From the NCBI GenBank assembly GCA_965243565.1, contig OZ251571.1, positions 321,523 through 385,522 of the forward strand: 64,000 bases of DNA, given 5' to 3'. The notes beneath the pieces were generated by a model, which was not told where the DNA came from, did no database searches, and was given only the letters and a program-made list of their open reading frames with translations. Below are positions 1 through 64,000 of the stretch, piece after piece. Source of the DNA: Gammaproteobacteria bacterium (GTDB lineage Bacteria > Pseudomonadota > Gammaproteobacteria > Tethybacterales > Persebacteraceae). The position numbers and the translations under genes were made by a program. How positions within the stretch are numbered: the stretch's first letter is position 1; each line of letters begins with the position of its first letter.

Positions 1-13
1 GCTAGAAATACCA

Positions 14-931
14 ATGGAAACATCTGTTTACATTATGAACGAGCGACGTTCGGATATGACTAGTATTGAACAAGAAAACAATTGCAAATTTGTAATTATC
101 CCCAATGATAAAATCTTACCGCCTGAATTCATAGTTAAGAAACTAGGTGGAAACGAAAAAAACAAATCTAGCCTGCATCATCTAGAAAAAGCAAAGCACG
201 AAAAAATAGTTAAAATTCGTGAATCAATGGCACCTCAGCAGGAGCAGAAAAAAAGAGAGAGTGTAATACAAACAATGTTGCCAGCGTCTAGTGCGCCTCA
301 AGCCCAATCTAATGGTGGGTTACTCAAGCGGTTCATGCAATTTTTATCAGGTGGCAAGAAAAAACCCCAACCTGTAGCATCATCGTACCAAAAAACCCAA
401 TCGGGTAAAAAAGCACCAAATAAAAAGTACGAAGCGGATAAACGTCATAAAAAACACCTCAATAAAGGCAACAAATTAAAAAACGAAAGACAACCAACAT
501 CCTCTCAATCACCCCAAATGCAAACCAATTCACCACCATTACAATCAAACAAAGGTGGCCAGAATTCACAGCGCCGGCGTAACAAACCAGAGGGTAAAGA
601 CAATGCTCAAAAATTGGCACCCAAAAACATCCATCAGGAAACCTCCCATAATGCGGTTGAAAAACCAATTGAACCAATTGTACCAATTGTACCAATTGCC
701 GATAAAAAAGTAGCAGAAAATAATAAACCCGATAATCAAACAAAAGTAGGCGTTAAACCCACACCGAATGTTGCTGATAAACCCATTCAACCAGCTATTA
801 CACAGAAGAATGTGAAGGTATCGACCAAAGAAGCCAATGGTGGTGATAAAAAGATGAGTGAATCGATATCTCTTCCGCCTATATACTCTGAAGCAACAAA
901 AAGTGCACATTCTGGAACAGCCGAGAAATAA
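14..931 (+). CDS. Lys/Gln/Pro-rich, strongly basic low-complexity protein of unknown function. It has no signal peptide or TM segment. It may extend upstream of the window, since there is no in-frame stop in bases 1-13.
   Basis: 305-aa ORF with a KKxxK-rich run and an internal 'EPIVPIVPIAD' micro-repeat (ccaattgta x3 near 661-690). It reads like a histone H1-like / intrinsically disordered protein. Confidence 0.45.
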   Translation: METSVYIMNERRSDMTSIEQENNCKFVIIPNDKILPPEFIVKKLGGNEKNKSSLHHLEKAKHEKIVKIRESMAPQQEQKKRESVIQTMLPASSAPQAQSNGGLLKRFMQFLSGGKKKPQPVASSYQKTQSGKKAPNKKYEADKRHKKHLNKGNKLKNERQPTSSQSPQMQTNSPPLQSNKGGQNSQRRRNKPEGKDNAQKLAPKNIHQETSHNAVEKPIEPIVPIVPIADKKVAENNKPDNQTKVGVKPTPNVADKPIQPAITQKNVKVSTKEANGGDKKMSESISLPPIYSEATKSAHSGTAEK

Positions 932-1052
932 AACACGAATTATTACCGTGTGGTATGCTATACTATCCATATAAGAAAAGATGTGTAGGTGATGTTGAAA
1001 ATCACAATATAAATATAAACTCTGATTAACAATAAAAAGGGCGGAGGCAAAC

Positions 1053-2402
1053 TTGAGGACAATGAACAAACAAGGGTTGGCATTATTTACAGCAACCATT
1101 TATATTTTTAGCATTAATAATAGCTTTGCACAATTAGATACGTCGGCTTATGTAGCAGACAAATTATCCAATAGTACACAATCTGTTATTAATTTTGAAA
1201 ATTCCTATACGTATCAAGGCAATACATTTGTTCAGATGAGTTCATCAGAACAAAATATCGGTGCATATTACTGTAGTGATGCCGAAGTAGTATTTTTACC
1301 GGTTGAAAATCGACAAAATGGTAATATCTATGTCAATGATGCGTATCAGAACTTATACTTATATAGAAAAAATGGCAATGCAGGTATTCTTAGTGATGCC
1401 ATTCGTCTGCGGTATCAAGGTAAGTTAGATTCTTCTTCATTATTAGGAAGACAAGACTGTACTCAAATGCTCACATCGATTGTCCAATACATCGGCAGCA
1501 ATGGCTTAGCAGAAATCGCCTATTCCAGTGCCGATGGCAATGGATCATTGTTACATTATTTTTCAGAAATTAAAACGACATTCGAATATTTATTTTCCAA
1601 TATTGTGGTTTACCCCAAGGGTGCAGACTATGTCGAAAAATTAGCTGACTGGGCTTTCAATATCCCATTTGGTGCAGGTCAGGTAGAATTAATTACTACT
1701 TCTAGTGAGCTTTTGCAGACAAAAGTTGTACCGATAGCGCGTGAAGCGGGGCAAGTTAAAATTTACACAAGCACCGATTCACCTGAAATGAAAGAATTGC
1801 TTAAAAAAAGTAAGAGCAATCAATTCATTCAATTATCTGATACACAATTAAAATCGCAACGGTTTGCAACTTTAGTATCTCAATTAATAGAGCAAGGGGT
1901 TGATTCTGACATCATATCAGCCACCAATCGATTACCTTCTGTGGACGCAATGGATGACAATGTTTATTCATCTGATGCAATCATATTGGTTAGTCCAAAA
2001 GTGAGCAGTCAAGATGTTGGTGTAGCAATCATTAAATCTGCGATTGGTCAATCAATTTCAACAAACAATACAATTCCAACTGTTGTAAAATCTGTCAAAG
2101 AAACAATTTCAAAAAATGAATTTTATGCTGGAAATGGACAATTATTGTCAACATCATTAAATAATTTTTTAATTGCCAATGGCTATAAAATGATATGGGA
2201 GATAGACTCAGGTGTTGACTGGCGTTTTGATATAGAACAAAAAATCAATGAGAATGGTGTTTTTGTAGAGACGCTAGAAAAAGTCTTAAACAATTTCCCT
2301 GTGCAAGCAGTGATGAGTAGAAACGGGAATACGGTGCGGATTAAAATGCGTCATGCTGACAATGGTAATATTGCAAATAACGTTATTCCATTGATAAACT
2401 AA
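1053..2402 (+). CDS. Secreted or N-terminally anchored protein of unknown function, located immediately upstream of the secretin gene.
   Basis: N-terminal hydrophobic segment 'GLALFTATIYIFSINNSFA|Q' fits a signal peptide or a signal anchor. GGAGG lies about 8 nt upstream of TTG 1053, and ATG 1062 is an alternative start. No recognisable catalytic motif; two Cys residues. Confidence 0.55.
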   Translation: MRTMNKQGLALFTATIYIFSINNSFAQLDTSAYVADKLSNSTQSVINFENSYTYQGNTFVQMSSSEQNIGAYYCSDAEVVFLPVENRQNGNIYVNDAYQNLYLYRKNGNAGILSDAIRLRYQGKLDSSSLLGRQDCTQMLTSIVQYIGSNGLAEIAYSSADGNGSLLHYFSEIKTTFEYLFSNIVVYPKGADYVEKLADWAFNIPFGAGQVELITTSSELLQTKVVPIAREAGQVKIYTSTDSPEMKELLKKSKSNQFIQLSDTQLKSQRFATLVSQLIEQGVDSDIISATNRLPSVDAMDDNVYSSDAIILVSPKVSSQDVGVAIIKSAIGQSISTNNTIPTVVKSVKETISKNEFYAGNGQLLSTSLNNFLIANGYKMIWEIDSGVDWRFDIEQKINENGVFVETLEKVLNNFPVQAVMSRNGNTVRIKMRHADNGNIANNVIPLIN

Positions 2403-2428
2403 AGAGACTTTATAAGGAGATATAAGTA

Positions 2429-3958
2429 GTGATGAACAAAATTACATTATGTGCTTTCATGTCAATGTCAGTATTAATTTCAGGTTGTGTCAGCACAACA
2501 GATAATAGCGCGGATATTCTTGAATCTACCAACGTTATAGTTGAGAAGATGGACAAAGAAATTACTACCAAAGTCGAACAAGAAAGCATTCGAAAATCGG
2601 TCGTTTTTGAAGAAGAATCCACTAAACAAACATCACATTACACCAAAGTAAGTGTACCTAAAAATCCAGTTGATATCAATATAACGAATAAAGTACCCTT
2701 TGGCTTTATATTAGAATCAGTGGCAGCAGATTGGGGTTGGTCTGTGCAGTATGCTCAAGATGTTGACACTTCGATTCCCATTGCATTAAGAATCAATAAT
2801 ATTGATGTCATTGATGCGATGGAAGATATCGCTGGGTTGGCAGGTTACACGGTGATTATAGATAAAAAATTACGTCGATGCACTGTTGCTAGTACAGCAA
2901 CATGGACATTCTTATTGCCAGCCAATGTAACTGATACATTAGCATGGAATTATTCTGTTGGAGGATCTCCATCAGCATCAAGTGAGGAAAGTAGTGGAGG
3001 GCTAGAAGGAATTTCAACTGATAGTACCATTACAGGTAGCACCACAACGGATGGAGAAACGGTAATCAATTTTATTGAAAGTTCTATAAATGCAGGAACT
3101 GGTGAAGCCGCAATTATTTCCAATATTCCAAGTCTGGGCGTAATGTTGGTAACTGGTAATATGGCGCAGCTAAAACGAGCTGAGAAAATAATTACACGAA
3201 TGGTTGATGAAGTTTCAACAAGAGTTGAAATTAACGTTGCTATTGTTGAAATTTCTTTGGAAGATACTTTTCAGTTAGGTGTAAGATGGGAAGACGTGTT
3301 AAGAGGTAATTTCGCTTCCAGTTCACTAGGAGAACTTGTAGGTACTAATGCAACCGCATCAGCATCTTACGTAACGGACGATAATATATCATTTGTATTA
3401 GAAGCACTAAAGAAAAGAACAGATTATAGTATTGTTAGTCGCCCCAACCTATTGATTGATAATCATACACCAGCAGATTTGAGTGATTCACGATCAATTC
3501 CATATATATCTGAAATTGAACAATCTACAACTGATGGCGTAACAACGACAACAGCAACCACAGCTTCAGCAATTGACGGATTGAAATTATCAGTTCTTCC
3601 TCATGTATTGGCGGGAGGAAACCTTGTTCAACTGAAATTAGTGCCATTTTTTGGTGTGATTCCTGAGTACAATGAAATAAATTTTGGACTTGGTGGTGAA
3701 GTACTTTCTCTTAATTTACCAACTCAATCAAATAAACAGGCATTCATTTCAGTTACAGTTGAAAGCGGTCAAACATTGGTATTAGCAGGTAATCGTTATA
3801 GCAATACTAGAAAAAGCAACAGTGGACTACCCTATGTTTCAACGCCATTAACCGATACGACATCTGATACCACCGATGTTACTGAATTAGCAATAATTAT
3901 AAATACAAGAATAATTCTACCACCACCTATTAACGTTATTTTAGATAAATCTTTATAA
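2429..3958 (+). CDS. Outer-membrane secretin with a lipoprotein signal, resembling the type IVb pilus secretins TcpC/BfpB.
   Basis: Lipobox 'LISGC' at the N-terminus. The secretin core starts at 'VEINVAIVEISLEDTFQLGVRWE'. The C-terminus 'GLPYVSTP...TELAIIINTRIILPP' matches the canonical secretin tail '...ELLIFITPRII'. Confidence 0.8.
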   Translation: MMNKITLCAFMSMSVLISGCVSTTDNSADILESTNVIVEKMDKEITTKVEQESIRKSVVFEEESTKQTSHYTKVSVPKNPVDINITNKVPFGFILESVAADWGWSVQYAQDVDTSIPIALRINNIDVIDAMEDIAGLAGYTVIIDKKLRRCTVASTATWTFLLPANVTDTLAWNYSVGGSPSASSEESSGGLEGISTDSTITGSTTTDGETVINFIESSINAGTGEAAIISNIPSLGVMLVTGNMAQLKRAEKIITRMVDEVSTRVEINVAIVEISLEDTFQLGVRWEDVLRGNFASSSLGELVGTNATASASYVTDDNISFVLEALKKRTDYSIVSRPNLLIDNHTPADLSDSRSIPYISEIEQSTTDGVTTTTATTASAIDGLKLSVLPHVLAGGNLVQLKLVPFFGVIPEYNEINFGLGGEVLSLNLPTQSNKQAFISVTVESGQTLVLAGNRYSNTRKSNSGLPYVSTPLTDTTSDTTDVTELAIIINTRIILPPPINVILDKSL

Positions 3959-3992
3959 TCCATTTTTTAAATTAAAACAGGAATATAAATTA

Positions 3993-5273
3993 ATGAGCAA
4001 AAGCGAAAAGTTGATATTTTGGGTTGCTGAGGGCATTAATGACCGAGTAAGTGACAACAACGATGGCGATGATGTTGACGTTGATGAAACTGTAGAAGAA
4101 CAATCTGAATTTTTTTGGCAATGGGATACTCAAAATAACCTAGAACAAATAAAACGATCAGACTTAAGATTAAACAAAAATACGGAAATACTGAGGATAA
4201 GTTCTGACGACATTCTTTTTAATTCCAAAGTCAGTAAACTTAAAAAGCTGATTGGATCCGAGTTTTATTCGGCTTCTTGGAAGAAAAACAAACTGGTATC
4301 AGGTTTTGTTGCTAGTGATTCTGATGAAACCATAATGGAAAAGGCAACAGTTATACCAGATGGTTTATTGTCGATAGACAAGACAGATGTCCCTGATATA
4401 CAAAATGAGCAGCTTCACGCATTACACGTAATTGTTTGGTATTTTGATAGCAGCACTATTTACATATCTTTATTATTAAATAGTATGCGTCAAGGTGCTC
4501 AGGTTACGGAATGGCGACAAGTGCAGCATACTGCAGCAGTAACTGCTACTAATTCACTTAATGCCTTAGTCGATTCTGCTGTTAAAATCAGTGGTATTGA
4601 AGTATCAAGCATGGTAATTAGCTGTGCTATTATTTATTTTGGGGCAAGTGATACTCACTTTAGTGAAGCGGGTGAGGGATTAAAAGTAATCCATGATCGT
4701 ATAACAGAAGACATTAAAGAATTTGGCTTTGCAAAAGCTTTTATGTCAGAGCCTGAAAGTTTTTTAAACATTTGGGCAAATAATAAATTATGGAAGGCTG
4801 AGTATAAAACCACCAAATATTCTATTTTAAATATACCTCAATCGACGGTAATGACGATTATGATAGCAGGAATGTTCTCTGGGTTTCTCTTTTTTTCTGC
4901 TAATGGTGTAATTTCTTTTTTTGATTATAGGGCCACCAACGAAAAAATTGAAAAGGTGCAAGCAGATGCTCAACGGGAAACAGAAAAACTACTACAGCTG
5001 AGTAGAGAAAACATCCAATTGTATATTTCTCAATATACAATGCGAGCACAAGAGGCTACGAAATTTTCTGAATTGTTGTTTTATAAAGGTTTAGAATACA
5101 CTATAGAAGCAGAAGGTAGTAGGTGGGAGGCAACTTCTGAATTACCCAAGGATATCTCTAAAGTGGAAGAAATTAGAAGCCTATTAGCGAATATTGAAGG
5201 TTGTACAACAGTTTTTGATCAAAATGATAATTTACTAGAGAGTGGTAAGGTGACAATAGTATGCGAATTCTAA
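3993..5273 (+). CDS. Bitopic inner-membrane assembly protein with GspL/BfpC-like topology: acidic cytoplasmic N-domain, single TM, periplasmic coiled-coil.
   Basis: No signal peptide. A single hydrophobic helix 'VMTIMIAGMFSGFLFFSANGVISFF' sits near residue 290. Its position between secretin and ATPase matches L-like partners of GspE-family ATPases. Assignment is by topology and context only. Confidence 0.4.
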   Translation: MSKSEKLIFWVAEGINDRVSDNNDGDDVDVDETVEEQSEFFWQWDTQNNLEQIKRSDLRLNKNTEILRISSDDILFNSKVSKLKKLIGSEFYSASWKKNKLVSGFVASDSDETIMEKATVIPDGLLSIDKTDVPDIQNEQLHALHVIVWYFDSSTIYISLLLNSMRQGAQVTEWRQVQHTAAVTATNSLNALVDSAVKISGIEVSSMVISCAIIYFGASDTHFSEAGEGLKVIHDRITEDIKEFGFAKAFMSEPESFLNIWANNKLWKAEYKTTKYSILNIPQSTVMTIMIAGMFSGFLFFSANGVISFFDYRATNEKIEKVQADAQRETEKLLQLSRENIQLYISQYTMRAQEATKFSELLFYKGLEYTIEAEGSRWEATSELPKDISKVEEIRSLLANIEGCTTVFDQNDNLLESGKVTIVCEF

Positions 5274-5827
5274 GTAAGTGGACAATTATATTATTGATAC
5301 TTCTATTAATGGGTAGCGGGTGGTCGTACTATAAATGGCAAAAACCCAAGAGAATAGAGGCAGAGCAACAGCTTCAAACAGAATATAAAAAATATAAAAG
5401 GCATAAAAGTGTAGCTGAAAGATTTAGTAAAAGCATTGAGTCATCGGAGTTAAATATTGATGAAGATAATAAAAATTACAAAAATTTCAGATTTTCATCA
5501 GAAACAAGTCATTTTGACTTTCGTTTGAAATTGTATGATGCTTTGAATGAAAAAATAAAAGATATTGGCCTTGAAGAATTTAAATTAATAGAAACATCCG
5601 AGCAAGTAGGGTCCCCTAGATCTCAGAATTTACCAAAAATACATAAAACTTATGCGACAGAATACTACTTTTCTATTGAAGGTGAGGCTAGTTATGGACA
5701 AGTAGTTGCTTTTATTTTGAAAAAATTACCAGATTTACCAGTGGCAGTAACTCGAATAAAAAAAGACAAAGAGAAGTTTAAAATTAATTTTGTTGTTTGG
5801 CGAATAGAACAAGATGGTGCAAATTGA
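5261..5827 (+). CDS. Small bitopic protein with an N-terminal TM helix, GspM/PilO-like by topology.
   Basis: 'WTIILLILLLMGSGWSYY' is an N-terminal TM helix followed by a roughly 160-aa periplasmic region. Start and stop overlap the neighbouring genes (4-nt and 14-nt overlaps), indicating translational coupling. Confidence 0.35.
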   Translation: MRILSKWTIILLILLLMGSGWSYYKWQKPKRIEAEQQLQTEYKKYKRHKSVAERFSKSIESSELNIDEDNKNYKNFRFSSETSHFDFRLKLYDALNEKIKDIGLEEFKLIETSEQVGSPRSQNLPKIHKTYATEYYFSIEGEASYGQVVAFILKKLPDLPVAVTRIKKDKEKFKINFVVWRIEQDGAN

Positions 5828-7655
5828 AGCGAAAGATTCAAAGTCTTCAACAGAAATAAGTAAAGAAGTCATCAACTTTTATGTTGATGAAGGTATTCGT
5901 TCTTATATAATAGAAGCAGCAGCCAGACGTGCTTCATGGAAAAAAACAGGTGAAAGAGGGTTTGAAGATACACTTGTAGAAATGCTTGGTGCAGGAGCTT
6001 CTTCTGTTTTAAAAGCCATTGCAAAACGTTGGAGTATTCCTTTTGTAGATGAACTTCAACCACCGGGAGAGTTATTAAGTGTTATAGAAGACTCAAAACT
6101 ATTCAATAAAGATGGTTTTATTTCTATTTATAATGGCGAATACGTGCCATTTCGCACCAACGGCAATACTCTAGATCTTATATGTAGTAGCCGTCGATCG
6201 CGTGATAAAGGAATAAATGACTTTATCCGTTTACGTTTGGTTAACGAAGAGCATATTAATGTTACAACTTCTTTGGCAAGTAAAGCACTTATAACAAAAG
6301 CCTTCCATCTTTATTTTTCAGATGGCTCAAGAGAATTGAACGGTGCATTGCGAAAAATGGAAGCTATGCTTCTTGCAGGGCAAGATTTTTCAGATTACGA
6401 TATAGCCGAAGCGGTGGTTTTTTTGTTTGCAAGAGCGGCTTATTCTGGAGCAAGTGATGCCATGATATTTGTAACAGAAACGTCGGCTCTATACAAACTA
6501 AAAATTTCAGGTGTTGCTCTATTGGCTGCAGAAACTGAACCAGTTGTTTTGGCTGCTATATTAAGAGTACTTGTTAATGTATTTGCGGGTGAAAATGACA
6601 GTTCTTTGGACGAAAGTCCACAAGAAACATTAATTGATTTTAACGATGACCATATGAGCAAAAGTGGTAATATAGACAAACGCTCAAGACTGATGTTAGA
6701 GCGAGCAAAAGGGTTATTAGGAGGTTATCGTTTTCGTTTACAATTAGCAAAGCCACAGCCTAGAACATCGGATGGTGTTTATGCAGTATTTCGTGTCCTT
6801 AAAAAAGAAGCGTCTAACGCATCGCTATCGAAATTAGGCTATGGGAGCAATACGCCACTTTTAAAAACGGCAGTATGTAGAAAAGAAGGGCTAATACTTT
6901 TTGTTGGTACGACTGGTTCTGGTAAAACCACTGGTGCTGACGCAATGGTTGGTGAAGTTGACCCGATTAGACGGTGGGTTTATACAATTGAAAATCCAAT
7001 TGAATTCCAACATCCTTTGTTTATGCAGCATGAGGTTAGAGGGGGAAGCGAAGAATATTTAAAAATTATTAAGTCATTCTTACGATCTAGTCCAGATGTT
7101 TGCTTTTTTGGAGAAACGCGCGAGGCAGAAGTAGCACTTCGCCTTTGTGAGTTAGCCTTAACCGGAAGTTTGGTTATAAGTACCTTACATGCACCCGACG
7201 CAGTGTCTGCCATACAAAGAATGAGAGCGTGGGGCATTGATAACAACAGTATAAGCGAAACATTGATTTTAATTGTTGGTCAACGTTTATTTCCTAGAAT
7301 TTGTGTCCATTGTTCGGAGCCTATTTCTGGAGAGTTCGGTAAAAAAATACATGAATTGGTTAAAAATTTAAGAGATGATTTAAAAGAAATCGTCATGACG
7401 AGTGACGTTGTTAAAAAAGCCAACGAAGAAGGTTGTAAACATTGTTTTTATACTGGGTATAGTGGTCAGTGGTTGGTCTATGAAATGTTGCCTGTTAACG
7501 CTGAGTTACGTGCTAAAATTGTAGCAGGTGACGCGCCTGATCAGATGCGACGATTTTTACATAGAGAACAAGATATGTATATAGGGATTGCAAGAGGCGT
7601 TGGTCATGGTATACTAGATGTTGAAAGTGCGTTACCAGAACTATTAGGAGCTTAA
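5814..7655 (+). CDS. Type II/IV secretion assembly ATPase of the GspE/PilB/TcpT family.
   Basis: Walker A 'GTTGSGKTT', Asp box 'YTIENPIEF', Walker B 'DVCFFGETRE', His box 'LVISTLHAPDA'. Tetracysteine Zn motif 'CVHCSEP...CKHC'. About 350 aa of N-terminal extension precede Walker A. Confidence 0.9.
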   Translation: MVQIEAKDSKSSTEISKEVINFYVDEGIRSYIIEAAARRASWKKTGERGFEDTLVEMLGAGASSVLKAIAKRWSIPFVDELQPPGELLSVIEDSKLFNKDGFISIYNGEYVPFRTNGNTLDLICSSRRSRDKGINDFIRLRLVNEEHINVTTSLASKALITKAFHLYFSDGSRELNGALRKMEAMLLAGQDFSDYDIAEAVVFLFARAAYSGASDAMIFVTETSALYKLKISGVALLAAETEPVVLAAILRVLVNVFAGENDSSLDESPQETLIDFNDDHMSKSGNIDKRSRLMLERAKGLLGGYRFRLQLAKPQPRTSDGVYAVFRVLKKEASNASLSKLGYGSNTPLLKTAVCRKEGLILFVGTTGSGKTTGADAMVGEVDPIRRWVYTIENPIEFQHPLFMQHEVRGGSEEYLKIIKSFLRSSPDVCFFGETREAEVALRLCELALTGSLVISTLHAPDAVSAIQRMRAWGIDNNSISETLILIVGQRLFPRICVHCSEPISGEFGKKIHELVKNLRDDLKEIVMTSDVVKKANEEGCKHCFYTGYSGQWLVYEMLPVNAELRAKIVAGDAPDQMRRFLHREQDMYIGIARGVGHGILDVESALPELLGA

Positions 7656-7662
7656 AAAATAT

Positions 7663-8904
7663 ATGTCTAATCAACGTCCAGGAGTAAAAGGTGACTATTA
7701 TACTTATACCGGAAAAAATTTAGATGGTGAAAAAGAATCAGGTATGGTTTTTGCAACATCGGTTGCCTTGGCTAAGCGATCTGCTGCTAAACGTCTTTTG
7801 TCTGTTCAATCAATATTTAAAGACCCAGTAGCAAATATAGCTTGGAATTTGGGAGATGGTTATTCCAAAGAACAAGTTGCGCGTATGTTTCGTGTTATTG
7901 GAGACAACCTCGAAAGAGGGTCATCTTTGCCCGAAAGCATTTCATTGGCTCGACTGTTTGTAAGCGATCCATATTTACGTTGTGCTTGTTTTAACATACT
8001 AGATCTTATGTCAAGCGGTAAGTCTTTATCGGCTGCTATGGCTGCATCACATTTTAGTGTTGCAGATTGTACTATTGTGGCATCTGTCAGAGGTGGTGGT
8101 GGTGGAGACGCAAATCAAGGAGGCTACGCTAATGCGTTTAGAATTCGTGCGCATGCTTTGGAATTCGAGGCAAAAGGAGAAAAAGAATTAAATCAAGCAT
8201 TAGTTCCATTTATTATCTTTTTGATATTTATTATTGTTATGGTATATATACTGTTGTTTGTAATGGGTAAGCATTCTGGTGATATGTTAAGCGGTGCAAT
8301 ACCCAAGAGAAATCAAATAGGTTTTGTCGGGGGGTATATTAACTTTTTGCAGGATCTCCAAGAAAACATAGGGCTATATACTACTATATATTTTACGTTT
8401 GGAGCGGGGATTATTTTCCCTTTATTTGTAAAGCAACTGCGTTATAAAATGATATCATTCGCTTTTCCATCATTTTCAAAATTTAAATTAGAGCTAGATC
8501 AATACAAGACTTGGCAATTATGGCAGTTACTTCGAATTTCAGGTGTGGATAATGTCCGTATTTTTGCATTAACAGCTAAAATTGTTGATAACCCACTAAT
8601 AATGCAGCAAAATAAAGCGATAATGGAGCAAACCAGACGAGGAAGAGGGCTTGCTGTAATCGTTCGAGATGTGATAAAATCAGCACGATTAAGAGAGCAG
8701 CTAACCTCCGTTCTTGAAGGAAAGTCAGCAGACAAAGGCATGGATATAGTATTATCATTACTACAATTACAAGTAAACGAATACAAAAATAGAGCAGTCT
8801 TATTATTTGGTGGTATGACAAAAGGTATTGTCGCACTTGCTCTGGTTAGTATGATGCTAATGATTATTGGGCCCTCTTTTATGCTAATGGCCAATATAAA
8901 TTAA
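7663..8904 (+). CDS. Inner-membrane platform protein of the GspF/PilC/TcpE family.
   Basis: 413 aa. Three predicted TM segments ('LVPFIIFLIFIIVMVYILLFV', 'LYTTIYFTFGAGIIFPLFV', 'IVALALVSMMLMIIGPSFMLMA') separated by cytoplasmic domains. It sits directly after the ATPase. Confidence 0.7.
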   Translation: MSNQRPGVKGDYYTYTGKNLDGEKESGMVFATSVALAKRSAAKRLLSVQSIFKDPVANIAWNLGDGYSKEQVARMFRVIGDNLERGSSLPESISLARLFVSDPYLRCACFNILDLMSSGKSLSAAMAASHFSVADCTIVASVRGGGGGDANQGGYANAFRIRAHALEFEAKGEKELNQALVPFIIFLIFIIVMVYILLFVMGKHSGDMLSGAIPKRNQIGFVGGYINFLQDLQENIGLYTTIYFTFGAGIIFPLFVKQLRYKMISFAFPSFSKFKLELDQYKTWQLWQLLRISGVDNVRIFALTAKIVDNPLIMQQNKAIMEQTRRGRGLAVIVRDVIKSARLREQLTSVLEGKSADKGMDIVLSLLQLQVNEYKNRAVLLFGGMTKGIVALALVSMMLMIIGPSFMLMANIN

Positions 8905-8950
8905 AGAATTTTTAATAAAACAAAAACTATAAAAAAAAAAGGAGAAAATA

Positions 8951-9517
8951 ATGAAAATTATAAATAAAATAAGCATAATCAAAGGTCGCTTGCGTCAAGT
9001 AGGTTTTACACTGGTGGAACTTGCTTTGGTGGTTGCTGCTTTGGCGATTATTTCAGTTAGTGCTATTGTTGTAAGTGATAGTGTGTTAAGCAATGCACGT
9101 TCATCGTCAATGATTAGTCAAATTAACACAGTACAGACATCTGCCGAATTGGCAAGAGTACATACCAGTTGTAGGGCTTTAAAATTGAATTTCTTAGTAA
9201 CTGATGCAAACGCTGCCGATAATTCATGTGGTAAAGCCAACCTTGCAGGCTGGGAAGGTCCATATATAAGGAATGCAATTATTTTGACTACTGGTATAAT
9301 GAGTCTTGAGACTGTAGCCGCTGGTGCGGAGATGGAAATGAAAGTGGTAGGTGGGATTGCAATTCTTGAGGTGGAAGCAGGCTCAAATGACGTTTTAGAT
9401 GGCATAGTGGCTAGCGTTTGTCCAGATAATCTAGCAGCTTCCTCTCTGGCTAATATTAGTGCTACGAAAACTTGTTTTAGTACCGGTAGTGTAGTAAATC
9501 TCTATATGTCTCAATAA
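8951..9517 (+). CDS. Major type IV prepilin.
   Basis: Leader 'MKIINKISIIKGRLRQVG' followed by 'FTLVELALVVAALAII' gives Gly-1, Phe+1 and Glu+5. Four Cys residues allow two disulfides including a C-terminal D-region pair. Strong SD 'AAGGAG' 7 nt upstream. Hairpin terminator downstream. Confidence 0.8.
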   Translation: MKIINKISIIKGRLRQVGFTLVELALVVAALAIISVSAIVVSDSVLSNARSSSMISQINTVQTSAELARVHTSCRALKLNFLVTDANAADNSCGKANLAGWEGPYIRNAIILTTGIMSLETVAAGAEMEMKVVGGIAILEVEAGSNDVLDGIVASVCPDNLAASSLANISATKTCFSTGSVVNLYMSQ

Positions 9518-9565
9518 TGGTATCTGATTTGTAATTTTACTAAAACAATATTCATTAAAATTTGG

Positions 9566-9600
9566 TTTAGAAGTATTTTTTAATACTTCTAAACTTTTTT
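9566..9600 (+). terminator. Rho-independent terminator/attenuator after the major pilin gene.
   Basis: Perfect 12-bp inverted repeat tttagaagtatt / aatacttctaaa (9566-9577 / 9582-9593) with a 4-nt loop, followed by TTTTTT at 9595-9600. The stem is AU-rich. Confidence 0.45.
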
Positions 9601-9613
9601 AACAGATAAAGCA

Positions 9614-10522
9614 ATGAAATTTAAGCAAAAAGGTGTAACACTGGTTGAACTTTCTTTGGGGCTAGTTGCAACAGCTGTAATTGTGGGGGCGTTATTCCCA
9701 CAATTAGCGCTTGTATTTAGACATATTGAAAGCATACACAACGATAAATTTACGTCACATATTCGTCAAATACTTGTAGAATTTTACCGAAGAAATCCAG
9801 AGGATTTTGTTTCTAATGGAGCTCCCGCTGCCACAGTAGTGGATGTTGTTGATATTAATGAGTTTGCAACAGGAGCATTGGATGATGTCAGTGTTGATTT
9901 TAATAATGAAACATGGCATTATGTGGCTTGCTCAACAAGTGGTCAAATTACGGTACAGCCAGGGGGCGTTCTTAATTTCTGTGATATCATAGGCTACCGT
10001 AACGATGCTCCTCTTACTCTTAATTTAAACAATCGAAATTTGAATTTTTGGAATGGTCTAGTAAACGACGATACAATTGAGAGATTCGAAATAATTTCTG
10101 GACGTTCAATTATTCAAGATCAAATCGACATTACCCGACAGCGTGTAGAAAGGGTGAGAGAGAATTTAGAACAACACGCGGACACACTATTTCGCACAGC
10201 AAAACAAAGAGCATATAGAGTAAATCGTTATGTGGACCATTCAGTAGAAGATACTTATAAAACCAATTATGACTATGATGGTCGAGCAATTTTTGATCGA
10301 AGTCCCGCTATTAATCATGGCGAACGAGCGGCGCTTGGCTTTAATACTAATGATCTTATAACTCCCTTATCAACTGATCTTATTCAAATTGATAATACAT
10401 CAGCAAATATAAGATCGAATGATCATGGGCATGACCCTCCATATACTGCAGAAGTTTTTGTTATTATAAATGCGGGTGGTCTTGCTATCAGAGTGAGTAG
10501 TTTAGCAGTCACAAAAAACTAG
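9614..10522 (+). CDS. Large minor pilin-like protein, paralog 1 of 3.
   Basis: Prepilin N-terminus 'MKFKQKG|VTLVEL' with Glu+5. 302 aa. Shares the Cys-pair block 'W.YV.CS....FCDI.GYRN' and the C-terminal 'DLITP...IDNT...PYTAEVFV' block with the ORFs at 10602 and 13106. Confidence 0.7.
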   Translation: MKFKQKGVTLVELSLGLVATAVIVGALFPQLALVFRHIESIHNDKFTSHIRQILVEFYRRNPEDFVSNGAPAATVVDVVDINEFATGALDDVSVDFNNETWHYVACSTSGQITVQPGGVLNFCDIIGYRNDAPLTLNLNNRNLNFWNGLVNDDTIERFEIISGRSIIQDQIDITRQRVERVRENLEQHADTLFRTAKQRAYRVNRYVDHSVEDTYKTNYDYDGRAIFDRSPAINHGERAALGFNTNDLITPLSTDLIQIDNTSANIRSNDHGHDPPYTAEVFVIINAGGLAIRVSSLAVTKN

Positions 10523-10601
10523 CTAAAAAAATAGGTAATTATTGATAAATTACATATAATAGTACTTAAAAGATACAAATCTAAATATTAATTTATTAAC
10601 A

Positions 10602-11528
10602 ATGAAAATTCAGATTAAAAATCAAAGAGGTGTAACACTGGTTGAAATAGCCATATCTATTGTGCTATTATCTGTGCTTATAACTGTGCTGTTTAATGCG
10701 CTGGGTAATGCAATAGGAAGTATTCAGTATATTAAAAACGAAAAATTTTCACAACATATGCAAAAAACGGTTCTTGAATATTACAAACAAAATGTTTCAG
10801 ATCCTGCTGTAAATCCGCGGACGAGTCAATTCATGGTTGGTGCAGGTAACCCTGCGCCAGTACACATACCTGCAGCTGCTATAAATCCATTTTCATCTGG
10901 CGTTGTTACAGATGTTGCTATTGATTTTAATAACAATAGATGGTGGTATGTGAACTGCTCGTTTAATAATCCTAATAACGTTATAGCAGTAGGGGAGCAA
11001 AATTGGCGCTTTTGTGACATAGTTGCTTACAGAAATGAGAATCAATTGCCTGTAGCCGATTTAGTAATGACAAATATTGCGTTTTGGAATAATAGATTAA
11101 ATGCCAATGTAATTGATGACTACATTATTATATCTGGTAGTAATGTAGTACATGAGGCTGTTTCACAAACACGCAAATCTGTTAAGAGAGTTCGTGATTT
11201 ATTAGAAAATTATTACGTGCTACTTGTTTCGCATACAGAAGAACAACCTTATTTTATTAATCGATTTGCAGGTCATGATGGTTTTAATAAGCAAAGTCAA
11301 ACTTCATATGATGTACGATCGGCATTAAATTCAGACAATGTACTAGATAATAATGAATTATCTGCTATAGGTCTTGTGCCTAATGACTTAATAACACCGT
11401 TCGGAAGCATACAAATTGATAACACAAATAACAATAGGTTCCCTTATACAGCACAGGTGTTTGTTAATTTTCAAGATGTTAATGCGGACACTCTTAAAAT
11501 CAGTACACTTGCTGTTTCTAAACTTTAA
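10602..11528 (+). CDS. Large minor pilin-like protein, paralog 2 of 3.
   Basis: 'MKIQIKNQRG|VTLVEI' with Glu+5. 308 aa. Conserved blocks 'WWYVNCS...RFCDIVAYRN' and 'NDLITPFGSIQIDNT...PYTAQVFV'. Confidence 0.7.
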   Translation: MKIQIKNQRGVTLVEIAISIVLLSVLITVLFNALGNAIGSIQYIKNEKFSQHMQKTVLEYYKQNVSDPAVNPRTSQFMVGAGNPAPVHIPAAAINPFSSGVVTDVAIDFNNNRWWYVNCSFNNPNNVIAVGEQNWRFCDIVAYRNENQLPVADLVMTNIAFWNNRLNANVIDDYIIISGSNVVHEAVSQTRKSVKRVRDLLENYYVLLVSHTEEQPYFINRFAGHDGFNKQSQTSYDVRSALNSDNVLDNNELSAIGLVPNDLITPFGSIQIDNTNNNRFPYTAQVFVNFQDVNADTLKISTLAVSKL

Positions 11529-11540
11529 TAGGAAAAAATT

Positions 11541-12215
11541 ATGAAAAAAAACATTATAAAATTAATAAGTATTGGCTTGGTTTTTTCTGCACAGGTACAT
11601 GCAGAAGAAGTTGATTTATTTGATTACTGCAAGCAAATGGCAAAAGGATTCGCGATATTAGAGGTTAAAACTCAATTAAACTCAAAAGATGATTTAAATA
11701 CCTGCCGTCAATATATTGCTGAATTAGGAGAATTACGTAAACAATTTATCGTCATTGAAGAGTTCGATAGTTTGATTGATGAAGAGGAAGCCGAAGAAGC
11801 AATAGTTGAAGAAGATTATGTCACAGTTGATGATGCTATTTTACTAATACAGAATGAAATAAATAGTCTAAAATCTAAAATTGATAAAGATATAAGCAAG
11901 CAATTAGAAAAAATTAAAAGTGAGCAGCAACCAATTATTACTAATATTGAACAAAATCCAAATGTATCGCCTGTTGAAGAGCAAAAGCAACGGACAGTAG
12001 CAATACAACAACCTAAATCGTTTGAAATGGTTACATTCGTTGGACAGTTGCGTCAAGGGGGAGAGGATAAATACATAATCCAGGTGGATGGCAACCTAAT
12101 CCAATTAACTGAACAAGAAATGTACAAAGGATTTGCTTTTACAAAACAAGGTGACAATTATTATTTGGGAGATATAAAAGTGGCGGATAATCTAGAAACA
12201 TTGGAATCTAACTAA
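11541..12215 (+). CDS. Secreted periplasmic protein of unknown function, paralogous to the ORF at 14153.
   Basis: Signal peptide 'MKKNIIKLISIGLVFSAQVHA'. Conserved 'YC...C..Y.AEL.ELR' block, an acidic coiled linker, and a C-terminal 'YIIQVDGNLIQLTEQEMYKG' block shared with the 14153 ORF. Confidence 0.5.
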   Translation: MKKNIIKLISIGLVFSAQVHAEEVDLFDYCKQMAKGFAILEVKTQLNSKDDLNTCRQYIAELGELRKQFIVIEEFDSLIDEEEAEEAIVEEDYVTVDDAILLIQNEINSLKSKIDKDISKQLEKIKSEQQPIITNIEQNPNVSPVEEQKQRTVAIQQPKSFEMVTFVGQLRQGGEDKYIIQVDGNLIQLTEQEMYKGFAFTKQGDNYYLGDIKVADNLETLESN

Positions 12216-12267
12216 ATATTAGATTGTAGTTTAATGCGACATTATCATTTCATTCAGGAAGCGATTA

Positions 12268-13131
12268 GTGATTAATTCTAGGAGACACAATTATAACTAT
12301 GTACATAGTCAAAAAGGATTGGCATTATTATCGCTGATTCTTTTATTGGGTATAGTTTTAGGTGTAGCGTTGGTTGCATTTTATAATGTAATCGCAGAAG
12401 AGCGTTTAGCACTCCAAAATAATACCACTGATGAAAAATTACAAACTGTAGTTGATGACACAGAGGCTTATTATAGGCATAATCCTGATTTCACTGCACC
12501 CGGTTTTGCAGCTAATGTCTGTTCTTTTGCACTGGCAGTTAGTCCTCCGTTTGGATGTGCATTATCGCCGACTCAATTTTGGGGACGAGAAGGCGAGGTT
12601 ACATTTTTTAATATCCTTATTTTTGAACCTAATGCTGATCTTGCTGATAATGCAACGGTGCCAGTGGCTGCGATTAATGGAGAACAGATACAGTTAAACG
12701 CACAGCGAAATCTAAGAGAGCAACTTCGTAGAATCGTCTCAGTCATAGAAATAAACCATCAGCAAATGCACCAAATCAATGCTGGTGGTCATGCAGATAC
12801 TGGTGTTAATTTGTATTGTTTGAATGGGAACTCTCAAATAGGTCTATTGGGGTGTGAAAGCGATTGGACACCCCTACCTGCTGCTTTCTTAAGTGCGTAC
12901 TTAGCACCAGGAGATCAGGTATCTCCGTTCGGTACTCCTATTGTATACCAGACAGCAGGGACTGTCACCTTAACTGATGTCATTGACAACTATACAATCA
13001 GACCGAATGATTCTTATGATGTTGTGGCAGCCGTAGTTTCTGCAACTACACCTTGGGATAATAATGGGGTGGCTTTTCGAGAATGGGCTGTGGCACTAAA
13101 GGGAAATGCATACCATGATCTCGCGCAATAA
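12268..13131 (+). CDS. Pilin-like protein lacking Glu5, GspK/PilX-like in that respect.
   Basis: Basic leader ending 'SQKG', then the hydrophobic helix 'LALLSLILLLGIVLGVALVAF' with Ser rather than Glu at +5. 287 aa. Embedded among the other pilin-like genes. Confidence 0.4.
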   Translation: MINSRRHNYNYVHSQKGLALLSLILLLGIVLGVALVAFYNVIAEERLALQNNTTDEKLQTVVDDTEAYYRHNPDFTAPGFAANVCSFALAVSPPFGCALSPTQFWGREGEVTFFNILIFEPNADLADNATVPVAAINGEQIQLNAQRNLREQLRRIVSVIEINHQQMHQINAGGHADTGVNLYCLNGNSQIGLLGCESDWTPLPAAFLSAYLAPGDQVSPFGTPIVYQTAGTVTLTDVIDNYTIRPNDSYDVVAAVVSATTPWDNNGVAFREWAVALKGNAYHDLAQ

Positions 13132-14107
13132 AGGTATTACGCTTATAGAAATGGCAATAACTATTGCCGTACTTACTGTTTTAACTGGCGCAGTATTAGT
13201 GTCAGTGCCATTTGATTTGTTAAGTAATCTTCGTCAAAAAAATCATAAAGATTCTGTTGGTATTGTTTTGGATGCCTACTATCAAGTAAATATTGGAAAT
13301 TTAGTTTTTCCCACTGCTGCGGACGTGATTCTAACTACTATTAGTTTTGATGAGATAGAAGCCATTGGGAGGAATCTTAAACTTAATCAAGAAATAAATT
13401 TTAGTCAAGATTCTGGTGGGAGAAATTGGTTTTATGCGCAATGTTCAACATCAGGATTTTTGGATCATGCTGACATCTTTGTTTCTATAGATTCTTCCAC
13501 TAAAATATCATATTGTGGTCTTGTTGCTTATACAACGGGTGAAGCGGGGGCACCACTTGCGAATGATGTTATTAAAAACAAAACTATAGCAGATTGGCAA
13601 AATGCAACAGTGAATCCAGCAATCGAAGATTATGTTATTGTCGAAGGTCGAAGAGGTGTGAGTGCTGAAATAAACAAAACATCTGATAAATTAAATGCAG
13701 TTGTAACAGCATTTGAAGAGTACTATAGACTTTTAGATTCGAATGACCCTGTCGCAGGTATCGCAATTAATCGATTTTCTCATACACCATCACAGAATTA
13801 TGATTTACAGAGAAGAACGATTGATAAAATATCAATTTTACGCAATACTGAAGTAAAAGCTAATGATGATCATTTACTTACACGAAGTTATCAGGCTATA
13901 ATGAAAATTTCAGACGAGACTCTTAATACAGGGTTTGGCGAAATACAATTTGATAATGGCTCCACCAGCATACGAACATCTTCTCACACAACACCGGCTT
14001 ATAAGGTGTACCAAGGACCACCCTATACAGTTGAGTTATGGGTAGAGTTATCCGGGAATGGTGCTATAATGCGGAAGACGGCATCATCTAAAATTTACGG
14101 GTATTAA
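13106..14107 (+). CDS. Large minor pilin-like protein, paralog 3 of 3.
   Basis: 'MISRNKG|ITLIEM' with Glu+5; the start is probably the ATG at 13115. Conserved 'NWFYAQCSTSGF...SYCGLVAY' and 'GFGEIQFDNGSTSIRTS...PPYTVELWV' blocks. Confidence 0.7.
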   Translation: MHTMISRNKGITLIEMAITIAVLTVLTGAVLVSVPFDLLSNLRQKNHKDSVGIVLDAYYQVNIGNLVFPTAADVILTTISFDEIEAIGRNLKLNQEINFSQDSGGRNWFYAQCSTSGFLDHADIFVSIDSSTKISYCGLVAYTTGEAGAPLANDVIKNKTIADWQNATVNPAIEDYVIVEGRRGVSAEINKTSDKLNAVVTAFEEYYRLLDSNDPVAGIAINRFSHTPSQNYDLQRRTIDKISILRNTEVKANDDHLLTRSYQAIMKISDETLNTGFGEIQFDNGSTSIRTSSHTTPAYKVYQGPPYTVELWVELSGNGAIMRKTASSKIYGY

Positions 14108-14152
14108 TGGTATTAATACAATAAAAAATACAAATTTTAAAGGGGTTTTACT

Positions 14153-14872
14153 TTGAATAAATTAAAATTAATAGTTTTATTTTCTTTGCTATTAACAGGC
14201 TCTGTACAAGCAGAGAGTATTGATATCGAAGTATTATCAGTAGAGTACTGTAAAAAATTTCGTGAGGGAGCAACCGTTAATGTTGATAACAATATTCCTG
14301 ATCCAAGTAGTGGCAAAACAGAAATGGCTACAAGTTTTGACGTTACCATCTCTGAAATGGTTAAATGTAAAAAATACTTTGCCAATCTTACCGAACTTAG
14401 GCAGACAATACAGGATGTTAATAGTGATACTGACACAGAATTAGGACGAACTGACGATGTTTTACAAAATAATAATGTTATTTCGCTAGAAAGTTTCAAA
14501 GAAGAAATGGCGTACGAACTTGCTTTATTTGAGGAAAAATATTTTTCGCAAAAGAAAATCGAAATAGAAAATTATGTGCAAAAAATTAACTACGAAGCGC
14601 GTCAGTTAGCGCGTAACAGCAATACCGTTAGAAATACCGTCACTGCGGCCGTTAATCAAACAGCTGATGTTGCCAGCAACAGAGTGCAAACAAAAAAAGA
14701 AGCACCACTATTCTTATTACAAGGGACTTTTCGTCAAAGTGGTACTGAATACTATATCATTAAGAGCTTTGATCAATTGATAACCTTAAAAGAGGGTGAT
14801 TCTTTTAAGGGGAAAAAATTACTTAAAAACCCAAAAGGTCTATATTTTGATGATTATCGTATCATTCAATAA
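14153..14872 (+). CDS. Secreted periplasmic protein, paralog of the 11541 ORF.
   Basis: Signal peptide 'MNKLKLIVLFSLLLTGSVQA'. Shared Cys-pair and C-terminal 'YYIIKSFDQLITLKEGDSFKG' blocks. Confidence 0.5.
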   Translation: MNKLKLIVLFSLLLTGSVQAESIDIEVLSVEYCKKFREGATVNVDNNIPDPSSGKTEMATSFDVTISEMVKCKKYFANLTELRQTIQDVNSDTDTELGRTDDVLQNNNVISLESFKEEMAYELALFEEKYFSQKKIEIENYVQKINYEARQLARNSNTVRNTVTAAVNQTADVASNRVQTKKEAPLFLLQGTFRQSGTEYYIIKSFDQLITLKEGDSFKGKKLLKNPKGLYFDDYRIIQ

Positions 14873-14903
14873 AGTATAATTCATTTTTTTTAGGACTTTA
14901 TTT

Positions 14904-16082
14904 ATGGTAAATATTTTTAGGACTGCTTTAGTGACGGTCCTGATTTGCGCAACATCATCTGCGGCATGGAAAATGGGAATGCAAGATCCTGCCAGCGAAA
15001 TGGCAACCATTCAACGTGAAATTAATACTTTTATGATGTGGATAGTGGTGGCGATAGGCATTGTTGTCTTTGGTGCGATGTTCTATTCTATTCTGTATCA
15101 TCGTAAAAGCAAAAACTACAAAGCGGCTAATTTTCATGAGAATACATTGGTTGAGATAATTTGGACTACGGTGCCAATGTTAATAATTATTGGTATGGCT
15201 TATCCGGCAACTACTGCTATTATTAAATACAAAGACACCAGTTCGCCTGACATTAGCATTAAAGCAACGGGTTATCAGTGGAAATGGTCGTATGATTATT
15301 TACAAGAGGGTATTTCGTTTTATAGCCAGTTGTCCACTAAACCAGAAGAAATTGGTGGAAAATATTACAATTCTGATGCAAAAGCCAGTCCCAAGTCTGA
15401 AAACTATTTGCTAGAGGTTGATAAAGAATTGGTTGTGCCTGTGGGTAAAAAAATACGCTTATTATTAACAGCAGCAGATGTTATTCATGCATGGTGGGTG
15501 CCACAGTTGGGAGTTAAACAAGACGCTATTCCTGGTTTGGTGCGTGATGCATGGTTTATGGCAGATAAAGAGGGGGTTTATCGTGGTCAATGCGCTGAGC
15601 TTTGTGGTAAAAACCATGGGTTTATGCCTATTGTTGTTAGAGCCGTTAGCGAAGAAGATTACAATGCTTGGGTAAAAAGAAACGGTGGTAATATTACCGA
15701 TAAATCAACCACCAGTAATGATCCAACTTTTGTTGCAGATGCTGGTACGGCTGCTGCAATACAGCCAACTGTTGCCACTGAATGGACTATGAAAACTGCC
15801 ATGGCTAAAGGTGAAATGGCTTATGCTACTTATTGTGGTGCTTGTCATCAGGCCAATGGTGAAGGTTTATTGCCTACTTTTCCTGCACTTAAAGGCTCTG
15901 CTGTTGCAGTAGGAGATATTGCCGCCCATATAGATATTGTTGTGAACGGTAAGGCCGGTACAGCAATGGCAGCATTTAATTATCTTTCTGATGAAGATAT
16001 TGCCGCAATTATTACTTACGAACGAAATGCTTGGGGCAACAGTACAGGTGATTTAATATCCGTTGATGATATTAAAAAATAA
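14904..16082 (+). CDS. coxB: Cytochrome c oxidase subunit II (CuA type) with a fused C-terminal monoheme cytochrome c domain.
   Basis: Two N-terminal TM helices. COX2 CuA signature 'VIHAWWVPQLG...(33)...CAELCGKNHGFM'. C-terminal heme-binding motif 'CGACH'. Confidence 0.85.
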   Translation: MVNIFRTALVTVLICATSSAAWKMGMQDPASEMATIQREINTFMMWIVVAIGIVVFGAMFYSILYHRKSKNYKAANFHENTLVEIIWTTVPMLIIIGMAYPATTAIIKYKDTSSPDISIKATGYQWKWSYDYLQEGISFYSQLSTKPEEIGGKYYNSDAKASPKSENYLLEVDKELVVPVGKKIRLLLTAADVIHAWWVPQLGVKQDAIPGLVRDAWFMADKEGVYRGQCAELCGKNHGFMPIVVRAVSEEDYNAWVKRNGGNITDKSTTSNDPTFVADAGTAAAIQPTVATEWTMKTAMAKGEMAYATYCGACHQANGEGLLPTFPALKGSAVAVGDIAAHIDIVVNGKAGTAMAAFNYLSDEDIAAIITYERNAWGNSTGDLISVDDIKK

Positions 16083-16111
16083 TCGTTAATCCTTGCCAAT
16101 AATTTTTAATA

Positions 16112-17578
16112 ATGTCAATCAACACAAGTTTATTAGAGTTCGGTGCACTTGTTGGCAATAAAAAATGGCTAGTTTCGCAAGATCAGCAAGAATCATTTAC
16201 AAATAAATTAGCTGTCAATAATCCGTCAACAGGCGATTTACTGATGTATGTTCCATTGTTAGGAGCAGAAGAAGCAGAGCAATGTGTTAATGTGGCAAGT
16301 GCTGCACTGGTATTATGGCGCAAAAAAACAGCCAAAGAACGGGCTGTCATTCTTATGCGATGGGCGTCATTAATGGTAGAGCATAGTGAAGAACTGGCAA
16401 ACATAATGACGTTGGAGCAAGGAAAACCAATAGCAGAAGCACGGGGAGAGATTGCTTATGCGGCTTCATTTTTGCAATGGTTTGCTGAAGAAGGAAAACG
16501 CAGTTCTGGTGAAATTTTGCCTGCGTTTAAACCAAATTCTCAAGTACAGGTAACCCGCGAGCCTATCGGTGTTGCCTCAATTATTACGCCGTGGAACTTT
16601 CCTGTTGCTATGATCACACGTAAGTTGGGAGCAGCATTGGCAGCCGGATGTACCGCTGTTATTAAACCATCTGAATTAACACCATTGTCGGCATTGGCAA
16701 CTATAAATCTGGGGTTAAAAGCAGGGTTGAGTGATGGTGTTGTCAATATTATTATGGGAGATGCCCCTGCTATTGGTAGAGTTTGGTGTGCTCACCCCAG
16801 TGTGCGGGTTTTATCGTTTACAGGATCGACATCTACTGGAAAATACTTGGCAGAGGCTTGTGCTCCGACTATTAAAAGAATGAGTTTAGAATTAGGCGGT
16901 AATGCTTCTTTTATTGTATTTGACGATGCTGATATCGACTTGGCTGTACAACAAGCGATGTTTTCAAAATTTAGAAACGCAGGTCAAACTTGCGTTTGTG
17001 CTAATCGATTTTATGTGCAAGCTGGTGTTTATGATGTTTTTGTCGAAAAATTTAAAATCGCGATTGAAACTTTAAAAGTGGGAGATGGTTTAAATCCAAC
17101 GGTAACCATAGGACCATTAATTAATGAAGCAGCGGTTCATAAAGCACAGCTGCATGTAGATGATGCTGTTGCCAAAGGTGCAACATTGGTTATTGGTGGG
17201 CAGAGTTTGGGGGGTAATTTTTATACACCTACTTTATTGACTGAAATGACGGATGATATGCTGCCTAGCCATGAGGAAAGTTTTGCCCCTATCGCACCAA
17301 TTTATCGCTTTTGTGATGAGGCCGAAGTTATTGCCCGTGCCAATAATACCGAATACGGTTTGTCATCTTATTTTTGCAGTCAAGATTTAGGGAGAGTAAT
17401 GCGTGTGTCAGAAGCATTAGAAGCGGGCATAATAGGCGTTAACGAAGGTATTATTTCTGCGGAAAGTGTTCCTTTTGGTGGCGTTAAAATGTCTGGTTTG
17501 GGGCGTGAAGGATCTCATCAGGGTATGGAAGAATACACCGAAATAAAATACACACTCATTGGATATCCCAGCCAGTAA
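16112..17578 (+). CDS. gabD: NAD(P)-dependent succinate-semialdehyde dehydrogenase.
   Basis: ALDH motifs 'ELGGNA' and 'FRNAGQTCVCANR'. The 'LMTLEQGKPIAEARGEIAYAASFLQWFAEEGKR' block is GabD-like. Confidence 0.8.
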   Translation: MSINTSLLEFGALVGNKKWLVSQDQQESFTNKLAVNNPSTGDLLMYVPLLGAEEAEQCVNVASAALVLWRKKTAKERAVILMRWASLMVEHSEELANIMTLEQGKPIAEARGEIAYAASFLQWFAEEGKRSSGEILPAFKPNSQVQVTREPIGVASIITPWNFPVAMITRKLGAALAAGCTAVIKPSELTPLSALATINLGLKAGLSDGVVNIIMGDAPAIGRVWCAHPSVRVLSFTGSTSTGKYLAEACAPTIKRMSLELGGNASFIVFDDADIDLAVQQAMFSKFRNAGQTCVCANRFYVQAGVYDVFVEKFKIAIETLKVGDGLNPTVTIGPLINEAAVHKAQLHVDDAVAKGATLVIGGQSLGGNFYTPTLLTEMTDDMLPSHEESFAPIAPIYRFCDEAEVIARANNTEYGLSSYFCSQDLGRVMRVSEALEAGIIGVNEGIISAESVPFGGVKMSGLGREGSHQGMEEYTEIKYTLIGYPSQ

Positions 17579-17784
17579 AAAAATACCATAGAGGATTTTT
17601 CTTTATTTTCTAGAGTAGAGCGCTATAAGAAAACGAGATAAAATATTGATAAAATACAGTAATGTCAATATAAAATCATTTTTTACATTATTTGCTATGC
17701 TTTCATTTTCAAATAAGTTATTAGATAGGCAATGATTTTTAGAGTGAAAAAGCATATAATATATTGATTGTAAAATAGAATATT

Positions 17785-19656
17785 ATGAAAGACAGTAAAC
17801 ATTTATATATTGATTACTTTAATTTAAAAGAACCACCTTTTAAGATAACGCCAACCACGAGCTATTTTTATGGCGGTGGAAAAAGAGGAGAAATTTTACA
17901 CGCATTGTTATATGCCATTAATTCTGGTGAGGGGATTATGTTGCTAACTGGTGAGGTGGGTAGTGGCAAAACCATGATACTTAGAACACTCGTGGATCAG
18001 CTAAGCGAAAAAACAGATATTATTTATATTGCCAATCCCAGTTTGTCCGGTAGTGAAATTTTATACAATATATGTGAAGAGTTAGGATTACAATCTGAAG
18101 AAAAAAAGCCCGATACTGTTCGTATATTACAAAACCACTTGATTCAAAGGCACCAAGAGGGTTATCGTGTGGTTGCTTTTATTGATGAAGCACAAGCAAT
18201 GCCGGATGAATCACTTGAAGAGATTCGATTATTGTCTAATTTGGAAACAAGTCGTGATAAATTATTACAAATTGTATTGTTTGGACAACCAGAACTAGAA
18301 GAAAAACTGTCAAAACAACATTTGCGACAATTGCGCGAACGTATCACGGTGGCGCTTAAAATAAAACCATTTACCAAAGAGGATATAAAAGAATATATAT
18401 CAACGCGTTTGCATGCCGCTGGACACGATGGCAAACAATTATTTACCAATGACGCGTATCGAATCATCTTTGCTGTTTCGAAAGGTATTTCTCGTCGAAT
18501 TAATGTATTGGCGGATAAAACGTTACTATCAGCGTTTGCCCGTGGCTCACTCATTGCAGAAAAAATTGATGCCAAGATGGCTGCACGTGATGTGAGTTAT
18601 GGCAAGCTCTTGTATCGGTCGGAACAAAACCGTCTTTTTTCTAAATTTATTACCATTGGTTGTACGGTAGGGTGTTTATTAATTATTACCGTATTTTCGT
18701 TTATTTATTTTGGTGAACAGGTCACAGCATCATTTGCTGAAGAGCCAGTGGCAGACAAACCCGTACAGAGTAAAGTCGTAAAAAAAGATACAGTAATACA
18801 AAACACCATTGAAATCGCACTGAATGAAATTATTAATGCCCAAGAAAAACAGTCTGAGCTTGAAGTAGCAGTTGTTATTGAAGAGGAATCCGAGCCAGTT
18901 ATACAACCCGATGTAGAGGTGGTAATTGTTGAGGAATCCGAGCCAGTTATACAACCCGATGTAGAGGTGGTAATTGAAGAGGAATCCGAGCCAGTTATAC
19001 AACCCGATGTAGAGGTGGTAATTGTTGAGGAACAACCTAAAGTAGTTTCTAAGAAAGTTGAATCTGTTAAACAGCAAACCAAACCGGTAAATATTGGTAA
19101 ACAAATGTCTCAAACTATTGTACAGTTACAACAACAAAAAGAGGTTGCTTTAAGTGGAGAACAACTAGCACTTGAGATTTCCAAACATGCCGAAGAACAC
19201 ACGGATGGACCTCAAGTAGAAGGTGGACAAACGGAATGGCAAATAGTTGTTAAAAAGAAAACAACTGAATCATTGGGTATTGTAGAAAATAGTCAGTGGG
19301 ATTGGATGCCTGCATCAAGTTATTTGCGTAGCCGCTTGAACGCAACGCAAACATGGATAAAAAACAACCCTGACCAGCAGCAATATACCTCACGACTAAT
19401 AACGGTGTCGCAAGAGCGCGCTATATTTTTAGAAAAATTCCTTCGTTACTTTGCCGATTATTACCCTATTCGCAATGTATTGGTTTATCCCATCCAATTA
19501 AAAAGTGGTAAGAAATTCGTTGTCAATTTTGGTGTTTATCCATCGCAAAGTGATGCTGAAGTTTTTATTAATAATATCCCCCGTTATTTTACGGGTGGCG
19601 AGCCTTATGCTCAAGAAATTAGTTCTATTGTAAAAGAATCACAGGATTTATGGTAA
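17785..19656 (+). CDS. ExeA/GspA/MshM-family AAA+ ATPase with a TM segment and a periplasmic C-terminal SPOR-like domain.
   Basis: AAA_22-type Walker A 'LLTGEVGSGKTMILRTL'. TM helix 'FITIGCTVGCLLIITVFSFIYFG'. C-terminal 'VVNFGVYPSQSDAEVFINNIP' resembles a SPOR fold. The periplasmic linker contains an acidic tandem repeat. Confidence 0.75.
   Translation: MKDSKHLYIDYFNLKEPPFKITPTTSYFYGGGKRGEILHALLYAINSGEGIMLLTGEVGSGKTMILRTLVDQLSEKTDIIYIANPSLSGSEILYNICEELGLQSEEKKPDTVRILQNHLIQRHQEGYRVVAFIDEAQAMPDESLEEIRLLSNLETSRDKLLQIVLFGQPELEEKLSKQHLRQLRERITVALKIKPFTKEDIKEYISTRLHAAGHDGKQLFTNDAYRIIFAVSKGISRRINVLADKTLLSAFARGSLIAEKIDAKMAARDVSYGKLLYRSEQNRLFSKFITIGCTVGCLLIITVFSFIYFGEQVTASFAEEPVADKPVQSKVVKKDTVIQNTIEIALNEIINAQEKQSELEVAVVIEEESEPVIQPDVEVVIVEESEPVIQPDVEVVIEEESEPVIQPDVEVVIVEEQPKVVSKKVESVKQQTKPVNIGKQMSQTIVQLQQQKEVALSGEQLALEISKHAEEHTDGPQVEGGQTEWQIVVKKKTTESLGIVENSQWDWMPASSYLRSRLNATQTWIKNNPDQQQYTSRLITVSQERAIFLEKFLRYFADYYPIRNVLVYPIQLKSGKKFVVNFGVYPSQSDAEVFINNIPRYFTGGEPYAQEISSIVKESQDLW
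18880..19032 (+). repeat. In-frame tandem repeat of about 45-51 nt, three copies, encoding '(E)EESEPVIQPDVEVVI(V)', inside the ExeA-like gene.
   Basis: The unit 'gaggaatccgagccagttatacaacccgatgtagaggtggtaatt' is directly repeated three times, with gaa/gtt insertions between copies. Confidence 0.8.
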
Positions 19657-19683
19657 CCCCTAAAAGGATTAACTAAAAACTAT

Positions 19684-21000
19684 CTATAGTATGTAGTTGG
19701 TTTTATCGGTATCAACCGTTAATGCTTTGAGTTTGGATTGTACAAACTCTTTGTCTATATTGATGGTTTTTCCTTTGTATAATTCAGCATCAAATGAATA
19801 GTCTTCGAGTACGCGCTCTAGTAAAGTGTATAGACGACGCGCGCCAATGTTTTCGTTGTGTTCGTTGACATTCCATGCAGTTTCTGAAATTTCTTGTATT
19901 GCATCATCACTAAACTCTAAGTTAACCTTTTCGGTTTTCATGAGTGCTTGGTATTGGCGAATTAAACAGGCTTGTGTACGCGTTAAAATTTGTTTAAAAT
20001 CATCAACTGTCAATGCGGTTAGTTCGACTCTTAAAGGAAATCGTCCTTGAAGTTCAGGGATAAGGTCAGAAGGGCGATTAAAATGAAACGCCCCACTGGC
20101 AATAAATAGTATATGATCGGTATGTACATGTCCATGGCGAGTCGATACCGTCGTGCCTTCTACTAATGGTAGTAAATCGCGTTGTACACCGTGGCGAGAA
20201 ATATCACTACCACGACCATCGCTATCGGCAATTTTGTCGATTTCGTCAATAAAGATAATACCATTTTCTTCAACTTGTTCAATGGCGATCTCTTTAATTT
20301 CGTTGATGTCAAGCAGGTCTTGAATCTCTTCGTCGGTACACACTTTAAATGCGTTTTCGACGGTCATTTTTTTTATTTTTAGCTTGTCTTTGTTAATGTT
20401 TTGAAAAATCCCTTGCATTTGTTGGGTGATTTCTTCCATTCCTGGTGGCGATAGTACTTCTACTTGTGTGGAAGTATTGACTTCGATTTCGATTTCTTTA
20501 TCATCTAACTTACCTGATTTAATTTTTTCGCGAAATTTTTCGCGAGTGGTCGTGCTGGTCTTGGTGTCTTCGTCTTTATTAGAAGGTAGTAAGGCATTAA
20601 GAATACGTTCTTGTGCCAATGCTTCAGCTTGTTCGCGAAATTTTTCGCCATACTCGTTTTGTACATTTTCGATGGCAATATCGACTAAATCACGAACAAT
20701 AGATTCGACATCTCGCCCGATATAACCAATTTCGGTAAATTTGGTAGCCTCTACCTTTATAAAAGGCGCATCGATAAGACGTGCCAACCGCCGAGAAATT
20801 TCAGTTTTACCAACTCCAGTGGGACCTATCATGAGGATGTTTTTGGGTATGATTTCATCGCGTAATGATGATTCAACACGCATTCGTCGCCAACGCCAAC
20901 GCAAAGCGACAGCAACCGTTTTTTTGGCTCCGTTTTGCCCAACGATGTACTTATCGAGATGGCTGACAATTTTTTTAGGAGTTAATCGACGTTCATTCAT
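19684..21000 (-). CDS. hslU: ATP-dependent protease ATPase subunit HslU.
   Basis: '[10 protein letters not shown]' Walker A, I-domain, 'IDEIDKI' Walker B. Adjacent to hslV. Confidence 0.95.
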
Positions 21001-21556
21001 GACTGTCTATTTGTTCTATGCTAATTTGGTCGTTGGTGTAGATACAAATATGGGCGGCTATTTTTAGCGATTCTTCAACAATCGTACTTGCTGGTAAGTC
21101 CTTGCCATGGCGAAGTAGCGCCAAAGCCGCTGACTCGGCATAAGGAGCACCACTGCCAATGGCAATGACACCAAATTCAGGAACAAGTACATCGCCTAAG
21201 CCAGATAATAAAATCGTTTCTTTTGCATCGGCTAATAGTAACATCGCTTCAAGTTTGCGCAATACGCGGTCGGTCCGCCAATCCCGTGCGAGCTCTTGAG
21301 CGGCACGCATGAGTTGGCGATTATGCGATTCTAAGCGTTTTTCAAAGCGTTCTAATAATGTAAAGGCATCGGCAGTTGCACCAGCAAACCCAGCAATAAT
21401 AGAACCTCCTGCTAGTTTGCGAACTTTTTTTGCACTGGATTTAACAACGGTATGTCCTAGCGTGACTTGTCCGTCGCCACCAATAGCGACCTTGCCGTTT
21501 TTACGAACACAGACGATAGTGGTGCCGTGTAAGGTTAATGAATCGGGATTGGGCAT
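20993..21556 (-). CDS. hslV: ATP-dependent protease subunit HslV, with an apparent 10-aa N-terminal extension.
   Basis: '[23 protein letters not shown]...[12 protein letters not shown]' is typical HslV. The catalytic Thr is preceded by '[11 protein letters not shown]'. Confidence 0.9.
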
Positions 21557-21563
21557 TGGATAA

Positions 21564-22661
21564 TTAACAACTAAGCATTCGATCTAAAGCAATTTTGGCT
21601 TGCTCAGCATCATCTGTTGGTACTTGAATGTGATTGACAACGTTGCCATTAACCAGTGATTCGAGTGCCCATGCAAGATGAGGAGGGTCGATTCGTGCCA
21701 TGGTTGAACACATACATACCATGGGTGACATAAAGCGTATGATTTTGCCATCGGGTTTGTATTGCTTGGTAATTCGTGACACCAAATTAAGTTCGGTACC
21801 AACTAACCAATGTGTGTTTTTAGGGGCGGCATCAATGGTTTTGATAATGGTGTCGGTCGATCCAACATAATCAGATAGTTCGCAGACTTCTTCGCAACAT
21901 TCTGGATGAGAAATGACAAATCCATCGGGGTGTTCTTTACGAAAATCATGCACATGTTGAGGGCGAAACATTTGGTGTACCGAACAAAAGCCTTTCCAAA
22001 GAATAATATCGGCATTATCAACTTCTTGTTTTGATAAACCGCCATAGGGTTTATTAAAATCCCATATTGCCATTTTGTCGGCGGCAATGCCCATTTGTCG
22101 TGCGCTCCAGCGACCTAAGTGCTGATCTGGAAAAAATAGCACTTTGGACTTTTGTTTATAAGCCCATTTAAGGATTTTGTCGGCATTGCTTGATGTGCAT
22201 ACAGTACCATCATGGCGTGCACAAAAGGCTTTTAAATCGGCTGCCGAATTGATATAAGTAATGGGTGTAATTTGTTGATCGGCATCAAGATAGTCATTTA
22301 ATTCTTGCCAACATCTTTCGACCTTTGCCAATGACGCCATATCAGCCATCGAACAGCCCGCAGATAAATCGGGTAAGATAACTTTTTGATGTTTTCTTTG
22401 GCGAAGAATATCAGCGACTTCTGCCATAAAATGCACACCACAAAAAACGATATAATCGGCATTGGTTTGTGATGACAATCGCGATAATTGAAGGGAATCT
22501 CCGGTTAAATCGGCATGCTGGTATACGTCGGCACGTTGATAGTGGTGTGCCAGTAAAACCACACGATTCCCCAGTTGCTCGCGAGCACGAACAATGCGGT
22601 TTTGTACGTCTTCTTCTGGGCAAGGTGAGAATTGCGAAAAATTAATTTCTGTGGTTTGCAT
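21564..22661 (-). CDS. nadA: Quinolinate synthase A.
   Basis: NadA motifs '[15 protein letters not shown]' and 'CSVHQMF'. Three conserved Cys residues for the [4Fe-4S] cluster. Confidence 0.85.
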
Positions 22662-22711
22662 GAACTGTTAATTATACTATTATCAAAGTAACTATAAAAA
22701 CAAAAAAGTGA

Positions 22712-23521
22712 TTAGTGCCCGTCAGCATAGTGGGTTTGAAAAATCTTTTTATCCTCAAGGCGATAGCAAGTGAGTTTGCCATTCCAAACACAACCGCTAT
22801 CTAGGCTGATAACATTATGTTGCTGAGTCACGCCCAATGCTGACCAATGACCAAAAAGAATGGGCGTATTTTGGGTTTGGCGGTTGGGAGCAGTAAACCA
22901 CGGGATATTGTCATTGGGAGAATCCGATGGACCTTGTTTAAAGAGAAGATTCATAACACCTTCTGGAGAGCAAATGCGCAATCGCGTCAGTGCATTAACA
23001 ATAGTTCGGTAACGGTCATACCCCGTTAGTGCATCATTCCACTGTTCAGGTATGTTGCCATACAGTTTTTTCATAAAAGTTTTCCATGTATCGCTTCTTA
23101 ATATTGTTTGCACCTCACCAGCCAACTGGCATAGCGTTGTGCGATTCCATACTGGCAATGCACCAGCATGAATCATGAGGTGGCCTTTGTCGTAATGTGC
23201 CAATGATTGCTTTCGTAACCAATCCATAAGCATTTTGGCATCGGTATTATATAAAACATCATCAATCGTATCATTGTGCTTAATATCAATTGCACAAGTA
23301 TAAGCTGCAAGTAAAAAAAGGTCGTGATTGCCCAATACAATTTTAATATGGTTTTGATGATCATATAGCCATTTTAAAACCGATATATTACGCGGGCCTC
23401 TATTAACCAAGTCCCCTACAAACCAGAGTTGATCGGTGTGGGGTTGAAAGTTTATTTGTTTTAGTAAACTACAAAGTGTTTTGTAGCAACCATGGACATC
23501 TCCAATTACATAAGTTCCCAT
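22712..23521 (-). CDS. apaH: Bis(5'-nucleosyl)-tetraphosphatase (symmetrical).
   Basis: 'YVIGDVHGCYKTL...WFVGDLVNRGP...GNHD' metallophosphatase/ApaH signature. Confidence 0.85.
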   Translation of the reverse strand: MGTYVIGDVHGCYKTLCSLLKQINFQPHTDQLWFVGDLVNRGPRNISVLKWLYDHQNHIKIVLGNHDLFLLAAYTCAIDIKHNDTIDDVLYNTDAKMLMDWLRKQSLAHYDKGHLMIHAGALPVWNRTTLCQLAGEVQTILRSDTWKTFMKKLYGNIPEQWNDALTGYDRYRTIVNALTRLRICSPEGVMNLLFKQGPSDSPNDNIPWFTAPNRQTQNTPILFGHWSALGVTQQHNVISLDSGCVWNGKLTCYRLEDKKIFQTHYADGH

Positions 23522-23541
23522 GCTTTTATTGATGAGAGCGA

Positions 23542-23742
23542 CTAGTTGCGGCTTAGGTAAAGTTTGCCCGTTGTTTGTAAATTTTTCTCAACTTCAGCGT
23601 CGGTTAACTGATATGTATAGTCGTTAACATTACGAACATACAAAGCAACAAATACGATAAAAAATACTGTTGCAAAAAACATTAAGAAGGCAGAACCTGC
23701 CGTATCAATATAGGATTTTAGATTTTGAGGTGCAGATGACAT
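23542..23742 (-). CDS. Small hypothetical membrane protein, 66 aa.
   Basis: One hydrophobic helix 'AFLMFFATVFFIVFVALYV'. It fits neatly between apaH and ybaB in the same orientation. No homology recognised. Confidence 0.3.
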   Translation of the reverse strand: MSSAPQNLKSYIDTAGSAFLMFFATVFFIVFVALYVRNVNDYTYQLTDAEVEKNLQTTGKLYLSRN

Positions 23743-23771
23743 AATTTATATTATAGCATTGATGAGGTGGA

Positions 23772-24098
23772 TCATTGATTAAATAAGTTACCGAAATTAC
23801 CACCGATGATTGATTGTGTTTTTTGGTTAATGAGGCTTTCTATTTTTTTGGTAGCAGCATTGCCTGCTGATAAGATGAGATCTTGTAATATTTCTTTATC
23901 GTCGATAATCGAATCGTCAATATTGACGTTAATAATTTTTCGCTCGCCATTCATGGTGATTTTCACCATGCCAGCGCCGGCTTCACCGATAACACTAAGT
24001 TCTTTAATCTCATTTTTTATCGAGTTGATATTTTCCTGCATTTCTTGGGCGCCACTCAGTAAATTGGCGAAATTCTCTTTGAAAAATTTGTTGTCCAT
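23772..24098 (-). CDS. ybaB: Nucleoid-associated protein YbaB/EbfC.
   Basis: 108 aa with the 'GEAGAGMVKITMNG' YbaB signature. Located downstream of dnaX as in many bacteria. Confidence 0.9.
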   Translation of the reverse strand: MDNKFFKENFANLLSGAQEMQENINSIKNEIKELSVIGEAGAGMVKITMNGERKIINVNIDDSIIDDKEILQDLILSAGNAATKKIESLINQKTQSIIGGNFGNLFNQ

Positions 24099-24112
24099 AT
24101 ATAAATCTCCTA

Positions 24113-25696
24113 TTAATTGGTTTTAATGGTGTCGGTGATAATTTTTGCTTCGGGAAAGTGTTTTTTTGTGGATTGAAAAAAAGACGTATCGGAGGCAATT
24201 TTAATGATGTTTTCAAGCTGTTCTTGCTGTGCGACATTGCTATGATGATAAACGATGGTCACCTCAAACTGCTCACCATGTAATGCTTGCATTTCGCGCT
24301 TAAAAATGGGCAAAAATTTATTGCCAATGTCTTTATGAGATTGGTCAACCTGTAGCAAAATGCCATTTGCGTCATAATGTTTGACAATACTTGCTATTGC
24401 GAGCACTTTGGCAACTTCAGACAAACCACCTTTAACTGCTTCCCAATCAAAATTTGGTGTGGCTGAGGCGGCGGTAACAGGGGTAACAGCAGCTGCCATT
24501 GATGGTGCTATTGGTGGTGCCGTTGGCGGTATTGTTGGTGATGCTATTGTTTGTTGTTTGTTTGGTGTATTAATTACACTTAGCGAGGCTTTAGCCGCTG
24601 CTTGCGGAATAAATAACATCATTCGTAGCAAGGTCATTTCAAACCCAGTATCGATAGTTGGCGCCATGGGGAGTTGTTGTCGCCCTCTGATGGCAATTTC
24701 ATAGAGTACTTGACATTGGTCTGCACTCATTTGTGGATGAAACTCAGCAATGATATCGGACTCTTCACTATTATCGGATGAATATTGTATGGTTTTTGCA
24801 AGCGCAATTTTGTAAATCAGAGTGGCGAGATTTGCCAATGCCGTATCAAAATCAACATGCTCCGATAAATATTGTGTTGCCAATTGTTGAATTTTTTCAG
24901 TATTTTCTTGAATAACCGCACGCAAAGTATTGGCTAAAAGAGATAGGCTGATTTCTCCTGTAATTTGACGTACGTCGTTGGCGGTTAATTGGTTGTTGCA
25001 ATGAAGCAAGGCTTGATCCAAAATACTAAGCCCATCACGCAAGCTGCCATTTGCCAAGCGAGCAATCACAGCAATGGCATCTTGATCGTAGTTGACATTT
25101 TCGGCATTGAGAATCGAAATAAGTCGCGCACTAATTTGGTTAATGGTAAGGGGTAATAATGCAAAGCACAAACAACGTGAACGTATGGTGGCAGGTACTT
25201 TATCCGGATCGGTCGTTGCCAGTACAAATTTAACATGCTCGGGTGGTTCTTCTAGTGTTTTTAGCATGGCATTAAAAGCACTTTTGCTCAACATGTGTAC
25301 TTCGTCAATAATAAATATTTTATAACGCGTTCGTACGGGGGCATAAACGGCATTGTCAAGGAGATCGCGCATTTTTTCTACTTGGGTATGCGATGCGGCA
25401 TCCAATTCTATAATATCGGGCATATTTCCTCTTTGGATGAGTGTGCATGTCTCACATTGTAGGCAGGGCTCGGTGCTATTGTCGCTTATATTTTCACAAT
25501 TAATAAGCATGGAGATGATTCGTGCCAAGGTGGTTTTACCGACTCCGCGCGTACCAGTAAATAAAAAAGCATGGTGTAGGCGATTTTGTTGTGCGGCGTT
25601 TTGTAATGCACGAACGATATACTCTTGCCCTACCATATCTGATAATCGCCGCGGTCGCCACTTACGGGCTAATGAAATAAAATTTTCGGAAGACAT
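24113..25696 (-). CDS. dnaX: DNA polymerase III subunit tau/gamma. The true start is probably Met21 of the called ORF, at 25696.
   Basis: 'LARKWRPRRLSDMVGQE' canonical DnaX N-terminus and 'GTRGVGKTT' Walker A. The first 20 codons of the ORF call (25697-25756) coincide with the SRP RNA. Confidence 0.9.
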   Translation of the reverse strand: MSSENFISLARKWRPRRLSDMVGQEYIVRALQNAAQQNRLHHAFLFTGTRGVGKTTLARIISMLINCENISDNSTEPCLQCETCTLIQRGNMPDIIELDAASHTQVEKMRDLLDNAVYAPVRTRYKIFIIDEVHMLSKSAFNAMLKTLEEPPEHVKFVLATTDPDKVPATIRSRCLCFALLPLTINQISARLISILNAENVNYDQDAIAVIARLANGSLRDGLSILDQALLHCNNQLTANDVRQITGEISLSLLANTLRAVIQENTEKIQQLATQYLSEHVDFDTALANLATLIYKIALAKTIQYSSDNSEESDIIAEFHPQMSADQCQVLYEIAIRGRQQLPMAPTIDTGFEMTLLRMMLFIPQAAAKASLSVINTPNKQQTIASPTIPPTAPPIAPSMAAAVTPVTAASATPNFDWEAVKGGLSEVAKVLAIASIVKHYDANGILLQVDQSHKDIGNKFLPIFKREMQALHGEQFEVTIVYHHSNVAQQEQLENIIKIASDTSFFQSTKKHFPEAKIITDTIKTN

Positions 25697-25717
25697 CAAA
25701 GGGTACGTTGGAATAAT

Positions 25718-25818
25718 GCAAGATAAGCGGGTTATGGTCGCACTGACAGAGGGCAATTAGGGCTGCTTCCTTCCAGACCTGACCCGGTTTTCGCCATACC
25801 ATGCAACTAAACCCGCAA
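25718..25818 (-). ncRNA. ffs: Signal recognition particle 4.5S RNA (ffs).
   Basis: The minus-strand sequence 'CCGGGUCAGGUCUGGAAGGAAGCAGCC' matches the universally conserved SRP domain IV. The 5' arm 'GCGGGUUUAGUUGCAUGGUAUGGC' pairs with the 3' arm 'GCGACCAUAACCCGC'. A TATAAT -10 box lies about 7 nt upstream. Confidence 0.8.
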
Positions 25819-25823
25819 GCGTG

Positions 25824-25829
25824 ATTATA
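25824..25829 (-). promoter_or_regulatory. -10 hexamer TATAAT of the ffs promoter.
   Basis: The reverse complement of plus-strand 'attata' is TATAAT, positioned 6-7 nt upstream of the predicted RNA 5' end. Confidence 0.4.
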
Positions 25830-26017
25830 TCGTACTCACCGTTTAAGCGGTGGGATAGTGTTTAATAAAAATAAAAAAATGTTCAAATTAAAGCAGTTGC
25901 TGGTGCTATCGGTCGCAAGATTGCATAAAAGCAACATGAGAGACAGTAATTGTTTTATCAGTTTGTGCTTACTGTATAATAAGGAAACTAATAGTATAAG
26001 TATAAAGGAGAAAAAAT

Positions 26018-26407
26018 ATGGCGTATAGTAAAAAAGTAATCGATCACTACGAAAACCCCAGAAACGTAGGTTCATTTGACAAACTGGATCAAAATGTTGG
26101 TACTGGTATGGTGGGAGCACCAGCCTGTGGCGATGTTATGAAATTACAAATTAAAGTCAGTGATGACGGCCTCATCGAAGATGCTAAATTTAAAACCTAT
26201 GGCTGTGGCTCTGCCATTGCTTCATCGTCGTTGATCACCGAATGGGTTCGTGGCAAAACTTTGGACGAAGTGCTTGAAATCAAAAACAAGCAAATTGCCG
26301 AAGAACTCGCATTACCACCGGTTAAAATTCACTGTTCCATATTGGCAGAAGACGCCATTAAGGCAGCCGTTGCTGATTATAAAAAGAAGGCTGAAGTAAA
26401 GCAATAA
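26018..26407 (+). CDS. iscU: Fe-S cluster assembly scaffold IscU.
   Basis: 'GAPACGDVMKL...YGCGSAIASSS...LPPVKIHCSILAEDA' with the three IscU Cys residues and the LPPVK HscA-binding motif. Confidence 0.9.
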   Translation: MAYSKKVIDHYENPRNVGSFDKLDQNVGTGMVGAPACGDVMKLQIKVSDDGLIEDAKFKTYGCGSAIASSSLITEWVRGKTLDEVLEIKNKQIAEELALPPVKIHCSILAEDAIKAAVADYKKKAEVKQ

Positions 26408-26441
26408 CATATATTAATATTGGCTAATTGTAGCATCAGTT

Positions 26442-26768
26442 ATGGGAATCGAACTTACCAATGGAGCGGCAAAACACATCGTCGACTACATTAAAAAGCA
26501 AAATACAGTTTCTACTGGTATTCGTTTGGCAGTGCGTACAGTAGGTTGTTCTGGTTTTGCCTATGATGTAACCCTAACCGATGTCAAAGAAGATGGCGAT
26601 TTTGAGTTTGACAGTTGTGGTATTAAAGTCATAGTAGACCCAAAATCTTATGTTTTTATTGATGGCGTGGTGGTAGACTATGTGCGTGATGGCTTACAAG
26701 AAGGGTTTCAGTTTAACAACCCCAATGCAAAAAGTATCTGTGGTTGTGGGGAAAGTTTTCATATCTGA
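26442..26768 (+). CDS. iscA: Fe-S cluster insertion protein, IscA/ErpA family.
   Basis: 108 aa with the C-terminal 'CGCGESF' HesB signature. Confidence 0.85.
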   Translation: MGIELTNGAAKHIVDYIKKQNTVSTGIRLAVRTVGCSGFAYDVTLTDVKEDGDFEFDSCGIKVIVDPKSYVFIDGVVVDYVRDGLQEGFQFNNPNAKSICGCGESFHI

Positions 26769-26831
26769 AGCACTATTTTTTGAAAGAATAAATCACTGAT
26801 CATTAATTTTTTTAGCTGCGATTATTTTGAA

Positions 26832-27311
26832 TTGTTGGACTTACCGTCTTCTATGCAGATTGATACAACGGTTTTAGACGCTCATTTTCGTTCATTACAG
26901 CAACGCTTTCACCCTGATAATTTTGCGACGGCAGCCGCCGCAGAAAAACAATTATCGGTATTGCTCTCTAGTCGTTTAAACGATGCTTACGCCATTTTAA
27001 AAAAACCACTTAAACGAGCCGCATATATGGTGTCATTAATGGGCAAAGATGTTTACTCCGAAAAAGACTCCATTGTTTCTCCTGAATTTTTAGAGCAACA
27101 AATAGAGTGGCGAGAAGCACTAGAAACCGTATTAACTGCTGATGAAAAAATGGCATTACGCAATGATGTAGAGCAACATCACACGCAAATCATGGTTGAA
27201 TCGACAATGGCGATTGATAAAAAAGAGATCGAAGCCGCCTACCAATCCGTTCGACAATGGATATATATTGATAAAATATTAAGTGAAATAAACAAACATG
27301 GCATTGGTTAA
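26832..27311 (+). CDS. hscB: Co-chaperone HscB; the start is uncertain.
   Basis: J-domain 'HPD' within 'LQQRFHPDNF'. In-frame upstream residues '...CDYFELLDLP' match the canonical HscB N-terminus 'MDYFTLFGLP' but have no canonical start codon. Confidence 0.8.
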   Translation: MLDLPSSMQIDTTVLDAHFRSLQQRFHPDNFATAAAAEKQLSVLLSSRLNDAYAILKKPLKRAAYMVSLMGKDVYSEKDSIVSPEFLEQQIEWREALETVLTADEKMALRNDVEQHHTQIMVESTMAIDKKEIEAAYQSVRQWIYIDKILSEINKHGIG

Positions 27312-29163
27312 TATCCGCGATACATCTAAGCCAACGGAACCACAAATTAAAGTGGGTATTGGTATTGATTTAGGCACCACCAATTCTTTGGTTGCGGCGG
27401 TCATTGCCGATACCAACAAGCCGATGACATTGGCTGTTGATAATGAACAAACAATGTTGCCATCGGCAGTCTATTATTCGGCAGATAGCAAGCCCATTAT
27501 TGGCAGTGAGGCGTTGGCAAAACAACAGGATGACCCTGAAAATACGATGGTATCCATTAAGCGACTCATGGGTAGAAGCCATCAAGATGTTGCGGCTGAT
27601 TCTCACTTTCAATACGTTGAGGGTGATGGTATGGTGCGGATAAAAACATCGGCTGGCAATAAAAGTCCGGTTGAAATTTCGGCTGAGCTCTTAAAATTTT
27701 TGGCAACCAAGGCACAGCAGCAACTGGGGGTAGATAGGGTTGATGGAGTAGTCATCACAGTGCCTGCACGATTTGACGATGCTCAGCGACAAGCCACCAA
27801 AGATGCGGCGAAATTGGCGGGTTTATCGGTACTAAGATTACTCAATGAGCCTACTGCGGCAGCAGTGGCGTATGGTTTGGACAATGCCAAAGAAGGAATT
27901 TATGTTGTTTATGACTTAGGAGGAGGTACATTTGATATTTCGATACTACGTTTAACCGGCGGTGTTTTTGAAGTTCTAGTAAGTGATGGCAATACGCATT
28001 TGGGTGGCGATGATTTTGACAGTGCTTTATTGAAAATAATTCAAAAAAAATTAAACATTACAGCCGATTTAAGCAATGCCGACTATATTCGTTTACAAGC
28101 AAGTGCTAAAAAAGCCAAAGAAAATATTACCGATACCGATGCTCCCTATGTATTACAAGTTGATTTATCGATTGGTAGTAAAAAAGGAGAAATTACCCCT
28201 GATGATCTTGCCCAAGCCTGCAACGCCTTAACAGCGCAAACATTGGCCATTTTAAAAAATGCCATTCAAGAGGCAAGTATTGATTTGGACGACATCGAAG
28301 GCATTGTGCTGGTGGGCGGTAGCACTCGTCTAAAATCGGTCATGACAGCAATCAAAGACTATTGTCAAAGACCTATTTACAACCATATTAACCCCGATGA
28401 GGTAGTTGCCTTGGGTGCGGCATCACAAGCAGATGTCTTAATCGGCAATTGTCGTCAGGGCAATTGGTTATTGCTTGATGTGGTGCCACTGTCCTTGGGG
28501 CTAGAAATAATGGGTGGCTTGGTCGAAAAAGTCATTGCACGTAATTCCACTATTCCTATCGTTAAAAGCCAAGAATTTACGACTCACGCGGATGGTCAAA
28601 CTGCCATGCGTATTCATGTCGTTCAAGGCGAGCGAGAGCTAGTAGCAGATTGCCGTTCATTGGCAACATTAACATTATCAGGTATTCCACCAATGGCTGC
28701 TGGATTAGCACGGATTTGTGTCGATTTTCAGGTGGATGCAGATGGTTTATTATCGGTTACTGCCACTGAATTAAGCACCGGCGTTAAAACCAGTATCGAA
28801 GTTAAGCCGAGTTACGGTTTAGAAGCAGAAGATTTTTCTTTGATGCTGAAAGAAGCCTATAGTAATGCCAATGAAGATTGGCAAGCGCGTGTATTGGCAG
28901 AAGCGAAATTTGACGCAAGTTCATTGCTTGATTATCTCAAACAGACAATGGAAACAGGGAAAAAATTACTTACCGAACAAGAAAAAGAGGCTTTCACCAA
29001 TAAAATGGCTGAACTCTTGGTTACTCTTAACAATGATGATACACAGACCATTCAAACGCAGACTAAGACGCTGCAAAAACTATCCGAATCCTTTGCTTCA
29101 CGTCTGATGAACGCCAGCATTCATGACTATGTGGTTGGCAAGCGTTTAACTGATATACAGTAG
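27298..29163 (+). CDS. hscA: Fe-S protein assembly chaperone HscA (Hsp70 family).
   Basis: '[13 protein letters not shown]', 'DLGGGTFD' and 'VLVGGSTR' Hsp70 motifs. Follows hscB. Confidence 0.9.
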
Positions 29164-29273
29164 TATAAAAATATAAAAAACACGTTTTTAGTCTCCTTGT
29201 GTTTTTAGCCATTTACTTTTTTTTATTTTCCTAGTATAATTAATAAGGGACTACAGATAGGTATTTATCAAAC

Positions 29274-29325
29274 AATTGTCTAAATATTGTCTATATATTG
29301 TTGTTTTCTTGTCTATATCCTGTTG
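29274..29325 (+). promoter_or_regulatory. Three 'TTGTCTA(A/T)ATA' repeats upstream of nrdA, possibly NrdR-box-like operators.
   Basis: 'ttgtctaaata' (29274), 'ttgtctatatattgttg' (29287) and 'ttgtctatatcctgttg' (29309), the last two 22 bp apart. They are half-palindromic toward the NrdR-box 'acaCaAtATaTtGtgt'. Confidence 0.3.
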
Positions 29326-29372
29326 AAAAGTTGTATAAAAATTTATTTTGACTCAATAATAAAGGGATAATA

Positions 29373-32294
29373 ATGGGGAGTTTGGATCAGGAATACGGCG
29401 TACAATCAAGCATACAATCGGCTGATGTACAGCAAAATAAAATATTTTCTTCGGGCATTGTTACACCAGAAGAAGACTACAAAATTATTCGTCGCAATGG
29501 TATGGTTGTGTCTTTTGACAGAACCAAAATAAAAGTTGCCATTACCAAAGCATTTTTAGCGGTACGTGGTCAAACTGTTGCCGATTCCACTGCCGTTCGT
29601 ACCATCATCGAACAAACCACTGAACAAGTTATTCAGGCGTTATTTCGCCGTAAAACTTTAATTGCGACATTCCACATCGAAGACGTACAAGACCATGTTG
29701 AGTTGGCATTAATGCGTGGTGGACATCATGATATTGCCCGCGCGTATGTATTGTATCGCGAAGCCCACACTAATAGTCGGCGGGATCAACTGGATGTTAT
29801 GGCGGAGCAAGAAATTTACTTTGTTACCGAAGCTGGAATGCGCCAAATTTTGGATATTCATGTCTTGTCTGACCGTATTCAAATGGCATGTGCAGGACTT
29901 TTGGAGGTTGATTCAAAAAAATTACTCAAGATGACATTACGTGATTTGTATGATGGCATTAGCGAAAAAGATTTAAATACGGCATTGTTTATGGTGGCAA
30001 GGAGTTTTATCGAGCGTGAGCCTGAATACTCTTACGTGAGTGCGCGTTTATTATTAGACATGTTACGGCGGGAGATTTTTGGTTGTTACGTCCAACAATC
30101 GCAAATGGAAACGGAATACAAAGATCATTTGCAGCACATGCTAGAAAAAGGAGTGGCAGCCGAATTACTTGATGAACGTTTGTTAACAATTTTTGATTTG
30201 GAGCGTCTAGGCTTGACGTTAAATGCCTCCAGAGATTTGCAGTTTAATTATTTAGGCTTACAAACGCTTTATGACCGCTATTTCTTACATATCCGTGGGC
30301 AACGCATAGAAATGCCCCAAGTCTTTTTTATGCGGGTAGCGATGGGTTTGGCAATAGAAGAAGATGACCCTACCCAGCGAGCGATTGATTTTTATGAAAT
30401 GTTATCAACATTTCGTTTTATGAGCTCCACGCCCACCTTATTTAATTCGGGTACTCTGCGTTCACAGCTATCAAGTTGTTATTTAACCACCGTGCCAGAC
30501 GACTTAGACGGCATTTTTGAATCCTACAAAGAAAATGCTTTATTGGCAAAATATGCGGGTGGTTTGGGCAATGATTGGTCATCGGTAAGAGCCATGGGAG
30601 CACATATTAAAGGCACTAATGGTCAATCACAAGGCGTTATCCCCTTTTTAAAATTGGTCAATGACACAGCGGTTGCGGTTAACCAAGGCGGAAAGCGTAA
30701 AGGAGCGGTTTGTGCGTATTTAGAATCTTGGCATCTTGATATTCTCGACTTTCTTGATTTGCGTAAAAATTCGGGTGATGACAGACGTCGAACACACGAT
30801 ATGAATACGGCGAATTGGATTCCAGATTTATTCATGAAGCGCGTAATTGACGATAAAAATTGGACACTTTTTTCACCCAACGATGTGCCAGAACTTCACA
30901 GTTTATTTGGTGCTGCCTTCGAAAAAAAGTATGTCGAATACGAAGAAAAAGCCGCTGCTGGTGAACTTCGTAGCCAATCCATAGAAGCAGTTTCGTTATG
31001 GCGGCGTATGCTCACCATGCTATTTGAAACAGGGCATCCGTGGATTACCTTTAAAGACGCTTGCAATGTGCGCTCACCACAACAACACGTAGGAACCGTT
31101 CATTCCTCGAATCTATGTACCGAAATCACTCTTAATACCAATGCCGAAGAAATTTCCGTATGTAATTTGGGCTCGGTTAATTTGGTGGCACACATCAAAG
31201 ACAAACAGTTAGACACTGAAATGCTGGCAACCACTATAAAAACAGCCATGCGTATGTTAGACAATGTTATCGACATCAATTATTATTCGGTCGAAAAAGC
31301 CAAGCAATCGAATCTACGTCACCGTCCAGTTGGTTTGGGGATTATGGGTTTTCAGGATTGTTTATACGAGTTAGGTATTTCTTATTCATCCAATGAAGCC
31401 GTTGAATTTGCCGATAAATCAATGGAAAAAATTTGTTATGAAGCCTATTGGGCATCCACCGAATTAGCCGAAGAACGTGGTTCTTACGAAACGTTTTCGG
31501 GAAGTTTATGGGAACAGGGGATTATGCCTATGGACACTTTGCGTTTATTGGCAAAAGAGCGAGGTGATTCGGTTGATATGAGTGGCGAATTACTACCTAC
31601 TCAAAAAACACTCAATGGTCAATACTTACAAATTAATACCCAACAAACGTTGGATTGGGATGCCTTGCGTGGTCGTATTAAACAACATGGCATGAGAAAT
31701 TCCAATTGCACGGCAATTGCCCCCACTGCCACCATTGCCAATATTGTTGGTGTTACAGCATCCATTGAACCGACCTTTCAAAACATTTTCACCAAATCAA
31801 ATTTGTCGGGAGAATTTGTGGTGTCCAACCGTTATTTGGTTGATGAACTCAAAGCACTGGATTTGTGGGACGATGTCATGCTAGAAGACATTAAGTTTTT
31901 TGATGGACGATTAGATAAGATTGATCGTATTCCTCATTCCATTCGTCAAAAATACCCAACCTCATTTGAAGTAGATCCGTTTTGGTTAATCGAATGTGCT
32001 GCCAGAAGACAAAAATGGATTGATCAAGCGCAATCACTCAATTTATACATTGCCGCTCCTTCGGGCAAACTACTAGACGAAATGTATAAAACCGCATGGT
32101 TGCGTGGTTTAAAAACAACCTATTATTTACGCTCATTGGCAGCCAGCAGCACCGAAAAATACACCACTCGTACCGGGGCGCATAATTCAGTGGCAGCCAA
32201 TGGCGAGATGAATGGCTCCAATGGTTCCAATGGTGCTGATGCCCAACCACGTGCTTGTGCCATTGATGACACTGAATGTGAATCTTGTCAATAA
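29373..32294 (+). CDS. nrdA: Class Ia ribonucleotide reductase alpha subunit with tandem N-terminal ATP-cone domains.
   Basis: ATP cone 'KIIRRNGMVVSFDRTKIKVAI'. Active-site region 'NLCTEI'. C-terminal redox tail '...CAIDDTECESCQ'. Its 973-aa length is consistent with a duplicated ATP cone. Confidence 0.95.
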   Translation: MGSLDQEYGVQSSIQSADVQQNKIFSSGIVTPEEDYKIIRRNGMVVSFDRTKIKVAITKAFLAVRGQTVADSTAVRTIIEQTTEQVIQALFRRKTLIATFHIEDVQDHVELALMRGGHHDIARAYVLYREAHTNSRRDQLDVMAEQEIYFVTEAGMRQILDIHVLSDRIQMACAGLLEVDSKKLLKMTLRDLYDGISEKDLNTALFMVARSFIEREPEYSYVSARLLLDMLRREIFGCYVQQSQMETEYKDHLQHMLEKGVAAELLDERLLTIFDLERLGLTLNASRDLQFNYLGLQTLYDRYFLHIRGQRIEMPQVFFMRVAMGLAIEEDDPTQRAIDFYEMLSTFRFMSSTPTLFNSGTLRSQLSSCYLTTVPDDLDGIFESYKENALLAKYAGGLGNDWSSVRAMGAHIKGTNGQSQGVIPFLKLVNDTAVAVNQGGKRKGAVCAYLESWHLDILDFLDLRKNSGDDRRRTHDMNTANWIPDLFMKRVIDDKNWTLFSPNDVPELHSLFGAAFEKKYVEYEEKAAAGELRSQSIEAVSLWRRMLTMLFETGHPWITFKDACNVRSPQQHVGTVHSSNLCTEITLNTNAEEISVCNLGSVNLVAHIKDKQLDTEMLATTIKTAMRMLDNVIDINYYSVEKAKQSNLRHRPVGLGIMGFQDCLYELGISYSSNEAVEFADKSMEKICYEAYWASTELAEERGSYETFSGSLWEQGIMPMDTLRLLAKERGDSVDMSGELLPTQKTLNGQYLQINTQQTLDWDALRGRIKQHGMRNSNCTAIAPTATIANIVGVTASIEPTFQNIFTKSNLSGEFVVSNRYLVDELKALDLWDDVMLEDIKFFDGRLDKIDRIPHSIRQKYPTSFEVDPFWLIECAARRQKWIDQAQSLNLYIAAPSGKLLDEMYKTAWLRGLKTTYYLRSLAASSTEKYTTRTGAHNSVAANGEMNGSNGSNGADAQPRACAIDDTECESCQ

Positions 32295-32295
32295 A

Positions 32296-33702
32296 ATGAT
32301 TGCCCCTGTTATCATCAGCGATTCCATCAAGCAATGGCATGGTCGGGTGATTCACGGTGATAACCTAACTATTTTAAAGGAAATTCCCGATAATTCTGTT
32401 GAATTAATCTATATTGATCCACCCTTTAACACTGGAAAAGAGCAGTTTCGGCAGCGTATTAAGACAGTCGAAGTAACCACTGGTGATGGTGATAGAACTG
32501 GTTTTGGTGGCAAGCGATACAACACTACATTTGTCAATAAAAATGGTTACGCTGATTCCTTTGATGATTTTATAGGTTTTTTAGAGCCACGCTTGCGCGA
32601 GGCGCATCGCATTTTAACAAAAAATGGCAGTTTGTTTTTTCATATTGACTGGCGCGAATCTGCCAATTGTCGCTTGTTACTCGAAACTATTTTTGGCGGC
32701 AAACAACACTGTCTCAATGAAATTATCTGGGCCTATGACTACGGCGCCCGCTCGCAGAAAAAATGGTCACCGAAGCACGATAACATTTATTGGTTTGCCA
32801 AAGACCCTGCTAATTACTTATTTAATTACGACGCCATGGAGCGTATCCCCTATATGGCGCCTGAATTGGTTGGTGCCGAAAAAGCCGAACGTGGTAAAAC
32901 GCCAACCGATGTATGGTGGCATACCATTGTAGCAACCAATGGTAAAGAAAAAACAGGTTATCCCACCCAAAAACCGCTTGCCTTATTGCGATGGATAGTG
33001 GCGGTTCATTCCAATGTGGGTGATACGGTGTTGGATTTTTTTGCAGGCAGCGGTACAACGGGCGAGGCGGCTAAGCAACTGAACAGAAATTTTATTTTGA
33101 TTGATAAAAATGATGATGCGGTTGACACCATCAATAAAAGAATTAATTCTGACAATAAAAAGCAGGACAATATTTACACTTTAACGGAACAAGAAAAAAG
33201 CCTGCAAGCAAAAATTCAAACGTTGAAAAATAGCACCGATTATCGCCCTGATAAAACTATTTGGTCGGGCAGTCCTAACGCTTGGATGTTGACACTCCCT
33301 TCTGCTCGTAAAGGAAAATTAGGCAGAGAATTGGTGGTCGAATTACTGTATTTATTTTTAGGAGTGAAGTCCGAGAAAAAAGGCAAAGCAATAGCTGTAA
33401 AAAATAAAAAAATAGCAGCAAAATTTTCAATGCTTTGGGATACAAGCGTTTATAAATTTGAACAAATAAGACCAACATTTGATTATTACTGTTTTTTAGG
33501 TATATCGCCTAATAAATTTTATTTTTGGATAATTCCTGCCGAAGAATACGGAAATTTTGATAAGCAGCACAATGAACAATCTCGTTGGGTTGAATATAAT
33601 CCAAGCAAAAATAACGACAGTGCTATAAATTGGTCGCAGTATGGTGGTGATATTGCACAATTACAAGCAACAGATTTTAATTATGTAGAATTAGCAAATT
33701 AA
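32296..33702 (+). CDS. Beta-class (N6-adenine/N4-cytosine) DNA methyltransferase with an uncharacterised C-terminal domain of about 190 aa.
   Basis: Motif IV 'IYIDPPFNTG' precedes motif I 'VLDFFAGSGTTGEAA'. The ATG at 32296 is 1 nt after the nrdA stop; the longer ORF from 32212 overlaps nrdA. Confidence 0.8.
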   Translation: MIAPVIISDSIKQWHGRVIHGDNLTILKEIPDNSVELIYIDPPFNTGKEQFRQRIKTVEVTTGDGDRTGFGGKRYNTTFVNKNGYADSFDDFIGFLEPRLREAHRILTKNGSLFFHIDWRESANCRLLLETIFGGKQHCLNEIIWAYDYGARSQKKWSPKHDNIYWFAKDPANYLFNYDAMERIPYMAPELVGAEKAERGKTPTDVWWHTIVATNGKEKTGYPTQKPLALLRWIVAVHSNVGDTVLDFFAGSGTTGEAAKQLNRNFILIDKNDDAVDTINKRINSDNKKQDNIYTLTEQEKSLQAKIQTLKNSTDYRPDKTIWSGSPNAWMLTLPSARKGKLGRELVVELLYLFLGVKSEKKGKAIAVKNKKIAAKFSMLWDTSVYKFEQIRPTFDYYCFLGISPNKFYFWIIPAEEYGNFDKQHNEQSRWVEYNPSKNNDSAINWSQYGGDIAQLQATDFNYVELAN

Positions 33703-33761
33703 TAACAACAAACAGTCGGTAAAAGTAAACAAAAAAAACGAAAAATAAGGAAATACAAGGC

Positions 33762-34856
33762 ATGACATCAAAATTTGAAACACAAGATGAAATTAATTTA
33801 GACATATTAAAAACGGATACCGTGTATAACCAAAACAACTTTAGGCGTGTGCGTGTGGATGACAAAAGAATCATCAATTGTCGTGCTGATATTAACCAAT
33901 TGATGCCCATTAAGTACAGCTGGGCATGGGAAAAATACATTGCGGGTTGTGCCAATCAGTGGATGCCGAATGAAATAAGCATGCAACGCGATATTGAACA
34001 GTGGCGGAGAAAAGATTTTTTATCCGAAGAAGAACGCCACATGTTAAAGCGAAATTTTGGATTTTTCTCAACAGCCGAATCATTGGCGGCAAATAATATT
34101 ATATTGGGGACTTATCGATTAATCACCAACCCAGAATGCCGTCAATATTTACTGCGGCAGGCATTTGAAGAAGCCGTACACGTTCATGCGTATCAGTATA
34201 TTGTTGAATCGTTGGGCTTAGACGAAGGTGAAATTTTTAATATGTACATGGAAGTACCTTGTGTCCATAACAAAGATGCTTTTTGTTTGGAATATATCGA
34301 TACCTTAACTGATCCTGGCTTTATCACTGGCACAGAGAAATCTGATCGGCAGTTGTTAAAATCATTAATCGCTTTTTCAATGATTATGGAGGGCTTGTTC
34401 TTTTATGTTGGTTTTGTGCAGATTCTTGCATTGGGTAGGCGCAATAAAATGCCGGGTTGTTCAGAACAAATACAGTATATATTGCGCGATGAATCCTTGC
34501 ATTTAAATTTTGGGATTGATGTGATTAACCAAATTAAATTAGAAAACCCTTATTTGTGGACAGAAGATTTTAAAGAAGAGGTTTACGGTATGATGAAAAC
34601 AGCGGTTAATCTAGAATATCAATATGCAGAAGAAACAATGCATGATGGTATTTTAGGTTTGAGTTGTAGTTTGTTTAAAGAATTCTTACGTTTTGTTGCC
34701 AATCGTCGTTTGGAGCAAATTGGTTTAAAGCCTATTTTTGAAAATGCGACTAACCCATTTCCTTGGATGGGAGAAGTCATTGATTTGAAAAAGGAAAAGA
34801 ACTTTTTTGAAACACGTGTTGTTGAATACCAAACAGGCGGTAAACTTACGTGGTAG
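33762..34856 (+). CDS. nrdB: Class Ia ribonucleotide reductase beta subunit.
   Basis: Di-iron ligands '[17 protein letters not shown]' and '[14 protein letters not shown]'. C-terminal alpha-binding tail. Confidence 0.95.
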
Positions 34857-34885
34857 TGGTCATAATTCTATAGAATTGACAAAAA

Positions 34886-34912
34886 AGCGGGTGGTTTTCC
34901 ACTCGTTTTTTT
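34886..34912 (+). terminator. Putative rho-independent terminator after nrdB.
   Basis: 'gcgggtgg ttttc cactcg' imperfect hairpin followed by TTTTTTT. Confidence 0.4.
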
Positions 34913-35813
34913 GTTATTATGTCGCATAATGAATAGCCGTATAATCAACTTGCTCAAAAAAATAGAGGTAACAATGCCGTATGTGCCAATTGATGAGTCT
35001 GAAAAAACCCTATGTCAGCAACTACAAAATGATTATGGATTGTTTGAAACACACACACAAGGCTGGTGTTTGAGGAAAAAAATAGAATGGTTGGATGCGG
35101 CGTATTTATCAGCTGAAATGGGGTGTGATGTCTATGCTTTTGACGAATTAACCAGCACCAGTAAAAAAGTAAAAAATTATGCTCCACCAACGGCTGTATT
35201 GGCGGAACATCAATCACAAGGACGTGGGCAACAAGCCAATCGTTGGTTGTCGATTCCTGCTGATGCCATTACTTTATCCATTATACTGCCTTGCCCTCCA
35301 ACCATAATGGGTTTATCCGTTGCCATTGGTGCGGCAATTTGGCAAAATTTAGATGCAAAAAAGCATTTATGTTTAAAATGGCCAAACGATATTTTGGATA
35401 TTCATCAAAACAAAGTAGGTGGTATATTAACGGAGGTACGAGGCGATGTAGTGATAGTTGGTGTGGGTATTAACCGTTTGATGACGACGACATTAAATCG
35501 ACAAATAACAGCAATGGGGCGACCAGCAAGTGGCTTAAATACGACGATGGGTAATGAGAAATCTCGCAATCAGCTAGCATTGGCAGTGCTAAAAGCAGTC
35601 TGCACAACAACGATGAATTTTCAACGCGGCTTGGTGGCTTATCAAGCCATCATTGACAAGGCACATCGCTATAAAAAAGGCGATAGATGTATAGATTCAA
35701 ACCAACAAGGAGAAATTTTTTCTCATATCAACAATGAAGGACTGTTTTGCACATTGCGTGGAAAAGAACAAAAAAGTTACATTAGTGCACAAGAGCAGGT
35801 TATATGTGGATAG
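34911..35813 (+). CDS. birA: Biotin--[acetyl-CoA-carboxylase] ligase lacking an N-terminal HTH. The true start is probably an internal Met (34926 or 34974).
   Basis: Biotin-ligase signature 'QGRGQQANRWLSIP' (cf. GRGRRGRxW). Followed by coaX, a common pairing. Confidence 0.7.
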   Translation: MLLCRIMNSRIINLLKKIEVTMPYVPIDESEKTLCQQLQNDYGLFETHTQGWCLRKKIEWLDAAYLSAEMGCDVYAFDELTSTSKKVKNYAPPTAVLAEHQSQGRGQQANRWLSIPADAITLSIILPCPPTIMGLSVAIGAAIWQNLDAKKHLCLKWPNDILDIHQNKVGGILTEVRGDVVIVGVGINRLMTTTLNRQITAMGRPASGLNTTMGNEKSRNQLALAVLKAVCTTTMNFQRGLVAYQAIIDKAHRYKKGDRCIDSNQQGEIFSHINNEGLFCTLRGKEQKSYISAQEQVICG

Positions 35814-36529
35814 CGGTTGATTCAGGCAATACTCGAATTAAATGGGCGTTAATCGATAATAACGATACAATTTTATCGATACATCACACTCCTAAAACGG
35901 ATATAACTCAACTAATAGCAGACAGTCAAAACGCTGACTGGGTTTGTATTGCCCATGTTGGAACGGATGATGAAAAAAAACAACTCGATCAACAATTGTC
36001 TGTCCATGTTCCCGTATTATTCTTAAAAAGTAAACGACAAGTCTTGGGATTAACCAATTACTATCAACCCGCTGATGCATTGGGGGTTGATAGATGGTTA
36101 TGCTTACTTGCAGCACGGCAATATTCGCTTCCGCTTATTGTTGTTAGTGCCGGGACGGCGGTTACGGTGGAATATCTATCAAACAATAGTGAGTATCATG
36201 GAGGCATTATATTGCCTGGACTGCGTTTAATGCAGTCCGTATTATCATCAGCAACGCCACTACCATTGGGTGATTTATGCAGTAACATCACGCTCAATTC
36301 ATCTATTCCTAATAATACCAACGACGCTATCGCAACAGGCATTTTAATGGCAGTGTGTGGGGCAATAGAGCGATTTAAACAATCCTGTAACAATGATGCC
36401 AGTATCATAATAACGGGTGGTGATGCTCCAATACTCGCCTCATTATTTCCTACTGCCACTATTGTTTCGGACTTGATTTTTCGGGGGATTATTCATTTAA
36501 AAAGAGGCGAATTAGCCAGTAGAAGTTAG
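35804..36529 (+). CDS. coaX: Type III pantothenate kinase.
   Basis: N-terminal 'MWIAVDSGNTRIKWAL' ASKHA motif. 241 aa. 'GIDRW' and 'ITGGDA' motifs. Confidence 0.85.
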   Translation: MWIAVDSGNTRIKWALIDNNDTILSIHHTPKTDITQLIADSQNADWVCIAHVGTDDEKKQLDQQLSVHVPVLFLKSKRQVLGLTNYYQPADALGVDRWLCLLAARQYSLPLIVVSAGTAVTVEYLSNNSEYHGGIILPGLRLMQSVLSSATPLPLGDLCSNITLNSSIPNNTNDAIATGILMAVCGAIERFKQSCNNDASIIITGGDAPILASLFPTATIVSDLIFRGIIHLKRGELASRS

Positions 36530-36576
36530 TTATTGTGCTAGAATTAGTATAAATTTGACGAATATATTTTGAATAG

Positions 36577-36594
36577 TGTCAACGATTTTTCAAT
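36577..36594 (+). promoter_or_regulatory. Candidate Pho box upstream of pstS.
   Basis: 'TGTCAAC gatt TTTCAAT' gives two 7-bp direct repeats with a 4-bp spacer, 42 bp upstream of the pstS ATG. Confidence 0.25.
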
Positions 36595-36635
36595 TTCGCA
36601 AGGGACATTAGATACCTAATAGAGAAGCAGATAAA

Positions 36636-37682
36636 ATGAAAAAAAGAAATCAAATACTATATACATTTTTTGCTTTTATATCATTGATTGTAACTATCGT
36701 CCCAGTATATGCTGATCGGGGTATCGAAATAGTTGGTTCTTCAACGGTTTATCCTTTTTCTACGGTAGTTGCTGAAAGATTTTCCCAAATCGTTGGTGGT
36801 AAAACCCCTAAAATTGAAGCCACTGGTAGTGGAGCGGGTATTAAACTATTTTGTGCAGGGGATGGAGAGGGTACCATTGACATCACTAATTCGTCTCGTC
36901 GCATGAAGGCTTCCGAGCAAAAAATATGTGCCCAAAGCGGTGTTAAAGACATCATTGAAGTTAAAATTGGTTATGATGGTATTGTCATTGCGCAATCGTT
37001 GTCGAGTGAAAAATTTGAATTAACGCCCAAAGAAATGTTTTTAGCATTGGCAAAATATGTACCCAATGCCTCAGGGAAATTAATTCGTAATCCAAACGAA
37101 ACTTGGAACAATGTCAACTCTGATCTTCCTAACACTCAAATTATACTTTACGGTCCGCCTCCCTCATCAGGTACACGCGATTCATTTGTTGAGCTGGTTC
37201 TTGAAGAAGGGTGTCAGAAATTTCCTTCAATAAAAGCCATTAAAGAACAAGATGAGAAAACATTCAAAGCAGTTTGTCACGGTATTCGAGAAGACGGTCT
37301 ATTTATCGAAGTGGGCGAAAACGACAATTTGATTGTACAAAAACTACACAACGAACCGCGGGCACTTGGGATTTTAGGCTATAGTTTTTTAGAGCAAAAT
37401 AGCGATAGATTACGTGGAATAGCAATCAGTGGTATTGAGCCAAAGTTTGAATATATTATTAGTAGAAAATACCCTATTTCACGTTCATTGTACTTGTATG
37501 TAAAAAAATCACATTTAGAATATAAGGGTAACCTGAGTGATTTTATTGATTTTTTTGTTAGCGAAGACGTAATGGGTGAAGACGGTCTATTAATTGACAG
37601 AGGACTCATACCATTATCAATAGATGAATATCATGAAGTCCTATCAGCCGTTGATGATAAGATACCAATGTTACAACTGTAA
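36636..37682 (+). CDS. pstS: Phosphate ABC transporter substrate-binding protein.
   Basis: Signal peptide. PBP-type 'GSSTVYPF' and 'ATGSGAG' motifs. Heads a pstSCAB-phoU array. Confidence 0.9.
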   Translation: MKKRNQILYTFFAFISLIVTIVPVYADRGIEIVGSSTVYPFSTVVAERFSQIVGGKTPKIEATGSGAGIKLFCAGDGEGTIDITNSSRRMKASEQKICAQSGVKDIIEVKIGYDGIVIAQSLSSEKFELTPKEMFLALAKYVPNASGKLIRNPNETWNNVNSDLPNTQIILYGPPPSSGTRDSFVELVLEEGCQKFPSIKAIKEQDEKTFKAVCHGIREDGLFIEVGENDNLIVQKLHNEPRALGILGYSFLEQNSDRLRGIAISGIEPKFEYIISRKYPISRSLYLYVKKSHLEYKGNLSDFIDFFVSEDVMGEDGLLIDRGLIPLSIDEYHEVLSAVDDKIPMLQL

Positions 37683-37789
37683 CAAAAGTATTCTTTTTTT
37701 TAACATTGTTGCGGTAGACATTTGCGAATAATAAAAACGTGGTATTTTAAATTATTGTGTTGTTTGAGTGTGTATGATAGCCGATATTC

Positions 37790-38734
37790 GTGCAGTGTAT
37801 CATGATATCTAAAAAAAATCAATATATCTATGAAAAAGCTTTAATAATCTTTTTCTCTCTTACTGCTGTTTTGGCGATACTGGTTACCATCGGTATCGTC
37901 GCTTCTGTCTTGTTTGAATCGATTCGTTTTTTTGAACATATTAATTGGATTGATTTTTTAACGGGTTTGCATTGGAGTCCGCAAATTTCTATTCGTGAAG
38001 ACCAAGTCGGTGCCAGCGGTTCCTTTGGTTTTATTCCGCTATTAACGGGAACATTGTTAATCAGTTTTATTGCAATGATAGTGGCGGTGCCGTTGGGCTT
38101 ATTTTCGGCCATTTATCTTGCTGAATTTTCTTCTCGGCGTATGCGTAATTGGGTAAAGCCTATTTTAGAAATGCTGGCAGGTATTCCTACCATTGTCTAT
38201 GGTTTTTTTGCTATTACGGTGATATCGCCCTATATTACTAGTTTTTTTACCGGTTTGGGTTTTGAAGTGAACGGCGGCGAAAATGCATTGGGAGCAGGAC
38301 TCGTCATGGGAATTTTATTAGTGCCTTATATTTCATCTCTATCTGAAGATGCTTTTCATGCATTGCCTAATACGTTGCGTGAGGGTGCGCTTGGTTTGGG
38401 AGCCACCCGCTACGAAATGATCAAAGACGTTACTATCCCGGCGGCATTACCCGGCATTAGTTCGGGTATTTTATTGGCTTTTTCACGAGCGATAGGCGAA
38501 ACCATGATTGTTGTTATGGCAGCTGGTATCAGCGCTAATTTAACAGCAAACCCACTGCAGTCGGTGACAACCATTACAGTACAAATTGTTACCTTGTTAA
38601 CTGGTGACCAAGAATTTGATGATCCAAAAACGTTGGCTGCTTTTGCTTTGGGCTTGGTACTTTTTGTGATTACGTTGCTATTTAATTTAATCGCTTTGGC
38701 GCTTGTTAGAAAATATCGAGAGCGTTATGAATAA
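37790..38734 (+). CDS. pstC: Phosphate ABC transporter permease PstC.
   Basis: Polytopic permease with an EAA-like loop 'SRAIGETMIVVMAAG'. Positioned after pstS. Confidence 0.9.
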   Translation: MQCIMISKKNQYIYEKALIIFFSLTAVLAILVTIGIVASVLFESIRFFEHINWIDFLTGLHWSPQISIREDQVGASGSFGFIPLLTGTLLISFIAMIVAVPLGLFSAIYLAEFSSRRMRNWVKPILEMLAGIPTIVYGFFAITVISPYITSFFTGLGFEVNGGENALGAGLVMGILLVPYISSLSEDAFHALPNTLREGALGLGATRYEMIKDVTIPAALPGISSGILLAFSRAIGETMIVVMAAGISANLTANPLQSVTTITVQIVTLLTGDQEFDDPKTLAAFALGLVLFVITLLFNLIALALVRKYRERYE

Positions 38735-39965
38735 AAAATTGTTACATCGTCGTCATCGTCGTGAACGGCATTTTATAATTGCCAGTATCATCACATTATT
38801 AATCATCTTGTTCTTTTTATTATTACTCATTACCACTTTGGTTAATCAAGGATGGCGGGCATTGCTCAGTGCTTCTGTTCAATTAGACATTACAATGGAC
38901 AGTGCTGTTATTGGAAAACAAGGGGAGGAATCGGCATTGCGTTATCAGCGTCTAATTAGAAGTGCGTTACTCGAACGTTTTCCAGAAGCCAATACTCGCA
39001 AAGATAAAAAAGCATTATACAAATTGATGTCTTTTTCAGCCTCGATTGATTTACGCAATAGTGTACAAACAAACCCTGAGCTCATTGACAATCGGATAAC
39101 GGTTTGGTTGCGGGCTTCATCTATTGCTTCTCGTTATTTAAAAGGCAGTACGGATTCATCGCTTCCTGAAAAACAACGAGATATTAGCAATAAGCAAATT
39201 GATTGGCTTGATACATTGAAAAAAAACGCTGCGACACAGCTTAATTTTAACAGTGCTTTTTTTGTAAACTCTGATTCGCGGGATGCTGAATCAGCCGGAA
39301 TCAGTGTGGCATTAATCGGATCATTTTATTCCTTGTTATTAGCGTTTATTTTTTCCTTTCCGATTGCGGTTATCAGTGCAATTTATCTGGAAATTTTTGC
39401 GCCTAAAAACCGTTGGTTTGATTTTATTGAAATCAATATCAATAATCTGGCAGCAGTGCCCTCTATTGTGTTTGGTTTGTTGGGTTTGTCAATTTTTATT
39501 AATTTCTTTGGCTTGCCACGGTCTTCTCCATTGGTTGGTGGGTTGGTGTTATCGCTCATGACATTGCCAACCATGATCATCACATCAAGAGCCGCGTTAC
39601 AAGCGGTACCTCCGTCGTATATGTCTGCTGCTTTGTCGATGGGAGCGACCAAAATGCAAGCCGTTTTTCACCATGTTGTGCCATCAGCAATGCCGGGTAT
39701 ATTAACAGGTACAATTATAGGTATGGCTGGCACATTGGGTGAAACCGCCCCTTTATTAATGATTGGAATGGTGGCTTTTATCACTGAAATGCCCAGTGGT
39801 GTAACCGACGCTGCTACGGCATTACCAGTACAGATATTTTTATGGGCGGATAGCCCTGAGCGTGGTTTTGTCGAAAAAACAGCAGCGGCTATTCTTGTCC
39901 TGTTATTTTTCTTAATAACCATGAACGCATTGGCGATTTACTTGAGACGAAAATTTGAAAAATGA
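38703..39965 (+). CDS. pstA: Phosphate ABC transporter permease PstA, long form.
   Basis: Permease with a large periplasmic loop. '[17 protein letters not shown]' EAA motif. Confidence 0.9.
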
Positions 39966-40735
39966 ACAATACTGTAGCACCTGCCTTTTTAATTAAGAAC
40001 CTTAATGCCTATTATGGCGATTTTCATGCCGTTAAAAATATTAATGTTACTATAGAGCGTAAAAAAATAACAGCTTTAATTGGTCCATCTGGTTGTGGAA
40101 AATCCACTTTCTTGCGGTGCTTAAATCGAATGAACGATATTATTCCTGAGTGTACCATGACGGGTGAGATTTTATACAATGGACAGACCGATATATTGCA
40201 TGCTTCTTGTAATGTGGTCGATTTGCGTACTCGGGTGGGGATGATATTTCAAAAACCAAACCCGTTCCCCAAGAGTATTTTTGACAATGTGGCTTATGGT
40301 CCGCGTATTCATGGCATGGTTAAAACCCAACAAGAGACAGAAGAGTGTGTCGAAAAAGCACTCCGCAATGCCAGTTTGTGGGACGAAGTGAAAGACAAAC
40401 TTAAAAGTGCAGGCACTCAACTGTCGGGCGGACAGCAACAACGCTTATGTATTGCCCGTGCCATTGCTTGTAATCCAGAGATTATATTAATGGATGAACC
40501 TTGTTCGGCATTAGATCCTATTGCCACTGGTAGAATCGAAGAATTAATGTTTCGATTAAGAGAAGATTACACGATTATTATCGTCACGCACTCTATGCAA
40601 CAAGCGGCACGGACATCGCAATACACCGCATTTTTTCATTTGGGAGAGATTTTTGAATTTGATGAAACCACCAAACTCTTTAAAAATCCCACACATGCCA
40701 AAACCGAAGCCTATATATCTGGGCGTTATGGATAG
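39962..40735 (+). CDS. pstB: Phosphate ABC transporter ATP-binding protein.
   Basis: Walker A 'GPSGCGKST', ABC signature 'LSGGQQQRL', Walker B 'ILMDEP'. Confidence 0.95.
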
Positions 40736-40772
40736 GATAAAATAAGTAATATGATACCATGAGGACAAGTAA

Positions 40773-41453
40773 ATGACAGAGATAGTACACATCAATCCCG
40801 CTTTTGACATTGCGTTACAAAAAATGGATGGACTGTTGGTGCAAATGGAAAAAACGCTACAAGATCAGCTGATACTCTCGCATCAAGCGTTTACTGAAAT
40901 GAGTGTTAAACTGTCAAAACAAGTTCGGGAAAACGATGTAGAACTTAATAAATTACAACGTCAAGTTGATGAATCGATTATTGATATTTTTGCTCGTTAT
41001 CACCCTGTGGCAGAAGACTTACGCCACGTAATCGGTGCGCTTAAAATGTCCATCGAATACGAACGTGTAGGTGATTACATTAAAAATTTAGCAAAAAGTG
41101 TTTCTCGTATGGCCGCTTATGATGATCATTTGGAAATTGCACCGGTATTGGTTACGATGCTAGAAGTGGTGACCAAACATTTCAACAAATTCTGTGAATA
41201 TCGTTTGCAAGGGGACATGGATAAAGCGCAAAAACTATGGATAAAAGATCAAAATATTGACGACCTTTGCCATGATGCGGTTAAAAAAGCCTTTGCTTTT
41301 CAAAAAAGTGGCAGTGGCAACGAACATAGTTTAATCCATGCTGTCTCAGTGGCTAAAAATCTGGAACGAATAGGCGATAAAATTAAAAACCTAATCGAAA
41401 TTTTATACAATATTAAAACAGGTGAAGATTTAGATATTGATATTGATCTATAA
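40773..41453 (+). CDS. phoU: Phosphate-specific transport system accessory protein PhoU.
   Basis: Two PhoU repeats with 'ERVGDYIKNLA' and 'ERIGDKIKNL' motifs. Confidence 0.9.
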   Translation: MTEIVHINPAFDIALQKMDGLLVQMEKTLQDQLILSHQAFTEMSVKLSKQVRENDVELNKLQRQVDESIIDIFARYHPVAEDLRHVIGALKMSIEYERVGDYIKNLAKSVSRMAAYDDHLEIAPVLVTMLEVVTKHFNKFCEYRLQGDMDKAQKLWIKDQNIDDLCHDAVKKAFAFQKSGSGNEHSLIHAVSVAKNLERIGDKIKNLIEILYNIKTGEDLDIDIDL

Positions 41454-41506
41454 TATCCTGTATGGTGTTGTGCATTATGTCGAAGCAACCAACGGCTATA
41501 TCGACG

Positions 41507-42268
41507 CTAAACCAGCCGAACTTCTATCCCTTCATTGTGTAGATACGATTTAACCTCGCCTATACTATGTATGTTGTCATGAAAAATACTAGCAGCCAAT
41601 GCGGCATCGGCTTTGCCTTCAACTAAGGCATCGGCAAGATGAGATGGGTGTCCCGCACCCCCACTGGCAATCACAGGGACTTTGGCAACGGTGGCAACAA
41701 TTTGTAACAGTGGTATATTGTAACCTGCTTGCACGCCGTCAGTATCCATGCTTGTTAACAGTATCTCGCCAATGCCTAAATCTTGTGCTTGTCTAACCCA
41801 TTCGCATACTTCAAGCCCTGTTCTGGTGCGTCCGCCATGGGTTACGACTTCCCAATGATTTTCTTTTTTACGGGCATCAATGGCAAGTACAACGCATTGT
41901 GCGCCAAAGTGGTTGGCACACTCTTTGAGTATAGAAGGATTGGCAGTGGCAGCGGTATTAAAGCTGACTTTATCTGCACCTGACCGAAGCAAGCGTTCCA
42001 TGTCTTCTAGGCTTCTGACACCGCCACCGACGGTAAGCGGAATAGCAATACTTTGTGCTACTTTTTCAACAGTCTCTAAAAAAATGCCACGATTTTCAAC
42101 GCTGGCGGTAATATCTAAAAAAACGAGTTCGTCTGCGTTATCTCTATCATAACGCGCTGCAATTTCAGCAGGATCGCCTGAATCACGAATATTGACAAAA
42201 TTAACTCCCTTCACCACACGCCCGTTATGAATGTCCAGACAAGGAATAATGCGTTTTGCTAGACCCAT
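41507..42268 (-). CDS. hisF: Imidazole glycerol phosphate synthase cyclase subunit.
   Basis: 'KRIIPCLDIHNGRVVKG' and 'VFLDI' HisF motifs. No other his genes are adjacent. Confidence 0.85.
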   Translation of the reverse strand: MGLAKRIIPCLDIHNGRVVKGVNFVNIRDSGDPAEIAARYDRDNADELVFLDITASVENRGIFLETVEKVAQSIAIPLTVGGGVRSLEDMERLLRSGADKVSFNTAATANPSILKECANHFGAQCVVLAIDARKKENHWEVVTHGGRTRTGLEVCEWVRQAQDLGIGEILLTSMDTDGVQAGYNIPLLQIVATVAKVPVIASGGAGHPSHLADALVEGKADAALAASIFHDNIHSIGEVKSYLHNEGIEVRLV

Positions 42269-43366
42269 TTAATCGGGTGATTGAGGGTAGGAGCCTAATA
42301 ATTTAAAAAATCGAGCATTATTTTTAATTTTTTTAAGCGATTTTTTTAAGTTGGAATCATCCTGATGACCTTCTACATCGATATAAAAAAAGTACTCCCA
42401 TACCGTATTAGGTGCTGGACGGGATTCGAGTTTGGTCATATTAATATTGTGTTCTGCCAAAGGGGTGAGTAGTTTATTCATCGACCCCGCTTCGTGAAAT
42501 GAAGCCACAATAAATGAGGTCTTATCTTTGCCAGTAGGTTGGGGATGGCGATTGCCTAAGATTAAAAAACGAGTACAATTATTATTGCTGTCTTCAATGC
42601 CCTTAGCCAATGATGTTAATTGATAGTGATTGGCCGCCATTGAAGAACCAATTGCAGCCCATTTTTCTTTTTTCTCTTTAATCATTTTGGCAGCGGCAGC
42701 GGTGCTGGTGGTGGCGATTAAATCGGCATTGGGCAGATGCTTTGTTAGCCAATGACGACATTGCTCCAAAGGCTGCGGATGGGCATAAACAGCTGTTATT
42801 TTAGACAGAGGGGTGTTAGCCAATTTGGCATTGGCTAACAAATGATGATGAATACGCAAAGTGCTTTCGCCGTTGATGATGAGGGGTGTTTTACTCAGTT
42901 GGTCAAGTGATTCGCCGATAGTGCCGGCAGAGGAGTTTTCAAATGGAACCACCGCAAAATCTACCAGATTAGATTCTGCTTGTTCAATCGCCTTGGTAAT
43001 TGATGTTTGTGCATTGTACTGTGCTGCGGTGCCAAAAATTTTTAACGCCATCTCGTGGCTGAAAGTTGCATTGGGGCCAAGAAAAGAAATTTTGGTAGGG
43101 CGTTCAAAAGCAATGCAAGTGGAGATAATTTCACGATAGATAGGTGCAATACAATCGGAAAGTAAAGGTTTTTTATCTTGTAATCGTCGAATAATTTCAA
43201 CTTCTCGTTCTAAAATAGCATATGTCTCAATATTGAGTTTGCGTTTTATTTCGCCGACCTTAGTGGTAATCTTAATACGTTTTTCGAGGAGATCAATAAT
43301 TTTATCGTCAAGTGCATTGATTTTCTCTCGATACGGTTGTAAATGTTTGACCAGTTCGTCAGACAT
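42269..43366 (-). CDS. pheA: Bifunctional chorismate mutase / prephenate dehydratase.
   Basis: N-terminal CM domain, PDT domain, and an ACT domain with 'TKLESRPA'. Confidence 0.9.
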   Translation of the reverse strand: MSDELVKHLQPYREKINALDDKIIDLLEKRIKITTKVGEIKRKLNIETYAILEREVEIIRRLQDKKPLLSDCIAPIYREIISTCIAFERPTKISFLGPNATFSHEMALKIFGTAAQYNAQTSITKAIEQAESNLVDFAVVPFENSSAGTIGESLDQLSKTPLIINGESTLRIHHHLLANAKLANTPLSKITAVYAHPQPLEQCRHWLTKHLPNADLIATTSTAAAAKMIKEKKEKWAAIGSSMAANHYQLTSLAKGIEDSNNNCTRFLILGNRHPQPTGKDKTSFIVASFHEAGSMNKLLTPLAEHNINMTKLESRPAPNTVWEYFFYIDVEGHQDDSNLKKSLKKIKNNARFFKLLGSYPQSPD

Positions 43367-43368
43367 AA

Positions 43369-44613
43369 TTAGTGTGCTACTGCTGCGGCTGCGGCTTCGT
43401 CCACCAAATCACCATTAACAAATCGTTGTAATGAGAAGGGAGCGGCTAATTTGCCTGGTGCTCCTTTGATTAAGGTTTCGGCAAAGGCGTCACCACTGCC
43501 GGGGGTGGCTTTAAAACCACCGGTTCCCCAACCGCAATTAAAAAATAAATTACCAACAGGGGTTGCCGATAAAATTGGCGAACGATCAGGGGTAATATCA
43601 ACAATGCCACCCCACTGGCGTAATACTTTTAGACGCGATAAAATAGGATAGAGCTCGATGAGTGGAGCAATAACGTGTTCGATTTGATCAAAACTACCGC
43701 GTTGGGCATAAGAGTTATATGGATCAGAACCACCGCCTGTAACAAATTCACCTTTGTCTGATTGACTAATATAAGCATGAACGGTGTTAGACATAATAAC
43801 GCAGTTGAGAACAGGTTTAACTGGCTCAGAAACAAAGGCTTGCAAAGGCACTGTTTCAATCGGTAAGCGAAAACCTGCCATATCGGCGAGTACACCGGCA
43901 TGTCCTGCAGGAACAACGCCAACATTTTTCTTTGCCTGAATAATTCCGCGAGTGGTTTTTACGCCGGTGACTTTGTTGTCTTTAATATCAAACCCTGTGA
44001 CTTCACAGTTTTCAATGATGTCAATCCCTAATCTATCTGCTGCGCGTGCAAAGCCCCACGCAACTGCATCGTGCCGTGCTATGCCGCCTCGCTTTTGTAA
44101 TAATGCTCCTAAAACGGGATAACGACCATTTAAATTAATAAAAGGGACGCATTCTTTAACTTGCAGTGGTGTTAATAATTCAGCATCGATGCCATGAATA
44201 AAATTTGAACTGCCACGTCGGCTTATCTCACGTAAATCAGATACAGTGTGCGCAAGGTGCAACAAGCCACGCGGTGAAAACATCACGTTAAAATTGAGTT
44301 GAGAAGACAAGGTTTCCCACAAAGTAACCGAATGGTTATACAGTGCCGCTGAGGCAGGCATTAAATAATTGGAACGTATGATGGTGGTATTGCGGGCGGT
44401 ATTGCCCCCCCCGATCCAGCCTTTTTCGACGACGGCAATATTTTTGGCACCATAATTTTTTGCCATGTAATAGGCAGTTGCCAGACCATGACCACCACCA
44501 CCGACAATAATGTGATTGTAGGCAGGTTTAGGAGACGCTTTTCGCCATGCAGGCTCCCATGATTGATGGTAGTTGACCGCGTTTTTAAAAAGTTCTAGAA
44601 TTGAATAATCCAT
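43369..44613 (-). CDS. FAD-dependent oxidoreductase of the sarcosine oxidase beta-subunit (SoxB) family.
   Basis: 'IIVGGGGHGLATAYYMAK...VVEKGWIGGGNTARNTTIIRSNY' closely matches the SoxB N-terminal dinucleotide-binding region. 414 aa. Confidence 0.7.
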   Translation of the reverse strand: MDYSILELFKNAVNYHQSWEPAWRKASPKPAYNHIIVGGGGHGLATAYYMAKNYGAKNIAVVEKGWIGGGNTARNTTIIRSNYLMPASAALYNHSVTLWETLSSQLNFNVMFSPRGLLHLAHTVSDLREISRRGSSNFIHGIDAELLTPLQVKECVPFINLNGRYPVLGALLQKRGGIARHDAVAWGFARAADRLGIDIIENCEVTGFDIKDNKVTGVKTTRGIIQAKKNVGVVPAGHAGVLADMAGFRLPIETVPLQAFVSEPVKPVLNCVIMSNTVHAYISQSDKGEFVTGGGSDPYNSYAQRGSFDQIEHVIAPLIELYPILSRLKVLRQWGGIVDITPDRSPILSATPVGNLFFNCGWGTGGFKATPGSGDAFAETLIKGAPGKLAAPFSLQRFVNGDLVDEAAAAAVAH

Positions 44614-44631
44614 AAGCCGTATTTTACCTTT

Positions 44632-44895
44632 TCATTTGCCACAATTCTTTTCTTGGTCCAGTTTATTTTTCTTTTGTAAGAGGGTCTCTTGGTCTTCAAT
44701 ATGATTTTCATCTTTTGGGATACAATCAACAGGGCATCGAAGTGCGCATTGAGGTTCGTTAAAATGCCCGACACATTCGGTACAACGGTCGGGATCGATG
44801 TGATAGTATTCGTCTCCCATGTAGATTGCCTGATTGGGACAAACTGGTTCACAGACATCGCAGTTAATACAGTCTTCTGTAATGATGAGTGCCAT
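44632..44895 (-). CDS. 4Fe-4S ferredoxin, YfhL-like.
   Basis: Two Cys clusters 'CINCDVCEPVCP' and 'CTECVGHFNEPQCALRCP'. Confidence 0.8.
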   Translation of the reverse strand: MALIITEDCINCDVCEPVCPNQAIYMGDEYYHIDPDRCTECVGHFNEPQCALRCPVDCIPKDENHIEDQETLLQKKNKLDQEKNCGK

Positions 44896-45374
44896 TATTT
44901 TAGATTGAGTTTAGTTTGTAGTTTTTGTGCTACCATCGGTGACACCAATTCTGAGACATCACCTCCTAAAATGGCAACCTCACGAACAATAGATGAAGAT
45001 AGAAAAATGTAATCACGATCGGGAAGAAAAAAAACAGTTTCTATCTGCTTGTTTAACACATGATTAATATCCGCAATTTGTGATTCAAATTCAAAATCAG
45101 AAATTGCACGTATGCCTCGTACGATGATATTGCTTTGTTGTTCTGCCATAAATTGTACCAATAATCCATTAAAAGGATGAACATGGATAGCACTGTCATC
45201 TGCAAATGCCGATATGGTGAGTTCCAAACGTTCTTCCAGAGTAAAAAATGGCGATTTATGTACCCCTGCGGCGACCCCGATGACAATTTCATCAAAAACA
45301 GAGGCAATACGACGGATTAACGCTTCGTGACCAAGAGTAATGGGATCAAATGTGCCGGGGAATACAATTCGCAT
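44895..45374 (-). CDS. coaD: Phosphopantetheine adenylyltransferase.
   Basis: 'MRIVFPGTFDPITLGHEALIRR' HxGH nucleotidyltransferase motif. 159 aa. Confidence 0.9.
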   Translation of the reverse strand: MRIVFPGTFDPITLGHEALIRRIASVFDEIVIGVAAGVHKSPFFTLEERLELTISAFADDSAIHVHPFNGLLVQFMAEQQSNIIVRGIRAISDFEFESQIADINHVLNKQIETVFFLPDRDYIFLSSSIVREVAILGGDVSELVSPMVAQKLQTKLNLK

Positions 45375-45399
45375 ATTAGTTTATATTATACTTTTTATT

Positions 45400-45948
45400 T
45401 TATAGTATTGGGTTTAAAAGTTGCCAATGGACATTGCCAATTTTTCGTTGGCGTATGCAGTTCCATTTATCGGTTAAGGTAAAAAAACGATTACTCTCGC
45501 AATAAATCTGCGTGTTTTCTGTGCAGAATGGTGCAACATTAACAAGCAAGGTATGCCATGCTTCGTTGTTATCATAATCATCAAAAGGTGGGTCAAGAAA
45601 TATTATATCAAAGCATTGAGTATTATTTTTTAGAAACTCTTTTGCTGAAGAAACAAAAACAGTAGCAGGACATCGCCATTTATCGGTCAATGATTTTAAA
45701 TTTGTTGCCAACTGGCGGTTTTTTTCAACAAAGACGACTTGCCTAGCGCCTCTTGAAATAGCTGATAGTCCCAAAGCACCAGTTCCCGCAAATAAATCAA
45801 GACAAGTGGATTCATGTAGTTGTTGTCCCAAGCAGCTGAATAATGATTCTCTTACCCGTCCACCGCTGGGGCGTAATAAAGTGGCGGGAAAGTTAATTTT
45901 TTTGCCATTATAAACGCCACCAATAATTCTTAGTGAGACAGAAGGCAT
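45400..45948 (-). CDS. rsmD: 16S rRNA (guanine966-N2)-methyltransferase.
   Basis: 'LDLFAGTGALGLSAISRGA' SAM motif and 'FLDPPF' motif IV. 182 aa. Confidence 0.85.
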   Translation of the reverse strand: MPSVSLRIIGGVYNGKKINFPATLLRPSGGRVRESLFSCLGQQLHESTCLDLFAGTGALGLSAISRGARQVVFVEKNRQLATNLKSLTDKWRCPATVFVSSAKEFLKNNTQCFDIIFLDPPFDDYDNNEAWHTLLVNVAPFCTENTQIYCESNRFFTLTDKWNCIRQRKIGNVHWQLLNPIL

Positions 45949-45962
45949 AAAAGAGTAAGGTA

Positions 45963-46829
45963 TTATTGTAGGATAATTCTTGCTTCTTCAGCAGCAGCAG
46001 AATTAGGGTAGATAGACAGCAGTTGAGCGAGTTTTTTATACCCATCTGCTGAATTATTTAATCCTAGTAATGCTTTGGAATTGATAAGATAGGCTTCAGA
46101 TGCCAATACTTCATTAGTGTTATATTGCTGAACCACTATCTCTGAAAACTCAATAACAGCATCAAAGTCATTAAGTAAAAGGTGGGATTTGGCTAACCCA
46201 AGTAGGGCATTACCTTTGAACTCTCCTTCGGGGTAGTCTTTAAGCAATAAATTAAAGGCATTAATCGCACTACTAATATTTTGATTGTTATAGTAATCAA
46301 TAGCAGTCGAATAGAGCAATGCTTCGTCTTGACCTTCTCTTTTTGTCAGTAGCTGTTCTATTTTTACAAAGCGTTCTTCAATGCCGACAAAGTGGTTGTT
46401 TGTGAAATCAATCTGTCCTTGTATTATGTTTAGCTGCCCTTGCTCTACGTAATCGACTGTTGGAGTTGAGTTGATATTGTTTTCTAGTTCTTCAATAACA
46501 CCAGAAAGTGAACGAACTTGCTGCTCGATTTTTTGGTATTTTTGAGTGAAAGTTCCCAATTGCTTGGCAATATTCACCCTTGCTGAATCCAATTTTTTAT
46601 TTTCGGTTTCTAATTTTTTATTTTCGGTTTCTAATTCAAGAATTTTTTTATTTAAATCACGTACTATTTCTGTGATTTTTTTAATTGCATTGGTGTTTTC
46701 AATTGCCCTTCGTTCGGTTTGTTCGTCTCCGAATAATTTAATCTGTGCGTGAGCATTAAACTGAACAGACAGTAGTACAACAGTTAATGTAACTAACTTA
46801 AAACGCAGCGAAGTCACTGCTGTACCCAA
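45963..46829 (-). CDS. cpoB: Cell division coordinator CpoB (YbgF), with a coiled-coil region and TPR repeats.
   Basis: Signal peptide, heptad repeats 'LETENKKLETENKK', C-terminal TPR region. Downstream of pal. Confidence 0.8.
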   Translation of the reverse strand: MGTAVTSLRFKLVTLTVVLLSVQFNAHAQIKLFGDEQTERRAIENTNAIKKITEIVRDLNKKILELETENKKLETENKKLDSARVNIAKQLGTFTQKYQKIEQQVRSLSGVIEELENNINSTPTVDYVEQGQLNIIQGQIDFTNNHFVGIEERFVKIEQLLTKREGQDEALLYSTAIDYYNNQNISSAINAFNLLLKDYPEGEFKGNALLGLAKSHLLLNDFDAVIEFSEIVVQQYNTNEVLASEAYLINSKALLGLNNSADGYKKLAQLLSIYPNSAAAEEARIILQ

Positions 46830-46839
46830 ATCAGATTAA

Positions 46840-47421
46840 TTATTCGTCGGTATAACGAATTTCAACACGACGATTCAAACGCCATGCTGCGTCGTTATCA
46901 CCTAAGGCAGCGGGACTTTCTTCTCCAAAAGAGAGGGATTCGAGCTGATCGCTTGAAACACCGAGAGATAACATCATATCACGAACGGCGTCTGCACGAC
47001 GTTGCCCCAATGCTAAGTTGTATTCATTGCTTCCGCGAGAGTCAGCATGCCCACCTAAAACAATGCCTTTGCTGGAATTGTTGTTGAGGAAGTCGGCGTG
47101 AGCAGAGATAACAGGAATAGATTCATCTCTAATGAGAGATTTATTGTATTCAAAGTAAAGCACTCGCTCTTGTAAAAGCGAAGTTGCTGTTCTTTCATCG
47201 TTTGCTGGCGATGGATTCGCCTTAAAGGAGGGATCTTTTGGGATAACTGAACCTGTAGAGGTTATGTCTTCAACGGCAACACTATCACCATAGGCAACAG
47301 CATCGTCTTTAATGTCACCTGACATTGAGCCTGGAGTTTCACCTGCTTCCATAATACTTTGGCAACCAGATAATAAAACACCACCAGATACAAGGATAGC
47401 AATCAATAAAGGATTTTTCAT
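46840..47421 (-). CDS. pal: Peptidoglycan-associated lipoprotein Pal.
   Basis: Lipobox 'LSGC'. OmpA-like domain 'RVLYFEYNKS...GHADSRGSNEYNLALGQRRA'. Confidence 0.9.
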   Translation of the reverse strand: MKNPLLIAILVSGGVLLSGCQSIMEAGETPGSMSGDIKDDAVAYGDSVAVEDITSTGSVIPKDPSFKANPSPANDERTATSLLQERVLYFEYNKSLIRDESIPVISAHADFLNNNSSKGIVLGGHADSRGSNEYNLALGQRRADAVRDMMLSLGVSSDQLESLSFGEESPAALGDNDAAWRLNRRVEIRYTDE

Positions 47422-47453
47422 TTAAATTTCCTTTCTTTTTTCTTTTTAAAAAA

Positions 47454-48755
47454 TTAAAACCAATCTGACCTTACCGGGCTCCAAGCAGGATTAAGAATAT
47501 TACCTGTTTCTGGTAAGTCCCAGTAAAGCATAACTTTACCATTAATAGAGACAGTTGCCAAATATTTTTTTCGGGTCTCGTCATGAAAGATAACCATATC
47601 ATCGTTGGGCGAAAAACTAGGTGATGCAGCTTGTCTAATACTCGTTAAAAATTCTTCTTGGCCACTGGCGATGTCAAGTTGAGTGATGTTTTCGCCGTTG
47701 TCATTGCGAGAAACAAAAACAATTTTGTTGTTGTCATAGGAATAATCCGCATCAACATTGTAACGACTGTTAAATGTTAGTCGGCGATTTTGTTTGGTGT
47801 TTAGATTGTATTGGTAGATTTGTGGGGTGCCTGCTTCGTCTGAAGTGTAAGCGATAAAAGTACCGTCTTTAGAAAAAACAGGCTCGGTGTTAATGGCGTT
47901 GACTTCGCGCATACGAACTTTGCGATTGTCTGTAATAAGATAAATTTGTTGTTGACCACCATGCTCGGTGAGTGCCGCAGCGATTGTTTGTTTATCGGGA
48001 GAAATAGCAGGAGCACTATTACTGCCTTTGTAATTGGCAACAATACTGCGATCGCCAGTGATTAATGATTGTCGATAAACAATGGGTTTGTTTTGTTCGA
48101 ATGACACATACAACAATCCGTTACCATCTGGTGTCCATGCAGGAGAAATAAGATTGTCGCCACTGTTTAAAATGGAGATTCGATTGTTTCCATCATAATC
48201 GGCTACTTTTAGTTCGTTGGTTCCGTCTTTGTGTCTCAATACATAAGCGACTTTGGTATGAAAGACCCCAGGCTTGCCAATAACCTCTTCATAAATCCAA
48301 TTGGCGATATTATGAGCAGCTGTGCGTTGGCTATCGGTGTCAAAATCGATGCTGTAGGATCCTATTGTAGCGTGGGTAATGGTATCGGTTAAATTAAATT
48401 GAATAATGTGAGTGGTATTGTCTTTTATTTCGATTTTTCCAGATAAAAGATACTCGCCACCGCGTTGGGTAATGGCATCGAATTTTTGCTTGTTATTAGG
48501 CTCCCACACCTTGCTATGGGTGCGAAAATGACCACTGGTTTTTAGGTCACGCGCGATAATTTCAGAAGGAAAATTGGACAGTAGTCTTTCTTCGCCTTTA
48601 AAATTTTCGATATAAATATTGATAGGTTCCCAATTGCCACTTGTAGCAACAATGTCAACGCTGTGTGCAGGGGATAGTAATAATGCAAATAGCGTAATAT
48701 AGTATAAAAACTGCTTGCGTAACATAGGTAAACGAATGCTTAAACAAAAATACAT
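47454..48755 (-). CDS. tolB: Tol-Pal system beta-propeller protein TolB.
   Basis: Signal peptide and the TolB N-domain. Repeated 'SP.WSPDG'-like beta-propeller motifs ('ISPAWTPDG', 'APAISPDKQ', 'NPAWSP'). Confidence 0.9.
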   Translation of the reverse strand: MYFCLSIRLPMLRKQFLYYITLFALLLSPAHSVDIVATSGNWEPINIYIENFKGEERLLSNFPSEIIARDLKTSGHFRTHSKVWEPNNKQKFDAITQRGGEYLLSGKIEIKDNTTHIIQFNLTDTITHATIGSYSIDFDTDSQRTAAHNIANWIYEEVIGKPGVFHTKVAYVLRHKDGTNELKVADYDGNNRISILNSGDNLISPAWTPDGNGLLYVSFEQNKPIVYRQSLITGDRSIVANYKGSNSAPAISPDKQTIAAALTEHGGQQQIYLITDNRKVRMREVNAINTEPVFSKDGTFIAYTSDEAGTPQIYQYNLNTKQNRRLTFNSRYNVDADYSYDNNKIVFVSRNDNGENITQLDIASGQEEFLTSIRQAASPSFSPNDDMVIFHDETRKKYLATVSINGKVMLYWDLPETGNILNPAWSPVRSDWF

Positions 48756-48760
48756 AGGCT

Positions 48761-50050
48761 TTAATATCGGTAGTGATCAGGTTTATAAGGACCATTGATA
48801 TCCACACCAATATAATTGGCTTGATCTTCGGTAAGTGTTGTGAGGTTGACACCAAGGTGTTGTAGGTGCAAGCGTGCAACCCACTCGTCTAACCGTTTGG
48901 GCAATACATGCACGCCAACGGCATAATTATTGGCATGGTCAAATAATTCAATTTGCGCTAATACTTGGTTGGTAAAAGAGGTGGACATGACAAAGCTGGA
49001 ATGCCCTGTTGCACAACTTAAATTTACCAATCGTCCTTCTGCTAAAAGGATAATGCGTTTTCCATCCGGAAAAATAATATGATCGACTTGCGGTTTAATC
49101 GATTCCCATTGGCACTCAGAACGAAGAGTGGCGACATCAATTTCGGAATCAAAGTGGCCAATGTTGCATAAAATGGCATCTTCTTTCATTTGGCGCATGT
49201 GTTCAATGGTAATAATATCTTTGTTGCCTGTGGCAGTAACAAAGATATTGGCAACGCCAGCGACGGCTTTCATATCAACTACACGATAACCTTCCATGGC
49301 GGCTTGTAGTGCACAAATCGGATCAATTTCGGTAATCCATACGGTAGCACCCAAATTGGCAAGTGCATCCGCACAGCCTTTACCGACATCGCCATAGCCA
49401 CAAACCACGGCAATTTTGCCAGCTATCATTACATCGGTAGCCCGTTTAATGCCGTCCACTAGGGATTCACGACAACCATACAGATTATCAAATTTTGATT
49501 TGGTGACGGAATCATTCACGTTAATGGTGGGGCATTTAAGCGTGTTTTTTTTGTGCATGTCGTACAAACGTGCGACCCCTGTGGTGGTTTCTTCAGAGAT
49601 GCCGTAAAAGTCATCAAAAATAGCTGAATACTTTTGATGGGCTAGTTCGGTGGCATCACCGCCATCATCCAATATTAAATTGGGCTGCCAGTCATCGGGA
49701 CCAGTAAACGTTTTTTCAAGACATTGCCAGTACTCTTCTTCGGTTTCGTTTTTCCACGCAAAAACAGGAATGCCCGTAGCCGCAATAGCTGCCGCTGCAT
49801 GATCTTGTGTCGAAAAAATATTACACGACGACCAGCGAACAGTGGCGCCCAAAGCCGTTAGTGTTTCGATAAGTACCGCTGTTTGTAATGTCATGTGTAA
49901 ACAGCCGAGAATACGAGCACCTTTTAGCGGTTGATTGGGACCGAGCTCTTTACGCAATGCCATGAGCCCCGGCATTTCGCGTTCAGCAATAAAAATTTCT
50001 TTTCTGCCCCATTCGGCCAAAGATATGTCAGCAACTTGATAGTCGTTCAC
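48761..50050 (-). CDS. ahcY: Adenosylhomocysteinase.
   Basis: '[15 protein letters not shown]' and NAD-binding '[13 protein letters not shown]'. 429 aa. Confidence 0.95.
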
Positions 50051-50068
50051 AGTTATTTACTTTTTCGT

Positions 50069-50515
50069 TTAAAAAGGGATATCGTCATCGTCCATACCTC
50101 CAAAATTACTCATATCGTCGCTGTAGGTACTACTTTTTTCTTCGGTTTTGGTGGTAGCGACTTTGCCAGAACTATTTGGATTTCCTAAAAAGGAAAATTC
50201 GCGTCCTCGAATTTCGGTGGTATATCGATCAATATTTTCTTTGTCTTTCCATTTGCGCGTGCGCAATGTTCCTTCGATATAAATCTTTCCACCTTTCTGA
50301 CCGTACTGGTTAATAATTTCCGCTTGCCGCCCAAAAAATGTCACGCGATGCCACTGCGTATCCTCTGTTTTTGCATTGGTATTTTTATCGGTCCATACCT
50401 CGGTGGTCGCAACGCTAAAATTAGCAACTGAGATGCCTGTGGGTAGGGTGCGGAGCTCGGGATTTCCTCCCAAATTTCCTATGATCATAACTTTATTTAA
50501 AGATCCGTTTGCCAT
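50069..50515 (-). CDS. ssb: Single-stranded DNA-binding protein.
   Basis: OB-fold 'LNKVMIIGNLGGNPELR' and the acidic C-terminal tail 'DDDIPF'. Confidence 0.95.
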   Translation of the reverse strand: MANGSLNKVMIIGNLGGNPELRTLPTGISVANFSVATTEVWTDKNTNAKTEDTQWHRVTFFGRQAEIINQYGQKGGKIYIEGTLRTRKWKDKENIDRYTTEIRGREFSFLGNPNSSGKVATTKTEEKSSTYSDDMSNFGGMDDDDIPF

Positions 50516-50544
50516 GTCTTATTTACCTTTCTGTTTGACTTTCA

Positions 50545-51687
50545 CTATAATGTTTTATTGTATTGTTTGTTTTTTAGTTCTGTAATTATTAGTATTAATA
50601 ACAAACCAAAAACAATCATTAAGCTCATTTTACTACTCATTGTGTGTTGTAAGAACCCCGAAACTAATCCACCTGCAAAAATTCCTAAAAATTCGGAGGT
50701 TAAAAGTGTGCCAATGGCCATGCCGCGTAGGCTGGGAGTGCTTATTTTAGCCACTTGTACTGGTAATAGTGCTTCAACAACGACAAATCCAGCAAAAAAT
50801 AAAAATAATGTAAAAATACTTATTGTTATACTGTTTTCAAAAAACATACCGCTGGTGCCTAATATTAGCAACACGAAAGAGAGTAAAAAAACATGTTGAT
50901 TAGGAGGCCTTTGCATGAGCATTGGCATTGCCAAAACCAGCGATAAAAAGAAGCCACTAGAAAATACTTTCCAATGTTCATCACTTGGTATGGTGGTAGT
51001 TAGCCATAGTGGAAATAGCAAAAAGAGGCTTGATAATGCATAATGCAACACAAAGCCACTCAATACGATTTGTTTAAATTTTTTATTTTGCATTAACTGG
51101 CTAAACTCGCCAGAGGGTGCTTGTGTCGGTTGTGGTGAGGGTAAACCCAACACCAATAAAATTGAAATACCACCAAAAAATGTGCTTAAGATAAAAAATC
51201 CAGATAAATTAATCCATTGAATTAATACAGGGGAAATAATAAGTGATAAGGCAAAGGCAATGCCGATGGATGCGCCAAAAAACGCCATGAATTTGGGGCG
51301 TTTTTTTTCTTCTGTAATATCGCTTATCCATGCCACAATGACGGTTGAAGCCGCCCCACACCCTTGTAAAATACGACCGATTATTAATACGATAATGTTA
51401 TCGGTAATGCCTGCGAGTAGACTGCCGGCGGTGAATAATCCCAACGCCAAAAAAAGCGTTTTTTTTCTGCCCCATTTATCTGCCAACAACCCAATGGGAA
51501 TCTGCATTAAAGCTTGTGTAATACCATATCCGCCCAATGCTAATCCAACCAATATCCCATTGCTTTCTTTCATTGCCATTGCCGATAAGGATATAATCGG
51601 CAATATGAGGAATATTCCCAACATTCGCAAAAAAGAAATGCCAATTAATGTGGTTAATTGTTGTATTAAGCTTGTAAAATGAAACAT
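50545..51687 (-). CDS. MFS transporter.
   Basis: About 12 hydrophobic helices. MFS loop motif 'GLLADKWGRKK'. Confidence 0.7.
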   Translation of the reverse strand: MFHFTSLIQQLTTLIGISFLRMLGIFLILPIISLSAMAMKESNGILVGLALGGYGITQALMQIPIGLLADKWGRKKTLFLALGLFTAGSLLAGITDNIIVLIIGRILQGCGAASTVIVAWISDITEEKKRPKFMAFFGASIGIAFALSLIISPVLIQWINLSGFFILSTFFGGISILLVLGLPSPQPTQAPSGEFSQLMQNKKFKQIVLSGFVLHYALSSLFLLFPLWLTTTIPSDEHWKVFSSGFFLSLVLAMPMLMQRPPNQHVFLLSFVLLILGTSGMFFENSITISIFTLFLFFAGFVVVEALLPVQVAKISTPSLRGMAIGTLLTSEFLGIFAGGLVSGFLQHTMSSKMSLMIVFGLLLILIITELKNKQYNKTL

Positions 51688-51776
51688 AAGATGAGTAGCA
51701 AAAAAAACACCTCATTATATGGGTAATTTTCTGAATTACTAAAAAGTAAAACTTCCATTTATCATATAAAGCAATT

Positions 51777-53660
51777 GTGCGATCACTCTTATTTTTATTT
51801 TTAATTGTGCCATTTTTAATTATACCTGTTTCGACAGCGGCTATTAGTGACGACAAAAGTTTAAAGCGGCTAGAAAAATACTTTAATCAAGACAATCGCA
51901 CCAAATTTGCAATAGAAAGAAAAAAATTATCTGCGGATAATATTTATCGTCCGTTGATTGAATATTGGCAAGCGCGATTAAACTTGCGAAGAAACAGTAC
52001 GGATGCAATGGAGCGGTATATTCTGTTTACGTCATCTGCGTATTTTCGCAATCAATCCCAAAAAGCATTGGTGCGTTATGGGCTTGATAAAAAGCAATGG
52101 TCTTTGTTTCAGAAACATCTAACCGATGACCAAGTCTGCGCGACTTTATATAATCGATTAATCTTACAACAAAAAAAAGACAGCGTTCAGGCACTGCGTG
52201 AGCAATGGAAGCAAGATGTTAAAATGAATAACAGGGTTTGTACGACATTATATAAAGCGAGTTTTGGCAAGCGATATTTAAGTAAAAATGATGTTTGGAT
52301 AAAAATTCGTCAAATAGCAGGCTCTCATTCACTGTCATCGGCACGGCGCTTGTTATCGGTATTTCCCGGCTTTATTCGTTATAGCAATGTTCGAAAAGTT
52401 GTTCGTCGAGCAACCCGTTATATTAGCGGAAAGCACGGTTTAAAAGGGCGTGCCAATCGAGAGTTGGTGATGATTGCGGCGATGGTTGCTGTGCGGCAAA
52501 ATCCTAAAACAGCGATTCGGCGATGGGCTCTATTTTCCGGTTATTTTTCAGAAGAAGAAAACGATCACGTGTGGAGTGTGCTGGGAGAATGGGCGGCGCG
52601 TTGGCATCGGTCGGATGCGGTTGATCTGCTAGAAAGAACCAGCGGTGATTATTTTACTGATAGCACCCGTGCTTGGTATTTACGTGCGTCATTAAAAAAA
52701 GAGCGTTACCCATTGATTATAGAAATATTTAATTTAATGTCAGCAGAAGAGCAATCAATATCGGCATGGCGTTATTGGCGGACAGTTGCACTAGAACGCA
52801 CTGGACACACCGCTCAAGCGTTGAAATACTACAGAGCATTGGCAAAAGATACGGATGATTACTACGGGTTGTTGGCGCGTGAAAAGAGTGGCATGCCGTT
52901 GGTTGATACGGGAAAAAAATTATCAATATCAACTACCTCCGTAGACAAAGATTTTTTATTGGCATTGGCATTGCATAAAAATAAATACAAAACACTCGCC
53001 CGAAACATTTGGCGTTATGGTATTAAACGCACTGACCTTAGCGATAAGCAACGAATAGCCGCAGCGCAGGCAGCCAGTAATAGGAAGTGGTATTTGGGAG
53101 CGATAGAAATGGCAAACTCTGTCAATAATGCCGATGCCCATGCTTTGCGTTACCCCACGCCGTATTATCCTAACATCAATAAATATGCTAAGCAATTTTT
53201 GCTGGATGTCGCTTTTGTTTATGGATTAATGCGCCAAGAAAGTCGATTCATGAAAAATATTGTATCTTCTGCTGGAGCACAAGGGTTAATGCAGGTAATG
53301 CCACGAACTGCACTCACTGTCGCCCGTAAACATCGTTATAGTCGGTATCATAAATCTCGGTTAAAGCGTGTTAATACCAACCTTATTATTGGCACAACAT
53401 ACTTAACCATGCTAACCAAACAAGTGGGAGATATACCCAGTAAAATTGCTGCTGGTTATAATGCTGGGCCCGGACGCGCCAAACGTTGGTTTAAAAATAC
53501 AAATGATTTACTCATTACCATTGAAAATATTCCCATTACCGAAACTCGTTTATATGTCAAATATGTATTGGCAAATCGTGCGCATTATCAGGCACGTTTG
53601 CAAACACCACCTAAATCGATGAAAAAAATTATTCAAAAACCCATTATAATAGGTTTATAG
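51777..53660 (+). CDS. slt: Soluble lytic murein transglycosylase (Slt70 family).
   Basis: Signal peptide, a superhelical N-domain, and the catalytic 'ESRFMKNIVSSAGAQGLMQVMP' motif. Confidence 0.85.
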   Translation: MRSLLFLFLIVPFLIIPVSTAAISDDKSLKRLEKYFNQDNRTKFAIERKKLSADNIYRPLIEYWQARLNLRRNSTDAMERYILFTSSAYFRNQSQKALVRYGLDKKQWSLFQKHLTDDQVCATLYNRLILQQKKDSVQALREQWKQDVKMNNRVCTTLYKASFGKRYLSKNDVWIKIRQIAGSHSLSSARRLLSVFPGFIRYSNVRKVVRRATRYISGKHGLKGRANRELVMIAAMVAVRQNPKTAIRRWALFSGYFSEEENDHVWSVLGEWAARWHRSDAVDLLERTSGDYFTDSTRAWYLRASLKKERYPLIIEIFNLMSAEEQSISAWRYWRTVALERTGHTAQALKYYRALAKDTDDYYGLLAREKSGMPLVDTGKKLSISTTSVDKDFLLALALHKNKYKTLARNIWRYGIKRTDLSDKQRIAAAQAASNRKWYLGAIEMANSVNNADAHALRYPTPYYPNINKYAKQFLLDVAFVYGLMRQESRFMKNIVSSAGAQGLMQVMPRTALTVARKHRYSRYHKSRLKRVNTNLIIGTTYLTMLTKQVGDIPSKIAAGYNAGPGRAKRWFKNTNDLLITIENIPITETRLYVKYVLANRAHYQARLQTPPKSMKKIIQKPIIIGL

Positions 53661-53682
53661 GCTAGGACAAAAATTAACCATT

Positions 53683-56379
53683 ATGAAAACCGCCGCTATT
53701 CGCCAAAAATTTATAGAATTTTTTGAACATAAAAATCATACGATGGTTGCCTCATCGTCATTGGTGCCGAGCAATGATCCGACATTGTTATTCACCAACT
53801 CGGGGATGGTACAATTTAAAGATGTATTTCTTGGCTTTGACAAGCGACCTTACGACAAAGCAGTAACTGTTCAGCGTTGTTTGCGAGCTGGGGGCAAGCA
53901 CAATGACCTAGAAAATGTTGGTTATACCGCTCGTCATCATACTTTTTTTGAAATGTTGGGCAATTTTTCTTTTGGTGATTATTTTAAAGAAAATGCCATT
54001 GATTATGCATGGGAATTTTTAACCGCACCTCAATGGTTGGGGTTAAAAAAAGAACATTTATGGGTTACTGTTTTTGGTGGCGGTCATTTGTTTGGGGATG
54101 AAGCACCAGCAGTGCCCATCGATGAGGAATCGATTCGCCAATGGCAAAAGGTATTAATGGCAGCGGGATTCACCGAAGAAGAAGCAACAAAGAGAATCAC
54201 GCGGATAGAATCGTCTGATAATTTTTGGATGATGGGTGATACTGGCCCTTGTGGCCCTTGTTCAGAAATATTTTATGACAGAGATGCCAATAGTCAGCGG
54301 TTTCGTGGAGAAGATCCAGAACATGGTGATGATTGTGTTGAAGTTTGGAATCTCGTTTTTATGCAGTACAATCGCAACGAAAAAGGTGAGATGATACCAT
54401 TGCCTAAGCCTTGTGTGGATACGGGGATGGGCTTGGAAAGAATTAGTGCGGTCATGCAAGGCGTTGCTAGTAACTATGATATTGATTTATTCCAGCAATT
54501 GCTTTCAGCCGTGCAAGTAACATTGCAAACACCAGTAGCGGACGGTTTTTTACCATCACATTACGTCATTGCCGACCATATACGAGCGGCGGCTTTTATG
54601 ATTGCTGATGGTATTTTTCCTTCCAACGAAGGACGAGGCTATGTACTACGGCGCATTATTCGCCGTGCATTGCGTCATATTCATTACTTAAATTCACAAT
54701 TGAATGAGGCGAGTTTTTATCAGTTGGCAATGCCATTGACATCAATAATGGCAGATGCATTCCCTATTTTAAATGATAAAAAAGCAGACATTGAAAAGTG
54801 GCTACAGCAAGAAGAAAACGGTTTTTCACATTTGTTAAAGAACGGCATTGTACTATTGGATAAAACGATTCAAACCATCGAATCCTCTGGCAGTTCACGT
54901 GTGTTAACGGGTGATATTATTTTTAAACTCTACGATACATTTGGCTTTCCACCAGATATGACTGCCAATATTGCCAAAGAAAGCAATCTAAAATTTGACA
55001 ATGACGGGTACGAACAATGCATGCAACAACAACGCGCTCGTTCTAAAGCAGCAGCAAATTTTAGTGCGATACAAAAGACAGTTGATTACAACAATAAAGC
55101 CACCGAATTTGTTGGCTATCAGTTGACAGAAGCAGAATCCACAGTGCTTGCCATCTATGTAGATGGTGAAACAGTCACGTCGGTTAGTGGTATTACGGAC
55201 GCATTCATCATTTTAAATCGCACTCCTTTTTATGCCGAATCAGGCGGTCAAATCGGTGATCGAGGCAGGCTAGATCTACGCGATGGCACATTCGTTGAAG
55301 TCACCGATACCCAAAAATTGCGTGCAGACGTATGGCAGCACGCTATTCGAGTTAAACAGACGACCATTGCGGTGGGTGATTCGTTGTATTGTCGCATTGA
55401 TGGCATTAACAGACAAAAAAATGCGCGTGCTCATTCGGCAGCACATTTATTGCATGCGGCATTAAGGCAAGAATTAGGAATGCATGTTGAACAACGAGGT
55501 TCTTATGTATCATCTGATGCATTGCGTTTTGATTTTTCTCACCATCAAGCCGTTACCAGCGATGAGTTAAAACGCATCGAATCGATTGTCAATAACAAAA
55601 TCATTGAAAACAATATTGTTGACACTACTGTCATGGCGTATGATGATGCCTTAAAAAAAGGAGCAATGGCATTATTTGGCGAAAAATATGGGGATGTTGT
55701 CCGTGTTGTTACGATAGATCCTGTTTTTTCTGTCGAACTCTGTGGTGGCACTCACGTTACTCAAACGGGCAATATCGGTCTATTGAGTATTGTGGGAGAA
55801 TCAGCGATTGCTTCTGGTATTCGTCGTATTGAATCTGTTACTGCTGAAAAAGCGATTCAATTACATCAATCTCGCAATGAAACCTTAAACGAGATGAGAA
55901 CATTACTAAAAACGCCTGTTAACTATTTGCCCGAAAAAGTTGTACAGATGCGACAAACCATTAAAGAAGGTGAAAAACAAATCACAAAATTACAAACCGA
56001 AAGAAGCAAAGCGATTGCCGACTCCCTTATTAGCCGTGCTGTAACGATGGGCGATACAAAAGTACTAATTCAGTCGGTCAAAAATATTGACGAAAAATTA
56101 CTCAGAGATTTGGCAAAACAGTTATGCGGTCAATTATCGCCTAAAGCCGCTGTATTACTTGTAACAGAAAGTAACAACAATGCTTTTTATATTGGACTGT
56201 CTAGTAAAAATTCAAACATTGATGTCAGTGAGTGGTTACAGGCAATACAGTCTGTCAGTGGGGCCAATGGTGGTGGGAAAAATAATTTTGCGCAAGCAGG
56301 AGGGGGCAATGTCACTCAGATAGATGCTACTTTAAAATTGGCAAAATCCATACTCCAAGAACAGTTAAACACAAATTAA
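53683..56379 (+). CDS. alaS: Alanine--tRNA ligase.
   Basis: Class II core 'FTNSGMVQFK', editing-domain Zn motif 'HSAAHLLHAAL', C-terminal DHHA1 region. Confidence 0.95.
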   Translation: MKTAAIRQKFIEFFEHKNHTMVASSSLVPSNDPTLLFTNSGMVQFKDVFLGFDKRPYDKAVTVQRCLRAGGKHNDLENVGYTARHHTFFEMLGNFSFGDYFKENAIDYAWEFLTAPQWLGLKKEHLWVTVFGGGHLFGDEAPAVPIDEESIRQWQKVLMAAGFTEEEATKRITRIESSDNFWMMGDTGPCGPCSEIFYDRDANSQRFRGEDPEHGDDCVEVWNLVFMQYNRNEKGEMIPLPKPCVDTGMGLERISAVMQGVASNYDIDLFQQLLSAVQVTLQTPVADGFLPSHYVIADHIRAAAFMIADGIFPSNEGRGYVLRRIIRRALRHIHYLNSQLNEASFYQLAMPLTSIMADAFPILNDKKADIEKWLQQEENGFSHLLKNGIVLLDKTIQTIESSGSSRVLTGDIIFKLYDTFGFPPDMTANIAKESNLKFDNDGYEQCMQQQRARSKAAANFSAIQKTVDYNNKATEFVGYQLTEAESTVLAIYVDGETVTSVSGITDAFIILNRTPFYAESGGQIGDRGRLDLRDGTFVEVTDTQKLRADVWQHAIRVKQTTIAVGDSLYCRIDGINRQKNARAHSAAHLLHAALRQELGMHVEQRGSYVSSDALRFDFSHHQAVTSDELKRIESIVNNKIIENNIVDTTVMAYDDALKKGAMALFGEKYGDVVRVVTIDPVFSVELCGGTHVTQTGNIGLLSIVGESAIASGIRRIESVTAEKAIQLHQSRNETLNEMRTLLKTPVNYLPEKVVQMRQTIKEGEKQITKLQTERSKAIADSLISRAVTMGDTKVLIQSVKNIDEKLLRDLAKQLCGQLSPKAAVLLVTESNNNAFYIGLSSKNSNIDVSEWLQAIQSVSGANGGGKNNFAQAGGGNVTQIDATLKLAKSILQEQLNTN

Positions 56380-56496
56380 TAAAGCGAGCGGGACAATGAT
56401 CACAGACATTATGGTAAATTTTTAACAAAAAACAATGGCAATTTATTGTACAATCCGTTTTCTTTAATATTTATTTATACAAATGAAAAATACACA

Positions 56497-57000
56497 ATGA
56501 CAGATAATAAAAAACCCATAGTGGGTATTTGGATGGGAAGTGCTAATGATTGGAATATCATGCAACAGTCCGCTAAAATTTTGGAAGAATTTGGCGTCGC
56601 TTATGAGGTTAAAGTAATCTCTGCCCATCGAACGCCTGATTTATTTTTTCAAGAAGCACAGACACTAGAAGATCGTGGCTTTAAAATAATGATCGGTGGT
56701 GCTGGTGCTGCGGCACATTTGCCGGGCGTATTGGCAGCAAAAACAACTATTCCGGTGCTTGGTGTGCCGATTAATGCCACCGCTTTGGCTGGGGTGGATT
56801 CGCTTTATGCGATTGTGCAAATGCCGCAAGGTATTCCTGTTGCAACATTTGCCATTGGTAAGGCAGGGGCTGCCAATGCCGCATTATTTGCTGTGGCAAT
56901 GCTAGCGACTACCAATGATGTGTTGAGTGAAAAACTCAAAGCGTTTCGTGCCAAGCAGGCAGAAAAAATTAAAAACACCCCCCCTCCTCAATTGTCATGA
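56497..57000 (+). CDS. purE: N5-carboxyaminoimidazole ribonucleotide mutase.
   Basis: 'PIVGIWMGSANDW' PurE N-terminal motif; the start is taken at 'MTDNKK' inside the longer ORF. 'GGAGAAAHLPG' motif. Confidence 0.9.
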   Translation: MTDNKKPIVGIWMGSANDWNIMQQSAKILEEFGVAYEVKVISAHRTPDLFFQEAQTLEDRGFKIMIGGAGAAAHLPGVLAAKTTIPVLGVPINATALAGVDSLYAIVQMPQGIPVATFAIGKAGAANAALFAVAMLATTNDVLSEKLKAFRAKQAEKIKNTPPPQLS

Positions 57001-57878
57001 ACGCCTTGCATAAAAGTAATCTTGAATCATTACGGCTTTTGTCCCGTGGCAAAGTCCGTGATCTTTATGAGGTAGATGAAAACCGCTTACTGATTGTCCA
57101 AAGCGATAGAATATCCGCTTTTGATGTCATTATGAATGAGGCAATCCCTCATAAAGGGGAGATATTAACCGAAATGTCAGCGTGGTGGTTTGACAAATTA
57201 CAGCCTATTATCCGCCATCATTTATTGCTTGATTCCATCGACGAAGTGCTTTCAAACGAGCAAGACAAACAACAAGTGATGAACCGATCGATGTTGGTTA
57301 GGCGATTAAAACCATTGCCTATTGAAGCAGTTTGTCGTGGCTACATCATCGGCAGTGGCTGGAAGGATTATCGTGCTACTGGTAAAGTGTGTGGAATAGA
57401 ATTACCCGCTGGTTTACAACTGGCATCGCAGTTGCCAGAAGTTATTTTCACCCCTGCCACCAAAGCCGACCAAGGAGAGCACGACGAGAACATTTCATTT
57501 GAACAAATGACAAACATTGTTGGCTTAGAAACAGCGACAAAAGTTCGTGATGCCAGTATTCGTTTGTACCAATCAGCAGCTCAAATGAGCTTAGAAAAAG
57601 GCATTATTATCGCTGATACCAAATTTGAATTTGCATTGGACGATGACGGTAATTTGATTCTAATTGATGAAGTTTTAACGCCAGATTCATCACGTTACTG
57701 GGTCGCAAGTAGTTGGGAGGCAGGCAAAAACCCGATTAATTTTGATAAACAAATTTTGCGTGATTGGCTAGAAACAACAGAGTGGAACAAACAAACACCA
57801 CCACCGACCATACCAACCAAAGTGATTGAACAAACGACCTCGAAGTATTTAGAGATTCGGGATATTATGTTGCGATAA
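56997..57878 (+). CDS. purC: Phosphoribosylaminoimidazole-succinocarboxamide synthase.
   Basis: 'LLSRGKVRDLYEVD' and 'IIADTKFEF' SAICAR synthetase motifs. Start overlaps the purE stop. Confidence 0.9.
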   Translation: MNALHKSNLESLRLLSRGKVRDLYEVDENRLLIVQSDRISAFDVIMNEAIPHKGEILTEMSAWWFDKLQPIIRHHLLLDSIDEVLSNEQDKQQVMNRSMLVRRLKPLPIEAVCRGYIIGSGWKDYRATGKVCGIELPAGLQLASQLPEVIFTPATKADQGEHDENISFEQMTNIVGLETATKVRDASIRLYQSAAQMSLEKGIIIADTKFEFALDDDGNLILIDEVLTPDSSRYWVASSWEAGKNPINFDKQILRDWLETTEWNKQTPPPTIPTKVIEQTTSKYLEIRDIMLR

Positions 57879-57895
57879 TTTTTTTATAAAGAAAA

Positions 57896-58546
57896 TTAAT
57901 TTTGTATAGTTTTCTTTAATTTGATGTTAAATATAGTCGCTGCATTTATCATTTCCTTGTTATCAATTTTATTATTGTCATCGAGATCAAGCACTTTTTT
58001 GAGTTCAATTGGAGAAATTTCGTTGCGTAATAATTTGACATATTCGGAATGATTAAGCGAAGAATCATTGTTGAAATCATATTTTGTAAAATTTTCAACA
58101 ATGGTTTGATGATGAAATGTCCAAAATTCAGCCATTGAAACTCTACTGTCTTTATCGATGTCTACGGTGATAAACTCAAAACGACTGATATTCATTTCTT
58201 CTCGTGAAAGCCAATTGTTTTTATCCTTGTCATTTGTATCAAAATTTAACTCTTTGAGTGCCAGTTTTTTACCCGTTAAATACCGTTTTTTTGTGATGAC
58301 GGCGTTGCTATCAAATACATTGCTATCGGTATAGATTTTAAATTTTGTTTCAACGGCATCGTCATACGCTTTAAATATTGCATTGGAATCAGTGGCATTG
58401 CCATCAAATTTTTCTTGCTCAATAAGGCGTGTTGCTGCACGACCGATAGGCTCGCCTGGAGATATTTTTACTATAGTTGGAGCGTAATGGTAATAAACGG
58501 CTGGAAACAATACAGCCAATACAACCAATAATATTTTAATGAGCAT
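57896..58546 (-). CDS. Membrane-anchored or secreted protein with three EF-hand-like Ca2+-binding loops. The longer ORF call runs to 58678.
   Basis: Hydrophobic N-terminus 'MLIKILLVVLAVLFPAVYY'. 12-residue loops 'DIDKDSRVSMAEF', 'DFNNDSSLNHSEY' and 'DLDDNNKIDNKEM' with D1/D3/D5/E12 spacing. Confidence 0.5.
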   Translation of the reverse strand: MLIKILLVVLAVLFPAVYYHYAPTIVKISPGEPIGRAATRLIEQEKFDGNATDSNAIFKAYDDAVETKFKIYTDSNVFDSNAVITKKRYLTGKKLALKELNFDTNDKDKNNWLSREEMNISRFEFITVDIDKDSRVSMAEFWTFHHQTIVENFTKYDFNNDSSLNHSEYVKLLRNEISPIELKKVLDLDDNNKIDNKEMINAATIFNIKLKKTIQN

Positions 58547-58705
58547 AAGGCTTATTCTACCGAAACTATGTGTCTTAGTCAATCCACAGTTGAAATACCG
58601 TACGCCCGATATAGCAAGCGGTGGCTTTTGATGTCTAGTATTACGGTATAATAGTTGATAATTAACGAAAAAATGCACAGATAAAACGAAAAACAGGAGA
58701 AAAAA

Positions 58706-59326
58706 ATGAGTTTTGAATTTAACGAATTACCTTATTCATATGATGCCTTAGAACCCCATATTGACGCAATGACAATGGAGATTCATCATAGCAAACACCA
58801 CCGCACCTACTATGACAAAATGCAAGCAGCACTCGAAAACAGTGAAGCCGCCAGTATGTCTATGGAAAGATTATTAGGCAGTATTTCTACCTTGGGCGTT
58901 GGTATTCGTAATAATGCAGGCGGTTTTTATAATCACAATGTTTATTGGAACAGCATGTCGCCCAATGGCGGTGGTAATCCAGTAGGAACACTTGCCAATG
59001 AAATCAATCGAATTTTTAATAGTATGGATGAATTAAAAGAATCAATGAGTAATGCTAGTATCGGGCGTTTTGGTTCTGGATTTTCTTGGTTAATCGTACA
59101 AAATAACAAACTCAAAGTCGTATCTACTCCCAATCAAGACAATCCTTTGATGGATGTTGTGCCTGAAGAATCACAAGGTACGCCGGTTATTGCACTTGAT
59201 GTATGGGAGCATGCCTATTACTTAAAATATCAAAACCGCCGCCCCGATTACATTAAAGCATTTTGGCAGGTGATTGACTGGACAGCAGCCAATCAGCGGT
59301 TTGAAGCAATAATGGACAGTCAGTAA
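58706..59326 (+). CDS. sodA: Fe/Mn-family superoxide dismutase with Mn-type signature residues.
   Basis: 'HHSKHH', 'DVWEHAYY', and the Mn-type 'GG..NH' and 'PNQD' motifs rather than the Fe-type 'AAQ'. Confidence 0.7.
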   Translation: MSFEFNELPYSYDALEPHIDAMTMEIHHSKHHRTYYDKMQAALENSEAASMSMERLLGSISTLGVGIRNNAGGFYNHNVYWNSMSPNGGGNPVGTLANEINRIFNSMDELKESMSNASIGRFGSGFSWLIVQNNKLKVVSTPNQDNPLMDVVPEESQGTPVIALDVWEHAYYLKYQNRRPDYIKAFWQVIDWTAANQRFEAIMDSQ

Positions 59327-59344
59327 AAATTATACTATTTTTAT

Positions 59345-60787
59345 ATGATGACAATTATCCCAGTCGTCATTTGCGGAGGTAAGGGGGTAAGGCTCTGGCC
59401 ATTGTCGCGTAGCAGCTACCCCAAGCCATTTATTGGTTTGCCGTTGCAACAAGACAGTTTAATTAGCAATACTTACCACCGTTTATATTTTGGCACTATG
59501 CCAGAAATAACGGCTGTGGTCACCGTTACAGCCACAGACTATATCCATCATTGTAAATCTGCTTATGATGCAATCGAAACATCGCATCGCCACATCATTA
59601 TTGCAGAGCCATGTGGTTGTAATACTGCAGCGGCTATTGGCAGTGCGGCAAAGGTGATAGCAGAGCAATTTGGTGATGAAGCGGTTATGCTCGTTATGCC
59701 TGCCGATCATTCAATGGCTAATCCAGCGGGTTTTGCCAGTGTTATTAATAAAGCCATTCCCGCCGCTAAGCAAAATAAAATAGTACTCATCGGCATTCCA
59801 CCCACCGAGCCCAATACTGGTTATGGTTATATCCGTATGGGAGATGAAATTTTTCCAGGGGTATGTCAAGTGAGTTCCTTTATTGAAAAACCAGACAAAA
59901 CACAAGCAGAAAAACTGCTACAAGAAGACAACATGGTTTGGAACAGTGGTCTTTTTTGTTTAACGGCGGCAACCGCATTGGCAGAAATCAAAACCCATGC
60001 TTCCGATATTTCTGCCGCCATTGACAATGTATTTATGTATTGTGATACATCAACTGATATCATCAAGCCAGACCTTCAGCATTATGAAAAAATCCCTTCA
60101 ATGTCATTTGATTATGCGGTTGCCGAAAAAACGAATAAAGCCGCTATTATTGTGGGTGCGTCTATTGGTTGGTCTGATATAGGTGCATGGAAAGCAGTTT
60201 TTGAGCAAACAAACGCCACTGATGACAATAATAATACGGTATTAGGGGACGTTCATCTTTTAGATTGTCAGCAGTGTTTAATCACATCGGATAATCGTTG
60301 TGTTGTTGCTTTGGGGTTAAAAGACACCTATATAATAGACACAGCTGATGCTTTATTGGTTAGTACGGCAGAGCATTCGGAGCAATTAAAAAAAGTAGTT
60401 GAATCATTGGCAGGGCGTAAGCAAGTTGATGACCCTACCACCGTTATCCGTCCGTGGGGGTCATATTCTGTTATCAGTGATGCGCCTAACTACAAGGTTA
60501 AACGCATAGATGTCAAGGCTGGTGGTACACTTAGTTACCAATCACATGAGCACCGTGCAGAGCATTGGACTATTATTGAAGGTGAGCTGGTGGTGGTTAT
60601 AGACGATAAAGAAACAACGTTACAACGTGGTGAATCTTGTTATATCCCGTTGCGAGCCAAGCACCGATTAATTAATAGAACCACTGACAACGCTGCATTA
60701 ATTGAAGTACAAATTGGTGACTATTTAGAAGAAGACGATATTATTCGTTACGATGATATTTATGGCAGACAAGACACCTCCATTTAA
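59345..60787 (+). CDS. manC: Bifunctional mannose-1-phosphate guanylyltransferase / mannose-6-phosphate isomerase.
   Basis: N-terminal 'VVICGGKGVRLWPLSR' nucleotidyltransferase. C-terminal cupin 'SYQSHEHRAEHWTIIEGE'. Confidence 0.85.
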   Translation: MMTIIPVVICGGKGVRLWPLSRSSYPKPFIGLPLQQDSLISNTYHRLYFGTMPEITAVVTVTATDYIHHCKSAYDAIETSHRHIIIAEPCGCNTAAAIGSAAKVIAEQFGDEAVMLVMPADHSMANPAGFASVINKAIPAAKQNKIVLIGIPPTEPNTGYGYIRMGDEIFPGVCQVSSFIEKPDKTQAEKLLQEDNMVWNSGLFCLTAATALAEIKTHASDISAAIDNVFMYCDTSTDIIKPDLQHYEKIPSMSFDYAVAEKTNKAAIIVGASIGWSDIGAWKAVFEQTNATDDNNNTVLGDVHLLDCQQCLITSDNRCVVALGLKDTYIIDTADALLVSTAEHSEQLKKVVESLAGRKQVDDPTTVIRPWGSYSVISDAPNYKVKRIDVKAGGTLSYQSHEHRAEHWTIIEGELVVVIDDKETTLQRGESCYIPLRAKHRLINRTTDNAALIEVQIGDYLEEDDIIRYDDIYGRQDTSI

Positions 60788-61292
60788 TCTAAAGGACTAT
60801 ATCGAAGACGTTATCGACTTTCCGCATGCGGGCATTGTTTTTCGTGACATAACTCCTTTGCTTTCTGAGCCATCGGTTTTTGAGCAATCAATCAAACAAT
60901 TGGCTCACTATGTATCTCCCGCAGCAACGCATATTGTTGCCATTGAGGCAAGAGGTTTTATATTTGGCGTTGCACTTGCCCGTTACCTCCACTTGCCTTT
61001 TATTCCCATTCGTAAACAAGGCAAATTACCTCGCCCAACCATCAGCATCCGTTATCAACTCGAGTATGCAGAGGCAACTATTGAGCTGCATCAAGATGCC
61101 TTAGATAAAAAATCGACTGTTGTTTTGGTTGATGACCTTATCGCAACAGGTGGGACTTTGACCGCGGCGGTTGATTTAATACAGCAGTTGGGGGCTAACA
61201 TTGAGCGTATTGTTTGTTTAATCGAATTAACTGCACTAAACGGTCGGCAGCAGTTGGGTCAAACACCCGTTAGCGCATTAATAAAATATTAA
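60762..61292 (+). CDS. apt: Adenine phosphoribosyltransferase.
   Basis: PRPP motif '[13 protein letters not shown]'. Start taken at 'MADKT' within the 60753 ORF. Confidence 0.9.
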
Positions 61293-63265
61293 CGAAACAC
61301 CTGCTCTTTTAATAGTCGAATATCATCACGAATAGCGGCGGCTTGTTCAAATTCTAACAGGCGCGAATGTTCAAACATTTTCTTTTCAAGCCGCCGAATT
61401 TCCTTACCTAGTTGTTTTTCATTCATTCGTATCCATTGGTCCTGTTTACTCTCTTGATCTGTCAGTGATTCATCGATATCGATGAGCCGTTTGATTTTCT
61501 TTTGAATACCTTGTGGGGTGATGATGTGCTTTTGATTGAATGTAATTTGTAAATCACGACGGCGGTTGGTTTCATCAATAGCGCGTTGCATAGAACCCGT
61601 TACTTTATCGCCGTATAGTATTACCGTGCCATTGATATGGCGTGAAGCTCGCCCAATCGTTTGTATTAATGCTTGTTCCGACCGTAAAAACCCTTCTTTG
61701 TCTGCGTCCAAAATAGCCACCAATGATACCTCAGGCAAATCGAGCCCTTCACGTAGTAGGTTGATTCCCACTAACACATCAAAAGTACCCAAGCGCAGAT
61801 TATGCAAAATATCGGCACGTTCTATTGTATCGATATCTGCATGCAAATAACGCGTTTTGATTTTTGATTCGTTTAAAAACTGTGTCAGTTGTTCCGCCAT
61901 TCTTTTGGTCAGTGTAGTCACCAATATACGTTCTTTTTTTTCAATACGTTTGACAATCTCTATTGATACATCATCTACTTGTGTTTGTGCCGGCCGTACG
62001 TCAAGAATAGGATCGAGTAGCCCGGTCGGACGAATCACTTGTTCGACAATTTGAGTGGAATGTTCTTTTTCAAAAGCCGCTGGCGTTGCCGATACATAAA
62101 TGGTTTGAGGCATTAAATGACGAAACTCTTCAAACTTTAACGGGCGATTATCCATGGCAGAAGGCAAGCGAAAACCATACTCTACCAGCGTTTCTTTGCG
62201 TGAACGATCACCTTTAAACATAGCGCCAATTTGTGGAATAGTCACATGTGATTCATCAACAAATAAAAGCGATTCTGGCGGTAGATAATCAAACAAAGTA
62301 GGGGGTGGTTCGCCTATTTGTCGCCCCGAAAGATGACGGGAGTAATTTTCGATACCCTTGCAAAACCCCATCATTTCCATCATCTCTAAATCAAACCTAA
62401 CTCTTTCACCAAGGCGAGTGGATTCGAATAGTCGGTTATGTTGATTGTAAAACTCAAGCCGTTCTTTTAAATCATGGCGAATTTCTTCCATCGCTCGTTT
62501 TAAAGTGCTTCTCGGAGCAACGTAGTGCGATGAAGGATAAATGGTAAAACGCGGTAATTGCTTTTGCTTCTGTCCTGTCAGTGGGTCAAATAAAATCAAT
62601 TTTTCTACCAAATCATCAAACAGTTCAATACGAATGGCTTGGTCAAAATTTTCGGCAGGAAACACATCAATTGTATCGCCACGCACGCGGTAAGTACCTC
62701 GCTTAAAATCTACTTTGTCTCGATCGTACTGCATCCCTGCCAGACGGCGAATAATTTGTTGTCGTGACAGCGTATCACCCTTTTTGATGTGCATCACCAT
62801 GCTATGATAATCTACCGGATCGCCGATACCATAAATAGCTGATACCGTTGCCACAATAATACAATCCTTGCGTTCCATTAGCGATTTGGTCGCTGAAAGT
62901 CGCATTTGTTCGATGTGGGCATTCACACTCGAATCTTTTTCGATAAATAAATCGCGAGAAGGCACATACGCTTCGGGCTGATAATAATCATAATACGATA
63001 CAAAATATTCCACCGCATTACTCGGAAAAAATTCTCGAAACTCCGAATACAACTGTGCTGCCAGTGTTTTATTATGTGCCATAATCATTGCTGACTTGCC
63101 CGTTTGCTGAATGATATTGGCGATGGTATAAGTCTTACCAGAGCCGGTCACACCAAGCAAAGTTTGTTCTTTTAGTCCATCTTTAATGCCCTTCACTAAA
63201 TTTTTAATAGCATTTGGTTGATCGCCAGCAGGTAAAAAAGGAATCGATAAATCGAAATTTGACAT
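61289..63265 (-). CDS. uvrB: Excinuclease ABC subunit B.
   Basis: 'GVTGSGKT' Walker A, helicase motifs, beta-hairpin region, C-terminal UvrC-interaction coiled coil. Confidence 0.95.
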
Positions 63266-63278
63266 TAAATTTAAAAAA

Positions 63279-63800
63279 TTAACGAGGCAGTGATGTTTTA
63301 TTTAAATCCAATAACCAATAACCACAATCCCACCACTGATTGAACTTCCACGCCACTGCCGGTAATATGCCGCATTGAACAAAGCCGTGACGTTCGTGTA
63401 GGCCCACACTAGCGGGATTAGGTAAGCTAATCACTGCCAATAATTTATGCACATCGCTTGTTCTCATACGCTGAATTAAAGATTCCATTAGCAGATTCCC
63501 AATCCCTTGTTGCTGTTTTTCAATATCGACATAAATGCTAATTTCGTGGACATAACGATAACTACACCGAGACCGAAAAGCATCAGCATAAGCAAAACCA
63601 ACCACCTTGTTGTCTGCTTGTGTTGCTACGATAAAAGGGCTATTGATAGAGCACTTATTAACCTTGTCGCAAGTATAGTGTTCGTCAACCAATTGTTCCT
63701 GAAAAGTAGCAGCACTGTTTTTAATATAATAATTATAAATATCAGCAACGCGAGTGGCATCGCTTTGCTGTCCATCTCGAATAAGAAAACTATAAAGCAT
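63279..63800 (-). CDS. GNAT-family N-acetyltransferase.
   Basis: Acetyl-CoA motif '[14 protein letters not shown]'. 173 aa. Confidence 0.7.
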
Positions 63801-64000
63801 TAGACTCTTTTAGCAGTGCAAAAACTGCCTCTGCTATCTTTTGATAACCCGCAGTATTGGGGTGAAATTGATCGGATTTGAACAGATTATTATGCATCAC
63901 TTCTTTTAAAATATCATCTTCCATCCACAACTGCTGGTCGGTTGCAATCTCATCATATAAAGGATGATTTTGGGCGATTAATGAGATTTTAGGTACTGCA
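63790..64000 (-). CDS. C-terminal fragment of an SGNH/GDSL-family hydrolase (TesA-like); the gene continues beyond the window end.
   Basis: The minus-strand translation ends '...[27 protein letters not shown]', matching the SGNH catalytic 'DxxHP..GY' block. Its stop overlaps the GNAT start codon. Confidence 0.45.
   Translation of the reverse strand, partial: AVPKISLIAQNHPLYDEIATDQQLWMEDDILKEVMHNNLFKSDQFHPNTAGYQKIAEAVFALLKESNAL

Follow-up and report, generated by a model that had tools for sequence, protein, structure and literature searches.

The AAA+ gene at 17785..19656 (forward strand) of the window, by which we mean the whole 64-kb stretch of DNA that we analyzed, raises the question of which cell-envelope machine its product serves. 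An earlier note on this DNA had described the product as an ExeA/GspA-family protein and had tied it to a secretin-containing filament cluster nearby. As judged from the ORF list, homologs, and an AlphaFold model, this is a complete gene (623 amino acids plus a stop codon) for an MshM/ExeA-like AAA+ ATPase with a transmembrane helix, an acidic linker, and a SPOR-type domain, and we will refer to it as the AAA-SPOR gene. Full-length homologs are 41-61% identical to the protein, which itself occurs only once, on a single contig, in a collection of about 15 billion proteins. Upstream of the gene lie coxB and an aldehyde dehydrogenase gene; downstream, at a distance of 27 bp, is the convergent hslU.

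The cytoplasmic ATPase domain (residues 7-254; 17803..18546, + strand) is of the COG3267/AAA_22 type, based on Pfam, TIGR03015, and pLDDT. Pfam AAA_22 matches residues 47-175 (E = 3.8e-29), and the domain has a pLDDT of 75-92 in the full-length AlphaFold model. Operon-encoded relatives that are labelled in IMG have AAA domains with 50-55% identity to it. Searches of the translation located a Walker A motif (GEVGSGKT, residues 56-63; 17950..17973, + strand; by regular expression) and a Walker B motif (VAFIDE, residues 130-135; 18172..18189, + strand), and G56, G59, G61, K62, and T63 of the former and I133, D134, and E135 of the latter are invariant in the alignment of homologs. The AAA domain had no match among PDB sequences (phmmer). 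We also considered, and rejected, the ATPase of XrtA/PEP-CTERM systems (TIGR03015): the score is 223.1 bits as compared to a cut-off of 324.5, and there are no exosortase or EPS genes nearby.

A single transmembrane helix follows at about residues 288-310 (18646..18714, + strand). Kyte-Doolittle hydropathy reaches its maximum (2.39) at residue 289, and residues 280-315 form a helix in the full-length AlphaFold model. Lysines and arginines precede the helix and acidic residues follow it; by the positive-inside rule, the protein is predicted to be N-in/C-out. Pfam, hydropathy, and AlphaFold all match the topology that the earlier note had read from the sequence, with a cytoplasmic AAA+ domain, one transmembrane helix, a periplasmic linker, and a peptidoglycan-type domain.

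The periplasmic linker (residues 313-500; 18721..19284, + strand) was delimited by composition, pLDDT, and alignment. It is acidic and of low complexity (38 D/E versus 16 K/R in 188 amino acids), it is predicted to be disordered (pLDDT 28-54 in the AlphaFold model), and it is hypervariable between homologs, with no conserved columns in the alignment. Within it lies an in-frame tandem repeat of 48 nt and 3.1 copies (18883..19032, + strand; 96% match), which is by far the top tandem repeat of the 64-kb window (TRF score of 286, versus 92 for the next). The earlier note had reported three in-frame copies of a 45-51-nt unit; the frame, the acidic character, and the copy number stand, and the unit is uniformly 48 nt. 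The repeat encodes 16-aa units of the form EESEPVIQPDVEVVI[V/E], and the copies vary at a single codon only (GTT/GAA). This threefold 16-aa repeat has recently expanded. Sister lineages have linker repeats of their own, which differ in copy number between near-identical sister proteins.

At its C-terminus, the protein has a divergent SPOR domain, which goes undetected by Pfam. With its preceding helix, this DamX-type domain spans residues 505-618 (19297..19638, + strand), and its core is residues 534-612. In a Pfam scan, the full-length protein does not reach the gathering score for SPOR (PF05036) and has no PG_binding_1 domain. The earlier note had suggested searching the C-terminus with these two models, and a Pfam scan of the C-terminal 182 amino acids and of the linker found nothing at E ≤ 10. 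Taken alone, this result would have led us to reject the SPOR idea wrongly. AlphaFold models the core as an RNP-like β-α-β-β-α-β fold (pLDDT 93.4), and the best Foldseek match of the C-terminal model is DamX. The SPOR chain of DamX was also matched when we compared the family profile to PDB sequences (E = 8.9e-4), and hhalign aligned the domain to DamX with E = 1.5e-4. In a profile search, 58 of 86 remote homologs matched PF05036 (best 1.9e-25), including 19 that also bear AAA_22, and the SPOR domain has a pairwise match to an IMG "ExeA/DamX" protein (E = 6e-9). Profile, fold, and transitive homology thus agree with the earlier note, which had seen a SPOR-like fold at the C-terminus in place of PF01471. 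From the fold and the homology, we infer that the domain probably binds peptidoglycan; against this stand the failure of Pfam's SPOR model to recognize it and the replacement, described below, of the Gln that is the best conserved of the glycan-contacting residues. Its mean column identity is 65%, while the linker is unalignable. A word-indexed homolog search with the C-terminal alignment returned just 10 proteins, all of them fragments, so it says little about the wider family of this domain; a profile scan of genome contigs with the same alignment yielded only 7 true loci, all in MAGs.

The alignments suggest that the binding face of this SPOR domain has been remodelled in the window's clade, by a change from Gln to Arg at one position and from Arg to Gln at another. 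SPOR domains have a canonical glutamine in strand β1 (RlpA Q270 or FtsN Q251), which hydrogen-bonds to the MurNAc lactyl and GlcNAc acetyl groups (PMC6895207). At this position (column 39 of the profile alignment), 111 of 119 distant SPOR domains have Q, as do 68 of 73 operon-encoded relatives, but the window's protein has Arg537 (in "YTSRL"; 19393..19395, + strand), and R is invariant in its clade. The reverse is found at column 112, which is a conserved Arg/Lys position of the basic patch that has been described for SPOR domains (PMC6895207). R is present there in 93 of 113 distant SPOR domains, and the window's clade has an invariant Q, which in our protein is Gln610 (in "PYAQ"; 19612..19614, + strand) and which hhalign places opposite K418 of DamX. 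Both of the swapped positions surround the MurNAc lactyl carboxylate in characterized SPOR domains.

How does this protein relate to known systems? ExeA from Aeromonas and GspA from E. coli (b3323) also combine a cytoplasmic AAA_22-class ATPase, a single membrane-spanning segment, and a module in the periplasm that binds peptidoglycan, and the role proposed for both them and our protein is peptidoglycan-anchored help for a secretin. The earlier note's description as an ExeA/GspA homolog is therefore apt for the AAA_22 ATPase and the single transmembrane helix, but not as a statement of orthology. The best BLASTP segment against E. coli GspA covers 36 amino acids at the P-loop only (E = 0.065), and E. 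coli GspA has C39-like (PF21327) and PF01471 domains and an adjacent gspB, all of which are missing here. There are no gsp genes within the window, and the note was right that no gspB partner follows, as the downstream gene is the convergent hslU. We believe that the AAA-SPOR gene should not carry the GspA or ExeA name.

Closer counterparts exist. The AAA_22-linker-SPOR architecture is already known from PA5037 of Pseudomonas aeruginosa and from IMG "ExeA/DamX" proteins (COG3267 plus SPOR), and the window's protein has all four parts of the AAA_22-TM-SPOR family in one polypeptide. PA5037 (PA14_66580) is alike, going by its descriptions in the literature (PMC6321873, PMC9712689), in its ExeA-like AAA ATPase, its membrane anchor, and its SPOR domain. 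The genes for PA5037 and the "ExeA/DamX" proteins lie close to an operon with a type IV pilus secretin, whereas the window's gene has neither a secretin neighbor of its own nor a sigma54 regulator, and its clade differs from them by the Arg in place of the canonical Gln and the Gln in place of the basic-patch Arg. A mutant in PA5037 had fewer polar pili and reduced twitching, and PilQ multimers were normal in P. aeruginosa when PA5037 was deleted (PMC6321873), so secretin multimerization is not established as the mechanism even for this relative. As for the C-terminal domain, the closest solved structure is that of DamX from E. coli, which is likewise bitopic with a long disordered linker. Unlike the window's protein, DamX has no AAA+ domain, matches Pfam's SPOR model (2e-14), and keeps the canonical Gln351 and Lys418 (PMC6895207).

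The wider family is genuinely associated with secretins. We surveyed 80 metagenomic loci, and in essentially every one with enough downstream flank, a secretin gene lies directly after the AAA-SPOR homolog. Almost every locus with enough flank encodes the sigma54 regulator, the AAA protein, the secretin, T2SSE, T2SSF, and conserved proteins of unknown function. The order of genes in the operon is sigma54 regulator, AAA-SPOR, MshL secretin, TPR protein (MshN-like), MshE, MshG, and three further conserved genes, and 70 of the 77 complete AAA genes in these metagenomic operons encode a SPOR tail. At a reference locus (L016), the secretin attains the cut-off of the MshL equivalog, and the ATPase carries the c-di-GMP domain of MshE. 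The family thus resembles MshM of MSH (mannose-sensitive hemagglutinin) type IV pili, with which it shares the ExeA-like AAA domain and adjacency to MshL, the MshN-like TPR protein, MshE, and MshG, but it has an additional transmembrane helix, linker, and SPOR tail. The gene order also differs: in Vibrio, the msh genes are in the order L-M-N-E-G, and in this family the order is M-L-N-E-G. In a published model of the MSH system, mshM is a mandatory, signature component (PMC6668835). Because the homologs lie in a conserved secretin operon at 80 loci, we consider the family-level link to secretins to be real; at this level, through an MSH-type pilus operon, the secretin association that the earlier note had proposed holds.

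In the gene's own clade, we found no secretin gene in the flanks of 12 loci. In four relatives (L002, L004, L014, and L015), the genes for the sigma54 regulator and AAA-SPOR are followed by kdsD-kdsC-lptC-lptA-lptB-rpoN; the AAA-SPOR stop codon overlaps the start of kdsD in L014, L015, and L004, and the two genes are adjacent in L002. In the window and in its closest relative (L001), the AAA-SPOR gene is not beside kdsD or lpt genes. The window has no msh genes alongside the AAA-SPOR gene, whereas the wider family does belong to msh loci, and HMMs for components of the partner operon (T2SSF, unk519, unk226, and unk134) had no match in the window. Judging by gene order, the AAA-SPOR gene has been uncoupled from any secretin in this Tethybacterales-related clade. 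That it keeps its place next to kdsD, lpt genes, and rpoN in the clade might indicate another function.

In this genome, the adjacent regulator has been lost as well. In relatives, the AAA gene directly follows, and often overlaps, a gene for a sigma54-dependent response regulator; where that gene would be, the window has an AT-rich intergenic region of 206 bp (17579..17784). No remnant of the regulator was found in the window by tblastn, there was no match to a -24/-12 sigma54 promoter in 17579-17784, and scans for sigma70 promoters and terminators gave matches at chance level. When compared to NCBIfam, the relatives' upstream sigma54 regulators had only generic, sub-threshold matches of the NtrC/PrsR-like kind.

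Could the AAA-SPOR protein provide the filament cluster at 1053-14872 with the ExeA/MshM-like assembly factor that it lacks, and so help that cluster's secretin cross the sacculus? The earlier note placed the gene 3 kb from the secretin cluster, and the last ORF of the cluster, which ends at 14872, is indeed 2.9 kb upstream on the same strand, but a distance of 13.8 kb separates the AAA-SPOR gene from that for the secretin (2429-3958). The cluster contains no AAA_22 gene, the best NCBIfam match of its secretin is MshL (92.7 bits versus a cut-off of 250), and the AAA-SPOR family is the equivalent of MshM in MSH-type operons, all of which would fit. However, two unrelated genes, coxB and the aldehyde dehydrogenase gene, lie between the cluster and the AAA-SPOR gene, and the cluster occupies exactly the junction between rne and coxB in a conserved block (rne, coxB, aldehyde dehydrogenase, sometimes the regulator, and AAA-SPOR). 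Because rne and coxB adjoin in L001, where this junction is uninterrupted, the cluster looks inserted, and the nearest relative of the AAA-SPOR gene has no filament cluster. The G+C content of the cluster is 0.35-0.37, as compared to 0.39-0.41 elsewhere in the window. The only relatives that could be detected for the cluster (ATPase identities of 43% and 34%) are collinear type IVb-like modules that come right after VirB4/VirB8/VirB9/VirB10 genes and are free of AAA_22 genes to a distance of 10 kb, and the partner-operon HMMs, as mentioned above, are without a match. We also rejected the idea that the cluster is orthologous to the family's partner operon (33% identity for the ATPase, 24% for the secretin, and no BLASTP match for T2SSF). 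By its genes and its position, the cluster appears to be a type IVb-like module of the conjugative-element type that was inserted between rne and coxB. In view of this insertion, the lower G+C, and the AAA_22-less relatives, the functional link that the earlier note drew from proximity is not supported, and we consider it unlikely that the protein serves this cluster.

We are similarly doubtful of a role in division like that of DamX, in which the SPOR domain would target the protein to denuded septal peptidoglycan and the protein would modulate wall synthesis, with no tie to pili or secretion. DamX is the closest solved structure by both profile and fold, PA5037 has been called the DamX homolog of P. 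aeruginosa (PMC9712689), DamX and DedD stimulate PBP1A/1B (PMC7642682), and the clade retains the gene with no adjacent secretin. But the AAA+ domain is foreign to DamX, a secretin gene nearly always comes right after the gene in the wider family, and the canonical Gln, which characterized SPOR domains need for septal localization, is replaced here (PMC6895207). Also, damX in E. coli is itself downstream of hofMNOPQ-aroK-aroB, and hofQ encodes a secretin, so even DamX has secretin-linked synteny. The contact with kdsD in four relatives, along with a remodelled SPOR face that coincides with the kdsD-lpt context, might mean that the protein was recruited to outer-membrane or LPS biogenesis in this clade, given its conserved position before kdsD-kdsC-lptC-lptA-lptB-rpoN. 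We think this is quite improbable: the gene is away from kdsD and lpt in both the window and L001, the sigma54 regulator may be all that accounts for the synteny with the rpoN cluster, and we know of no step in the Lpt or Kds pathways that requires a protein of the AAA-SPOR type. Another reading, which we hold to be unlikely, is that AAA-SPOR was exapted in this clade after leaving the MSH-type operon: the reciprocal swap of Arg537 and Gln610 would give mirrored or altered recognition of peptidoglycan, and the protein would have a secretin-independent function in the envelope that is linked to the kdsD-lpt-rpoN neighborhood. Finally, both the operon partners and the regulator are lost, the genome appears small (a 1.68-Mb contig), and some relatives have split or frameshifted copies (L007 and fragments), as might be expected if the pilus operon had been lost and the gene were left behind, functionless and decaying. 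Yet the gene has an unbroken reading frame, its Walker motifs do not vary, an alignment of 22 homologs has many invariant columns (besides the high mean column identity of the C-terminal domain), and AlphaFold is confident about both domains, so a remnant is very hard to credit.

Given the detachment from the operon, the strong constraint, and the loss of the regulator, we read the AAA-SPOR protein as an orphaned but functional ATPase. With slightly better than even confidence, we propose that it is anchored to peptidoglycan and works in trans, either on an envelope-spanning machine whose genes lie elsewhere or in a more general envelope task, and that it is not a dedicated component of the filament cluster. 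The SPOR domain would tether the protein to the glycan strands of peptidoglycan, and the flexible acidic spacer would span the gap between membrane and wall. By analogy to how ExeA-ExeB acts for ExeD, the ATPase end may couple this anchor to assembling or stabilizing, across the wall, a type IV filament machine that has a secretin. In the window's clade, the gene has become detached from the secretin operon, yet it has been kept under strong constraint.

The "orphan filament cluster" should accordingly be annotated as a type IVb-like module and not as the partner of AAA-SPOR. More broadly, AAA_22-SPOR proteins like PA5037 occur widely among beta- and gammaproteobacteria. The position of AAA-SPOR just before an MshL-type secretin gene, in dozens of environmental genomes, is a usable lead for genetics. 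The Gln/Arg swap in this clade is a natural variant for probing how strictly the recognition of denuded glycan requires the canonical Gln.

The open reading frame at 17785-19656 (+) was confirmed, and its 623-amino-acid product has the anatomy described in the earlier note: an AAA_22 domain, a transmembrane segment, an acidic linker, and a SPOR-type C-terminus. The AAA_22 domain spans residues 47-175 (Pfam, E = 3.8e-29), with intact Walker A (GEVGSGKT at residue 56) and Walker B (VAFIDE at residue 130) motifs. The one strongly hydrophobic segment (residues ~288-310) has K/R ahead of it and acidic residues behind it, so the sequence indicates a bitopic protein with N-in/C-out topology. The linker (residues 313-500) is acidic, with 38 D/E versus 16 K/R. 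In the full-length AlphaFold model (alignment input of 22 homologues), the ATPase domain and transmembrane helix are confident (pLDDT ~75-92), as is the C-terminal domain (81-92), and the linker is unstructured (28-54). We consider this domain architecture and topology to be established. The protein belongs to an already known kind, AAA_22-SPOR, with a divergent SPOR binding face. Orthology to GspA/ExeA was rejected, as was membership in TIGR03015 (ExeA-like, PEP-CTERM ATPase), the best NCBIfam match, because the score of 223 bits is under the cut-off of 324.5.

The earlier note proposed to search the C-terminus with the Pfam SPOR and PG_binding_1 models; this gave no match at E ≤ 10, and neither the isolated C-terminus nor the linker had any Pfam match even at this threshold. 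That the C-terminal domain is SPOR-type, as the note had suggested, rests on three independent lines: sequence profile, fold, and transitive homology. A profile of 18 homologues from the protein's own clade, run against 177,635 PDB sequences, had only the SPOR chain of E. coli DamX (2lfv) at E ≤ 0.001 (E = 8.9e-4), and hhalign against full-length DamX gave E = 1.5e-4. AlphaFold on the same alignment (pLDDT 93.4) predicts a helix and then a beta-alpha-beta-beta-alpha-beta core, for which the best PDB match in Foldseek is again the DamX SPOR domain (probability 1.0, E = 1.3e-2). HMMER, run exhaustively with the profile on 1.84 billion representatives, found 134 proteins; 58 of the 86 remote matches have Pfam SPOR (best 1.9e-25), and 19 have AAA_22 as well. 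This domain probably binds peptidoglycan.

The remote members, which IMG names "ExeA / septal ring-binding cell division protein DamX", have AAA domains that are 50-55% identical to ours, and the SPOR domain of one of them aligns pairwise to it with E = 6e-9. In a Sulfuricella-type operon (L016), the AAA-SPOR gene is directly followed by a secretin that passes the MshL equivalog cut-off (262 versus 250), then by a TPR protein and an MshE-type ATPase with a c-di-GMP-binding domain; the operon also holds a GspF/PilC-type platform protein and three conserved unknown genes. Scanning metagenomes gave 80 further loci, with a SPOR tail in 70 of the 77 complete AAA genes. Where there was enough flank, a BLASTP panel found a near-constant order: (ABC ATPase), sigma54 regulator, AAA, secretin, (TPR), T2SSE, T2SSF, unk519, unk226, unk134; the operon mostly adjoins mlaF. 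Thus the family has its own operon, and the secretin link suspected in the earlier note holds at the family level. Published TFF models treat MshM as a mandatory signature for MSH systems (PMC6668835), so given the conserved operon, the most fitting description of the wider family is an MshM-like protein with a SPOR tail that belongs to MSH-type pilus operons. The three unknowns (~519, ~226, and ~134 amino acids in L018-L097 and L016) could be MshI/J/K-like alignment proteins, by size and position. A studied protein with the same architecture is PA5037 of P. aeruginosa: mutants without it twitch less and have fewer polar pili, with PilQ multimers intact (PMC6321873), and it has been counted among SPOR proteins as the homologue of DamX (PMC9712689). 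In E. coli, damX itself is found downstream of hofMNOPQ-aroK-aroB.

In the gene's own clade, the pair formed by the sigma54 regulator and AAA-SPOR genes has been uncoupled from the secretin operon. The nearest homologues (41-61% identity, full length) include MAGs of Ca. Persebacteraceae, Ca. Persebacter sydneyensis, and Ca. Zeuxoniibacter abyssi, all of the order Ca. Tethybacterales. The clade order is pcm, tolC-like, Rieske, regulator, AAA-SPOR, kdsD, kdsC, lptC, lptA, lptB, rpoN, in many cases with stop and start codons that overlap. A search of 12 clade loci detected no secretin, and one relative (L002) retains T2SSF-unk519-unk226-unk134 ~5 kb upstream. The nearest relative (L001, 59-61% identity) has rne, coxB, aldehyde dehydrogenase, sigma54 regulator, and AAA-SPOR; the window keeps this order, with coxB 70% and the aldehyde dehydrogenase 71% identical, except that the regulator (L001 5513-6820) is replaced by an AT-rich spacer of 206 bp (17579-17784). 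We detected no remnant of the regulator in the window, and no -24/-12 (sigma54-type) promoter match in the spacer.

The earlier note took the gene's proximity to a filament cluster (1053-14872) as a sign of a functional link. This was not upheld: insertion, rather than partnership, best explains the proximity. The window begins within rne (L001 RNase E matches 2-472 by tblastn), so the cluster lies precisely between rne and coxB, a junction that is unbroken in L001, and its G+C content is 0.35-0.37 versus 0.39-0.41 elsewhere in the window. It encodes a TcpQ-like protein, pilin-like genes, a GspE/PilB-class ATPase without the MshE N-domain, a weak T2SSF match, and a secretin whose best match is MshL (sub-threshold), with the type IVb PilN family next. 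A word-indexed search of 5.8 billion proteins found only two relatives of the ATPase at E ≤ 1e-30 (43% and 34% identity). Both are on metagenomic contigs (L099 and L100) whose modules are collinear with the cluster, gene by gene, and lie directly downstream of VirB4, VirB8, VirB9/CagX, and VirB10/TrbI genes, which makes this a module type found on conjugative elements. There is no AAA_22 gene within 10 kb of these two modules, and no VirB genes accompany the cluster in the window. The cluster looks like a type IVb-like pilus island derived from a conjugative element; the IncI "thin pilus" has a similar arrangement. Two paralogue-like ORFs (11541-12215 and 14153-14872) for secreted proteins of 224 and 239 amino acids bracket the island's distal pilin-like genes. 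Their N-termini are similar (a signal peptide followed by an acidic stretch that has a "YCK" motif), as are their C-terminal segments (GQLRQGGEDKYII / GTFRQSGTEYYII), and neither has a family match.

The linker contains the strongest tandem repeat of the 64-kb window (18883-19032; Tandem Repeats Finder, period 48, 3.1 copies, 96% match, score 286; the runner-up scores 92). The copies are in frame, as the earlier note stated, and the unit is uniformly 48 nt instead of 45-51 nt, encoding 16-amino-acid units EESEPVIQPDVEVVI[V/E]. The only difference between copies is one GTT/GAA codon, so they probably expanded or were homogenised recently. The repeat falls where the AlphaFold model has no structure and its lowest confidence. 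The 623-amino-acid protein was a singleton among the proteins searched, and in the family two near-identical sister pairs vary in length. P0008 (680 amino acids) and P0011 (663) differ by one 17-amino-acid unit (7 versus 6 copies) and two repeat-junction substitutions and are otherwise identical; P0079 and P0080 are set apart by a 13-amino-acid duplication in the same linker. Across the family, Tandem Repeats Finder detects tandem repeats after the AAA part in 27 of 92 genes, with a period divisible by three in 26 of the 27; these counts come from metagenome assemblies, in which copy number may be mis-assembled. Subject to such error, the two sister pairs are direct evidence that the linker is a site of repeat copy-number change in the family. 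The units of different genes are unrelated in sequence and mostly acidic, and the pattern fits a spacer whose length and charge matter and whose sequence does not. Some relatives have a separate AAA part and SPOR-bearing ORF (L007 8600-10375 from Ca. Zeuxoniibacter abyssi, and fragments P0121-P0130 and P0262-P0265), which could reflect a frameshift or a stop codon within the linker, or assembly error in a repeat-rich region.

On the SPOR binding face, the clade has exchanged two residues. The beta1 Gln is kept in 111 of 119 remote relatives and is instead an invariant Arg in the clade (R537, 19393-19395); its counterparts, RlpA Q270 and FtsN Q251, touch the MurNAc lactyl and GlcNAc acetyl groups (PMC6895207). 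Conversely, the Arg of the C-terminal "P-[YF]-x-R" motif (93/113 remote relatives), which hhalign aligns with DamX K418 of the SPOR basic patch (PMC6895207), is an invariant Gln (Q610, 19612-19614). All clade members have this state (22 aligned proteins), and the operon-encoded metagenome genes retain the canonical Gln (68/73) and Arg (68/71). In characterised SPOR domains both positions surround the same MurNAc carboxylate, so a compensating swap is plausible.

Elsewhere in the window, an N6/N4 DNA methyltransferase gene (32212-33702) has an unusual position between the genes for the large (29373-32294) and small (33762-34856) subunits of ribonucleotide reductase, overlapping the end of nrdA. 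The bacterial small SRP RNA (25723-25817, -; Rfam RF00169, 58.6 bits) adjoins dnaX.

By analogy with ExeA, the AAA-SPOR protein may anchor or assist, through the wall, a filament machine that contains a secretin. In this genome, it would act in trans, or it may have taken on another role in the envelope.

Follow-up and report, generated by a model that had tools for sequence, protein, structure and literature searches.

The window analysed here – the whole 64-kb stretch of DNA – contains a class I ribonucleotide reductase (RNR) operon in which a gene for a predicted DNA methyltransferase is located between nrdA and nrdB, the genes for the large and small subunits. The other neighbours in the window are also housekeeping genes (dnaX, hscB, hscA, birA, coaX and pstSCAB-phoU). 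The methyltransferase gene codes for a protein of two domains joined by a variable linker, the second of which has a nuclease fold, and the locus contains the following features:

29373..32294, + strand: nrdA, class I ribonucleotide reductase large subunit, 973 aa (Pfam ATP-cone, Ribonuc_red_lgN and Ribonuc_red_lgC, E 8.4e-190)
32296..33702, + strand: methyltransferase and pseudo-nuclease fusion gene, 468 aa plus stop (from the ORF list and the sequence)
32317..33156, + strand: beta-class N6-adenine (amino) DNA methyltransferase domain, aa ~8-287 (PF01555, PDLC03300 and M.RsrI matches)
32416..32427, + strand: catalytic motif IV, DPPF, aa 41-44 (read from the sequence)
33040..33063, + strand: AdoMet-binding motif I, FAGSGTTG, aa 249-256 (read from the sequence)
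33157..33255, + strand: variable linker, aa ~288-320, with one predicted helix at aa 298-310 (AF2, homologue identity)
33256..33690, + strand: PD-(D/E)xK nuclease-fold domain (pseudo-nuclease), aa ~321-465 (PDLC03515 match, AF2 model)
33388..33423, + strand: active-site hairpin remnant, with A365 for D, A374 for E and K376 kept (family motif D-x8-E-x-K)
33703..33761, + strand: A-rich 59-nt spacer ahead of nrdB, with the ribosome-binding-like sequence AAGGAA and no terminator
33762..34856, + strand: nrdB, ribonucleotide reductase small subunit, 364 aa (Pfam Ribonuc_red_sm, E 2.7e-89)

The operon opens with nrdA, which ends in a TAA stop codon; the fusion ORF starts with an ATG at 32296, 1 nt past that stop, and ends with TAA at 33700-33702, and nrdB closes the nrdA-M-nrdB unit. 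A mechanically called ORF opens further upstream at 32212, and the N-termini of homologues together with the register of the PADLOC profile support 32296 as the predicted start. The initial annotation of this DNA had the gene beginning 1 nt after the nrdA stop and embedded between nrdA and nrdB, and both statements hold, the coordinates agreeing and Pfam confirming the two neighbours; its values of 469 aa for the product and 60 nt for the distance to nrdB become 468 aa plus stop and 59 nt. No terminator-like sites were found on the + strand between nrdA, the fusion gene and nrdB; a promoter-like site is noted at 33573-33600. A database protein (P0272) is 100% identical to the window fusion protein. 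The accompanying premise that nrdA and nrdB are normally adjacent is roughly right, although in 78 distant relatives the spacing has a median of 348 nt and exceeds 600 nt in 26, some with genes in between; the spacer genes include those for adenosine deaminase (at L051, L066, L077 and L080) and a BON-LysM protein (at L033, L053 and L073).

The N-terminal domain is readily assigned. It matches PF01555 (N6_N4_Mtase) over aa 35-281 with an E value of 2.8e-51 and 175 bits (cut-off 26.7), the alignment spanning the whole profile (1-221), and matches the PADLOC MTase_II model PDLC03300 with an E value of 9.5e-122; among solved structures, the catalytic domain is closest to M.RsrI (PDB 1EG2; E 5e-31, aa 87-271). 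Motif IV is N-terminal to motif I, which is the order of the beta class, and the PF01555 match and the position of DPPF before FAGSG both agree with the first description of the protein as a beta-class amino-methyltransferase. In an alignment of 16 fusion homologues conservation is 90% or higher at D41, P42, P43 and F44, F249, A250, G251, S252, G253 and T254 are invariant, and the AF2 pLDDT is mostly above 90 across the domain. Judged by its motifs, the methyltransferase domain of the fusion protein is intact, and an enzyme of this DPPF type would be predicted to methylate adenine genome-wide within a short motif. Methyltransferase domains of the family are 60-72% identical whatever their genomic context, and there are many methyltransferase-only homologues, also 60-72% identical, in varied housekeeping contexts. 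Weak secondary matches to Cons_hypoth95 (1.4e-8) and TIGR00095 (2.7e-5), which represent RsmD-like and other small methyltransferases, raise the alternative that the enzyme acts on RNA or protein and that its operon position reflects an unrelated function. We regard this as highly improbable, because these matches are restricted to the AdoMet-binding motif that such enzymes have in common (aa 242-301), the full domain is far more strongly matched by DNA methyltransferases, and relatives of the enzyme are paired with a nuclease.

The C-terminal domain is less easily recognised. The last ~190 aa were at first reported as unassigned, and this is correct in that aa 281-468 have no match in Pfam, NCBIfam or the PDB sequences, but the PADLOC REase_II model PDLC03515 does match the domain with an E value of 6e-14. 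A word-indexed search with the domain alone returned a single protein, and the family emerged when 1.84 billion representatives were searched exhaustively with HMMER, which provided 242 relatives, almost all of them free-standing proteins of 170-190 aa that are annotated as hypothetical. The top HMMER match, a 1173-aa repeat protein (P0002), was rejected because it matches the low-complexity linker only. A Pfam scan of 104 family members gave scattered sub-threshold matches (DUF6998, NaeI, Mrr_cat) and no Pfam family.

The AF2 model of the full-length protein (pLDDT 84.4) has three parts, comprising the methyltransferase (aa 8-287), a disordered segment with a helix (aa 288-320), and the nuclease fold (aa 321-465). 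The pLDDT drops below 50 at aa 287-294, within or adjoining the linker, whose identity to homologues is 0-22%. The model of the C-terminal domain (pLDDT 83, pTM 0.77) has several strands in succession after a helix, and contains the alpha-beta-beta-beta-alpha-beta core of the PD-(D/E)xK superfamily; a PD-(D/E)xK fold was one of the outcomes that the initial annotation had envisaged from structure prediction. Fold comparison scores were highest for small nucleases, as follows:

I-Ssp6803I, 9.3 (best fold match)
MepB, 8.0
NhoI, 7.7
Eco15I N-terminal domain, 6.9
DpnI, 6.6
HhaI, 6.4
Hjc, 6.1
ThaI, 5.7
PvuII, 5.7

The same nucleases came up with Foldseek, at weak scores. For the small PD-(D/E)xK nucleases I-Ssp6803I (2OST), MepB (4LQE), the BisI-family enzymes NhoI and Eco15I, PvuII and Hjc the likeness is one of fold, at 5-17% identity; no PDB chain is matched in sequence, and the catalytic acids of these enzymes are absent from the window domain. 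We conclude that the C-terminal domain does not represent a novel domain type and is instead a degenerate paralogue of the free PD-(D/E)xK partner of ~183 aa that is usually encoded downstream of the methyltransferase in this family. The match to I-Ssp6803I prompted consideration of a homing-endonuclease-type insertion – mobE of phage T4 is located between nrdA and nrdB – and this was rejected, since the domain derives from the methyltransferase's own partner family and the catalytic residues are absent.

In canonical members of the nuclease family strand 2 begins with the catalytic D and strand 3 bears the ExK. The D is found in 93 of 149 aligned sequences, the E in 72 of 152 and the K in 135 of 152; both acids occur together in 68 of the 152 family sequences and neither occurs in 52. 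In the window protein the corresponding AF2 strands are at aa 365-368 and 371-379, the ExK position reads A374-A375-K376, and there is no acidic residue nearby (KKGKAIAV...KIAAKFS), such that of the D and (D/E)xK that characterize the superfamily the lysine alone is left. Nearly all of the other conserved family residues are kept, among them W323, S326, P327, W330, G340, G343, K376, S378, W381, Y386, F388 and Q390, and further along R392, D396, G402, P405, W411, P414, Q424, H425, W431, W446, G450 and G451. Retention of the fold and part of the surface with loss of the chemistry is the pattern to be expected of a pseudo-enzyme, and classical catalysis by the window domain is unlikely because the D is missing.

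Catalytic residues can nonetheless be relocated within this superfamily, as in the Cfr10I/NgoMIV-type variants, and E389 could be such a residue: it sits opposite K376, where the family has Q, and an E at this position (family column 109) occurs in 12 of 78 members without the ExK glutamate against 2 of 73 otherwise (Fisher p 0.01, phylogeny ignored). The locus might then still be a restriction-modification (R-M) system, either with the fused domain cutting through relocated residues or with a free partner encoded outside the window. The enrichment at column 109 favours this reading, as does the D kept in the fused domain of one nrd-embedded relative (L091). However, neither the D position of the window protein nor the residues next to it are acidic (KKGKAIAV), and within the nrd clade the D position is A, L, F or D, unlike a metal ligand.

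The distribution of partner nucleases also bears on this question. A six-frame HMM search found no second copy of the nuclease family in the 64-kb window of a genome of at least 1.68 Mb, the fused domain being the sole match, and the same search of the related loci L087, L090 and L091 (5-6 kb fetched on each side) found the fused domain only. A cognate endonuclease gene adjoining the methyltransferase, as in Type II R-M systems, is thus not seen in the window; the first observation that no restriction endonuclease gene is nearby stands, the neighbours being housekeeping genes. Three architectures can be distinguished in the family. In the first (a), a ~300-aa methyltransferase is followed by a free nuclease with full D/ExK (L094, L114, L132, L139, L153, L159, L161 and L171); L113 has the same gene order with a degenerate free copy. 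In the second (b), the methyltransferase is fused to a degenerate copy and a free copy is directly downstream (L081-L085 and L093); L088 and L092 are also of this type, with the ExK glutamate missing from both copies and, in L088, an IS1595 transposase between the fusion gene and the free copy. In the third (c), the fusion has no free copy (the window, L087, L090 and L091). For free partners the E values against PDLC03515 are 3e-60 and 2e-63.

In a neighbour-joining tree the fused and free copies group by lineage, with 41-66% identity within a pair, which suggests gene conversion, or else duplication and fusion on several occasions. Pairing of the fused copy with the free nuclease is the most plausible arrangement in architecture (b). 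The existence of these fused-plus-free pairs (L081-L085, L088, L092 and L093) provides the R-M alternative with a further argument, because they make it probable that the fused domain arose as the working partner of a free nuclease, and the partner search spanned 64 kb of the genome. Against it, no partner is present within 5-6 kb at the four nrd loci or in the 64-kb window, a partner adjoins the methyltransferase where there is one, and a nuclease under nrdAB control would endanger the cell. We therefore consider a functioning R-M system distinctly unlikely. The initial orphan designation holds within the nrd-embedded clade, where neither an R-M partner nor a pseudogene was found, although the distant relatives L088 and L092 do have a partner.

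The nrdA-M-nrdB arrangement is not confined to the window. It also occurs at L087 (protein P0276), L090 (P0275) and L091 (P0273), whose fusion proteins are 53-56% identical to that of the window and whose genes start 3-28 nt after nrdA and end between a 1-nt overlap with nrdB and 21 nt before it. The clade as compared here comprises these four loci, with the fusion homologues P0274, P0277, P0279 and P0298 standing outside the comparison of contexts. The flanking genes vary among the four loci, except that the order nrdB, birA, coaX is common to L090 and the window. Absence of a cognate nuclease at a fixed locus, as would be expected of a conserved regulatory orphan such as Dam or CcrM, is observed in the window and at the three other loci, with 5-6 kb of flank for the latter. 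Identities of the window proteins and protein segments to those at L087, L090 and L091 are:

NrdA, 67-68%
NrdB, 78-80%
methyltransferase domain, 65-68%
nuclease-like domain, 37-43%
linker, 0-22%

The methyltransferase domain is thus conserved about as well as NrdA across the four loci. L087 and L091 are the closest pair throughout (NrdA 76%, NrdB 86%, fusion protein 62%), and since this is the case for all three proteins the pattern is congruent with co-inheritance. Because methyltransferases of the family are similarly conserved regardless of context, this conservation is weaker proof of a lineage-specific host function than might be supposed. Divergence of this order saturates synonymous sites. 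Among GTDB species representatives the relatives of NrdB are at most 71% identical, and the methyltransferase is present at 0 of 80 loci among the matches listed; in a JGI metagenome scan, further nrd-embedded copies are absent from the best 80 loci. In plasmid and phage collections there are relatives of at most 37% identity only, all of them without the C-terminal domain. The GC and GC3 of the fusion gene are within ~2 sd of those of the window's genes, and recent horizontal acquisition was rejected on this ground; the part coding for the C-terminal domain is AT-rich, with a GC3 of 0.24. The congruence at four loci, the ordinary composition, and the lack of a close plasmid or phage relative indicate that the insertion is old and has been stably kept.

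An old insertion could also be a relic, either neutral or selfish, that became trapped because the operon is essential. After insertion of an R-M system or a methyltransferase the toxic nuclease would have decayed, and the remainder would persist because imprecise deletion disturbs nrdB. The nrdA-nrdB spacer does take unrelated genes elsewhere (adenosine deaminase, BON-LysM), the linker (0-22%) and the nuclease-like domain (37-43%) evolve fast, and the region encoding the C-terminal domain is AT-rich. R-M decay is moreover a common source of solitary methyltransferases, as Oliveira et al. in 2014 are said to have found. But an ORF of ~470 codons has stayed intact at 4 of 4 loci, although NrdA itself is down to 67-76% identity between them; the catalytic and AdoMet motifs do not vary, and in the C-terminal domain the fold residues are kept while the catalytic acids alone vary, which is a pattern of purifying selection for a non-catalytic function. 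A relic is therefore unlikely. Of the two readings put forward in the initial annotation, a selfish insertion may describe how the gene arrived and leaves its retention unexplained; an epigenetic regulator co-expressed with dNTP synthesis fits better, given the same partner-less insertion in three further divergent genomes with identities congruent with those of NrdA and NrdB.

Several known systems resemble parts of this protein. One is the Type II R-M family defined by PDLC03300 and PDLC03515 – both REBASE-derived PADLOC models – to which the two window domains match and in which the gene order is likewise methyltransferase then nuclease. That family is a mobile two-gene cassette, whereas the window has no free nuclease, a fused part without the D and E, and a position within nrdAB. 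M.RsrI, a beta-class m6A enzyme of a Type II system recognising GAATTC, is alike in its catalytic domain and is dimeric (PMC7544214), but it is the partner of R.RsrI and lacks a nuclease-like domain at its C-terminus; at so low a similarity its specificity cannot be transferred to the window enzyme. Enzymes of Types IIC, IIG and IIL (e.g. BcgI, MmeI and DrdV) also combine a nuclease fold and an amino-methyltransferase in one polypeptide. These have an active N-terminal nuclease, a gamma-class methyltransferase and a specificity domain, whereas the window protein has the methyltransferase before the nuclease fold, belongs to the beta class, and has a dead nuclease site; the active nuclease that a single-chain R-M enzyme combines with its methyltransferase is lacking, as the nuclease acids are absent.

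CcrM (PDB 6PBD; E 1.7e-17) is the cell-cycle-regulated beta-class orphan m6A methyltransferase of Caulobacter (PMC7544214). The window enzyme is like it in being of the beta class, in having no adjacent nuclease and an extra C-terminal domain, in its conservation within a lineage, and in an expression that is plausibly tied to the replication cycle. It scores 96 bits against the NCBIfam CcrM model (NF050803), for which the cut-off is 830, and is not a member of that family. Its C-terminal domain, with a PD-(D/E)xK fold, is unrelated to that of CcrM, and in place of the CtrA-type control of CcrM we propose that operon position governs its expression.

The best explanation of these observations, to which we give a probability of about 60%, is that the product is a solitary beta-class DNA N6-adenine methyltransferase, derived from a Type II R-M system and predicted to be co-expressed with RNR. 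Since at least three distantly related bacteria have it at the same position, the enzyme looks like a domesticated epigenetic factor rather than a defence system. In the Type II family concerned, a PD-(D/E)xK nuclease of ~183 aa is encoded after the methyltransferase, to which a degenerate copy of the nuclease is also fused in some lineages. In the nrd lineage the free nuclease would have been lost, and the fused copy has lost both metal-binding acids and kept the fold. Located between nrdA and nrdB, and having neither a promoter nor a terminator of its own, the gene would be expressed along with RNR, i.e. during dNTP synthesis and replication. Translational coupling to nrdA on the nrdAB transcript would make the level of the enzyme track RNR expression and hence DNA synthesis, and coupling to nrdAB would in this way tie methylation capacity to DNA synthesis.

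Under this explanation the pseudo-nuclease domain probably serves in DNA binding, in dimerisation, or in both, by analogy with related enzymes. CcrM requires a DNA-binding domain at its C-terminus, and oligomerisation is obligatory for small PD-(D/E)xK enzymes. Beta-class methyltransferases are themselves dimeric (PMC7544214). A bolder version, which we put forward tentatively and hold to be doubtful as it stands, is that deep-branching proteobacteria have hard-wired an m6A methyltransferase into the RNR operon, CcrM- or Dam-like in role but built differently, with the dead nuclease acting as a DNA clamp or dimeriser; methylation capacity would then keep pace with dNTP supply, as a replication-coupled epigenetic system. 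The ancestral arrangement of a fused inactive and a free active nuclease may in turn represent an undescribed R-M subtype, in which the nuclease possibly works only as a hetero-oligomer with the methyltransferase.

Some components of this picture are well documented, including the PF01555 methyltransferase, the putative Type II nuclease family listed in REBASE and PADLOC, and the origin of solitary methyltransferases by R-M decay. A search of the literature on methyltransferases within nrdAB found nothing relevant, and the fusion of a methyltransferase to a pseudo-nuclease, the recurrence of fused-plus-free pairs, and the conserved placement inside a class I RNR operon appear to be new in the literature searched. 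To our knowledge, orphan methyltransferases with understood host functions are few, namely Dam, CcrM and a small number besides.

The R-M family described here is without a Pfam entry, and its methyltransferase repeatedly gains a fused, inactivated copy of the nuclease; these inactive copies bear on the control of R-M toxicity and on the origin of solitary methyltransferases. The nrd-embedded protein illustrates clearly how a restriction enzyme can become a pseudo-enzyme domain that is kept under selection. The genomic wiring of its gene yields a testable hypothesis, in which methylation capacity is co-produced with dNTP synthesis, and if the methylation motif is present in the nrd promoter or the origin, this would constitute a new replication-linked epigenetic circuit.

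The glutamate of the ExK motif (canonically D-x8-E-x-K) is replaced in the window protein, the methyltransferase fused to a pseudo-nuclease domain, and loss of this residue in the PD-(D/E)xK nuclease family is associated with a change elsewhere in the domain. At alignment column 109, Glu replaces Gln in 12 of the 78 members without the ExK glutamate compared with 2 of 73 others (p 0.01, uncorrected for phylogeny). The site faces the family's conserved lysine from the adjacent strand; a glutamate there could be a catalytic residue that has moved, or it could form a salt bridge with the lysine left orphaned. Locus L113 (L-numbers denote loci from other genomes, with coordinates counted within each) encodes a nuclease-like protein with R, T, R and K at the motif positions and, as in the window, E at column 109; because this degenerate copy is a free gene, it shows that catalytic acids are also lost without fusion.

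Column 109 and the free degenerate copy
window:33460-33462, E389
L113:2167-3637, methyltransferase, then free degenerate nuclease-like gene

In two related genomes the fusion is accompanied by a free partner of 175-176 aa, sharing 56-66% identity with the fused copy, and both copies lack the ExK glutamate; the two genes of L088 are separated by an inserted IS1595 transposase. Chloroflexi-type loci carry an OmpR-type response-regulator gene upstream of, and in the same orientation as, a pair comprising a fused methyltransferase/dead nuclease and a free nuclease, and this regulator may control the pair.

Fused-plus-free pairs
L088:5989-9272, fusion and free partner
L092:4935-7212, fusion and free partner
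L081:2623-5552, response regulator (Response_reg + Trans_reg_C) and fused/free pair
L082:2628-5552, same arrangement
L084:226-3138, same arrangement

The nrdA-nrdB spacer holds an adenosine deaminase in four beta-proteobacterial loci and a BON+LysM protein in three others; nrdA-nrdB spacing has a median of 348 nt and exceeds 600 nt in 26 of 78 loci. The spacer therefore seems to have been colonised repeatedly. A sigma-70-like match (TGAACA, 16 nt, TATAAT; 10/12) within the sequence coding for the C-domain, some 160 nt before nrdB, is a putative promoter that might give nrdB independent expression; shuffled sequence yields promoter-like matches at least as often as this region does.

Spacer genes and promoter-like site
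L066:7702-8775, adenosine deaminase (PF00962)
L077:8104-9117, adenosine deaminase (PF00962)
L051:8238-9311, adenosine deaminase (PF00962)
L080:7952-9100, adenosine deaminase (PF00962)
L033:8055-8738, BON+LysM protein
L073:8586-9128, BON+LysM protein
L053:8681-9373, BON+LysM protein
window:33573-33600, sigma-70-like match

Methyltransferase-only homologues also occur. The one in L089 has 335 aa and shares 72% identity with the methyltransferase domain of the window protein; its gene overlaps the end of another, whose 645-aa product weakly matches Exo_endo_phos, and is followed by a faint nuclease-family remnant (E 0.006); this could represent a different nuclease partner together with one decayed partner. 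Five further homologues share 56-62% identity with the window protein. Their immediate neighbours are DNA-repair or nucleoside-metabolism genes, encoding a UDG-superfamily glycosylase, AlkD-like DNA alkylation repair enzymes (two loci), a PNP/UDP phosphorylase and a queuosine salvage protein.

Methyltransferase-only loci
L089:4067-7231, homologue, overlapping 645-aa gene and remnant
L096:5854-6462, adjoining gene
L103:5797-6504, adjoining gene
L106:5860-6543, adjoining gene
L131:5849-6616, adjoining gene
L135:4428-4985, adjoining gene

These neighbours hint that members of the methyltransferase family may often be solitary housekeeping methyltransferases.
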